This document shows, one piece after another, positions 1 to 64,000 of a DNA stretch of 64,000 nt. The position numbers and the translations under genes are program-made. Position 1 is the first letter of the stretch. The number at the start of each line of letters is the position of its first letter. The notes beneath the pieces are model-generated. The model made no database searches and was not told the DNA's origin. It worked only from the letters and a program-made list of their open reading frames with translations. This stretch comes from Octopus sinensis (taxonomy: Eukaryota), in the NCBI RefSeq assembly GCF_006345805.1, contig NC_043006.1, positions 48,670,001 to 48,734,000 of the forward strand, in the 5' to 3' direction.

Positions 1-378
1 AGCTGTCATTGTCATCATTTAGTATCCATGTTTGGGTGTCTCTTAAAAAACACCCATTGCCATACCACATAAAAAAAAAACACCAATATCTCTGTAAGAT
101 GGTTTGCATTAGGAAGTGCATCAAGACATAGAAACCATTCCAAAACAGACAATTGGAGCCTAACGCAACTCACTGGTTGCAAGGATTTGAGAGGTTTTTC
201 CAAGATTTGGTTTTCTTCCTTCCTCACCCTATTTAGTAATCATATTGACTGAAAATAATTGCCATTCACTTTGTACTAAGTTAACTATTTTTAACTATAG
301 CAATCACACATTGTTGTTAGCTATACATACATACATACATATATACAAAGAAACAGACATAGTTGTTCATTTGAATCT

Positions 379-423
<45 letters not shown>

Positions 424-781
424 GCACACACATATATGTATGTGTGCATTTTTCTTTTTATATATACATATATTTTTTTTTTTACATACACACTCAGATA
501 TGCGCGTACTCACAAAGTCAGGCCCTTCAGTTTGAGGTGAACCGATGATGAAATAAAGTTTGTCAAGCTGGAAATATCCTAAATGTCAAGTGGATTGTTG
601 TTGAGGAGGTGACTGAAAGACAATGGAGAAGAAGTCTTATGCTTGCGGGGAGGGGGAGCAGGGGGGGGGCTGCTGGTGCTTTGGATGGTGTTTGACATTC
701 AAAACAACTGATCGTGGCTGTACTTTTTTTACCTGCTTTTAATCAACTGGAAGAGATTCCTTTACAAGACTGTCTGCGGTG

Positions 782-1262
782 TATGTGTATTTGTGTGTGT
801 GTTTGTGTTTGTGGGACACTGTACATGTGTGTGTGTGTGTTTGTGCATGAAACTGTACATTGTGTGCACGTGTGTGTATGTTCTGGGCCCCTGTGTATAT
901 GAATGTGTGTGTGTGTATACCTGTGTAATCAGAAGTTTTTGCTTAGATCGCGTGTTATTTTTATGTGTGTGCATATGTGCGTGTGTGAGGAAATGTGCGT
1001 GTGTGTGTGTGTCTATGTTATGTATGTAAGCATATATATGTGTGAATGGATGTATGTGTGTATGTATGAGTGTATAGGCATGTGCATATGTGTGTGTATA
1101 TGTATATTTGTGCATATGTGTGTGTATATGTATATATGTGTGTGTATATGTATATATGTGTGTGTGTGTATATATGTATGTACATATATACATACACATA
1201 CATACATGAATGTGTATGTACTTTCATGTGTCTGTGTGTGTATGTGTGTGTGTGTGTGTGTG
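782..1262. repeat. Compound (TG)n/(TA)n microsatellite field
   Basis: Directly visible; generates the spurious CVCV and HTHT ORFs. Confidence 0.95.
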
Positions 1263-2863
1263 TGTAGTTTCGGTGTCCATATCATAGATTGGCAGAGACA
1301 AACGCACACAGACAAACACAGTCATCACCATCATCATCATCATCAATGTTTCATGCTAGCATGGGTTGGACTACTAGCACGAGTTGTGTGGTGTGGTGTG
1401 TGTGTGTGTTTGTGTGCGTGCGCGTATTGAAGCTGCAAAATTATCACAAGACTGTTACTCAGTTTCACGTTTCCGTTCATCAGACACTTGTGTATACACA
1501 CACACACACACACACATACTTTAATACATACACATGCATACACACACACACAGGGACAATTCTTATGATACAGAGTCTTTTTAATCCTCATCATCTTATG
1601 TTATTACTGAGAGCAGCAAACAAAAGGATGTCAGGTTCTGCACTCCTGTTTAAGCATTTCATCAGCAAACATACTGTATGTACTGCTTAACCCATAATAA
1701 TAACTTTGGTGGGGGGGGGAGCAATTTTTCTATCACCATCATGGTAAATCTGGTCTTTCTGCTGCACCCTGTATACATGGGGCAGGGAAAATGGGGGGGG
1801 GTCTCTAATGAGCTTTGCTCGGTGGTTAAGAAAACAAAATGTTCATAATTGTCCAAATATGTATCCATTCACAAGGCTTTGGTTGGCCCGAGGCTTTAGT
1901 AGAAGACACTTGCCCAAGGTGCCACATAGTGGGACTGAACCTGGAACCATGTGGTTCGTAAGCAAGCTACTTACCACACTGCCATTCCTGCGCCTAGCTA
2001 CTTACCATACAGCCACTCCTGTGCCTATATATATATAGTATACATAATTCTTCTAACTGTCCTACAGAGTCAAGAAAGTCTTTGACAGTAATTTCGCTCA
2101 AATATAGCATGCTCTAAAAAAAAGATTTTTGATAATAAATTAAAGAAAAAAAACTTTAGGCACTAATGAGTTAAACACATCCTGGAAGACCAGTTTGTGC
2201 TTTTCTCTTTTCGAACTGTGAATTTGTATTGAAGGTTTTTACTAAGTTCAAATGGGTCCAGTGGTTCTCGCACTTATTTCTAATGAGGGTCAAAGTATAA
2301 AGATGTCAAATGAGTGCGGCAGGTGTTGAGACCAAGGGTCATGGTATGTGTAAAACATAGACCGTGGTGGTGGGTGGGGATTGCAAAACTGGCACGATGA
2401 GGGCGGTGATACTGATGGCGATGATGATTGTCACTACATCATCATTGTTACTGCCACTGCACTATTTTCAATATTACCATCACTACTTCACCGCAATCAT
2501 CATTCTTACCTCTGTTCTTTCATTTCCATTTTCCTCTTTCAGTACTGATTTTTACATTTACTTTCTCGTATTCCTTTCCCCCGTTTCATTTCTCTCCTTC
2601 CACATTCACCCATGCAACATTCCTTGCTAAAGTGCTTTCCTTTCCCCACCGCCACCTCCACCGCTGCCATCACCAGCATCACTACTAGAAGAGCTGCCTC
2701 TGCTCCCACCCCGCTTCCAAACGTCTTTATGCCAGGAGCAGTAGTTACATCATCATGACAAAGATGTTGACAATTGTATAGATTTGCATACCTCAATGTC
2801 TGTCTCTTTGATGCAGACACCACTGCTCCACTGTGCTGGATAGATAGAAACACACACACACAT

Positions 2864-2918
<55 letters not shown>

Positions 2919-3690
2919 CATGCATACACATTCACTGTTTACCAGACACGTATAAACCCACTGTAGGTAGTAGACAGGCACATACACATGCACCAACATG
3001 CATACACATTCACTGTTTACCAGACGTATATAAACCCACCGTAGATTGACAGGCAGACGCACACACACACACATGTATACACACAGATCAGACATACAGA
3101 CAGGCTGGCATAAGAAGATGCAGGAATCGGTACATGATACAGCTGGCAATCATACCTTTATAGACCCGTAAAGAACGATAGACATATAAGGGAGACTGAC
3201 AGACGGATATTGTATCACTGGGTGTATATAGACAGGTTTGTATAGACAAGTAAAAGTATATTGGCTCTTCCTTCATTGTGTGTATGTGTCTCTATGTATG
3301 TATTTATTCCCCACCACGGCCGGTGTTGGTGTGTTTACATCCTCATAACTTAGCAGTTCAGCATACACATGCATCCATAAATTAATCTTCAGACAGAATC
3401 AGTGACTTTCATAGGCGCAAACCATCTATCTGATGGGCTTCTGCACAATTTCCATTCACTGAAATTCAACACACAAGGCTTGGTTTTATTGGGGTGCTGT
3501 GGTGTAGGGCACTTGCATAAGATGCCAAGGAGTGAGATTGAACCCAGGACTTTACTATTGCTAGTGAACAGTCTCCTAACTATTTAGCCATGTCGCACCC
3601 CCAGCCCCATTATATATATCTGTGTGCGTGTGTTTGTGTGCATGTGTGTGTCCCAGCATAGCCACAGCCTCAAGGCTGAAGCATGTAAAA

Positions 3691-3721
<31 letters not shown>

Positions 3722-4369
3722 CTCACACACACACACACATGCACACATATGAGAGCTAATTATATTAGGCAAGGGATTTGAAATTCTCATAGCCTCCGAT
3801 TACACTGAATTAGATTGTAAATAATTAACAGTGTGTATGTTCAGACTCACATACACATAATTATCATTTAAAGTTAATTTAATTGGGAGTTATTAAAATT
3901 TCAAACCCCTGAGTGGCATAAATACATTTGTGTGTGTGTGTGTGTAATACATATACATGCACACATATGTATGTATATCCATATATATATGTGTTTGTCA
4001 TAAGTATTGTGTCAATACTCTACAATTCCTGTTAATGTGAAATTTCCATTTCTTCTGTTTGAAGATATTGACAATGGAATGGACCTGCATAGAGTTGCAT
4101 CTTTCTGCACTAACACACACATACACATACATGCAAGCACATACATGATGGGCTTCTTTCAGTTTCCATCTACCAAATCCACTCACAAGGCTTTGGTTTC
4201 CCCAATACTATAATAGAAGACACTTACTGGAAATGCCATGCAGTGGGAATGAACCCAGAACCATGTAGTTGAAAAGCAAACACCTTACCACACAACTATG
4301 CCTAGATATATAAACTAAATATTTATATAAACTCTGTGTCTTTATCTGTCTATTATGCTAGATATCGTG

Positions 4370-4635
4370 CCACCTGACTGGCTCCCGTGCCAGTGGCATG
4401 TAAAAAATACTATTCAAGTGTGGTCGACGCCAGCACCACCTGACTGGCCATCGTGCTGGTGGGACATAAAAAGCACTCACTAAAATCTCAGAACGGTTAG
4501 TGTTAGGAAGGGCATCTGGCTGTAGAAACTCTGCCAGATCAGATTAGAGCCTGGTGCAGCCTTCTGACTTGCCAGTGCTCAGTCGAACTGTCCAACCCAT
4601 GCCAGCATGGAAAGTGGACAGCAAATGATGATATG
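4370..4635 (+). mobile_element. SINE family C (ttaggaagggcatccagctgtagaaac core, ccaacccatgctagcatggaaa..(GAT)n tail)
   Basis: Further copies at about 15085-15380 (-), 28640-28960 (-), 30380-30610 (+), 32260-32520 (-), 47700-47895 (+) and 51740-51970 (+). Confidence 0.75.
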
Positions 4636-4856
4636 TATGTATGTATGTATATATATATATATATATATTTATTAAATTTTATGTATTGATTAAGTCTTTC
4701 CTTGTTTGTTTTGCAAAATAGTGGTTTGTCTCAAATAATATTTATAATATTTTACTATAAAATGATTTAATCCTAAATCTGATTTTTTTTTCCCTGTAAA
4801 TTTGGATATATTCCCTAATATTTATTATTTATATATATATATATATATATATATCG

Positions 4857-5212
4857 TGGCACTCCGTCTGTTACGACATCGAGGGTTCCAGTTGATCCAA
4901 TCAACGGAACAACCTGCTCATGAAATCAACGTGCAAGTGGCTGGCTGAGCACTCCAAGACACATTGTACCCTTAACATAGTTCTCAGGGAGATTGAGCAT
5001 GACACAGAGTGTGAGAAGGCTGGCCCTTTGAAATACTAGTACAACAGAAACAGGAAGAAAGAGTGAGAGAAAGTTGTGGTGAAAGAGTACAGCAAGGCTC
5101 GCCACCCCACCCCCACTGCTGGAGCCTCGTGGAACTTTAGGACACTTCACAACCTCCTGGTCTGGGAATCGAAACCGCAAGTCCGCTACCCTAACCACTG
5201 GGCCATTGCGAT
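4857..5212 (-). mobile_element. SINE family F (tRNA-like head at right end, gtggcactccgtc end at left)
   Basis: Colinear with 13390-13766; related to 33727-34038 (+), 6650-6880 and 29020-29250. Confidence 0.75.
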
Positions 5213-6349
5213 TCACATATATATACATATATATATATATGTATATATCCATCCTTCTCTCTACCAAGTGATTTCTTTCTTGCTTACTCCCTAGTCTCTC
5301 TCTCTCTCTCTCTCTCTCTCTCATGTATTTAACACATCCGTCAATGTCTTGTTATCTCCACTATCTTTGCAGTTTAATATAATATTGCAGCTGTAATGGA
5401 AGCGAAACACAACAAAAAGACTTTATGCTAAACTGTGAGTGCAGTCTCTGCAGTCTCATCAGAGATGCATGTTCTCTTGATTAATTACAGTGATGCCAGC
5501 CAGCTTAGACTTGTGCATTAAACCTGTTCTGAGAACAGAGCTGGTTGTGAATAGAGAGAGAGAGAGAGGGGGAACGACATATAAGCATATAACCATTTGC
5601 TAGCGTCTTTTATGTCAACTCCAGGTTGGCACAGGGTGGGGTTTTGTTATGAGGGCGAAGGTAGAGAAGTGTACAGGGGCAAGGTACAGTGGAGTATGTA
5701 CTTTTCTGTGTGTGTGTGTTTGTGTTTTTGTTGGAGGATGTCTTTGGGAACCAAACAGCTGTAGTAGAAAGCTAAATTACTGCTGTAATTAGTGAAGTTA
5801 GTGTCAGCATACTTAATGCAGTGAGCATAAAAAATTTAATTAGAAAGCAAGCCAAAGACAGCATTAACTCGTTGCCTAAAATGACTTTCGTTTTAATCAC
5901 TCCCTTTTACTTGTTTCGGTTATTTGACTGTGACGATGCTGGAGCACCGCCTTTGTGAGCCTAGTACTTATTCTATCGGTCTCTTTTTGCCGAACTGCTA
6001 AGTTACGGGGACGTAAACACACCAGCATCGGTTGTCAAACGATGTTGGGGAGAGGACAAACATAGATACACAAACATACACACACACACACATATATATG
6101 TATAAAGCTTGGAGAGTGTTTGTGGACAGATGAGTGGATTTGATGTTGCTCAAAGGGGTGCAGAACCAGCATATGTTGTCAGGCCCCGCTGCTGATATTA
6201 GGGGTTGCGTTCTATGCCTTGACCCGAGCATAGAATGGGGCTTGCCTCTTTGAGCTGAGAAATGAATGGAATGTTTGGTGTGTGTCTTGTTGTGACTACC
6301 CCCTCCTGAAAAAATGGGGAATGGGCCCCTTCCCACCCGGTAAATAAAA

Positions 6350-6387
<38 letters not shown>

Positions 6388-7457
6388 ACAGAAACCAGGA
6401 AACAAACCCTATGCTCCTTCTGGAGTAATACGAACTAACCATTTTTCTTTAATATTTAGCTTCAGAGCTACATAAATGATTTGAGGTACCAAAGTTTTGT
6501 GTCACATGTACAAACTCTTACTACACATGTGCTCGTGCTCACACACAGCTAGTTATTTAGCAAGGGGAACATCCTTGACAAACCAAAATGGTACTGTTTG
6601 AACAGTTTCTCTTTACATTCATCATCAAGTGTTGTAAGTAAAAGTGAAGTTACCTTCTCAAGCCATGCCAACTCATAAGGGCCAGTTTCCCAGTTTCCCC
6701 ACCTGGATGGAACACTGATCCGTCACAAGATTACTCATTTTTGCCACCTGAGTGGCCTGGAGCAACAGGAAATGAAATATTTTGCGCAAGAACACAACAC
6801 ATCGCCCGGCCCAAGAATCGAAACCACAGTCTTACGATCACAAGTCCAACACCCTAACCACTAAGCCATGTGGTTCCACTAGTGTTGATTACTAAACCAG
6901 AAGTGAACTAACTAAACCTTAACAGTAAACTAGAAATTATGAACAGCACTAGTGACCCAGTATTGAACTAAAACGACTATATTAAGCTAAAACAGCTGTA
7001 GTAAAAAACATTAATTTGATTCAATAACGTCTTCAAGATGGTGTCTCTGCTATTTGTATCTGTCAACATTATGTCCCAAAAATATATTTAATTAGAACAT
7101 TTTTATCTATTTAGCACAGATTGTAATTTTGCAGCGACCATATTAACTGTGGGTGGGTAGGTGAGTGGAAGGCTTTCAGGATACTGCTGTTTGTTCTTGT
7201 TGTTGTAATTGTTGTCGGTGGTTGAGTGCTGCTTGTTCTACTCCATGTTCTTATGCTGTAATCATTCTCTCTGTTTATTGTACATCTAAACAGTGATGAT
7301 CAAAAATTGTGCAGCAATGATTTTCATCAAAATAGCTATCTAGTAATTTCTTTTCTTTTTGCTTTCTGTTTATCTCACCTCTGCCTATCTACCTGTTTAC
7401 CTGCCTCACCTTCTCCATCAGGTTCTCTCTCCCTCTCTCTCTTTCCCTATATGTATA

Positions 7458-7830
7458 TCTATAAAATAAAATCCGTTCTGTCTGTCTGTGTGTGTGTGTC
7501 TTCTAGGATCTCGGGCATCCTCCATCTGATTGCGCTCAAATTTGATGTGTAGATACAGACGGTATCAGGGTGTGTATAAATCTTGAAAAAATTACAAAAA
7601 TCGATTCCAGGTGAGAATGCGATCGATAAAGTGAATAAAATCGTTTTTCTTTGGAATAGAAAAAAAGTCTATCTTTATTTCTTCTTTTGCTGGTGTCTCA
7701 AATTTAAGTTAAATAAGTGTTCCTCAAAGGGGAGGCCTATGGGACAGTCGGACAAGTTATTTTGAGAAAATTTGGTTTAAATGTTTGACAACTCAGCACC
7801 GTCCATTGGAGGGGGGGGGCGTTTTGCTCG
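7458..7830 (+). mobile_element. Probable non-autonomous Helitron-like element
   Basis: A|TCtataaaataaaatccgttctgtctgtc start; G-rich subterminal segment; ends CTCG|T (a variant of CTAG|T). Confidence 0.45.
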
Positions 7831-8157
7831 TGTATATACACGCACACATACCTACTCTTCTTTCCTCTTTTCCTGGGCATTTTCCTTTTTGTTATTGCTA
7901 TTTTTAATGTTCACTTGTTCAAGTTTCAATATTCAATTTGACCATACATATATATTACAAAGATGTACTTGCATAGCAAGTGACCTGATCTGAGATCGTG
8001 TGCTGGAATGAAAGCAATTGCAGTGTGGAAGGTGTTTATAAGCCATTTAAGAAACACACAAAAACCGTTAGATTCACTTCAACATTTAGATTTAATTTGC
8101 CAAAATATTTTCATTGCTTTGAGACCGCGACCTGTTCACTGACAAAATTCCATTTAC

Positions 8158-8210
<53 letters not shown>

Positions 8211-9910
8211 TGAGTAGACAAATGAAAGAAGGGCACTCAACACATTTATTGGGAATTACATATACGGATCAGAACAGTTTCATTCAAACTGCAACACGCT
8301 TGAAACTCAGAGTTTCCAAGGAGTTTGACTCTATATATAAACTAGACTTCTACATTTGTATGTATACATATATGTGTGTGTGTGTGTTCGTATATGTATG
8401 TGTATGTAAATATATGAACGTACAGAGAGAGAGAGAGAGAGCTGTGGCTGTGTGGTTGAGAAGCTTGCATCCCAACTGTGGGGTCTTGGGTTCAGTTTCA
8501 TTGCACAGCACTTTGGACATGTGTCTTCTTCTATAGTCTTGGGCTAACCAAAGGCTTCCGAGTGGATTTGGTTATGAAAACTGAAAGAAGCCTGTTGCAC
8601 ACGCACGTGTGTGTGTTTGCGTGATTATGTATACCCTTGTCTGGATATCGTGATGGTTGAAAATTGAGCATCTTCATCATCATCATCATACAAGCAAGGT
8701 TTTTCATTTCCTGTCTTCCGTGCAAAAACATTGCCTTGCTTGGAAACAGGTAAAAGTTGGCAACAGGAAGAGTACCCTGCCTTAGAAATCTAAATCTACC
8801 TCAACAAATTCAGTCTGGTTCATGGAAGCATGTAACAGTATACATACTACTACATATTTTTAGCTATCCTTCCCTTCCTGTCCTTTATAATTCATTAAGG
8901 AGACACGAGAGTTAAACTTTAAGGTTTGCCCTTTCAATGAAGTACTGTTATTGATTTAAGTTATTGTACCTGCGCATATTGATACACATATAGATACACA
9001 CACACACACACACAAATACTCACACACATCGTGTCATTTTGTATGTAGTCCTGTATTTATGTATGCATGTATCAACGTATATATTGTTTTGTGTAATGGA
9101 GGAGGAGGTATTTTTAGTTCAATTTTGTGTATATTCATATATGCATTGATTTGCGTATATGAATGTATACACACCTATTGTATTAATATATGAGTATGTG
9201 CGTGTGTGTGTGTGTGCCTACACTCTGAATGGTGGTGGTGTGACTCTTAGAAGACCAGTCCAACTGAGATGTATTCATATCCCAATTCTTCCCTGCTTAA
9301 CAATAATAATAATAATAATGATGATAATAATAATGATAATAATAATAGGTGCTTCTACCAACTTGACATTTCTAGTGAACCATGATCTGTGGCATCTTTG
9401 GCACGATGCCGCTGGAACTGAACTGTAAATGTCACAGATCATTGCTTCACTGGATTTTCTCTAATATAATTCAATTTCCTATATAGTTTGATGTTTTTCC
9501 GACTGTCTTCTGTAGGTCATATATTTCATCACATCTTATAAGACACTAGAATTAGCAGACCCCCAACTGACCACCCACTAGCTGTGAAGTATTTTGTAGT
9601 TGACTAATTGATAATGTAAAGGACTTCAGAAATATTGATAATTGTAAAAAAAAAAAAAATCAGTTATATAAAATTAAATTTAAGAAGGAAAAAAAAATGT
9701 AAGAAAGAAAATTTAATGTGCCATTTTGAAAAGAGAATTCTAGTATTTTACAAAGGGTTTCCCTCACAACACACTAACATTGTCCCTTCTTTCCTCCCCC
9801 TCTTTCTCCAGCACTCTCCCTAAGAGTATTGTTATTGAATATCCATCATTATCATCATCATTATTAAGCTTTCACATTTGTTATTATTGAGTATTCATTA
9901 TCATTATTAA

Positions 9911-10368
9911 AGTGATGAGCTGGCAAAGTCGTTAGCATGCCAGACAAAAAATGCGTAGCAGCATTATTTCTTCCCGCTTTACTTTTCGAGTTAACCCTTT
10001 TGTTACTGTATTTATTTTGAGACGCTCTGTGTTTCTTTTAGTTACTTTAGATATAACAAAGAATTCAGTAAAATAACTTAGTTATCATTCAGCTAGTGTT
10101 AGGAATGTAAATTGTGACTAAGGTTTGGTGGTGGATTTTAATTCAAAACTTATGAAAACAAGACATTTGTACTCAGAGCCAGAGCTGGTTTCAGCCGGGT
10201 TGGTAACGAAAGGGTTAAAATTCCACCAAGGTCTACTTCGACTTACATCCTTTGAGGGTCACCTGGCCTACGAAAATAAATACTAGTTGAATGCTGGAAC
10301 TGATGTAATCAAGTAGCCACCCCATTTCCAAAATTTCAGGCCTTGTGGCTATAATAGACAGAATTATT
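9911..10368 (+). mobile_element. SINE family B (gagctggcagaa..ttagca head, ..gattatt tail) interrupted by a TTAA MITE
   Basis: Matches copies at 44645 and 53790-55470; its B-box region gagttcaaattcc is split by the insertion. Confidence 0.75.
9991..10218. mobile_element. piggyBac-like MITE (family D): TTAA TSD, CCCTTT..GTTAC / GTAAC..AAAGGG termini
   Basis: TTAA at 9991-9994 and 10215-10218; a second full copy in opposite orientation at 31080-31309. Confidence 0.85.
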
Positions 10369-10479
10369 GAGTAAGTATTAGCTATCATTGCTTCAACATC
10401 TTTTTTACCCATGCATCATATTCATCTATCTTTTCATGCTGGTATATCCATGGAGGATTATTGTCAGCCATCATAACAT

Positions 10480-10875
10480 CAGGAGTAGCTATGTGGTAAG
10501 TAGCTTGCTTACAAAGCTCACGGTTCCGGGTTCATTCCCACTGCATGGCACCTTGAGCAAGTGTCTTCTACTATAGCCTCAGGCTGACCAAAGCTTTGTG
10601 AGAGGATTTGGTAGATGGAAACTGAAAGAAGCCCATCGTATCTATGTATATAAATATGTATGGGTGTATATGTTTGTGTGCCTGTGTTTGTCCCCCCCAA
10701 CATCGCTTGAGAACCGATGCTGGTGTGATTACGTCCCCATAACTTAGCAGTTCATCAAAAGAGACCAATAGAATAAGTACTAGGCTTCCAAAGAATAAGT
10801 CTTGGGGTTGATTTGCTCGACTAAAGGTGGTGCTCCAGCATGGCTGCAGTCAAATGACTGAAACAAGTAAAAGAG
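10480..10875 (+). mobile_element. SINE family A (tRNA-like head, ccttgggcaagt core, internal TA/TG microsatellite, aaaagagt tail)
   Basis: A/B-box-like head (tggctgtgtgg, ggttcagtcc type); shared with many other copies in the window. Resembles the tRNA-derived SINEs described from Octopus; exact family name not assigned. Confidence 0.8.
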
Positions 10876-13325
10876 TTACTGTTGAGACTCTGGAGTTCGC
10901 CCACCTAAACGAGCATTCATGATAAACTCCAAATATGGAACAGAAATAACAGCAACACTACATGAGAACCTGACGGGAAAGAAGAAGTACATTGGGTTAT
11001 GTGAAGGCAATTTCAAAAGATGCTATGCCAACCAGCTTTCTTCTTTCTGGTACATGGACAAAAGTAAAACCACTAAGCTTTGCTAGCCACATATGGGGCT
11101 TGAAGACCAACTCCATGCCACATACAGTCAAGTGGAAAATGGAAAAAATCCATGGCATATGTTCAGAGATGCAAGAAATGTGAGTTATGTATAGCTGAAT
11201 GATTGCATATCCGTTTTAAATGCAAGAATTCCACCACACTACTGAATTCCAGATGTGAAATTTTCAGCAAATGCAAATATGTAGACAAATTTCTATTGAC
11301 AAATTGGAGTACACCACCCTATCTGGATTAAGGAGTTGTATTACAGACTTTACATTTCTGTTCATTCTACACCAAATAGTTTTATGGCTTCATTGTCAAA
11401 AGGGACATAATTCTAATTCTCTTCTTTTTCCTCTCTTTTTCCGATTCTTTCACCTTTCCACATTTTGCATCCACTTTCCTCTTGTTCTTTTCTCATGGTT
11501 TCTTTTGCTCTATTGTCCTAATTTGCTACTTGTATAGACCATGTGCTCAGAGTTTGAGGATTGCTTGGAGACACTAGGCTTGTCATTAAAACGTGCCTAG
11601 AAACCTCTCCAGCATATGAAACTTATTAGTAGCTCATAATTATATACTATGTACATTAAACAATATATGTATATGACAGACTTCTGCATAGGCTCTGCCT
11701 ACCAAATTCCACTCATAAGGATTTGGTCAACCTGTGGTTCTAGTAGAAGACACTTGCCCATAAAGGTACTCACTGGAATTGAACTCAGAATACTGTAGTT
11801 ATGAAGCAAGCTTATGAACCACACAGACATTCTTGTATGTTTTTTTGTATCCTTAATAGTTTGGTGTTGAGAAATTGTGTCCTTGGCTTCTTTTTGCATC
11901 CTCAGAGGGCAGTGATATCCCAGAAGGATATTTAGTTTCAGTTAATAGTTTTGGATTATGTGATTGTATCCATTCTTAGTGATCCAAAAGCACTTACTCA
12001 CCAGCTAAAGAAAGAACTTGGTTATATTTTACATTCCTCGCTGCATAATTTCAAAAAGACTGGTCCACCATGGGATGCTTCTTTAACCTCTCTAACACTA
12101 TTTTTGGTTTATTAGAAATAGTAAAATAGAAACTTCTCACCCTTTTTCATCTTCCCTTTCTCCCTCCTCACAGACACACACAAAATTTATCTCTTTTTCT
12201 TTTCCATATTATTTTTCCATTCATTTTGTAACACTTCTACATTTTTCTCCTTTCTCATTCTCCATCCACTTCTCTCCACCACCACCAGCGCCACCACTGC
12301 ACTACTTATCCTCATCCTCAACCCATTTCTATTTTTTCCTCCTCCTCCTCCCATACCTTTCTCTTTCCTTACTCAGACACTTACCAGACACAACATGGTC
12401 TATCACTCATGTTGTTTCATTACCATTATTATATTTTTTCACTGCTCCATCACTGCTACCAACTTCATCTATCTTCTTCCCATGTATACACCAGGCACAA
12501 ATACAGCCAGCTCTTTAGCCACACATTTCCAAATACACACACACACACATGTATATATACAGAAAATTTATCTCCTCTAGGTTGTATGTATATCCCTTCT
12601 CTGTCCTTATACACATGTGCAATGGCATAAGGGTTGCAGATAAAATGTGTTTGTGCATGTATAGTAAGTATATATATCAAGATTGAGGCCCTCATGTAAT
12701 CTTAGATTTATTGCTGTAGTTCTTTGTTTTATCTCCAGCGTGTTTTTATCTTTATACAAAAATTAAACTTACTGATTAAATCCTCATTTTACATCTCACT
12801 AGCAGTTTTTTTTTTATTCTGAGATTATGATAAATAGGTATGCAGCCAGAGATTGTATTCACACACACACATATTGCTTAGTGGTTAGGGTGTTTGACTC
12901 CTGGTTGTAAGATTGTAGTTTCGATTCCCGGACCAGGCAATGCGTTGTGTTCTTAAGCAAAACACTTTGTTTCACGTTGCTCCAGTCCACTCAGCTGGTA
13001 AACATGGATAATGCTGCAAAAGACCAGTATCCTGTCCAGGAAAAAATATATATGCCAAAGAAACCAGGAAACTGGCCCCGTGCTCCTTACAGAGTAATGT
13101 GGACTGCCCCTACATTACTATATATAAAGTTAATCCAAACATGAAAACACAACAACACGAGGACGTGGAACAAGTATAGTGTTATTGGACAATCAGGAAA
13201 GGAAAGAAAGGAGGAGGATTTAACGTTTCGAGCAGAGCTCTTTGTCAGAAACATAGGAAAAGGAAAGATCCAAGGAAGGGAAGACGGAGGAAAAAAATCA
13301 CCAACGATACACACTCGGTTACATT

Positions 13326-13381
<56 letters not shown>

Positions 13382-13389
13382 TTATATTC

Positions 13390-13766
13390 GTGGCACTCCG
13401 TCGGTTACGACGACAAGGGTTCCAGTTTATCTGATCAACAGAACAGCCTGCTCGTGAAGTTACCGTTCAAGTGGTTGAGCACTTCACAGACACGTATAGC
13501 CTTAATGAAGTTCTCAGGGAGATTCAGCATGACACAGTGTGACAAGGCTGGCACCTTTGAAATACAGGTACAACAGAAACAGGAAGAAAGAGTGAGAGAA
13601 AGTTGTGGTGAAAGAATATAGCAGGGTTTTGCCACCAACCCCTGCCGAAGCCTCGTGGAGCTTTAGGTGTTTTCGCTCAGTAAACACAATGCCTAGTTTG
13701 GGAATCGAAACTGCGATCCTATGACCATTAGTCTGCTGCCATAACCACTGGGCCATTGTGCCTCCA
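13390..13766 (-). mobile_element. SINE family F, full-length
   Basis: On the minus strand it reads ggaggcacaatggcccagtggtt...tcgattccc (A/B-box-like head). Confidence 0.78.
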
Positions 13767-14004
13767 CATTATATATATAAATGATTTGTTGGGTCCGTTT
13801 TATTTTATACACAAGTTGAAGGGTCTGGTCTTCCAGCTTATTTGGGTACTTCACTGGTGTTGGTATATGTAAAATGCCACCCAGTAGAGTCTGCAAAGTG
13901 GTTGGCATTAGGAAGGGCATCCAGCCATAGAAACTACCCCAGTGCTGACATTAGAGCTTAACATAGTTCTCTGGCTTACCAACTCTCTCTTTCATCTCTC
14001 TCTT

Positions 14005-14049
<45 letters not shown>

Positions 14050-17000
14050 TGTTAAGAATAGTAAGCTCTAACAAAGCAAAATTTAAAAGATGTAGCAGAA
14101 CCATTTAACATCATAAACTCTACCTCCATCATCATCATCATCAACAACTTTTGTTTTATCAATGCCATCATTCTTTACAATTCTTTATAAAACTGTATAA
14201 TTCAATCCATATCCCGCAACCAAAGAATGCGCCCCAAACTATGCCAAACAGTCATGGGAAGAATTTTGAGAGGGCTCGTTGCAATTCTTCATTCTCTGAC
14301 ATGCTACCCTACCATTCTAGCCACGATAACATCTAGTATCACACACACATACACACACACACGCGTTTATGTATGTACCTAAATTATCCCATAGCTCCAG
14401 GCATCTCCAGCATTAAATACTTGGTTTACACGTCACCTGTCATCTCATATGTTACATACTCTGTCACAAATCTCAGGCCCTCTCATCTATTATGTACCTA
14501 ATTAATACAGACATTGCCACTCATATTTTCACATTTATCTTCCATCATGATATAACAAAGGTAGTTTACTGTGGGCTTTCTCTTTACTTACTTATGTTTA
14601 TTGTGTGGCTTTAGGTTCAATCCCACTGCATGGCACCATGGGTAAGTTTCTTCTAGGGTCAATAAAAGCCTTGTGAGTGAAAGTTGGTAGATTGTAATTG
14701 TTTGCTGAGCTTTCACTGGTTGACTTAATCATTCACTAATTTTCCACTACAATTTGGTCCGTCTGTGCTTTTTACCAAACATTGAGGCCAGTTCTGATGA
14801 CAACATTTTCTCTTGATCTGTCCAGTCTTGGAGGCACTAAGAGAATGCAGTGGCACAACCACACTCCTCTCACAAAGCCCACACTGCAATGTATTTCAGT
14901 ATGTATTTCAGTATGTATTTCAGTATGGCTAAATTGGTTAAAAAATTCAATTTGTGAATTATGAGATTTGATTTTGTTATAATGCATTTGTGCATGCATG
15001 GGGAGATGCATGTGTGTGTGTGTGTGTGTGTGATCTACACATACCTCAAGTCTCCTTTGTAACTGCTGTCACATTTATAGTTTAATATCATCATCGTTTA
15101 ACATCTGCTTTCCATGCTGGCATGGGTTGGATAGTTAGACTGAGGACTGGCAAGCAAGGAGGCTGCATCAAGCTCTAATCTGATCTGGCAAGGTTTCTAC
15201 AGCTGGATGCCCTTCCTAATGCCAGCCACTCCAAGAGTGTAGTGGGAGCTTTTTACATGCCACCGGCATGAGGGCCAGTCAGGCGGCACTGGCATCGGCC
15301 ATGCCTGAATGATGCTTTTTACATGCCAACAGCACAGGAGCCAGTCAGGTAGCACTGGTATTGACCATGCTCAGTATTGCTGCACCCTTTAACATTTAAA
15401 CTGGTCGTATCTGACTTCTCACTCCTGCCCTATAATGTCATTATAAAAATAAACAAAGTCTCGAAGCTATAAGGTAATGCATGACTAATTCAAAGCAATG
15501 TGAATGAATAGACATTGCATTTGACAGAATATATGAATGCTAAAGGGTTAAAATGCATTTTATGAACAAACAAAATCTAAATTAAGGTCAGATAAATGTC
15601 AGATGTGTAAGTAAACAGATAGATAGTGACATAGGTAATACGGACAGACAAGCACGTACATGCATACACAAATGAGGACTGAAACACATGACCATATACA
15701 CACGTGCACACTTCACACACGGACACATATAGAGACATACATAAGACCCATGTAGATAGTCACACAAACCCATACACATAGACACATTCAAACATGCACA
15801 CACAGGGAGAGAGGTATACACACAAGTACACATACACACACATACAAAAAGACACACATGAACACACAGATCACATACATACACACATACAAATGTGCAC
15901 ACATGCATACATATATATCCATACACACACAGACACATACATGCATACTTACATATGTGTATACACATGCACACTGACGCACTCACATGCATACAAACAA
16001 ACAAAAAGGAACGCAGCTCTGATAACAGACGGTCAATGGCTATTGCAAAGGTTGCAAGACGCAGCAAAAATTTTTAGAAAAAATAAATATGTAAATGAGT
16101 GGAAACTGAACCAGTGGGTGTGTCAAATAATAAAGCACTAAAAGAGAATGACACAATAATATATAAAAGTAATTGACTTTAAAAAAAAAAAAATCTACAA
16201 AATATTTTTGCATTTACTGCTCCAAACTTTCCCGTTACTTAAAGGGTTGTCTTTAATGTAAAATATTAAAAAAATAGATGCAGATTTAGATGGAGAAGTT
16301 AGTGTGACATACAGGCAGACAGACACCCGGATAAAAAAATATATATTTCCTGTTTAATTGTCTTCTGCACTTACAAGATTGTCTTTTCACTGTTTGCAGC
16401 TGCAACTATATGCACTTAATCTGTTAATTGTAAGAAGTAGGTCTGGATTATTGACAAGAATGAAAGTAGACATTTGTCTTTACACACCAAGCAGTCATAT
16501 AATATTCGTTTGTTTTTGTTGTTTTTTTCCTCCAGCCTCGCCTCTACTGCATCATTGCTGAAAATAGATGAAGTCTTAGCTTTTGTTCTTATATCTCGTG
16601 TGTGTTTGCTTTCTTTTAATAATTTTAACTTTTGAGGGATTATATAAATATATACTCTTTTATTTTTTATGTGAAACTAATTAACATAAATTAGGGCATT
16701 TGCAATTAAGCTGAATATATATATATGTAATTAAATTTTAATTATTTTTCAAGGTCTAACTGTTTTAGGATTGAACATAAGTAATTCATCCATTATAAGC
16801 TATTACATTGACCTTTCCATATACATGCACAAACACATCCACACTTGATTCATGCATATATGCATGTATGTGTGTGTATATATATACACATACATACATG
16901 CATACACACATAAACATGCATATTTTCTACACACCAATATGGCTGTGTGATTGCTTGCCAACCACACTGTCCTGGGTTCAGTCCCACTGCATGGCACTTT

Positions 17001-17090
17001 GGGCAAGTGTCTTCTATAGCCCCAAGCTGATAAATGCCTTGTGGGCGAATTTGGTACATAGAAACTGTGGGGAATCCTGTCATATGTGTG

Positions 17091-17125
<35 letters not shown>

Positions 17126-17354
17126 CTGTATGCATTAAGGTTTGCCCTCCTCCCCATCACTTGACAACTAGTGCTGGTTTGTATATGTAACTTAACAGTT
17201 TGGCCAAAGTGATTGATAGAATAAGTACCAGACTTAATTATAAGTACTGGGGTTCATTTCTTCGATTAAACCCTTCAAAGCAGTGCCCCAGCATAGCTTG
17301 CAGTCTAATGAGTGAAATATGAAAAAAATAGAAAAGATAGACACACACATACAT

Positions 17355-17427
<73 letters not shown>

Positions 17428-17519
17428 TTCTCTCTTTTTCTAGCCACATACACACATTCACATCATCATCATGCTCATTATCATTTTATATCTGCTTTCC
17501 ATAGTGGCACAAGTTAGAT

Positions 17520-17741
17520 CAGTGGTTCTCAACTGGAGTCCATATAATGTCTTGTTGCCAAAGTGTATACTTCTACAATACACAGAATTTTTTAACAATT
17601 TTGTTTTATACAATTCTTAATAATATTCAGTTACAAAAATATAATGGGATTTTTTTTTAAACATCAAATGGCTATGAAGGTCCAGTAGAATAAAACCGGA
17701 ACCAAAAGAGCCCAATGGTTAAAAATGGTTGAGAATCAATG
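17520..17741. mobile_element. hAT-like MITE (CAGTGGTTCTCAAC TIR)
   Basis: 8-bp TSD agttagat / agttagag (7 of 8 identical). Confidence 0.75.
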
Positions 17742-18210
17742 AGTTAGAGGGATCATCACACTTCCTCACTAGGTGCCACTTCTCATGAACAGGCTAGATT
17801 CGTTTTTGATTTGGTTTCTATGGCTAGATATCTTCTTATCACTAACCACTTTTTACAGCTGGGTGCCCTTCCTGTCATCAACCACAACACACAAACATAG
17901 CAGGAGGCTCTGAGAAGAGATATGGGTACTGCCATCCTTCTTGATGAAAAGTTTTAACACTCTAGTATTCAGAAAACTCTATCGAATATTATGCTTATTT
18001 ATTCACATTGTTTTAAATTCATCATACATTATCTTGTAGCTTTGAGGTTTCAAGATTCTGATTGTTTATTTCTAGAATGACATTTTAGGATAGATAGGAT
18101 AGGTCAAATCCAACAGTTTGTAGATAAAACAGTAGAATATTTTGAAGAGATATGCCCAGTTTAAATGCTAAATGGTTAAAGACAAAAAAAAAAGTGGAGG
18201 AAAAAGAATA

Positions 18211-18620
18211 GGTGCAGGAGTGGCTGTGTGGTAAGTAGCTTGCTTACCAACCACATGGTTCCGGGTTCAGTCCTACTGCGTGGCACCTTGGGCAAGTGTC
18301 TTCTACTATAGCCTCGGGCCGACCAAAGCCTTGTGAGTGGATTTGGTAGATGGAAACTGAAAGAGGCCTGTCGTATATATATATATGTATATATATATGT
18401 ATATATATATGTGTGTCTGTGTTTGTCCCCCCATCCCGACATTGCTTGACAACCGATGCTGGTGTGTTTATGTCCTTGTAACTTAGCGGTTCGGCAAAAG
18501 ACACCGATAGAATAAGTACTAGGCTTACAAAGAATAAGTCCTGGGGTCGATTTGCTCGACTAAAGGCGGTGCTCCAGCGTGGCCACAGGCAAATGACTGA
18601 AACAAGTAAAAGAGTAAAAG
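18211..18620 (+). mobile_element. SINE family A, full-length
   Basis: Head ggtgcaggagtggctgtgtggtaag through tail aaacaagtaaaagagt; near-identical to 20588-20994. Confidence 0.85.
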
Positions 18621-19588
18621 ACGTAGATGTGAACTAATGAAAGGAATGAACAAAATTGGAATGGTTTTGATTATATACCTGTTTGTTCATATCTGACAGA
18701 CTTGAGACTAAATATAAACAACAGCAGCAGCAACAACAACTATAACAACAAGCTGAGTGAAAGATTTGAACGTAAACTGTATTGTCAGTGAAAAAGTCTG
18801 GTGTGCACAACACTTGTCTCAACAACATGATTTAAGTAAAGTTTGTGTTCAGCGAAATGGTTTAACACACTGGTTTAACATGACTGTCCCAACAAATTGT
18901 AAACTTGTTATTACTAGAATACAAATATCTGTTGCAGTTATAAGCCAATAACAAGTGGATAAATATTTGATTTTCTACATGTTTTATACTTACTATGAGA
19001 TAAGATTTGACAGCTTAACTGAGCTTTTTTAGTATTAAAAAAAAAAAAAAGTTAAATAAAATAAACTCTCGGTTCTTTCTCTTGCTTTCTGATAACATCT
19101 TTTTCTTTCCCAAATCACAGCTGCTCGTCAGTCTCTAGGCTATGCGATAACATTTATATCTGATAATAAAATCTCTCATTTCAAATTTCGTGGTGTATAT
19201 ATCACTACCACTATCAACAACAACAACCACAACAACAGCAGTAACAACAACAATTTTTGATCAGTACCAACCCTACGTCCTCTCTTACACTCCTGGTAAA
19301 AATCTTCTTTAAAACCATAACAAATCTTTTATTTTTGATATGAGCAAATATAAAGTTAAGTTGGAGAGAGATGTACTTGGTGGTGATGGTGGTGGCTATG
19401 GCATGGTGGTGGCAGTGGTGGTTGGTGTCTGGAATAAGACCAATTACTTACTGTTTACAAATGTAAGAAGGTCTCTCTTGCTATCAGGCCCCTTCTCTGG
19501 TTTCTTACTTTCAAGGGTTGTTAGCTGTCAATGGAGGAAAGATATTGTTTTTAAATATTTAGAAAGTTAGTCAAGTAAGGAGCTTTAT

Positions 19589-19619
<31 letters not shown>

Positions 19620-20587
19620 TAAAATGTAAATTTGATATAAAAAGTGTGTATGTGTGTGTATGTGCTCTGAGTGTGTGTAAACATACACACACACTGAATG
19701 TTTTCCAAACTAATTTGACAGGAGTTAGTTTACTTATCCCCTCCTCCACCTAGCATTAACCCACCTCCCCACAAATCACGAGATCCCTGACTCCAGACTC
19801 TGCTGCTGTCACCTACAGAAATATTTACACTGTGAAGTATCAAGACACAGCACCATCATTCTGTTATTTTTATTGCACTTCTTTAAAACCACATTCAGTT
19901 TTTTTTTCAACCTCGTTTTTCATAGTTGTTTTTTTTTTTGAGACTAAAATTGGTAACCATAGTGACATTTTGACCCTTTAAGGATGAAGTTTCTAAGTTA
20001 CGATCACTTTGGCCCATATAAGATGTCTGAGTTGATATACCAGCCAGCTGTTTTTGTGCAAGAAAGAATAGGGCTGGTCTTTTATAAATACTGTATTTGA
20101 AGGCATATAAAACACACACATACTAAAAAATGTCTCAGAAATCCATCCCAGGCCCTTTATGTGTAGTGGGGCCTATATTTGATGCTTTAACCTTTTCAGT
20201 GCCAATCTACCGAAGACTGGCTTTGATTTTATAATACAAGTTTCCTGCTTTTATTCTTCAGCATTCAGGTTATTCTATCAAATGCAATACTTATTCATTT
20301 ACATTGCTTTAAATTAATCAGGTATTATCTCACGGTCTCAGGGTTTCAATGATGTTATTGTCTACTTTTAGACTGACCTGGTAGGTGTGACAGACTAGAT
20401 CTGGCTGGTTTGAACATAAAACAGGTAGAATATTCGAGCCAGGTGTGGCTGGTTTAAATGCCATAAGGTTAAAATGATCTAAATTTAAACCTTCCACCAA
20501 AATTCCATATCAATTTATGTCCCAAACTCCAGCTTAATAATGACAAAGTTATTTTACTAAATTCTTCGTTATTTTCAAAATTAATTA

Positions 20588-20994
20588 GGCGCAGGAGTGG
20601 CTGTGTGGTAAGTAGCTTGCTAACCAACCACATGGTTCCGGGTTCAGTCCCACTGCGTGGCATCTTGGGCAAGTGTCTTCTGCTATAGCCTCGGGCCGAC
20701 CAAAGCCTTGTGAGTGGATTTGGTTGACGGAAACTGAAAGAAGCCTGTCGTATATATATAAATATATGTATGTGTGTGTATATGTTTGTGTGTCTGTGTT
20801 TGTCCCTCTAGCATTGCTTGACAACCGATGCTGGTGTGTTTACGTCCCCGTCACTTAGCGGTTCGGCAAAAGAGACCGATAGAGTAAGTACTGGGCTTAC
20901 AAAGAATAAGTCCTGGGGTCGATTTGCTCGACTAAAGGCGGTGCTCCAGCATGGCCGCTGTCAAATGACTGAAACAAGTAAAAGAGTAAAGAGT
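20588..20994 (+). mobile_element. SINE family A, full-length, low divergence
   Basis: ggcgcaggagtggctgtgtgg head through gaaacaagtaaaagagtaaagagt tail. Confidence 0.88.
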
Positions 20995-21777
20995 AACGTC
21001 AGAGTATTTTCACAGAAATATGGTAACAAAAGTGGTCAATACCCTAAAATATTTTATAATTAGCTGCTTTATTTGTTGGGCAAGATTAGTGACTAAATGT
21101 CGCTTGATTTTCTATATATTGCAAACTAGAGGGAACTACTACCATCTCTAGCAGGCAGGTGTCCAGCACTGAGGATGGGCAAAAATGGCCTGAAACCAAG
21201 CTTGTCTGTTGGTTCTGTCACAAGAAGGTGGTAGGGATTCGCTCCTTGTTCCCCTGCTTACAATATATCGGATGCAGATTGCATCGTTAACTAGCTACAG
21301 AAATTGTCCTCTTGTGGTTAAAAAATTGTAGTAACATATGTTCATATGGAACAGCCATGTTGAAGTGGCTACAAATATTACTTACCCTAAAATATTCTTT
21401 TCCTTAGAACGCTTTGCTGAAATGGGAGTGCATCTAATATGCTCGTGAGTCTTTTATACCATCATATATGGGCACATGTATGTGACAACAATTATTGTCA
21501 TCATTTGAAAATCCACTTTTCTATGCTTGCATGGGTGGAATGGAATCTGTTGAAGCAGATTTTTCTGCACCCAGATACCCTTCCTACTGCTAATTCTCAT
21601 GCGTTTCCTAATGATATAATATTTCTCCAAGGCCAGATGTTTTCATGAAAGATTAGAAATGAAGAACACCACTTCTATGATAGTGGCACTGAGACTTGCA
21701 CGTGTGAAGGTGCATCATGAGTGCAACACCCTAACCATTAGGCCATAATAATAATAATAATGATAATAATAATAATA

Positions 21778-22156
21778 AGAGCACTCAGAGGATGCAAGCC
21801 TCCACCAAAGCAACACCAACGTCCTCTCAATGGTTGCCGGGGATGATTTTTTAAATGAGAATATCTGAAATAAACTCGACTGCACTCTCAAATGAGAATA
21901 TTAAAAATGAACCTGATCACTCTTAAAAATTAAGTAAAAAAAAACAAAACAAACAAAATAAAAAAAACGGAAAAATAATCCAGAATCCTTATCCAATACC
22001 AGATCAATCCCAAAATCTAATCAGTTTGTGCCAGTCATGAGGCCAGACATCTCTGAAAGTTTCATCTGAATCCATCCAGCAGTTCTTGAGAGATCTTGTC
22101 CACGGACAAACAAACACGACTGAAAACAATACCTCCGCCTTCACTAAGGTGGAGGT
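21778..22156 (+). mobile_element. Helentron/Helitron2-type (HINE-like) non-autonomous element
   Basis: Subterminal cctccacc (21799-21806); terminal hairpin acctccgcctt-cact-aaggtggaggt (22131-22156); flanked by (AAT)n. Confidence 0.6.
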
Positions 22157-23165
22157 AATAATAATATATGTGCACATACACAACAGGCTTCTTTCAGTTT
22201 CTGTCTACCAAATCCATTCACAAAGCTTAAGTAGCCTTTTCCATAACCTCTTATTTGATACTGCTTTGGGTTAATTCTTCTCGGGACCTCAGCTATTGGA
22301 TGAAAATTTATCTTAACATCTATCTCGGTTAACTTAGTAATACATTTAACAAATGTTTACATTAACTTAGTCACTAGAACTACAGATTGAACAACTACTT
22401 TGAAATTTTTACCTCTTGACCTTAACATTTACCCTTTTAAGAAGAAATATTTCTGATATTTTACCTTTCTTCAAATAAAATTTCTTTAATATTAATATGT
22501 AAACAGTAGGATAATTTGGTGAAAGCAATTTATCAGATAAGAATAATCATTAGAAAATATATATCATATGTATTTTGTGTCCAATGATAATTCTGCCAAT
22601 TTCTACTCAAATGTGAATCTATTAGAATAGAATATCCTCTCTTTCCCATCTGCCAGATAAAAATAGATTTATCTGAGTTTCCATATATGGTGAAATACTT
22701 TACTGTTATTTAGGCTCTAGGTCACTTTATTGATTTTTAAATAATCCTTTTTTTTTTTTTTCCATTTCTAATTTTTTGATCTAGCAGTAACTTGTACCTG
22801 TTGTATCTCTTTTGTTGTTTTCAATATGACCTATGTATGTATGTAAGTATGTATATGATGAAAGTGGTTGATGTAGTGATATGTGACCCCTGAAAAGAAT
22901 CTGGTAGTATATTGAAGCAATTCATGTACTGAAAGGTCAGTGCCATGAACACACAGTCATAAGTCTTTCCTTTTTATGTATATTTAGTTTGTTTTTACTT
23001 GTGTTTTACAAGCATCACAAGATAGACTATGCCTGTACATCATAAACCAGTTTTGTCACACACTGCATCACCAGATTCTGCCCAGAGAAATGAGATAGGA
23101 GTATTCAACACATGTTGTAGGAGATAGTCGGGTTATTGAAACTAAAACTAGGAGTTTCTCTAGCA

Positions 23166-23495
23166 CAGGGGTTCTCTACCATTTTTTATCTATGGACCCC
23201 TTTGATTACTGTTTTTTTTCTGGTGGACCCCCATAGCCATTCAATACTTAAAAACTAGTTTTATAGAAACTTCTTTCAGAATTCCTATTTTGTTTTTTCC
23301 CACATTAACATGTGTAGGTACAACTGTGAAATGTTAGAGAAAGAAGCCAAGCTATTTCTTACAATATATACCAATACATACATCTGAAGCAAAATTTTTT
23401 CAGGGGCCCTTAAAATACTATTGTGGGTCCTCAATTTACTATTTTGTTGTGCACACTCCCAAAAATCTTGTATTGACCCCAGTTGAGAACCACTG
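23166..23495. mobile_element. hAT-like MITE
   Basis: Termini caggggttctc / gagaaccactg; TSD ctctagca / gtctagca, resembling the NTCTAGAN preference of Charlie-type hATs. Confidence 0.8.
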
Positions 23496-24134
23496 GTCTA
23501 GCAGCTCAAGTTTCATGCTGCAGTGATCTTCAGACTAGGACTGTCACACCTCAATATTGATAGTGTATTTGTATTCTTTGGTCTAGTGTTTGTTCAATCA
23601 GTAAACATGAAAAGCCAACCAAGGAATAGACACAATTACTAGAGCAAGGGATATAAATGCACCACCAATGCCAAGTTGTAACAGTTCTTGCCTGAAGATT
23701 GCAGTGTCATGAAACTCAAGCCACAAGATAACTGATCAGTTTGTTTCGAAAAAAGAATATATCTGTGTGTCTGTGTGTGTGTATGAATGCACACTCTCCA
23801 TATTATAAAAATAATTTTCAATGCTAAGTATACCAGTTTTATTCACTGAACCACCTGCACATTGTATTGTAGTGTTAAGTGGCTGAGTATTCCACAGACA
23901 CTTGTAACTTCAACATAATCCTCATGCAGAATCAGGTGACAAACTTGGTCCTTGTTTTACCAATATCATCTAGCCAACATGTTCCAAAACTGTTTCCATC
24001 TTGGGTCAACATGAAGTTATTGTAAAAGACACTTGTGACATAAAATACCACTTGGTGAGATTGAACCCAATACCTCATGTTGATAAACAAGCTTCTAAAC
24101 TACTTACCCTTGCCTATGTTCATACACACACTAT

Positions 24135-24342
24135 TCTTTTACTCTTTTACTTGCTTCGGTCATTTTGACTGCGGCCATGCTGGAGCACCACCTTTAGTCA
24201 AGCAAATTGACCCCAGGACTTATTCTTTGTAAGCCTAGTACTTATTCTATCGGTCTCTTTTGCTGAACCGCTAAGTTACAGGGACATAAACACACCAGCA
24301 TCAGTTGTCAAGCGATGTTGGGGGGGATAAACACATAACACC

Positions 24343-24382
<40 letters not shown>

Positions 24383-24544
24383 CTACGAGCTTCTTTCAGT
24401 TTCCATCTACCAAATCCACTTGCAAGGCTTTGGTCGGTCTGAGGCTATAGTAAAAGACACTTGCCCAAGATGCCACGCAGTGGGACTGAACCCAGAACCA
24501 TGTGGTTGGTAAGGAAGCTACTTACCACACAGCCACTCTTGCGC
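24135..24544 (-). mobile_element. SINE family A, full-length, reverse orientation
   Basis: Reverse complement of the 20588 copy, with an internal (CA)n run. Confidence 0.85.
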
Positions 24545-25103
24545 ATATATATTTTTTGTTATTCTTTATAGTACTCTATTGTTAAAGCCATCATTTACCT
24601 TTTTATATGTACTCTTTGTGAAGGTGCATGGCACAATAGTTAGAACCCTGAACTGGGCTGTGAGTTGTCTTCTTGTTCACTCAGCTGTAGAAATGAGTTG
24701 CTACGGCCTTAGACAACATTGGTGGCATGAAGAGAGGAGGCTGGTATGTATGGGCGACTATTGGTCTTCTACAAACAACCTTGCCAGGACTTGTACCTCA
24801 GAGGGGACCTTTCTTGGGGCAATCCTATTGTCATTCATGAATAAATGGGGTGTTTATGTTCTCTTTGTAATGTCTCGTACCCCTCCAAACATAAACACAT
24901 ACACTGATAGGTGCAGACATAGCCATGTAGTTAAGAAACGTGCTTCCCAACCACATGGTTTCAAGTTCAATCCTGTTGTATGGCACTTTGGGCATGTATC
25001 TTCTGCTATAGCCCCAGTTCAACCAAAGCCTTTCAAGTGGATTTGGTGGGAAGAAACAGAAAGAAGCCTGTTTTGTGTGTGTGTCCTTGCCAAGACATCA
25101 TAT

Positions 25104-25353
25104 CATCATCATCGTTTAACATCCGCTTTCCATGCTAGCATGGGTTGGACGATTTGACTGAGGACTGGCGAACCAGATGGCTGCACCAGGCTCCAGTCTG
25201 ATCTGGCAGAGTTTCTACAGCTGGATGCCCTTCCTGTGGAAACTCTGCCAGATCAGATTGGAGCTTGGTGCAGCCATCTGGTTCGCCAGTCCTCAGACAA
25301 ATCGTCCAACCCATGCTAGCATGGAAAGTGGACGTTAAACGATGATGATGATG
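25104..25353. repeat. Fold-back inverted duplication of the 3' part of SINE family C (about 116-bp arms, 13-nt loop)
   Basis: Left arm 25104-25220 is the reverse complement of the right arm starting at 25234, with 6 mismatches counted by eye; both (GAT)n tails point outward. Confidence 0.9.
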
Positions 25354-25668
25354 GCAAGGACATGTGCTAGATGTAAATGAGCATCACCATCTTAGAAGTA
25401 CTATCTTTTATTTCCAATTATCTATGAAAACATGTCTGGCCATGGAGAAATATCACCTCACTTAAAAATAAATGAGGGTTGGTGACAGGAAGGGCGCCCA
25501 ACCACAGAAAATCTGCCTCATTGAATTCCATCCAAGCCATGCGAACTTGGAAAAGCAGATGTTAAAATGGTAATGGTAATGTTGATGAGGATGTAATGAT
25601 GATATGTATATATGTATTCTTATTGTCCTTCAACTCTAATAATCTTTTTTTGCCATCTTTTCTTGCAG

Positions 25669-25825
25669 GGTCTTCTGTTCACTTCAGAAAGTTCCATTTC
25701 ACTGTTGAGCCAAGTGATGTGGTCACCAATCGAGGTGAAGATATACAGTTACACTGCAATGCCCAGCACGGATATAATAAAACAAATATCTTTTGGAAAA
25801 AAGACAACGAACTCTTACATACGAG
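25669..25825 (+). CDS. DCC: DCC/neogenin exon: N-terminal half of Ig1 (GSSVHFRKFHFTVEPSDVVTNRGEDIQLHCNAQHGYNKTNIFWKKDNELLHTR)
   Basis: Acceptor tttcttgcAG|GG (phase 1), donor GAG|GTATGC (phase 2); Ig B-strand Cys and C-strand Trp present. Confidence 0.92.
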
Positions 25826-28215
25826 GTATGCAAAACAAATAGACTTTCTTTTTTTTTTCCTGAAATTCCCCATTACCATTTTCTGTCTTTTTCCAACATT
25901 TTTTCTTTATTTTTCATTTATTTTAGTTTTTTAAATTTTGGGTTGTAATACAAGAACATTACAGATATTAAACTTTTGGAGTTAACAAGCAGTATGTGGT
26001 TTCTGAGCTATTAAAACTTTTATCACCATTATCAGCATTTTATGTCCATATCTCTGGCTTCATATAATTTGCCCTTCGCTTGGAGAAAGTAGCCCTTTGT
26101 TGCCAACAGAGATTACATAGTTAACTAAATTTTCTTCTTCACCCAAACTCTAGCTACTTAAACTTTTGCAGCACTCACCTGAACTGCAGTAAAGGTAATA
26201 AAAACCGTCAACACTTTTGTGCATCCATAGATTACATTTTTAGACTGAATGCAATGTCTAAAGTGTCTTATCAACTCCCTTGGCTGCTTAGCAGATATAG
26301 CTACTTCCTAAATGGCAGTGGAGTTCTATATTTTCTCCTACTAACAAAAACTGTAGTCTTATCTTAATTCTAAGTCCTGCTTCCTTGTTTTGAATTTTTC
26401 TTTTAATTCTTCAATTGATTCAGTTATAAAAACTAAGGTCATCAGTTTACAAAAGCTACTGCAAGCATTCAGTCTCAAACTTCTCTGTTATGACCTGAGA
26501 ATCTGTAAGAAACAGGATGGAGCTTGAGAGCCGAGCTCCAATGCACACCTACTTGAATGCTAAATTCCTTATGGACACTTCACTTTGCTAACTGCACCTT
26601 TCTTCATGGCTTGCATGCTCTTGTAATGCATTCAGGTGATGAAGTGGTAGAGTGAAAGAGAAAGTATTTTGTAATACTATCTTTTACTTGTTCTAGTCAT
26701 TGGAGTGCAGCCTGGCAGGGTTTAGTTGCACAAATTGACCCCACTATTTATTCGTTTTTAACTTATTCTATCACTCTTTTTTGTTGAGCTGCTAAGTTAT
26801 GGAGACATAAACAAACTAGCACCAGTTGTCAATTACTGGACGATGGACAAACACACACATATATATACATACACACACACATATATATATATTCATACAC
26901 ACATATATACATACTCAACAGACTTCCCTACAGTTTCTGTCTGCCAATTTCACAATGCTTTGTGCTGCCATAGAGCTATAGCAGAAGACACTTTCCCAAG
27001 GTGCCACACAGTAGAATTGAACTCCAAACTATGTGGTTGAAATGCAGGCTTCTTAACCTCACAGCCACATTTTTTATTATATTTGTTCTGGTTCTTCACA
27101 TTCCGATTTTAAACTTTGCCTTATTGCTGTATTTGAAAATCCATAAGTTACTAGAACATCAGTACATCATAACATTATTATTATTTAAAACATTTAAAAA
27201 AAAATTTGGATAAGAATTTTTCCGTATTTTTCTGGCTAATTCCCTTATAGTTTATTTTGAAGATTAACATTTTTAAGTCCATCAGCCTAGGAATGTTAAT
27301 GTTCATAACATTCTAAACAACTGATACGAAAATGTCTGAATTCTTGTAAATATAAAAGAAGAAAATCTTGAGCTATTGCATTTTTAATAATACGGATTAA
27401 AATGGAAAAGTTATTCTCCATTTGTTATTTTTTGGGAAACAAGATCTACCAATAACATCCACAAAACTAATAACAGAACTGCAGTGATCCTAATCAATCT
27501 GTTAAAATCCATCCAGCCATATTCTCCATCCACTGTTCTTGGGAAGGTTGTAGGGGTAGAATTCGCAGGACCCCTCCTCTATAGGGTCGTATCTGAAAAC
27601 AACTGTTATTACACTTTCCGATTAAATTCCCAAACATGTCCAACTGAGACTATGGATTTTATATAAGCGTCTTGTTTTTGCACCACCCTTACGTCTCCTG
27701 CTGGTTGGCTCAGTTTTAAGAATTTGCTTTGAAATTCTTTTCTGCCACATTATAATCTTACATCCATAGTACCAGAGCTGTAATCTCTCAATGCAGAGGA
27801 AGCAGCAGTTTGACCTGGAGAATCTTCTTCATCTCTGAGTTGGTATTTAGCATGATGTTTGTGTGTCTAATAGCATATATCAGTTCTGGCAGAACTCATG
27901 CTCTGCTCTGACTGACTTTTAAGACCTTCATGTCCTCTGCTAAACTAACAGAACATGACACTGAAGAACTGTAAGCATCGACTTCATCATCATCACCATC
28001 TTCATCATTTAACATCCGTTTTCCATGCTGGCATGGGTTGGATGCTTTAATGGGAGCTGACACCAACCACTTCACATAGTTTACTGGGCGTTTTTTATAC
28101 GGTACCAGCACTAGTAAAATCACCAAGTAATTTGCAACACAAAGCCCTGCTCCTCAACTCTGATGGGTGTAGTCCTGAGGGAGGTGGCTTTATACCAGAT
28201 GATAAAAGGTTAGAG

Positions 28216-28480
28216 TAGTGTTTCTCAAGGACTGTTTTTTTTTTTTTTGCTTATGGGCTCCTTTGATCCCTATTTTACTTGGGTGGACCCCCATACTCAT
28301 TTGATGTTTAAAAAAATCATATATTTCTTTAATTAAATATTATTAGGGATTATATTTTTAAAAAACTGTTAAATTATTTTATGCTTTGTAGAAATATAAC
28401 CATTTTATTAAACAAATAGTTAACATCAGTATCTTACATGGACCTCTAAGGGCTAAATGGATCCTGTTTGAGAACCACTG
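28216..28480. mobile_element. hAT-like MITE
   Basis: Termini tagtgtttctcaa / ttgagaaccactg; TSD ggttagag / ggctagag. Confidence 0.75.
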
Positions 28481-29503
28481 GGCTAGAGTATGATAGAGGG
28501 GACACAAACAGGTTCTTACTGTAGAGGAAATACATGCCCCCTCCCCCAAATGGTAAACAAGAAATGAAGAGGAACCAAGGTGTATTCAAATTACATGAAG
28601 GCGAATATAGAAGTAGTACAAAAGAGTGGGAACAAGATGAATCATCATCATCATCGTCGTTTAACGTCCGCTTTCCATGCTAGCATGGGTTGGATGGTTT
28701 GACTGAGGACTGGTGAACTAGATGGCTGCACCAGGCTCCAATCTGATCTGACAGTTTCTACAGCTGGATGCCCTTCCTAATGCCAACCACTCTGAGAGTG
28801 TAGTGGCTGCTTTTACATGCCACAGCACGAGGGCCAGTCAGGCAGTACTGGCAGCAGCCATGCTCAAATGGTGCTTTTTATGTGTCACCTGCACAGGAGC
28901 CAGTCCAGCGGCACTGGCAACGGACTTGCTTGAATGTTTTTTCATGTGCCACCAGCCAGTAAGAGGTTGGTAAATTCACAAGAGAGAAAGGAGAATGACA
29001 GAGGGATAGAGATGAGTAAAAAGTTGCCTTCTCAGGTCATGCTGACTAATAGGGGTTCGATTTCCATTGCGTGTAAATTCTCCACCTGGATGAGACACCT
29101 GCCCATCACAGGATTACTTATTTTTGCAAGCTGAATGGACTGGAGCAACATGAAATGAAGTGACTTGCTTAAGAACACAATGTATTGCCCAGTCTAGAAT
29201 CAAAACCACAGTCTTACAATCATGGGTCCAACACCCTAACCGCTAAGCCACCCTAGAGTTGGGGATAGAGGTGAATCCAAGTGAGTGGAAAGTTACCTAT
29301 TTTATGGTCTGGGAAAAAGGACCCAAATACCTTAGCATGTTAAGAGACCATAATGTAGCATTCAGGAAACATTTAGATACAATACACATGAATGTTAAAT
29401 ATTATTCTCTCCAACACAATATAATTGCTTACTTCACATTCCAAGAAACTGGTTTTTCATTAAGGTCTTATGTTATCCCTACTTTTTTTTTTCTGTTATG
29501 CAG

Positions 29504-29649
29504 ACAGCAACTGAAAAATGGCTCCTTGTATATACAAAACGTCCAACACAGCAAGTCCAATGTTGGTGATGTTGGTGAATACCAATGTTTTGCTGAAGTG
29601 CCTAGCGTTGGAACGATTATCAGCAAACCGGCTCATGTACAAATTGCAC
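29504..29649 (+). CDS. DCC: DCC/neogenin exon: C-terminal half of Ig1 (QQLKNGSLYIQNVQHSKSNVGDVGEYQCFAEVPSVGTIISKPAHVQIA)
   Basis: Acceptor ttttctgttatgcAG|A (phase 2), donor CAC|GTAAGT (phase 1); NGSL.I and D.G.Y.C Ig motifs. Confidence 0.93.
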
Positions 29650-29837
29650 GTAAGTGTTCACTCCATGTCTCTTTTCTTTAGAGTCTTTTGTATTTTTTTT
29701 TATACTGTTAGTTCTTTTTTACTTTATTCCTATGCTACATTGTGGCTTTGCTTAGATACCACTTTCAAGGCTTTTACTCAAATCATACCTACCTTGATAC
29801 TTGTTTCAGTCAGGTATTTGTTGCATTAATTTCTTTG

Positions 29838-30350
29838 AGCCTCGCAGAGGCAATGACAAATGACTGCTTCACGGAGGCAATGACAAATGACTGCCTCACG
29901 GAGGCAATGACAAATGACCACCTCACGGAGGCAATGACAAAAGACTGCTTCACAGAGGTAATGACAAATGATTGCCTCACAGAGGCAATGACAAATGACT
30001 GCTTCCCGGAGGCAATGACAAATGACTACCACACAGAGACAATGACAAATGACTGCTTCCTGGAGGCAATGACAAATGACTGCCTCACGGAGGCAATGAC
30101 AAATGACTGCCTCACTGAAGCAATGACAAATGACCGCCACGAGGAGACAATGGCAAATGATGGCCTCACAGAGGCAATGACAAATGACCACCTCACGGAA
30201 GCAATGGCAAATGACCACCTCATGGAGGCAGTGACAAATGACTGCTTCACGGAGGCAATGACAAATGACCGCTTCATGGAGGCAATGGCAAATGACCACC
30301 TCATGGAGGCAATGACAAATGACTGCTTCATGGAGGCAATGACAAATGAC
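29838..30350 (+). repeat. 27-bp minisatellite, exactly 19 units (consensus tgcctcacggaggcaatgacaaatgac)
   Basis: 513 bp = 19 x 27; units differ by substitutions only; source of the EAMTNDCLT and VICHCLREA repeat ORFs. Confidence 0.95.
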
Positions 30351-30870
30351 TAACACCTTTGGCAATATGCCATGCTTGAACAGAACCATCAAGCCAAATG
30401 AGATGATAGTTATGGCAGATACTGGTGTCACACAACTGGTACATAAGAAGCACCCACTACATTAACGGTTGGCATTAGGAAAGGCATCCAGTCATAGAAA
30501 CCATACCAAATCAGACTGGAGTCTGGTGCAGCCCCTCAGCTTTCCAGCCCTAGTCAAACCATCCAACCCATGCCAGCATGGACAATAGACATTAAATGGT
30601 GATGATGAATGTTTATTATCTTTAACATAAAGGTATTGTTATCATCTAGGGCCTGTCTACTATTTCACCATTTTTATTATTTCATACTTGTGTTCTCCCA
30701 AATAAAAGCAACATACAACACTTGACTGACATTCAGTATAAGAGCACACCTTCTGGTGCAGGTCTGATGAAGTGCTACACTAATGTTTAAAAGCACAAAT
30801 ATTACATAACTTCTCACATGCATTCAGAGCCATTAAAACAGAGTGGCCTTGAAACAATTGTAAGTGGTCA

Positions 30871-31324
30871 TTAACCATTTAGTATTCAGATTACTCTGTC
30901 AAATATAATGCATATTTATTCCCATCATTCTTTATTAATCAGGAATTATCTCTTAGCCTTGAGATTTCAATGATATGATGGTTTCTTTTTAGAGTGACAT
31001 TGTAGGGAAGGTGAAAGAAGCTGGGTGTGGCTAGTTTGAACATAAAACACGTACAATATATGGGCCAGATTTGGCCGGTTTAACCCTTTCGTTACCAACC
31101 CGGCTGAAACTGGCTCTGGCTCTGTAATACAAATATCTTGTTTTCAAAAGTTTTGAATTAAAATCTTCCACCAAACCTTAGTCACAATTTATGTTCCTAA
31201 CACTAACTGAATGATAGCTAAGTTATTTTACTAAATTCTTTGTTACATTTAAAATCAACTGAAAGAAACACAGAGCATGTCAAAATAAATACAGTAACAA
31301 AAGGGTTAAATACTAATTGGTTAA
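30871..31324. mobile_element. TTAA-flanked MITE family E (ttaacc.tt.ag.attcag ... aatgctaaa.ggttaa) hosting a family D copy
   Basis: Other family E copies at 15385-15551, 17954-18179, 20187-20472 and 46587-46815. Confidence 0.7.
31080..31309. mobile_element. piggyBac-like MITE (family D), nested inside a family E MITE
   Basis: TTAA at 31080-31083 and 31306-31309; reverse complement of the 9995-10214 copy. Confidence 0.85.
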
Positions 31325-31378
31325 GGATGTGCTACACTCTTCTTTGTTTTTTTTTTTTTATTTGGATTGTATTTATAT

Positions 31379-31497
31379 CTGGTAAGCCAGAGAGCTGCAT
31401 CAGGTCCCAATCTGATTTGGCATGATTTCTAGGGCATCCGGCCATAGAAACCATGCCAAATCAGACTGGAACTTGGTGCAGCTCTCCGACTTACTAG
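31379..31497. repeat. Second fold-back inverted duplication in a SINE family C copy (50-53-bp arms, 13-nt loop)
   Basis: 31382-31431 is the reverse complement of 31445-31494 with about 7 mismatches; loop gggcatccggcca; the element tail continues to about 31555. Confidence 0.85.
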
Positions 31498-31580
31498 TTC
31501 CAGTTAAACTGTCTAACCCATGCTAGCATGGAAAACAGATGTTAAATGATGACAATATATGTTTTGTTTTTTTTTTCCAG

Positions 31581-31865
31581 ATATGGCCAAGATGTTCTCA
31601 ATCACACCCGAGACGCTCAAGGTTTACCTGGGTGACATAGCCATGTTCCAATGCTCCATTGACGGTATTCCTCAACCAAAATACTCCTGGTACAAGAACA
31701 ATGTCCTATTGAAACGATCCAATCACATAAAAATGTATTCAGATGGATTTCTAGAAATTACAAACGTGCGAGCAATAGATTTTGGAAAATATTATTGTGA
31801 GGCCAAAAACATGAATACAAGTCGTCGTAGTAGACCGGCTGTTTTGCAAGAAAACACAGATTTAG
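31581..31865 (+). CDS. DCC: DCC/neogenin exon: Ig2 (MAKMFSITPETLKVYLGDIAMFQCSIDGIPQPKYSWYKN...DFGKYYCEAKN...ENTDL)
   Basis: Acceptor tttttttccAG|AT, donor TTAG|GTAAGA; 285 nt, phase 1-1; complete I-set Ig pattern. Confidence 0.94.
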
Positions 31866-32686
31866 GTAAGATTCCCATTTTTGTCCCCCACCTTTGATTG
31901 ATTTCTTTGTAGTTTCTGTGCAGGTTTTGCTGTGCACTGAGGAATTTCACTTTGCAACTACATGGTTTCAGGTTCTGTTCTGCTTCATGCCATCTTGGCA
32001 ATTGTCTTGTGCTCTAGTCATGGTCTGACCAATGCCTTTGGGGCTAAATTATTTTCTAACTCTCAAACGAGTTGGGAAAAGATATATGTTTTGCTGTATT
32101 GAGGGCATGCATACACCAGGAGAGATCATCATTGATGGTGACATCCACCACCTAAAGTGACTGTAAGGGTTATAGTTACATGTTCATGTCCAGAATGAGT
32201 GAAATGTGATGTTTTCTTAAACAGGCCATGCCCCTCCTCTCTTGCATTTGACAGAATAATCATCATCAATCTTTTAACATCTGCTTTCCATGCTGGCATG
32301 GGTTGGACGGTTTGACATAGAGTTGGCTAGCAGGAAGCTGTCTAGACTCCTATTGCCTGTTGTGGCATGGTTTCTACAGTTGGATGTCCTTTCTAATGCC
32401 AACCCAAAGTATTCTGGGTGCTATTTGTGCGTCACCATCACAGGTGCATTTACACAGCACCAACATGCATGCGTTTACGCAGCACCAGCATGAGTGCTTT
32501 TTAAGTGGCGCCAGCACCCAAAAGGACAAGTCTGTATGTGTAGACGATAGTGATTTTACTTAGCTTTGACATACCTTATCAAATACAGTAAATCACCACA
32601 CCTCCCGGTCCCTTGTCATTTCCATAGTGAGGCCCAGCATCTGAAAATCCGTTCTCACCACATCATCCCATGAATGGTAAAGGGTT

Positions 32687-32890
32687 ACTCTTTTACTTGT
32701 TTCATTCATTTGACTGTGGTCATGCTGGAGCACCGCCTTTAGTCAAGCAAATCAACCCCAGGACTTATTCTTTGTAAACCTAGTACTTATTCTGTCGGTC
32801 TCTCTTGCCAAACCGTTAAGTGATTGGGACGTAAACAAACCAGCATCAGTTGTCAAGCGATGTTGGAGAGACAAACAGACACACAAACAT

Positions 32891-32976
<86 letters not shown>

Positions 32977-33128
32977 TACGACAGGCTTCTTTCAGTTTCT
33001 GTCTACCAAATCCACTCACAAGGCTTTGGTCAGCCCGAGGCTATAGCAGAAGACACTTGCCCAAGGTGCCATGCAGTGGGACTGAACCCGGCACCATGTG
33101 GTTTGTAAGCAAGCTACTTACCACACAG
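32687..33128 (-). mobile_element. SINE family A, reverse orientation, with expanded internal (TA)n
   Basis: Same tail, core and head motifs in reverse; ends about 390 bp upstream of the Ig3a exon. Confidence 0.85.
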
Positions 33129-33516
33129 TAACATTGATAAGTTATATTTAACCCTTGTGGTACCTGTCTAAAAGCCATGATTGTATAACCCTTAACAAAT
33201 CCCCGATGCAATTTGCAATGGAACTCTACTCTTACAATTATAACAGTGCTTGTAATAAATACTACACCCAAAGCTACCTCCAGGGAACCAGTCACTCAGC
33301 TTATCGACATGAAGTATCACAAGAACCCCTTCTGTCTCATTTCCCTATTTTGCTACCTCTACTGCAGTGATCTCTACTCTTCAGCACTGGTTGGTGTTAC
33401 GCCTTCTCAACATTATTAATTCATTGAATGTCATTAGGTAGCAAGGATTAGACAACTCATCTTAAATATTTAATTTAATGGTGTTTTTTTTTTTTTTCAA
33501 TTATTTTCATTTGCAG

Positions 33517-33679
33517 AAAGCATCCGTAAAGGTGTGGCACCTTCGTTTGTAATGAAGCCACAAGATGCTGAAGTGATCCGAGGTTCATTATTGGTGTTAC
33601 ACTGCGGGGCAAATGGTATTGATAGAAATGACGAAAGTCCGAAAATCACATGGCTGAAAGGTGGAGTTGAATTAGACAA
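33517..33679 (+). CDS. DCC: DCC/neogenin exon: N-terminal half of Ig3 (ESIRKGVAPSFVMKPQDAEVIRGSLLVLHCGANGIDRNDESPKITWLKGGVELD); absent from the ORF track
   Basis: Translated by hand. Acceptor ttttcatttgcAG|AA (phase 1), donor ACAA|GTAAGT (phase 2). Confidence 0.9.
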
Positions 33680-33726
33680 GTAAGTTTCACATGAGAAGTA
33701 TATGTGTGTGTATGTATGCATGTATC

Positions 33727-34038
33727 TATGGCTGGCTTAGTGGTTAGGGGCTCATGATCGTAAGGTTGTGAGTTCAATTCCCGGCGACGCGTTGTTTCCT
33801 TGAGCAAGATACTTTATTTCATGTTGCTCCAGTCCACTCAGCTGGCAAAAATGAGTAGTACCTGTATTTTAAAAGGGCTAGCCTTGTCACACACTGTGTC
33901 ACGCTGAATCTCCCCGAAAACTACGTTAAGGGTACACATGTTTGTGGAGTGCTCAGCCACTTGCACGTTAATTTCACGAGCAAGCTGTTCCATTGATCGT
34001 ATCAGCTGGGACCCTCGTCGTCGCAACTGACGGAGTGC
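33727..34038 (+). mobile_element. SINE family F variant directly downstream of the Ig3a exon
   Basis: tggcttagtggttagg...gagttcaattccc head; 3' part is the reverse complement of the left ends of the 4857 and 13390 copies. Confidence 0.72.
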
Positions 34039-34044
34039 TCCTAA

Positions 34045-34452
34045 ATGTTCATCAGATATTTTTGATAATATGGAATTTTTATAAACTGTGAGTATGTATA
34101 TTTAGCAGATACCAGTTCAATGAATAAATATTTTAATCTGAGTGGGTAGCTAACTTTGAAAAGGATGACAGTGGAGGTTGACTGTAGCAAAAGAATAAAT
34201 ATAAATAATAGTTGAATTGAAAAATTTCATGTAAAATTATATACAGAATATAATAGACTATGTCAAGAAATAAAAATTGGAAATGATCAAAAGGAATATA
34301 AAAGAAATAAAAAAAAAAGGAGAAATTTCTAATTTTTAGTTACCCAATCAGATTCAAATACTTGTTCGTTGAACTGGTATCCACAAAATATATTTACTCA
34401 CAGTTTATAAAATCTCTTTATTCTGTATTATCACAAGTGTCTAATGAATGGT
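34045..34452. mobile_element. Old AT-rich MITE-like element with long imperfect terminal inverted repeats
   Basis: 34078-34103 vs 34386-34411 match 24 of 26 as inverted repeats, with weaker extension outward. Confidence 0.55.
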
Positions 34453-36409
34453 CACATGAAACTCTGAGTAACAGTTTGTGAATTTATTTTTTTTTTTTTA
34501 CCACTTTAATAAAATAGTATGTGTGAATAAGAATTGATTTTCTGTTTTATCATTGTCATTTTATAAGATTTTTATCCATAATTTTTTTTAAATCCTTTTG
34601 TCTGTCAATAAAATCTCATTTTAGTATCAGCATTCTGAGACTTCAAAGTTCTGATATTATTTCCAATATGACTATGATAAATATTAACTTCCAAATATTT
34701 GACATCGCTCTTAAAATTGTATTAACTCAAAAGAAACTTTAATCTTTTGAGTTGAGAAAGGAAAGTTTTGAAGCTGCTCCATAGTTATAACAGCTCTCAA
34801 GTCAGTAGCTGTTGTTATTATATTATTATCATCATCATCATCATTATTATTATTATTATTATTCCATGGAAAAATGGAAGCATAGAAAGTAATATTCTTA
34901 AGATTATAAACCTGTAAAAGTACAGGACAAACTATTACTTCAAGTAAACTAAAGAATAAGAAACTTTTTACTTAAGATATTGCAGCTAAAATTAAAATTT
35001 GAAAGGTAAAAATTCTTTTATTATAGGTTACAAATAACACTATACTTATTTAAGTAGAATTTGGCTAATTTACTACCTTAAATACAGAAAAAAATGACTA
35101 ATTTGACAAACTTAGAAATTAGCTGAACATTTTTGTACAATAAATTTAAAAGATGAAAAGTGTAAAGAGTGATAAGTTAGAAGAACTGGCATTCTTTGCT
35201 GCAATATTTTAAGTAAAAAGTTTCTTATTGTTTACTTTACTAGAAGTGTATAAATGGCTTGTCCTATACTTTTCCAGGTTTATAATCTTATGAATATTAC
35301 TTTTCATGCTCGCATTTTTCCATGTTATCCATGATTTTTCCAGGCATTGCTATTATAAGGTAATTAATAATGTGTCAATTAATAATTTAAGATTTTACCT
35401 TATAAACTACTGAAAGATAATATTTCAATTTTTCCATGTAAGTGATAATATTTCAATTTTTTTCATGTTTAATCTAAGTATATGTTGTGATTGAATTATC
35501 TGATATTACTATCCACACCTAATTAATGGCAGGGATTTTTACCTTCTTGTTGGTTGCACCATGGCTCACCAAAAGTTACAAACAGCAAGACCCCCAAAAC
35601 TATTAAGTTACCAGGGTCACGTTAAGTAACCTAGATTTTGAGTTGGTGATAATAGCACTGACTGCTGCTAACCTAGATCTATCAATAATTATTCAATACA
35701 ACAGTAATTATAAAAGCATATCAGATATACACAAGTTAAAATTACCTACATCCCATTAATATAAATTAGATTTATGAAAAATCCCTTTTAATCAATTTTG
35801 AAATTTAAAAAGCAAATTTAGAATATAAGCACCACCCCCACCCAAAATTGTGCCTGAGGTGGGGGGTAACTTTCGAGGTGCAATCCTATGGTCTGTGTCA
35901 TGACTGAAGGGGGTCTCAGTAGATTCACAGTGGACAAAGTGCCTTCAGCTTTTTATTATGGCTCTTCATTATTTCAAATCCTAAGGCTGTTGCTACTACT
36001 GCTGCTGCTACTGCTACCTCAGAATCATTAGCACCTCAAACAAAATGTAGAGCAACATTTCTTTCTAGGTTCAAATTCTGTTCAGGATTACTTTGCCTTT
36101 TACTTCAAGGTTGTAAAGATTAATAAAGTGCCAGACAGGCACTCTGGTTGATGTAATCAACCAGACCCCTTCCTACCAAATTTCAGGCCTTGTCCCCTAT
36201 AGTAGAAAAGATTATCTCACATCCTGTCAAGGCCAACTGTGCTTTTCATGTTATTTAATGTAGCTAATTAACCATTTATATGTATTATGATTAATTAACT
36301 ATTTACATGCTGTTGATAGAATTAATATGCTATGACAATGAAGGCAGCTGCAACTTTTCTAATATTTAATTTTGATCCAAACAAGGCTTGAATCCACTGT
36401 AATGTAATG

Positions 36410-36780
36410 GACTACAAAGAAGGAACCAAAGAGGCCTGCAAATTCAAAAGCCTAAAAGACTGAATATCATAGAATAGAGGAAGACAAGACGATAGTAATG
36501 AGTTCCAGAGAGTAGTCGTTTCATGCAAGAAGCTATTAGAATAAAAGTACCATAAGTACCAGTCTGATACTGAGGTGGTGTTACTCAACTGTAGTTTTCC
36601 ATACACACACTTCCACCAATTGCAGCCCTTATACTTGTGTTAGAAATCATAGTGAAATATACTACCAGTGAGATGCGATCCTCTGACACATCTTGGAGGA
36701 CCATAACTTTGAATAAGAGCCAATTCAGATGGTAACAACCCATCCAAGCATAGAGATTATCGTTGTTATAATTTAACACT
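36410..36780 (-). mobile_element. LINE relic, CR1/L2/Jockey-like ORF2 C-terminus
   Basis: Minus-strand peptide YSNSFLHETTTLWNSLLSSCLPLFYDIQSF resembles the NSF..RT..LWNSLP..FP..Y....FK motif. Confidence 0.55.
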
Positions 36781-36984
36781 GATTTTTCATGTTGTCATGG
36801 GTTGGACATTTCGTTGTAACTGAAAATATAATTCATCTTTCTGTACAAAGCAGCAGCTACACCAAAAAAGTTTCATATTGTGATATTTCAATAAGGGTAC
36901 CTAAAAGCCACCGGTGTTATGTTTACCTGTTCATACAGTGCCAACTAGCTTCACTTCTTCTTGCCATGTCCACAATGTAGGACA

Positions 36985-37290
36985 TAGGCAATCATGTCCT
37001 ACCACAATTCTCTATTTTCTGTAACAGCTCCACTTCCTGATGTTAATACCTCATTCTTCCAACCATTTCTTTAAGCTTGACATCCATATCCCCCTTCTCT
37101 TTCTTCTACTTATTTTCCCTTCAATCTTCCCAGGCATTGTTAAATCCTCCTGTCCTCTCTTTGCTCATCACATGACCTCCTCACCACAGTTACTTGGCCC
37201 TTATCTCATTGAGCAGTTTCCCATTTAGATTGTATTGATTCCTTGTTAATGTATGCCACCCTCATCAAATTCTGCTGATTACACATAATT
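36985..37290 (-). mobile_element. LINE relic, RTE-clade ORF C-terminus
   Basis: Minus-strand peptides GHVMSKER and MPGKIEGKISRRKRRGIWM resemble the RTE motif GH.MR...LGKIEG.RRRGR..W. Confidence 0.6.
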
Positions 37291-37356
37291 TCACATTATT
37301 TACTGTTTTGTTTTTTAAAAGAATCATAAATCAAAATAATTATTATCTCATTTCAG

Positions 37357-37496
37357 TTCCAACAAGACATACAAAATTGTCGGTACCGGTAGCTTAGTTA
37401 TTCCCAACGTTCAAGAGAACAACAATGGCATTTACACTTGCCGGGCAAGCAATATGGAGGACTCTATAGATGCCCCAGCTTCAGTAAACGTCCTCA
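37357..37496 (+). CDS. DCC: DCC/neogenin exon: C-terminal half of Ig3 (NSNKTYKIVGTGSLVIPNVQENNNGIYTCRASNMEDSIDAPASVNVL); absent from the ORF track
   Basis: Translated by hand. Acceptor tctcatttcAG|T (phase 2), donor CTCA|GTAAGT (phase 1); G.Y.C motif. Confidence 0.9.
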
Positions 37497-38218
37497 GTAA
37501 GTAAAGTTGTTATGTATCTTGAGCTGCCTTCTTCCTTGTTTTCCTTTAGCATTCTCAGGAATGCTAAGTTTTATTAATTTTTACATGAGTCAATTCTGCA
37601 AATCCTATCACACGAATTAACTTTGTTAATTTTGTTGTTTGTGAATCAGCTTTGATAATCCTGGTGTATCAAAACCATTTTTTTCTTTTTTAAATCTGTT
37701 CTACAAGTGTCGATTTTGTGAGTCTTGTTATATGAGTCAACTTCATTGAACCTGCCATGTGTGACTCAACTTTGTTGATTCTGCTGCATAAGAGTCGACT
37801 CAACTTCGTTGATCCTGCTGTTAATCTAACTGCTTTGTTAATCTAACTGTGAAAGTCAGTTTTTATTCTGCCACAATTTTTAATCTGTTAACGCCGGCCA
37901 TCACTTGACAACCAATGCAGGTGTGTTTATGTCCCCATAACTTAGCGGTTCGGCAACAGAAACTGTTAGAATAAGTACTAGGCTTACAACGAATAAGTTC
38001 CGGGGTCAATTTCTTTCAACTAAAGCCCTTTAAGGTGATGCTCCAGCATGGCCACAGTCAAACGACCGGAACAAGTGAAAGAATAAAAGAAAATAGGATA
38101 TCAGAAGGATTAACCAATTTATACTTCTCTCCTTTAATAAGCATACACAGAACCTTTTATGATTTTTTTTTTTTTTTTTTTTTTTGTTTTTTACATGTTC
38201 CATTTCTTGCTTCTTCAG

Positions 38219-38494
38219 GTCCCCCCCAATTCAAGACAAAACCAAAGAATGCTGTAGCTCAAGTGAACTCAGAACAGATGTTTGAATGTGATATATACGG
38301 TGTCCCGCCGCCAAAAATCTATTGGATGAAGGATGGTAAAATGATAGAGACTGATGACTACTTCAAAATAGTTGATCACAAGAACCTGCGCATACTGGGT
38401 CTGCTGAAGGAAGATGAAGGAATGTACCAATGTTTTGGCAAGAACTATCTCGGTAGTATTCAGGCCAGTGCTCAGCTGGTAGTGAGGCCACATA
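38219..38494 (+). CDS. DCC: DCC/neogenin exon: Ig4 (SPPQFKTKPKN...FECDIYGVPPPKIYWMKDG...DEGMYQCFGKNYLGSIQASAQLVVRPH)
   Basis: Long poly-T tract then ttcttcAG|GT acceptor; donor CATA|GTAAGT; 276 nt, phase 1-1. Confidence 0.95.
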
Positions 38495-38779
38495 GTAAGT
38501 ATTCTGTGAAAGGTTAACACTTCTGACAACTTTTAGACTAATTCTTTAAATCTCTTTCAGCTTCATATCTGGTTCTGATTCATCACATGTGGAGTTCTTC
38601 ATTGAATAATAGGGAATAATTAGAATGTCTGCGATTGTGTGTATCAGAATATATGCATAGGTCAATGTGTGTGTGTGTGTGTGGTGTATGCATGTGTGTG
38701 TGTGTGTGGATAAGAGGTTTGTCTCTATTTATGTAAGCAAGCAGTTGAGGGGATGATGATAGTTTGGAGGTATTTATTA

Positions 38780-39105
38780 TTAGTTTCGTGGCACCTTGGG
38801 CAAGTGTCTTCTACTACAGCTTCAGGCCAACCAAAGCCTTGTAAGTGGATTTGGTAGAGGGAAACTGAAAGAAGCCTGTCGTATATATGCATATGTATAT
38901 ATATGTGTATATGTTAGTGTGTCTGTGTTTGTCCCCCCAACATCGCTTGACAACCAATGCTGGTGTGTTTACATCCCCGTAACTTAGTGGTTCGGCAAAA
39001 GGGACCAATAGAATAAGTCCTGGGGTCGATTTGCTCAACTAAGGGCGGTGGTCCAGCATGGCCACAGTCAAATGACTGAAACAAGTAAAGAGTAAAGAGT
39101 AAGAG
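38780..39105 (+). mobile_element. SINE family A, 5'-truncated
   Basis: Starts at gtggcaccttgggcaagt and runs to the aaagagt tail. Confidence 0.8.
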
Positions 39106-40422
39106 TACACGCACTTGACACCTAAGCTTGTTTTGCGTGATTTTTTTTTTTTCTTTAAATGATCCTTAGGACACATAAGGCTAGTAAACTCTGTTTCAAT
39201 GGCATATAAGTAACAGAGATCACAATACTGCCCCTGAACGGGCCACTATTCCATTGCAAATTTAACTTCCCAGATATTACGAGGACTCATTAACAGCTGA
39301 GCAGAGTGGAACAACTTGAAAGCAAGTGTCTTCTATCTTAGTCTCAGGCCAACCAATGCCTCATGAGTGAATTTGGTTGACGGAAACTGTGTTGAAGCCC
39401 AACATTATATATATATATATACACACACATATATATATATATACACATATATATATAGATATATGGGAATGTTTGTGTTTTTCTGTCTCTCGCAGCCCCC
39501 CCCCCATCCCCACCCCAACTGCTTGCTGATCAGTGTTGGTTGTTGGTTTGTTTATATCCCTGCAGCTTAGCAGTTTAGTAGTTCGGCAAAACAAACTGGT
39601 AGAATAAGTACCAGAAGCTAAATTCTTCTAGGTGGTGCTCTAGCATGGCCACATCCAATAACTGTAATAAAAAGCAAAACATGTACACACACACACACAC
39701 ACACACACACATGCACACACATACAGAGGTGACTTACTGACATTAAAAGAGAAGTCTAATATAGCAAGACGTTCATGCATTTCATTTATTTCTCTGCGAG
39801 ATTACCATAGATCTTAGGACCCTCATCCCACGCTATCATCTTGATAACTCAGTTTCCCCAACTTTTACTCTAATCACCTTGTAATCCCTGAATTTCACCA
39901 TCAAAGAAGGGCTCTGCATTGAAATATAGAGCCCTTCTTTGATGAAATTCTTTTCTCGTGGCAATCTACATTATCCTATCATATTAATTTTACGTTCAAC
40001 CTTCAATAATCTGAAAGCAGGTATCTCTCCACACACACACACACACTCATACAAACATCCATCTCTGTCCCCTCCCCTTATTAATTTATTTACCTTTTGA
40101 TGTTTTTATCAGTGAAGATACTTCGCCATCATTCACACCTTGAATTTGCTAAGATTAAGACTTCATTTCATAGAGAATTTACAACAATCACAGAATTTTT
40201 CTATCTATAGGAAAGCCCAGGAAGAAAGATCTGAGGAATTCCGACTGCATGAACGAAGAAAAGAGGTGAAAGAGAGAGAGAGGGGGGAGCAGTATATATG
40301 TGTGTGTGTGTGTGTACGTGTGTTTATCTGTATGTATTTGTTTATACATGTATGTGTGAGTAAATGACAAAGAAACTGCAGAAATCATTTCTGAAGTTTG
40401 ATTTTATTTTTTCCATTTGCAG

Positions 40423-40425
40423 GAG
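40423..40425 (+). other. Candidate 3-nt microexon (GAG)
   Basis: tttgattttattttttccatttgcAG|GAG|GTaaac: long U-rich tract, TGCAG acceptor, immediate GT donor; frame-neutral. Confidence 0.35.
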
Positions 40426-40493
40426 GTAAACCTTTCTCTGCTTTAAACAAGCGTTTATACTTTGCAATCACACGCATACACAAGCACACACGT

Positions 40494-40527
<34 letters not shown>

Positions 40528-40714
40528 CTGTACACACAAATTTGTTTCTTTTTTTCGCCCTTTATCTGGATAATTCTTTGTCTCAACCTGAAATTTCAAC
40601 GGCAATTGATGTCTTTTCTGTCTAGTCATCATTCTTTTCCATATTTTCTTTTCTTTAACATAACATTTCCCCCCTTTTAATATGTCTAGCTTCTTCATGT
40701 TTATATCTGCATCT

Positions 40715-40910
40715 AGGTATGTATGTATGCATATGTGTGTATATATGAATATATATATATATATATATATTTATACATTTATATATGTGTCTATATATAG
40801 ATATTCATATATACACACATGTATATTTTCTGTGTGTATTTATATATATATATATGTATATGTATGTATATATATATATATACATATATATACACACACA
40901 CACACACGTA

Positions 40911-40956
<46 letters not shown>

Positions 40957-40982
40957 GTGTTTGTGTGTATATATATATTGTG

Positions 40983-41024
<42 letters not shown>

Positions 41025-41112
41025 TAATTGTGTATGTGTATGTCTGTATATTTATGTGTGTGTATGTGATCTCACTAAATTCTTTCAAATGTTACAATAC
41101 CCCTTTGTTGTT

Positions 41113-41163
<51 letters not shown>

Positions 41164-41616
41164 AGCTATCTTTCTTAGGTCTCTCTTGTGTTTTACACCT
41201 TTCATCTCCCCTCCCCCCCCCTCTCTAACACATAGACACCATCAATTTATTTTTTCCTCCTTTCAGTATTCCCCCCCCACCACCACATACACACACACAC
41301 ACACACACTTCTTTTAGCTCCTTTTTGTTTTACTGTTTTTTCTGATAGTTTTCATCTCTCTCATACTCACCCCTCCTCTCTCTCTCTCTCTCTCCTCTTC
41401 AAGGTATACATGCATAGCCATACATCATGTGCATAAGTAGACATACACTCCCTTTTGCTTATATAAACATGTCCATGTACTTATGTGTACACATATATAC
41501 ATATATTATATAATATAGATAGATAGATAGATAGATAAAGAGATAGATTTATAATAACATATGTAGATATATATATATATATATGTATTTACATGCAGAG
41601 TTTTTTATATACATGT

Positions 41617-41654
<38 letters not shown>

Positions 41655-41709
41655 TGCATTTATATATATATTATATATTATATATATGTGTGTAAATATA
41701 TGAATTTAT

Positions 41710-41782
<73 letters not shown>

Positions 41783-41935
41783 AATATACATATGTATGCG
41801 TACACACATACACTGTGCATTGAGCAGTAAAGTTGTTTGCGATATGTATTATGTATACACGTATATATAGATATTATATAATATTGATAGATAGATAGAT
41901 AGATAGATAGATTTATAATAACATTTGTAGATATA

Positions 41936-41976
<41 letters not shown>

Positions 41977-43235
41977 GCATTTATATATATATTTTATATG
42001 TGTAAATATATGTAATCTATATATATATATATATATAATATATATACACACACACACACACATGTACATACCTACATATGTATACGTATACACATACACT
42101 GCATTGAGCAGTGAAGTTGTTTGTGACATGTATTACATATATTTGTACAAACAGAACACAAAATTCTTGAAACAACAACAATAGCTAAAACACTGCACAC
42201 ACGAGCAATGTGCCACCACCATCACCACCCCCACAACCACCCTTTTAATTTAATCATAAACCCAGCCATATTTGTTTATATTTCTTGAGCCCTAGCCAAT
42301 TTTCTAAGGAAGTGGAGTGGAAGGGGGGGAGGGACTCCCCCACCGTTTTTTTTTTTCTTTACATTTACATAACTTTATTTTTTTTTTTTTTGTTATCGTT
42401 CATTCTTTTATGTATTTTTTTTTTGATATTAATATTGGATTCTCTGGGATCCAGTCTGTCGCATCACCATCATCACCATCAGCATTGTTAATATCCTGAT
42501 CATCTTCATTATCATCATCATCATCATTGCCATCATCATCATTGTCATCATGATAATGATCATCGTTATCATCACCATCATTAGTGCCTGTCCACCCCCA
42601 CCCTTCTCTCTCTCTTTCTCTTTCTCTCTCCTTCTATAACCATTCACACTACACATAGCATTATCTTTCCCTTTTTTTTCTTCATTCTAAAGCAAGCAGA
42701 AGCTGCCTGTTTGTAGCTTTTGGCATAATCACTATGGTTACAACCATTACCTAACCACCACCACCATCACAATCATCATCACTACCACCACATCCCCTCC
42801 CACACACACACACATTGTCAACAACAATCCTATTCCTTCCTCTTACTACACAACAACATCATAACCCGGTCACACCCCCACCAACATCTAGGGGAAGAAC
42901 CACAGCGGTGACATCTTCTGTCGGTGCAGCAGACCTTCAGTTAATTATTACCATTGTCTTCTCTACTGCACTTTTGCTATTAACCCCTTTTCCTTCAGTT
43001 TCTCTCTTCAAAAAAAAAGAAAAGAACAAAACTTCTCTTTGCTTTCTGCCCCACCCACTTACCCCCCACTTTCACTTTCACTCCACTGCAATTCTCACTA
43101 GATTCCTGGTTTCCACAAATACACAAAATAATTCATACATAAACACGCGCACAAATGCCCACATATACATTTATATTTACATATGCGTGTCTTTTTATAT
43201 ATTTATATATGTATACACACATGTATATATATGTT

Positions 43236-43267
<32 letters not shown>

Positions 43268-43456
43268 CACATACACACACACATACATACAAACACATGC
43301 ATATAATTATAAATCTATTTTTATACATATTTATGTGTGTGTGTTTATATATATATATATCTATATATTTATATGTATATATATATATATATATCTATAT
43401 ATTTATATATGTATACACACATGTATATATATGTTTATATATATATATCTATATAT

Positions 43457-43497
<41 letters not shown>

Positions 43498-43708
43498 GTC
43501 TGTGTGTGTGTGTATGTATATATGGGCATACCTGTGAACATATATTTGTACAGTCATCTTTATGTATGCATTTATAAATATCTACACACATTTAAACACA
43601 CATACTCTCTTTCTCTCTCCCTCTCTCACTTCCTTTCTTGCACACACACATACACACACATATCCATTGCTAAGGTAAAACGTAATAGCAGCCACCACTT
43701 TTCTCTGT

Positions 43709-43740
<32 letters not shown>

Positions 43741-43800
43741 CTCTCACATTATTCCCTCCATCTCTCACACACACACACACACCTGACTCTTTTATTTTCT
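40715..43800. repeat. Large compound low-complexity field: (TA)n, (CA)n, (CT)n, (GATA)n and (ATC)n
   Basis: Directly visible; includes local duplications. Confidence 0.9.
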
Positions 43801-44574
43801 CACTGCCGTTTCATTTCCTTTCATTTGATTACCACTGATCTATTCGTCTCCTTCTCAATACCAATGTAATCTTGCATGCCATCACTAATATCAGTTCCTT
43901 GCCATTCTTTCACTGATATCTCTTTATCATCATCATCATCATCATCATCACCATCATCACTCTCACTGTATCACAACATATCATAACTGCTTTTTGTCCC
44001 TACAAAAAGCAGTGCATTAAAAAAAAATTAAATATAAAAAAAATATACCATGATAATCTATGGTATCTGTTTGTCATTATGCCATATTCATCATATCACA
44101 CTACTATGTGTTTTATTTTTTTTGTCATTATCGTCGATATCATTATCATTTTAATACTAATATCAACAATACCCGTGTTGGTCCTAGTATCATCATGAAT
44201 GATATCGTCTACATTGTGATCCTTCTTCATTTAATATCACCCAGTTTATCACATGTGCAATATAACGTTGAAGTTTTTTACAATTCGCTCTCTTTCATTG
44301 CTATTGGTTTTTGTTACTATACAATATACTGTTATTGATAACCAGTTTTATTGTATGGTATACTGTTATTGATGACTGGTTTATCTCAGTATGTTCTTTT
44401 TGATATCACTTGTATTTTGTCACTGTTCATATATCATTTCATTATCGTTAAGTATCCTGCATTGTTTCATTTTTACTATCCAGCTTTTAATCCTCCATTT
44501 CGTTCCCATTCAGTTTTGCTCTTTTTTTTTTTTCATTTTCACCTTTATTCTATTATTTCATATTACATAGCAGC

Positions 44575-44631
<57 letters not shown>

Positions 44632-44644
44632 GTTGTTATTATTA

Positions 44645-44853
44645 AGGTGGCAAGCTGACAGAATTGTTAGCACACCAGGCAAAATGCTTTGCAGCCTTTC
44701 TTCCAGCTGTATATTCTGTGTTCAAATTCCACCAAGGTTGACTTTGCCTTTCTTCCTCCTGAGGTCAATATAATCGACCAGTCCCCTCCCACAAAATTTC
44801 AGGCCTTATGCCTATAAGAGAAATATTACTACTACTACTACTACTACTACTAT
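44645..44853 (+). mobile_element. SINE family B inserted behind a long (TTA)n run
   Basis: aaggtggcaagctgacagaattgttagcac head and aggccttatgcctata tail. Confidence 0.75.
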
Positions 44854-44936
44854 TGAGATTCTATTTCATATCAATTAAATTTCTCTCACTTCTATTGAAG
44901 TTTAATATTATGGCTGCTAAACAATTTATTAGTATT

Positions 44937-44968
<32 letters not shown>

Positions 44969-45392
44969 ACATATCATATTATAGTATCAATTCTAAAATT
45001 TCCTCACCATCACTACCACTGCCATATCATCATTATCATCATCATCATTGTCGTCAACATCAGCATACATCATCATCTATGCCAATTGATATCAAGAAAT
45101 GTGTGGCCATGAAGTCTCTATTATCGTTGTATAGATTTCTCATCTTCGCACATCAGTCACACATCTGCTAATATCATTATGACTGTATGACAGTTACACC
45201 AACTTTATATGTTGCTGGTCATACTTATAGTCTAGCAATAGTACATTCAGTATTATTGGTATTGTACTAGGCATCGTTATTCCACTAAGAATTCATTTAA
45301 ATGTCTTGGAATCTTTTGCTGTAAAACATTAGATTTGTGTGAGTGAAACTTTGTTATTCTTTCAAAGCAAATCTTCAATATTTTACACAACA

Positions 45393-45424
<32 letters not shown>

Positions 45425-46149
45425 CTGTACATACACACACACACATATATATATATAGACTCATGATGGACAAAACTATACATACTCATAAACTGTCACT
45501 TTCATGACTGCTTTCTTTGGGGTGGCATGATAAATTGTCAGTGCTGAATATCCCCTTCCGATCCACCCAGTACTTTAATATATATATATATATATTTATA
45601 TATTAGAGGTTAAAATAACCACCTCTAGGGATAAAAAAATATCCCATGAATTACTGGTTTTGTTACCTATTATTTTGTTGTGAATAGTAATATTCTTGAA
45701 ATAATAGGTTTAAGTATAAATCTTGGATCATAAATATTCAAAGTAAAATCCAGAAAATGGTGAAATAGTGTTCATATGATTTATTAACTGCAAAAATTTC
45801 AACATTTTCACTTACAGCTGTTTCGATTATGCAGTTAATAAATTATATTAATGCTACTTCCCCATTTTCTGGATTTTAATTTATATTTATATACATATAG
45901 TACCTGAGTGGCTGACACTAAAAAAAAAAAAAATGTCAATTTCTAGTCATATCACACAAATTAGTTTCCATTGTGAGGGATATTTTTTCAGTTTACATAT
46001 ATATATATATATATATATATTCACTTACACACACATATACACATGTATATATGCATATATATATATATATATTATATATATATATACATACCTCTATAAA
46101 TATATACATGCATAGAAATATATATATACATATATATATATATACATAC

Positions 46150-46196
<47 letters not shown>

Positions 46197-49016
46197 CATA
46201 CCTCTATAAATATATACATGCATATATACATATATTGCTTTATTAAGTTCTTTGATATTTTTTGTTGCTGCTTTTTATTACAACTTTTTTGCTGTTGACT
46301 TTCTATGATTCCTTCTATTCCTTGATTGAACAGTAAATTGATTGTTTTTCAACAATGATAATATTCTTCTTTGAAAAATAATAATTTTAAAAAAAGAAAT
46401 TCTCATGTAAATTTTCTTTCATGCTCTGCTGCTATAACTATATTTCTGTGACTGTATTTTCAAGATATATTGCTTCTTAACTTTTGAGTTTGTTGGCAGA
46501 CCCTCTCTTTCGTCTGATTGGCACAAGTCTTCATCCAAAATGAAAATGTCGGCATAGAAGGCTTTTACATAAGGCTAGTTTGATGTTTAACTCTTTAGCA
46601 TTCAGATTTCTCTACCAAATATAATCATTATTTATTGACATTGGTTTAAATTTATCCTGCAATGTTTTTGTAGCCTTGAGATTTCGATGATGCCATTGTT
46701 TATTTTTAGAATGGCATCATAGTGTAGATGTGAAATACCAGATCTGGCTGGTTTGAACATAAAACAGGTCGAATATTTGGGCCAGATTTGGCCAGTTTAA
46801 ATGCTAAAGGGTCAAAATCTATTTTCTGTATCAATAAACTAGAATCACATTAGCATGGTAAAAGCAAATAAGTAAAGTTCAACATCAATATTATTATTGT
46901 TGTTGTTACCATCATCTATATACAGCTATATACACCTATAGCTACTACCAATTATTGGAAATAATAATTTACTGTAAAATAGGTTTTGTTTCTTAAAAGA
47001 TTTTCTTAATGGATACCATTGGACAATCAATTTTATGTGAAATCTTTTTGATTATTAAACCTTTTGTTACCATTTTTCTGTTGAAATAAACAGTTTTTGT
47101 TTCAATTAATTTCGAAAATAATAAAGAATTTATTAAAATAACTTACTCATTATTTAGCTGGTGTTTGTAACATAAATCATTACGAAAATTTGATGGAAGA
47201 TCAGATTGTTAGTATATTATACATTCAGATCAGTTTCAGGTGGACTTCTATCAAAAGGGTTTAAGAAATCATCATCATTATAATTATATGGAAGCAAATT
47301 TGCTGAAATGATGAGAGTATTGGAATAAATGGTCTTCTTTATTTAGTGTTATCAGTGTTACTTTTAAGTTCAAACCACGGTCTCAAAGTTGGTTTTTGCT
47401 TTTCAATTCTTTAAGGAATTGACAATCTACCTGTGATATAATCTTGACTCAATGAATTCAACAACAAGACCTCTCTTTACAAAACTGTGATTTTATGTTT
47501 TGAATATATATATATTAGTAGAAATCAGTTTGTAAGAATAACAAGTCTGATCCCAAGAAAATGAAATGAGACAGAATCATAGACTTATTGTTTTTGATGC
47601 AGTCACAAAAAAAAGAAAATCTGGTCTTTCAGATAATTCATTGTCAAATGCTTCATCTCCTAGCATCAAACCAACTCCCTCTCTCTGGTTTCATAGTCTT
47701 ATGAGCTGCATGCCAATCTTGTTGGTGCCAGTAGCATGCAAAAAGCACCCTCTGTTAGGAAGGGTATCCAGCCATAGAAACCATACCAAAGCAGACATTA
47801 GAGCATGATGCAAACCTTGGACCCATAAAATCATGTCAAACCATCCAACCCATGCCTGCTTGGAACATGGATGTTAAATGATGATGGTGATGACTTCAAG
47901 AATAGTAACTATTAGAATATAGGAGCTCAAAGACAAGTGCCAAACTACTGAACACATACTTATGAGTTCAGAACCTTATCATTTCTGCTGTTTAATGCCT
48001 CTTCTCTCATTTTGTCTGACTGAACCAGTGAAATCAGCTGCCTGTAGTCACCAGCGGACATCCTATTTTTATAAATAATTAGGGCAGCCACCCATGCTAT
48101 GAATTCAAAGTGGATGTACTTCAATGAACTTATAATTCCAGTATAATGATCCTCCACACTATTCTATTACCTGGGTCATTTATTTTAAAAAATAAATTCC
48201 CCTTATTTCATAATAAATGAATATTTACCTGTGAGGTAGTATGGTAAGAGAACAAATAAATGCCCCCTACATCTGTTGGGACAGTGGGTGTTTCAGTTGT
48301 TTAATTAAATATCCTACTCATTGTGTTAGTATGTAAGTGTATGTACCCCTTAAAATATTAACCAAGCAGAATCAACATGATATAGTGGGACAAGTCTGGC
48401 CCTTTGAATTAATTATAAATGTAATTTATCTGGCAATTTTTAACACTGTTTCTGTGAACCCAGTTTCATTCATAAAACTTGGGTCAACCTGAAGTTATGT
48501 TAGAAGACACTCACTCAAAACTCTACACTGAGGGACTAAACATAAGGTTTTCGTGAGTGCCAGTTGAACAGCTTAATCTCATACATGGTCAGTTGGTCAA
48601 ACCTTATTACTATAGCCATTTAGCTGAGAGGTTACTGACAAAATAGATTTAAGTTTCTCCATTTAATAACTAAATTGTTTAACATTCAGAAAAAGACCCA
48701 CTGATAGAAAAGAAATAAAATATATATAAAACATTAATTATAGTTTGTGATAACCTAGTAAGATAGATGTAAAACAATTATAGAATTCTTTTTTAATTCA
48801 AATTTACAGCAGAATAAAATAGCATGAAAAGCTCCACTCCAGGTGCATAACAATCTATATTAGATTGAATTGGTATGGATGAGAGAAAGATAACATGCTA
48901 CAGTTAATAAATAACCAATTCTTTGTTTTATCAGTGTAGTAGACATGAATATACATGAATATTGCAACTTTAATAAGCTTTCACTTTGATCATAAAAGTA
49001 CTCAATTTAATAAATA

Positions 49017-49052
<36 letters not shown>

Positions 49053-49234
49053 ATGGAAAGAGTAAGGAAGGGAAATTTTATAAAGCTTGGAAGGAAATAA
49101 GTCATACCAAATCTTAATATTTATTGTTGTGGCAAGTGGTACCCGGATGCTTTCTACTGCTGCCATTTTCATTCTGTGATGAAGATCTTGTCTGCTAGCC
49201 AGTGTCGAAAGGAAAGGAGAGAAAAAAAAATAAT

Positions 49235-49328
49235 ATGTCAACTGAAAATTTGAAATTCTTCTTCATCCAAACTGTATTTCTTGTGTTGTTGACACTTTTG
49301 GGGGAAAGTCTGTTAGTGGGCCACAAAG
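49235..49328 (+). CDS. Candidate internal alternative first coding exon encoding a signal peptide (MSTENLKFFFIQTVFLVLLTLLGESLLVGHK)
   Basis: ATG with A at -3; 31 codons with a charged n-region and hydrophobic h-region; ends at AAAG|GTAATA in phase 1, matching the phase-1 acceptors at 60640/60643/60697. Inference only, no transcript data. Confidence 0.6.
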
Positions 49329-52300
49329 GTAATACATACACTCTTTTCTCTCTGTCTGTCTATCTATCTGTCTGTCCGTGTGTCTGATTGTCTGTCCTGT
49401 CTGGCTCTTCATTCACTGCTCACCACTGCTGCCTCCACTACCTTCACCACTATCCCTGTCTTCTTACTACCACCTTTGCTATGAACACAATTGCCCTGGT
49501 TGTTTGTTGTCTTACCCCTCCCCCCTTTCACCTCTGCCTAAAGTTGTTTTATTATTTTTTTTTTTTGTTTTTCTTTTGTCTTCATTTTTTCACTCTGCTG
49601 CTACTACTGCTGCTGCTGCTGCTTAGGTGTTTTTCTCAGATTTTCAAAAAAAAAAAGAAAGTGCCAAATGTATTGATATTAATAACACTACTGCTTCTTT
49701 CGTTTAATTTGTGTGTGTATGTAAGTGTGCTTGTATTTTTTGTGTATATACCGGTATGTGGGTGTGTGCATGTGCGTGTGTGTTTGTATGTTGCTACCAA
49801 CTTTCACCAGTGGTCCAAGCTGACATGAGCAAACTTCATAATAACTATATGTATACACACACACACAGACATTTCCCTTCACACTATGCAAATACATTAC
49901 ACAAGAGCAAAATTTATCTTTTTATTGTAACACCATAAGTTACATAATCTTTACACCTATTTCACTAGTGAAAACTAGTATGCTATGCAGCAATTGTTAT
50001 GTGGATGATTACATAATCACATTGAAGTACCAGATCTTCAGAAGAAAATAGTAATTTAATCCATTGATATTTATCAACATCAGTTGGTTGACAGCATTAA
50101 GTTAAAACTGTGCATAAACTTGAGAGAACATTCTTTATATAGCAGTGAAGGAAAAGAAAGCTGTTTCTTTTTTTTCTTTTTTTATTTAATCAGTAAAATA
50201 AAGCTGGAAAGAAAGAAGGAAGAGGTATAACTGTTGTCAGGATGTCTAAAGAAAAAAAGGAAGGTCAGCTACCTGAGCTGTCTTTGATCAAAGAATGATA
50301 ACAATGATAAATGGTTTAGAAAGCAATTGTGGTAGCAAGATGGAATAGGTTAGCAAGAAATAGCCATACATACCTGCTAAGTCTACCTAGTCAGTCATAG
50401 ACACAAACACACATATTTCCATATACTGTTAGCAACATAGGACTGTTTATTTACACCTACCCACACCTATGTTAATATATCCATACATTTAAGTATACAT
50501 ATATATGGAAGGTAATGAGGTAGTTTAAGTTCAAATATATGCATATACATTCAGTTCATATCATATGCATCACTTCATACAAGAGAATCACATACACATG
50601 TACCTGGCTTCAGTAAAAACAACAAAAAAAACCCAAAAAATCTGAGACTATGAGATAGTCATTTCAGAATCTCAGAATTTTAAATAAAATTAAAAGAACA
50701 AATAATTTGTGTATTCATGGTCATATATTAGTCTGGTTAAAAAGATAAGTGTGCATGTATATATATATAGAATACTAAAAGAAATTTACAGGTTTATGTA
50801 TTGTTTTATATGAAGTAATTTTACACTGCTATTATTTGAAATGTTTCTATTTCTATATTATATAGTTACTTTGAGTTAACTGATAGTATATGTTCAACTA
50901 TTATTTACTATCTAAACAGTATAGAAAATTGCTTTTATAAAATTTAAATGGCTTTAAAATTTTGTGTTGCAAGAGAAAAAGTAATTTATTGTTAGCTAGT
51001 AAAATAATGCAGTGCTTCTGGAAAGCATAAAGTACATTCTGTCTTGTTTCCAGCATATGTAGGGGCTCTTGTTATAAACTGGAGTACTTCATATTTTGTA
51101 TTTGAAGAATTAAAGTTAAAGATGTAGTTAGCTTGTCAAGTTGAAATACATCGTTTCTCATTCCTGAAGCTGTGTGTATATAAGTTGTAATGCCATTTAA
51201 GATAGATCCTATGTAATGATGGGTATCCTTTGCCATAATGACACTCCCTTTGTTGACTACATTGCATATCAAGGAGTTACCTCTAGGGGACAATTGCAAG
51301 TAATTCTACAGTTACATTTTAAAATATTACCTTATTAAGTTGATTTGCACTCATATAGGTCTGAAGTTTTATTGTTATCTTTTGTTCCTACTCAATTAAG
51401 AATACTATTCCCACTACTTGCGCTATCTTCTTGTTTGGTTCTCATTTCAAATTAATTATTTAACATTTTGTAGTTTCCTGGATTCTGAATTTCTCATTTT
51501 AGGGCTAAGTCTGAGAGTTAATGTTATTTTCTGTGCTACTTTTGTTTTATTTATTCCTTTTATGGGCTTTAGAGTAGTTTATAATATCTATTAATAATAT
51601 GATTATATAAAAAGATGTGGTGTCGTAGAAAATTTTGACACCAAATAATAAATGTTTAAGGGAAGTTAACAAATTTTGTGCATTTTTGAATGGCTTATAC
51701 ATATCTTCCACGCTGTAATTATTTTAGTTATGTATATATATGCCGGTGGCACACAAGAAAACCATTCGCCAGCCTAGTCTGGCACCTGTGTCGGTGGCAC
51801 ATAAAATCACCCACTACACTCTCGGAGTGGTTGGCGTTAGGAAGGGCATCCAGCTGTAGAAACACTGCCAGATCTGACTGGCCTGGTGCAGCCTTCGGGC
51901 TCCCCAGACCCCAGTTGAACCGTCCAACCCATGCTAGCATGGAAAACGGACGCTAAATGAATGATGATATAGGGAGAATTCACGAAAAAACAAAAGACGA
52001 AGACAGGTGGTGTAGCAAACAAACAGATGTATTAGTATAACGCTCAGGAATTGAAAAAGTCTTTAATGTTTCGAGCCTACACTCTTCCACAGAAAGGAAC
52101 ACAGAAGGAAACAAGGAGAGAAAAAAATGTGTGTAGTGGCTATACACACATACATATATATTAATGAGCTTATTGTATATAACACAACTGATCAGGTCAA
52201 GTAAAAAAAAAAGTGGTGGGGGCAGAAAGTAGAAATAACTCAAAGTAAATAAAAACACCTGTGAGAGCAAAAATGCTTCCATAGTACACAAGATAAAACA

Positions 52301-52369
52301 CAAAAGACAAGGGTACATAGGCTTGTTAGTAGTGTTAGCAAATTTCAGGAAGTATGAATTATTGAAGGA

Positions 52370-52755
52370 CTAGCAGTATCGCCCGGCGTTGCTCAGGTTT
52401 GTAAGGGAAATAACTATAAAGCATTTTTAGAGAGTTATAGCCAAAAAATAGCAAAAAAATGGGAAAAAATGATGGTAAATTTTTTTTTGAGATTTAAAAA
52501 AGGTAGAGTTGCGTCCCCTAGACAGTTTGTGGTTCGTATTCCTGATTCTCGACCCCATGTCGAATTTATCGATTTTTTTTCAGAACTGGGGGAACTTTTC
52601 AAAATTTTCGCTGCGTTAGTTTTGAATTATGACATTGGGCTATGTGTGTGTCAAGTTTCATCAGAATCGGTTGAAAGCCGTGGTCAGGGTGAGGGTACAA
52701 GCAAACAGACACACAGAAACACGCACAGACAAACTGCCGTTTATATAGAGAGAGA
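52370..52755 (-). mobile_element. Non-autonomous Helitron-like element
   Basis: On the minus strand it starts TC after an A, ends with a GC-rich subterminal segment then CTAG before a T; no TSD; the empty site reads gaagga|ttcga. Confidence 0.75.
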
Positions 52756-53232
52756 TTCGAAATGAATGGTACAAAAAGGAAATATTTTTGCAATATATTT
52801 ATTACTGCACTCACAGGTATGTTTTCATTTTTGTACCATTCATTTTGAATTAGCTTTTTTTTTTTTTTTTCTTTTCTCTCAGCAGAGTACTTTGTTCTCC
52901 AGCAAAACTGCATTGCACTGACTGCTTACCTTTAGCCTATATCAAGTGTCAAGTGCAAACTAGTTTAGTTTCTCTGCGTTTATTGCATAATACACATACT
53001 GTGGTTGTCAGGATTATTGTGCAATTATTAGATAACCTTCAAGTATTTATGGAAACCAGTCAAAACTTAGGTACACTCAGATACTTCTAAGTTACATATA
53101 AAATTCATACATACATGCAGACCAGCCTCCAGGTTTAATAACAGTTTTTAACATGGTGTAGGTGCTAGAATATCTCGCACACATGTAAACAAGAGCATGC
53201 ATACACACACATATATGTAAGTGTATGTATGC

Positions 53233-53269
<37 letters not shown>

Positions 53270-53717
53270 ATGGACATAGTTTCGACTATATAAAAATCCA
53301 GTTATGTTTCATATACACACACACACACACACATGTATATATGTATATATTACTGACGATCATTTGATAATAAAAAAAAAGAGACAATGTATATGACTGG
53401 GTTTCAAGTGAAGCTAACCTTCATTAAACCGTATTATATGCTGTTGCTATTTTTCTATAGTTGAGTGCTTGTTTGTTTGTTTTTTTTTTGTTTTTCTTTC
53501 TGTTGGTAAGACTCACGATCGAACATTCATGTGTATGTATGTGTGCTTATATATATATGTGTGTGTGTGCGTGTGTGCATATATATAGTTAGTGATTTTG
53601 TCCCTGTGTTTCTGCTTTCTTTAAATCTGATTTGAGTGATTTACTAGTACTGTGCCTGTCTCTATGGAGCTCTTTCAGTTGCAGCATGATTTTGGTCTTT
53701 TTTGGCAAAGATGCTTT

Positions 53718-53733
53718 ATTATTATTATTATTA

Positions 53734-53785
<52 letters not shown>

Positions 53786-54783
53786 CATTGAGGCAGCAAG
53801 CTGACAGAATTGTTGGTACATTGGACAAAAATGCTTAGCAGCATTTCATAATTCTACCATGGTCGTCTTTTGTCTTTCAGGGTTGATAAAATAAAGTACC
53901 AGCTGAGCACTGGGCTCAAAGTAATTGACTGTTCCCTTCCCACAAAATTACAGGCTTTGTGCCTATAGTAGAAAGGATTATTATTATTATTGTTAGGCGG
54001 CGAACTGGCAGAATCGTTAGCATGCCAGGCGAAATGCTTAGCGGTATTTCATCTGCTGTTATGTTCTGAGTTCAGATTCCACCGAGGTCGACTTCGCCTT
54101 TCACCTTGGGGCGGGGGGGGGGGGTGAAATAAGTACCAATTACGCACTAGGTTCTGAGTTCAAATTCGGCTGAGGTTGACTTTGCCTTTCATTCTTTCAG
54201 AATCAATAAAATAAGTACCAGTTGTGCATTGGGGTTGATGCAGTTAATTAGCCCCTATCCTAGAATTTCAGGCCTTCTGCTTATAGTAGAAAGAATATTG
54301 TTATCATTATTGTCATCATCATTATTACTATTATTATTATTATTATTAAGAAGGCGGTAATCTGGCAGAATCATTAGCATGCTGGACGAAATGCTTAGCA
54401 GTATTTTGCCCATCACTACGTTCTGAGTTCAAAATCTACTGAGGTTGACTTTGCCTTTTATCCTTTTGAGGTCGATAAATTAAGTACCAGTTGCGTACTG
54501 AGATCAATGTAATCAACTGGACCCCTCTCCCCCAAAATTTCAGGCCTTCTGCCTAGTGTAGAAAAGAATAAGTTAGATACTAATTTAAACACTGGGTTCA
54601 ATGAAATCAACTAGTCCCCTGGCCCCAAATTTCAGACCTTCTACCTATAGGAGAAGGATTATTATTATTATTATATTATTATTATTATTTCTCCACTGAG
54701 GTCAACATTCCCTTTGATCCTTTCAGGTTCGATGAAATAAACACTAGTAGAATACTGAGGTCAGCTTTGTACCAAAATTTGAA

Positions 54784-54816
<33 letters not shown>

Positions 54817-56696
54817 GAGTGGCTGTGTGGTAAGTAGCTTCCTTACCAACCACATGGTTCTGGATTCAGTCCCACTGCGTGGCACCTTGGGCAAGTGTCT
54901 TCTACTATAGCCTCAGGCTGACCAAAGCCTTGTGAGTGGATTTAGTAGACAGAAACTGAAAGAAGTCCACCACTTGACAACTGATGCTGGTGTGTTTACG
55001 TCCCTGTAACTTAGCGGTTCAGCAAGAGAGACTGATAGAATTAGAATTTCTTAGCGGTGTTACGTTCTGAATTCAAATTCTGCTGGGCTCGACTTTACCT
55101 TTCATTCTTTCGGGGTCGATAAATTAAGTACCAGTTGCGTACAGGGGTCGATGTTATCGACTGTCCCCCTCTCCCCCAATTTCAGGCCTTGTGCTTATAG
55201 TAGAAAACATAATTATTATTATTATTTTTAAGGCGGCAAGCTGGCAGAATGATTAGCACACCAGACAAAATGCTTAGAAGTATTTCGTCTGTTGCTGCAC
55301 TCTCAGTTCAAATTCCACTGAAGTTGACTTTGCCTTTCATCCTTTGGTAGGGGTGGGGGTTGATTAACTAAGTACCAGTTTGGCACTGGGGTCAATGAAA
55401 TGGACTTGCCCCCCACCTCAGAATTTGCTGGCCTTGTACTAAGATTTGAAACCATTATCATTATTATTAATATTATTTATTAAGGCGCAGGAATGGCTGT
55501 GTGGTAAGTAGCTTGCTTACCAACCACATGGTTCCAGGTTCAGTCCTACTGTGTGGCACTTTGGACAAGTGTCTTCTACTATAGTCTCGGGCTGACCAAA
55601 GCCTTGTGAGTGAATTTGGTAGACGGAAACTGAAAGAAGCCCGTCTTATACATGCATGCATATATATGTATGCATGTGTCTGTGTTTGTCCCCTACAACA
55701 TCGCTTGATAACCGATGCTGGTGTGTTTACGTCCCCGTAACTTAGCGGTTCGGCAAAAGGGACCGGTAGAATAAGTACTAGGATTACAAAGAATAAGTCC
55801 TGGGGTCGATTTGCTTGACTAAAGGTGGTGCTCCAGCATGGCCGCAGTCAAAATGACTGAAACAAGTAAAAGAGTGAGGTTTTTAATTTAATCAGTTAAA
55901 GACGATTTTATATCTTCTTCCCTAAATCATTTTCAGTCTATACAACTATCTCCTCCTCTAAATATCTGTCTCTCTCTGTACCTATCTATCTACTTGTTTG
56001 CCTTTTTTTTTAATTACTTTTGATACTTCTAAGTTGATTTCAGAATAAAAAAATTGAAAATACTGATGTGGTAGATTCTAAATACTTAGATATATGCATA
56101 GGAGTCACTGTGTGGTATGTAACTTGCTTACCAACCACATGGTTCCGGGTTCAGTCCCACTGTGTGGCACCTTGGGCAAGTGTCTTCTACTATAACCTCG
56201 GGCCAATTAAAGCCTTATGAGTGGATTTGATAGACAGAAACTGAAAGAAGTGGCGAATTGGCAGAAGTGTTAGCATGCCAGGCAAAATGCTTAGTGGCAT
56301 TTCGTCTGTCTTTACGTTCTGAGTTCAAATTCCACCGAGGTCGACTTTGCCTTTCATCCTTTTGGGATTGATTAAATAAGTACCAGTTACGCACTGGGGT
56401 CGATATAATCAACTAAATCCATTTGTCCTTGTTTGTCCCCTCTGTGTGTAAAGAAATAAGAAACTGAAAGAAGCCTATCATATATATATGTATGTGTGTG
56501 TGTGTGTTTGTCCCCTCAACATCGCTTGACAACAAATGCTGGTGTGTTTACGTCCCCGTAATCTAGCAGTTCGGCAAAAATGACTGATAGAATAAGTACT
56601 AGACTTACAAAGAATAAGTCCTGGGTTCGATTTGCTCGACTAAAAGTGGTGCTCCAGCATGGCCACAGTCACATGACTGAAACACGTAAAAGAGTA
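53718..56696 (+). mobile_element. Cluster of about 10 same-orientation SINE B and SINE A copies or fragments separated by (TTA)n
   Basis: B heads at about 53790, 53995, 54352 and 55231; A copies at about 54817, 55484 and 56100; a B copy at 56251-56459 sits inside an A copy with a 14-bp TSD gaaactgaaagaag (56237-56250 and 56460-56473). Confidence 0.8.
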
Positions 56697-57049
56697 TAGA
56701 CTTACATAGAATATCACACAATACGCACACAGACATTCACATACACGCATAGTAAATTCTTTTGGCAGTGCCAATATATTTTCTTCTGACGAACATAGAC
56801 ATTTTTTAATTTTAACTGACAGGAATAACGAGGCAAAATTCTCTATAACCCTTAGCTATTTTGTCTATTGTGTATTTATTTGTTCAGTTGCTTTAAATTT
56901 CTACATTTAAAACGACTTTGAATTTACTTGTCAAACCATCTTTTCCTCACTCACATGTACACACACTGATGGAACGTCTACATGGTTGTTCAACCTCCTA
57001 AGGTATTATGGCCAGCTTCCCATCACACTACACCCAGTGTATCTCTAGC

Positions 57050-57098
<49 letters not shown>

Positions 57099-60000
57099 AT
57101 GTGGATATATGTGTGTATATATGTATATATATATAGATATATGTGTGTATGTATGTATATACGTATGTATATGTATGTATGTATACGTATGTATTTATAT
57201 GTACGTTTCTATATATATATATATGTGTGTATGAAGATATGTATATATATACATTTTTTATGAGCTATTGATGGTTTCATGCAATGGAAACATCATAGAT
57301 ATTAAAAAAATGCTGTTTGTTTTCATCTTTCCCTGATCTTACCCTCATGGGTATATATATATATTATATATATATATATATATATCGCTGAGCTAACTTG
57401 GGATTCCTTAATGGCAATATAGCCTTCATATAATTAAGATATCCTCGACCTCATGTGTAGGTGACTGAATATCCCTCGTTGAGTAATTATTACATCAGAG
57501 GATCTGCTAGCCAGGAAACATAAGTAGCCTGAACTTAACCTGCTTTTCTCCCTCAGTTTGGATATATATATATATACACATATATAAAAGGAGGAATCAT
57601 TGGACTACATAGTCTCAGATACATTCTTTGACTGAAAAAAAGCAAATCCTACTGGAATGCTTTGATCATGTATTCATCTGCTTAATCACGGCTGACTTAC
57701 CTGGGACAAAGCAACAACACCAACACTATACATAGATGCACATACACATAAATGCCAAGTCCTTGCTGCCAAAGATTCAATAGAAGAGAGTTGTATATAT
57801 TTGTTTGTGATGGATAGGGCAGAAAATTCGGGATACATTGTAGCATCTTTGACAACAGCTCTCACTGGCTATACAGGCATGCTGCATGGATTTACAGATG
57901 CTTTCCGTTGGAGATAGTTTGCACTCTTTCTTTGAATATGTGCAATAACGGAGGTTATTCAGTAGCAACGTGCATTTTTTTTTGTTTGATTTTCTTTCGT
58001 TTTTTTTTTTTAATTTTCATTTATCCCCATTGCTATTTATATTTGCAGTCTTATTAGTATTAGCATTATTAGTAGTATTATCAATGCTATTATTGTTTAT
58101 CTTTACTATAGAAATTCTTATTGTTAAAATTATCAATGTTATCTGTTATTTATATTGATTTATTGAATTTTTTTTTTATTCTTCAGTTGAAGCCTTAAAT
58201 TATTTTTTTTTTTTTTTGTTATTGTTAATGCTATGCATTCTTCCTAAAGATTTTCTTTCTATAAAATTATTCTCATTGATAAAGACTGCTTCCTTTCGTT
58301 TTCACTTTTATGGCATTACGAAATTTTGGGGTTTTTTTTTTTTAGTTTTTTAGTTTTTCCTTTCTAAATACTATTTAAAGCTTCCAGTCCCCACATAAAA
58401 AAACATTAATAATAATAACAATGATGATTCTTGCAACAAATTGGTTGCACTACATATCTAAAAAATTTATATATATACATACATACATACATACATACAC
58501 ACACATACACATAGTATTCTTAGGCAAATGATATATTTATTCCAAACAACACATCTAGATTATTGGAAAATATGGAGAAACAAACAAACAAGTAAAAAAA
58601 TATCAGTCAAAATTCATAAAATAGCTGATCGCGAAAAATTGTTTTAAAACAATCATGGCGGCCATTGTGAAATTTGTTTGGAGACAAGAGGGTTAGTTAG
58701 ATTAAGCAGACTAAACTAAAATTTTTCTTTATTTTTTTTTAATGATATATAAGGAAATCTCGTAAAAGAAAAGAAGTTTTCCTCTTGTGGAATTGTTATT
58801 TCTTAAATACTGACTTTTTATTGGCTTTCAGGTACTTAATGTACCTTTTGTTTTATGGGTTGTTTTTTTTTTAAATTCCTGTTTCTCTGTGGTTAAATAC
58901 TCCTTCTCCATATAAGACTTAATCAATTGCCTGATTTCACCTTATTCATGGAAAAATAATGCAAAGAATTCATTGAGATACATATATTCTAAATATTTAG
59001 CATAGATAGTTGACATGGCACAAAAGTAAGCACTCAGTTTTGGCACTTAGTTGATGTTTTATTCATCTTTGTGGTTTACATAATAGCATCAATTAATTGT
59101 CTAACTACTTAGAATTAATTTTTCATCTTAATCCAGTGGATGGCCGAAAATTCCCTATAAGGTTCATCTGAGATTGGCAGATTGATGCCATTATATTTAC
59201 AGCTAAAACCCTAAAATACTTAATGCTCAATACCTGAGACCACTGAGATACGACTCTAGATTGATGTGTTGCTTTCTAAATCCCCTTCTTATGAGGGGAA
59301 ACTTACTCACAAATGACCCATTGCAAGTATTTGTTGTTGGTTTTGGGGTTTTTTGTTTGTTTTTGTTTTTTTTTCTCACTGGAGAAATTGAACTTAGCAT
59401 TCACATTCTGACACATCAGTCTTCAGCTGTAACAAGAAGAGCTCAGCCATTGAGAGTTGTGATAGGTTTGAAGTACACAGTCTGAGGATCTTTTCAACAG
59501 CTTTTACTCTGAGCAGCAGGACTATTTTCCACACCATTTTTAAGTTACTTAGGAACTAGGATTCTTTTACGGACCAAAGGATGTTTTGGTCATCGCTAAG
59601 ATAAAGTGTCTTCTGCCATGTTATGTAAGATATTAGTCTTTTCAACCACTTTGAAATCTTCATTACCATCAGCATCGCACTCATTATCATCATCATTATT
59701 ATAATCATCAAACCTCATCATCATCACCATTATCATCATCATCATCATCAGAATGGCAATCATTATAATCATAACCAATAACAATTACAAAAATAAATGG
59801 ACTAGGAAGAGAGTGAGGAAATAGATTTTGGAGACTTCTGGAAAATACTAGCAGCAACTTCCAAATCTTTGCTTGGTAGTTTAGTCATGTTCAGTTTGAA
59901 GTCCTGAGAACCAATGTCCACCATAGATAGTCTTAAACTGCAAACTTAGCCACATTCTTCATTTTTTCCTTTTTCTTTTTTGTTTGTTCTTGTGGTTGTG

Positions 60001-60214
60001 ATTTTGGTATAATTCTTGGTATTGTTGCAGCTAAATGCTCTCCCAACCATTGCCATTCCCCTTAATCCTGCTCATTTGCATATAACCAATAAATGTAATC
60101 CAGGAATCGTGTAAATCCAGTTAACTCTCACATCACAAAGAAGATATGGATTTAAAGAAGTAAAAACAAAAATGAACTATAAATTGCCAACTATAACATA
60201 TATATACATATATT

Positions 60215-60250
<36 letters not shown>

Positions 60251-60639
60251 TATATTATATATATATATAAATATATACTATTTGTAAACTAATCATTGTT
60301 TTATTTTGAAATAATGTCCAATAATCCATATTTTTGTCTTTTTTATATTTTGCTCATTACTAGTGTTTGTTTTAATGTTTGTGTGTTGATGTTGTTGTCA
60401 TTATTGTTTTCTTATTGCAATAACCCCCAGAAGCTTGGTAGTTGTTTTTTTTTTCTTTTTTATGTGGTATGATATATTCACCTCGTCCGAGTTGTTTTTT
60501 TTTTTAATGTGTCTTTTGTTTTTTGGGTTTTTGTTTTTTGTCTGTTTCTATGTTTGCCTGTTTATTGCATGATATAGGTGATACATCCATTAATACGTGT
60601 TCCTTCTTCACAAGTGTATGTTTTCCTTCCGTGACCCAG

Positions 60640-60868
60640 CAGACGATTCCCATCCCTTGACCCCAACACTGACCCACTCACCAACCATCCCTCTAGGCCT
60701 GCAGAACCTGAACTCCGATAGCTTGCCGTCAGAGCCAGTCGACCTACACGAAGTGATCCGAGCCCCAAGCTTTGTCACGCTGTCATGGAAACCACCCACC
60801 CACACTGGACCGAAGGATACCAAAATCATCAGCTACTCTGTCTTCTGGAAAGAGAAAGAACGTGAAAG
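60640..60868 (+). CDS. DCC: DCC/neogenin exon: Pro/Thr/Ser linker plus N-terminal part of FN3-1 (DDSHPLTPTLTHSPTIPLGLQNLNSDSLPSEPVDLHEVIRAPSFVTLSWKPPTHTGPKDTKIISYSVFWKEKERER)
   Basis: Tandem CAGCAG acceptor (exon start 60640 or 60643, both phase 1); donor AAG|GTTTGT (phase 2); FN3 motifs LSW.PP and Y.V.W. Confidence 0.9.
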
Positions 60869-60935
60869 GTTTGTATAAAATTCCACTTTTATTAATACAT
60901 GTGTGTGAGTGTACATGTGCGTGTATGTGTGTTTG

Positions 60936-60966
<31 letters not shown>

Positions 60967-62367
60967 TGCTATATATATTTGTTTGTGTGTGTGTGTGTGT
61001 ATATATGTATATATATTGTAGTTGATATGGTGTGGCATCCTAAATCACGTGTGTGTATTAATGCTTTCTGTGACACTCTTGGCTGTTGTAGAATGGACAA
61101 GCTGCACCAGAAGTGTAGGCTAATGATGCAAGAAACATACACACACACACTGTTTAGACATTTCTGTCAGTGAAGGAACAATGTTGTTAAAAATAACAAA
61201 ATAATAAACATGAAAACACTGAAAAGCACCCTCTCTGGTTGTTTGGTCAACAAGTAGAACAAATATAGATATTAATTCTTTTTTATCTTTCTTTTTTTTT
61301 TCTGAACTGTGGATCTGGAAGTACATAAAGCTATAAAATAATAGCATGGAAATATCGGGTCGAAAAACACTTTGGTCTATTGGCAGAACATCTGTCATGT
61401 CTATAGCGGATGTAGGTTTGTGTCCTATAGACAGCCTCCAACTGTTATTCTAACCAAAAAGTATTTTTCAACCCGATACATAAATGCCATTATTTATAGC
61501 TTTATGTGCTTCGAGATCCACTATTCCACAAAAAAGAATTGTTATGCGTTCCCTCAATAGTTCATAAATTTTTATGTCCTCAATAGATACTAATGTTATA
61601 TATATTTAAGCTCTTAAAGCCCTGCTCTTGATAATGTCAAATCACATAGACACATTTTATTCTGCTAGTCCGTCATTATCTGCAGAAATTATTTTTCTTG
61701 TTGTTTCCCACCCATTCTTGTCTTTATGATAATAACTGTTACAACCAGAGTGTAACGCTCATCACGTCACAGTTTTATCTACTACTCAATCTATCAACCA
61801 ACCAACCAACCAACCAACCATCCAACCAAACCAACCAATTCCACTTGTTCCCTCTTCAAATATCTGACCATTGATTTATTAATGATACACAGAAATGTCT
61901 AAAAAAAGATGTGGCTTGGAATAGTGAACTACAATCAGGCATCTGGCAACCTTAAAATAAGCTTTAACACCCTTGAATGATGGCGCTTTCTCAAAGTTCT
62001 TTTCCTCTCAGAATTTTTTTTTTTAAAACCCACAAAACAAAATGAAAGGAAAAGAATTTTTTTTTTTTAAATTGTAAAAAAAAAAAAATCATTGCTTTTT
62101 TTTTTTTTTTTTGCTTTTCATTTTTTTTATATTTGTTTGGTTTTTGTGATGAGTTTTCTCTTTTTTCACAATCAGTCATAAAAAGCGAAGGCGGAAAGGA
62201 GAAATAAGGTATGCAGAGTTTGTTATATGACTTAGTGTTTCCATCCAAAATATATTAGTTATATGCATTTACGACCTCATCATCATCATCATTATCAGCA
62301 GCAGCAGTAACAATGAGCTAACAAGGGAGTCCTTTTTTTTCTTTTTTTTTACATGTCTACTAGAAAT

Positions 62368-62664
62368 GTTTGTTCCTTCTCGAGCCACGCCTGGCTCATA
62401 GGGCTGGTTTCCTGGTTTCCTTGGCGTATAGGTTCCCCACCTGGACAAGACGCCAGTCCATCGCTGGTGAGCTGCGACATGCAGGAGGAAAGAGTGAGAG
62501 AAAGTTGTGGCGAAAGAGTCAGCATAAGTTCGCCATTACCTTCTTCTGGAGCCGCGTGGAACTTGCGTGTTTCACTCATAGACACACACATCACCCTGTC
62601 TGAGATTCGAACCCGCAATCCCTCAACCATGAATCCGCTGCTCCATTAGGCCATGTGCCTCCAC
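62368..62664 (-). mobile_element. tRNA-headed SINE (F-related) with a 13-bp target-site duplication
   Basis: gtctactagaaat at 62355-62367 and 62665-62677; B-box ggttcgaatc on the minus strand. Confidence 0.85.
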
Positions 62665-63936
62665 GTCTACTAGAAATTTTGACTAGTAGTCAAATTTTCC
62701 TCAGATCCCACTCTACTACTTTGGCAAAAATTATAACGGTTCATTGGTTAGCATAGTTCTAAACATACTCTTAAAAAGGTGGGATGATCACAACTGGAAT
62801 GTCTTTAAAGAATAGGTCTGCTCAGTCAGGTCTAACAAGGAAGCTTCTGCAGAGTCACCCAAACTGTTAAAAATAGCAATCAAATTTCTCTCTCTCTCTC
62901 TCTCTCTTCCTTTCATTTAAGAAAAGGAAAAACAAATTGAATAGTAACACAGTATGTAAATAAGCTTGGGTACCTTTAGCACATTTTTGCCTGTTGCAAA
63001 CATTGAAACTTCAAACTTAGTCTCCTGTTTGAGAAGAATTTCTTCTCCTCTTCCACTAACTCCTGAGGCCCCTGCGAAAGATAAAGGATCATGGGAACTC
63101 CCTGACTAAGCAGTAGATGAAAAATACAATAAACTATCTTTTATCTTTCAATGGACTGTGGCCATTCTGGGGGCACCACCTTGAAGGGTTTTAGTTTAAC
63201 AAACTGACCCCAGTATTTATTTTTATCAGTCTGGGACTTATTCTATCAGTCTCTTTTGTGAACCAGTAAGTTACAGGGACATAAAACAAACTAGCAGATT
63301 GTCAAGCAGTGGTGGGGAACAAATACACACACACACACACACTCACACAGATATATGTGGTAGGCTTCTACACAGTTTCTGTCTAATGAATTCACTCACA
63401 AAGCATTGGCCAGCTCAGAGCTATTGTACAAGACACTTGCCCAAGGTGTCATGCAGAGGGACTGAACCTGAAACCCTGATTTTACAAAATGAGTTTCTTA
63501 ACCACACATTATATCCTAAATTACGATAAAATCAAACACACAAAGTACAGTATGTGTGTGTGTGTACCTACTGCAACAATGATCTCAAAACAAAAAAAAC
63601 AAACAATATACAAAACCCTTAAGGACATAGCTATAGCTATATATGTATATATATTGTATAAAATATCGTGGGTGAGGCCAAAACAATGCGAAGTAAATGC
63701 AAGGTAAATCATATATATTATGGATTCTCATGTCATGAACAAAAAATGAGGGCTCAGTAAAATAAAGTGGTAATCATGTTCTATGGACACGAATGTTTCT
63801 TTTGAGACCTGCTGGTGCCTTGGTAACCTTTTGGCGAATGGAAACAAGTGGAGGAGTAAGTTTACTCGAGTGCTTGTGGAACATTTAGTTTGTGTTTTGT
63901 TGAGTAGACAGCAAAGCCATTATATATCTGTCTATA

Positions 63937-64000
63937 CATACATACATACATACATACATACATACATACATACATACATACATACATACATACATACATA
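63937..64000. repeat. (TACA)n tetranucleotide microsatellite running off the window end
   Basis: Directly visible. Confidence 0.95.

What the first reader, a model, noticed from the sequence alone, without database searches (positions are those of the whole stretch)
38495..60696. The 22-kb Ig4-FN1 intron looks like an isoform switchboard for the netrin receptor
Several independent signals in this one intron are all compatible with its phase 1: a microexon, internal first exon(s), a stop-containing or recursive site, and three in-frame acceptors. Together they predict full-length, linker-variant, Ig-less membrane and possibly Ig-only secreted products from one gene. The Ig4-FN1 junction is a known alternative-splicing hotspot (an insert of about 20 aa in mouse neogenin; a much longer insert in Drosophila frazzled), but I know of no description of this combination.
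Basis: inference. Interest (0 to 1): 0.72.

Follow-up and report, generated by a model that had tools for sequence, protein, structure and literature searches.

The report
Octopus neogenin linker splice choice
The 22-kb intron between the Ig4 and FN1 exons of the octopus neogenin gene is mostly repeats; the only isoform switch supported here is a conserved, already annotated cluster of three acceptor sites at its 3' end that adds or removes a ~19-20-residue linker.

Summary
The window is Octopus sinensis chromosome DNA carrying the 5' half of the neogenin/DCC-family gene (+ strand). The intron is real: the Ig4 exon ends at 38494 in phase 1, and FN1 starts at 60640, 60643 or 60697.

All three in-frame acceptors are used in public gene models. 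Of 26 octopod isoforms, 15 use 60640, 7 use 60643 and 4 use 60697. The O. vulgaris set was built with Iso-Seq. Ten squid/cuttlefish transcripts use only the distal site. The NAGNAG and the distal acceptor are almost base-for-base conserved in the cuttlefish genome. A homologous ~20-aa 'DVPLPTT…' linker is present or absent in isoforms of bivalves, chelicerates, shark and teleost. The linker variant is therefore real, old and already annotated.

Nothing supports the rest of the 'switchboard'. No isoform contains sequence from inside the intron. No intron sequence is conserved with about 10 kb from each end of the decapod intron. There is no YAG|GTRAGT recursive site. Phase-1-compatible microexons, ATG-to-donor frames and AATAAA are as frequent on the antisense strand and in neighbouring introns. 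Many 'sites' lie in SINEs or microsatellites.

Verdict: partly supported, ordinary, low novelty.

The parts
38219..38494 (+). Ig4 exon (whole I-set domain), phase 1 at both ends; donor ATA|gtaagt
   Evidence: 100% identical to XP_036362516 residues 338-429; Pfam I-set E=7e-20
38495..60639 (+). Ig4-FN1 intron, 22,145 nt, 33% G+C. At least 28% interspersed repeats plus long microsatellite tracts. No Rfam, tRNA or Pfam signal.
60620..60642 (+). Polypyrimidine tract plus tandem NAGNAG acceptor (ttttccttccgtgacCCAG|CAG|). Exon starts at 60640 (…RPH-T-DDSHP) or 60643 (…RPH-N-DSHP).
   Evidence: Both junctions appear in annotated isoforms. 18 of the last 20 intron nt are identical in Sepia pharaonis.
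60640..60696 (+). Alternative 57-nt (or 54-nt) exon extension encoding the Pro/Thr/Ser-rich linker (T)DDSHPLTPTLTHSPTIPLG
   Evidence: Present or absent in isoforms. 75% nt identity to Sepia, against 65% for the constitutive part. Homologous alternative segment in other phyla.
60677..60696 (+). Distal acceptor (ctcaccaaccatccctctAG|G). Its use gives the short form …RPH-S-LQNLNS. The ctcac may be its branch point (inference).
   Evidence: Used in 4 O. vulgaris isoforms and in all 10 decapod transcripts. The block CTCACCAACCAT.CCTCTAGGCCT is conserved in Sepia.
60697..60868 (+). Constitutive part of the FN1a exon; donor AAG|gtttgt, phase 2
52359..52756 (.). ~390-bp high-copy young repeat. At least 40 scored copies at 98-99% identity out of 18,916 first-look candidates for the whole 7-kb query. 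Contains exon-like AG…GT frames and one RS-like site.
53717..55877 (.). Block of SINE-like copies and trinucleotide arrays. Carries five of the strongest acceptor-like sites (53881, 54201, 54727, 55186, 55351), four of them with stops within five to six codons.
40423..40491 (+). Best-scoring phase-1-open cassette candidate (acceptor score 13.4; 3-nt or 69-nt versions) in single-copy sequence. No transcript or conservation support.
52883..52936 (+). Strongest acceptor-like site in the intron (score 15.1, itself a CAGCAG), in single-copy sequence. The phase-1 frame stops after 17 codons. This is the only plausible 'stop-containing' site. Unsupported.

Best explanation
The region is an ordinary long, repeat-filled phase-1 intron of the Octopus sinensis neogenin (DCC/Frazzled-family) gene. 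Its only isoform-generating device is a cluster of three alternative 3' splice sites at the start of the FN1 exon.

Splicing from the Ig4 donor (38494) to the proximal tandem CAG|CAG (60640 or 60643) keeps a 20- or 19-residue Pro/Thr/Ser-rich linker between the Ig1-4 head and the FN3 stalk. Splicing to the distal AG (exon start 60697) removes it.

The acceptor cluster is conserved between octopus and cuttlefish. The optional linker is homologous to the optional ~20-residue Ig4-FN1 segment of neogenin in other bilaterians.

Inferred, not shown: the linker changes the spacing or flexibility, and perhaps the O-glycosylation, between the Ig horseshoe and the FN stalk. Tissue-specific splicing factors probably choose between the pyrimidine-rich proximal site and the weaker C-rich distal site.
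For: Gene identity: 4 I-set + 6 fn3 + Neogenin_C. The window exons are 100% identical to O. sinensis XP_036362516.

Junction use in 26 octopod models: 60640 x15, 60643 x7, 60697 x4.

The O. vulgaris isoforms come from an annotation that used PacBio Iso-Seq and RNA-seq through PASA (PMC10700109).

Ten decapod Logan transcripts all use the distal site, while the Sepia genome keeps the proximal CAGCAG and the linker frame.

Identity to Sepia: last 20 intron nt 90%, alternative segment 75%, constitutive exon 65%, further upstream 43%.

Long/short isoform pairs with a D-V-P-L-P-T-T-like segment occur at the same place in Mytilus, Centruroides, Limulus, Tachypleus, Argiope, Pristiophorus and Astyanax.

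Literature: Neo1 splice sites SS1-SS5 (PMC9171784); Fra and TcFra inserts between Ig4 and Fn1 (PMC11702761).
Against: I had no reads for O. sinensis itself. The eight O. sinensis RefSeq models I could see all use 60640, so use of 60643 and 60697 in this species is inferred from its sister species and from sequence identity.

Only 15 of the 45 members of the main isoform cluster could be listed, so unseen isoforms exist.

Homology of the linker across phyla rests on position, length and a short motif, not on a statistical test.

The functional effect of the linker is pure inference.
Confidence: 0.8

Rival explanations
1. One reading: the intron contains real octopus-specific exons (a microexon, one or more internal first exons, a terminal or poison exon). 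Besides linker variants, these would yield Ig-less membrane and Ig-only secreted neogenin.
For: Two strong acceptor-like sites lie in single-copy sequence: 40423 (score 13.4, with donors 3 and 69 nt downstream, frame open) and 52883 (score 15.1, stop after 17 codons). An in-frame ATG sits at 60618, 22 nt before the proximal acceptor. Sepia pharaonis has gene models (P0139, P0140) that start 0.9 kb upstream of FN1. Acceptor-like sites are enriched over dinucleotide shuffles, 35 against 21.5±4.6.
Against: None of 26 octopod isoform models and none of 10 decapod transcripts contains intron-derived sequence at this junction. That includes the longest model, O. bimaculoides X1 at 1578 aa.

No cephalopod protein of 278-884 aa (Ig-only size) appears as a cluster representative.

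Candidate counts equal those on the antisense strand and in other introns of the window.

The excess of acceptor-like sites over shuffles is explained by pyrimidine microsatellites and SINE copies.

Nothing in the intron matches the first 10 kb (L002) or the last 10.9 kb (L001) of the decapod intron.

The ATG at 60618 is not conserved in Sepia, and the product would lack a signal peptide.

The Sepia models translate the polypyrimidine tract and look like a split gene call.

Read-through of the Ig4 donor stops after 7 codons, and the nearest AATAAA is 1.1 kb away.
Confidence: 0.07
2. The long intron is removed stepwise by recursive splicing at an internal ratchet point.
For: The intron is long (22 kb). 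Five relaxed AG|GT sites have acceptor score >=6 and donor score >=5: 52397, 52817, 54727, 57461, 58832.
Against: There is no YAG|GTRAGT or YAGGTAAG on the sense strand. Relaxed sites number 5, against 6 on the antisense strand and 2.1±1.5 in shuffles. Three of the five lie in repeats.
Confidence: 0.04
3. The distal (60697) junction is annotation noise, and only the NAGNAG wobble is real.
For: Only O. vulgaris models show it among the octopods. Its acceptor score is the lowest of the three: 7.6 against 9.5 and 8.8.
Against: It is the only junction seen in 10 independent decapod transcript assemblies. The site is perfectly conserved in Sepia. Short forms at the same position exist in many phyla.
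Confidence: 0.05

Closest known systems
Vertebrate neogenin (Neo1) alternative splicing (four variants in Keeling et al. 1997; splice sites SS1-SS5 in PMC9171784)
   Same: Same gene family. Database isoforms show an optional segment of about 20 residues between Ig4 and FN1, with a shared D-V-x-L-P-T start in shark and teleost isoforms. Isoform diversity is combinatorial with other sites.
   Different: I could not check whether the vertebrate segment is a cassette exon or an acceptor choice, nor where the papers place each SS site. In coleoids it is an exon extension chosen among three acceptors, one pair being a NAGNAG.
Drosophila Frazzled long isoform (+151 aa) and Tribolium TcFraL (+98 aa) between Ig4 and Fn1 (PMC11702761; Kolodziej et al. 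1996)
   Same: Alternative splicing at the same domain boundary of the orthologous receptor. Its function is unknown there too.
   Different: The insect inserts are much longer and unrelated in sequence. I found no open, splice-flanked frame of 90-1200 nt in the octopus intron outside repeats.
NAGNAG tandem acceptors
   Same: CAG|CAG three nt apart. Both are used and change one residue (T-D to N).
   Different: Here it is coupled to a third acceptor 57 nt downstream.
DCC long/short linker isoforms regulated by NOVA (PMC4930329)
   Same: A ~20-residue linker between extracellular domains of a netrin receptor, toggled by alternative splicing.
   Different: From my own knowledge, that event lies between FN4 and FN5, not between Ig4 and FN1. 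Regulation in octopus is unknown.

Membership tests
DCC/neogenin/Frazzled receptor family | Four N-terminal Ig (I-set) domains, six FN3 domains and a conserved cytoplasmic tail (Neogenin_C) | tested here: met
   Pfam on P0001: I-set x4, fn3 x6, Neogenin_C E=1.7e-16. The window exons are 100% identical to P0001.
DCC/neogenin/Frazzled receptor family | Orthology to neogenin rather than DCC; binding of netrin/RGM | not tested
   Only the source names ('neogenin-like') and the best hits. No tree and no binding data.
Alternative 3' splice-site cluster / NAGNAG | Two or more AGs in frame, each seen joined to the same upstream donor in transcripts | tested here: met
   RPH-TDD, RPH-ND and RPH-SLQ junctions in 15, 7 and 4 octopod models. 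The O. vulgaris set is based on Iso-Seq and RNA-seq.
Alternative 3' splice-site cluster / NAGNAG | Conservation of the competing sites | tested here: met
   CCCAGCAGACG and CCTCTAGGCCT are identical in Sepia pharaonis.
Neogenin Ig4-FN1 optional linker | Same position, similar length, and long and short isoforms in other species | tested here: met
   Long/short pairs in 7 or more taxa, with 11-20 residues removed and a shared DVPLPTT-like start.
Recursive splice site (ratchet point) | Strong acceptor directly followed by a reconstituted donor (YAG|GTRAGT) | tested here: not met
   0 matches on the sense strand. Relaxed sites are at background level.
Intronic cassette or microexon | Inclusion in transcripts or isoform models | tested here: not met
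   0 of 26 octopod models and 0 of 10 decapod transcripts. Only 15 of the 45 cluster members were visible.
Intronic cassette or microexon | Sequence conservation across species | tested here: inconclusive
   No match to about 10 kb at each end of the decapod intron. No other octopod genome could be fetched. Very short exons would escape BLAST.
Alternative promoter / internal first exon in this intron | Transcripts whose 5' end lies inside the intron | not testable with these tools
   No CAGE or read data. The only annotated alternative N-terminus (O. vulgaris MLRDHNVAF…) maps to 29337-29503, upstream of Ig1b and not in this intron.
Intronic polyadenylation giving an Ig-only secreted form | 3' ends inside the intron and an annotated truncated product | tested here: inconclusive
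   No cephalopod representative of 278-884 aa. Read-through stops after 7 codons, and the first AATAAA is at 39666. No 3'-end data.

The most novel reading that the evidence does not exclude
At least one octopod-specific exon exists in the single-copy parts of the intron. One candidate is the 40423 acceptor with its 69-nt open frame. Another is the 52883 acceptor used as a terminal exon, giving an Ig1-4-only secreted neogenin. Current annotations would have missed it because it is rare or tissue-restricted.
Probability: 0.07. Interest if true: 0.45.

Novelty: already known. Interest (0 to 1): 0.2.

Why it matters
The finding shows that the one real isoform switch at this junction is already present in RefSeq and ENA gene models. 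It also belongs to a known hotspot of the neogenin/Frazzled family.

The modest added value is comparative. The optional ~20-residue Ig4-FN1 linker seems to be an old bilaterian feature. Coleoid cephalopods produce it with a triple-acceptor arrangement conserved between octopus and cuttlefish.

That makes cephalopods a usable system for asking what this linker does for netrin/RGM receptor geometry. The question is still open in flies and vertebrates.

The 'switchboard' idea itself should not be carried forward without read evidence.

Tried and rejected
(1) Searches for protein fragments spanning the junction (167-aa query) and for Ig-only products (504-aa query) found no cephalopod variants.

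(2) Orthologous introns from other octopods could not be fetched. The Argonauta gene range is 244 kb, so no DNA was returned. The O. vulgaris product is not on record. Only decapod flanks were available.

(3) The whole-protein search of the own genome failed. Exons were mapped by local tblastn instead.

Repeat coverage of 28% is therefore a lower bound.

(5) Rfam and tRNA scans of the window found nothing.

(6) Pfam on ten non-low-complexity intronic ORFs found nothing, so a nested gene is rejected.

(7) I looked for a Fra-L-like long cassette (90-1200 nt, open, phase 1). There are only 4 candidates, all inside repeats.

They were used only for relative comparisons with control sequences. The real Ig3b acceptor scores only 2.6, so weak real sites could be missed.
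Full report
**What the window is.** The window is G000 contig C10:48,670,001-48,734,000 of a 2.72-Gb, 13,516-contig assembly. Its exons are 100% identical to Octopus sinensis 'neogenin-like isoform X9', XP_036362516. That protein has four I-set Ig domains, six fn3 domains and a Neogenin_C tail, so it belongs to the DCC/neogenin/Frazzled family.

The + strand carries these exons:
- Ig1a 25669-25825
- Ig1b 29504-29649
- Ig2 31581-31865
- Ig3a 33517-33679
- Ig3b 37357-37496
- Ig4 38219-38494
- FN1a 60640/60643/60697-60868
- a 33-nt microexon 62176-62208, which lies in the next intron

**Checking the observation.** The Ig4 exon ends CAT A|gtaagt, so the intron is phase 1. The FN1 exon opens with ...ttttccttccgtgacccag|cag|ACG. 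A second site...ccctctag|GCC, lies 57 nt further on. All three acceptors keep the frame. The coordinates, the phase and the three in-frame acceptors are therefore correct.

I scanned the intron for them myself.

**Isoform evidence.** I used a query padded with X to full-length size so that full-length relatives would be found. With cluster look-ups, this gave 26 octopod isoform models: 8 O. sinensis, 6 O. bimaculoides, 11 O. vulgaris and 1 Argonauta hians. At the Ig4-FN1 junction they read as follows:

| Junction reading | Acceptor used | Models |
|---|---|---|
| RPH-TDDSHPLTPTLTHSPTIPLG-LQNL | 60640 | 15 |
| RPH-NDSHPLTPTLTHSPTIPLG-LQNL | 60643 | 7 |
| RPH-S-LQNL | 60697 | 4 |

None carries any other sequence at this junction. 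That includes the longest model, O. bimaculoides X1 at 1578 aa.

Ten decapod transcript assemblies from Logan all read LQK-S-LSNLNL, which is the distal acceptor.

**Conservation.** I fetched a Sepia pharaonis locus (L001) with 10.9 kb upstream of its FN1 exon. I also fetched a decapod contig (L002) with Ig2 to Ig4 plus 10 kb of the intron after Ig4. BLASTN and TBLASTX of the octopus intron against both found only the exons.

The octopus-Sepia alignment starts about 20 nt before the proximal acceptor. TTTTCCTTCC.TGACCCAGCAGACG and CTCACCAACCAT.CCTCTAGGCCT are nearly identical in the two species. Identity by segment:
- last 20 intron nt: 90%
- alternative 57 nt: 75%
- constitutive exon part: 65%
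- further upstream in the intron: 43%

An alternative region more conserved than its constitutive neighbour is the usual mark of a regulated splice choice. Part of that constraint may be the branch point and pyrimidine tract of the distal site lying inside the coding extension. This last point is inference.

**The linker is old.** I extracted the stretch between the last Ig4 cysteine and the FN1 tryptophan from 100 family members. Long and short isoform pairs occur at the same spot in Mytilus, Centruroides, Limulus, Tachypleus, Argiope, the shark Pristiophorus and Astyanax. The removed pieces are 11-20 residues long and often start D-V-P-L-P-T-T. The Sepia genome encodes DVPLPTTPSQTRSPTIPLG at the homologous place.

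The literature records splice sites SS1-SS5 in mouse Neo1 (PMC9171784, citing Keeling et al. 1997). It also records inserts between Ig4 and Fn1 in Drosophila (151 aa) and Tribolium (98 aa) Frazzled, whose function is unknown (PMC11702761). I found no paper on cephalopod neogenin splicing.

**Inside the intron.** TRF finds 40 tandem arrays, mostly TA/CA/TC and trinucleotide runs, dense between 40.4 and 46.3 kb. A library of only 242 kb (200 kb of random genome plus the rest of the window) marks 28% of the intron as interspersed repeat. One 390-bp element (52359-52756) has at least 40 copies at 98-99% identity. Rfam, tRNA and Pfam searches found nothing.

**Chance expectation.** I used a generic donor/acceptor weight matrix, calibrated on the window's real exons. 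Real acceptors score 7-14, with one at 2.6. Real donors score 5-9. Controls were 100 dinucleotide-preserving shuffles of the intron (200 for the RS-like row), the antisense strand of the same intron, and the upstream 25.7 kb of the window.

| Signal | Intron, sense strand | Controls |
|---|---|---|
| Acceptor-like sites, score >=7 | 35 | shuffles 21.5±4.6; antisense 24; upstream 34.5 per 22 kb |
| Donor-like sites, score >=5 | 81 | shuffles 73±8 |
| Phase-1-open cassette candidates <=300 nt | 3 | antisense 2 |
| ATG-to-phase-1-donor frames | 29 | antisense 31 |
| AATAAA | 25 | antisense 42 |
| Microexon-like phase-1-open pairs, relaxed cut-offs | 5 | antisense 5; upstream 7-8 |
| Open cassettes of 90-1200 nt | 4, all in repeats | antisense 2; upstream 3 |
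| YAG\|GTRAGT | 0 | antisense 1; upstream 1 |
| Relaxed RS-like sites | 5 | antisense 6; shuffles 2.1±1.5 |

Several of the strongest acceptor-like sites are copies of one SINE motif (ctttgcctttcatcctttcag|GNTNGATAAAATAAGTACCAG). These have stops within five to six codons.

Two strong sites lie in single-copy DNA, at 40423 and 52883. They cannot be excluded, but nothing supports them.

Read-through of the Ig4 donor gives SKYSVKG-stop, and the first AATAAA is 1.1 kb away. The in-frame ATG at 60618 is not conserved in Sepia, and its product would lack a signal peptide. The Sepia 'Ig-less' models translate the pyrimidine tract and look like a split gene call.

**Conclusion.** It is already in public annotation and belongs to a known, ancient hotspot. 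The other proposed products have no support, and the signals behind them occur at chance frequency.

I put 0.8 on the plain reading and about 0.07 on any real intronic exon. Interest is low at 0.2. The only mildly new points are the cross-phylum conservation of the optional linker and the conserved triple-acceptor arrangement in coleoids.

Noticed in passing
window 62176-62208 (+): A 33-nt microexon encodes SHKKRRRKGEI and is inserted in the first FN3 domain (acceptor score 7.2, donor 8.8). It is present in all O. sinensis, O. bimaculoides and Argonauta models seen. It is absent from the O. vulgaris models and the decapod transcripts seen. It is a highly basic insert, possibly a protease or heparin-binding site; this is speculation.
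   Followed up: partly
window 29337-29649 (+): O. vulgaris isoforms P0007, P0008 and P0131 start with MLRDHNVAF…, which maps to intron sequence contiguous with the Ig1b exon. This is an alternative start or a retained intron. The product lacks the signal peptide and half of Ig1. It is the only annotated 'internal first exon' of the gene, and it is not in the finding's intron.
   Followed up: partly
window 52359-52756: A ~390-bp element has at least 40 scored copies at 98-99% identity across many chromosomes (18,916 first-look candidates for the whole 7-kb query). It looks like a very young, high-copy repeat family. It carries a chance 135-aa ORF with no Pfam match.
   Followed up: partly
window 29839-30351: A 27-nt minisatellite of 19 copies (83% matches) lies in the Ig1b-Ig2 intron. 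It is open in frames on both strands (…EAMTNDCLT… repeats of 9 aa).
   Followed up: no
window 42001-44000: Strong strand asymmetry (GC skew -0.48) from C/T-rich low-complexity sequence. It yields long P/S/T/L-rich pseudo-ORFs such as 42755-43306 that could be mistaken for linker-coding sequence.
   Followed up: partly
L001 10001-11160 (Sepia pharaonis CAHIKZ030000424.1): The public S. pharaonis NEO1 models (939 and 893 aa) begin 0.9 kb upstream of the FN1 exon and translate the acceptor's pyrimidine tract. The gene seems to have been split at this long intron during annotation.
   Followed up: partly
window 1-25668: The signal-peptide exon (residues 1-~38 of P0001) was not found in the window, so the first intron exceeds 25 kb. 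The Argonauta orthologue spans 244 kb.
   Followed up: no
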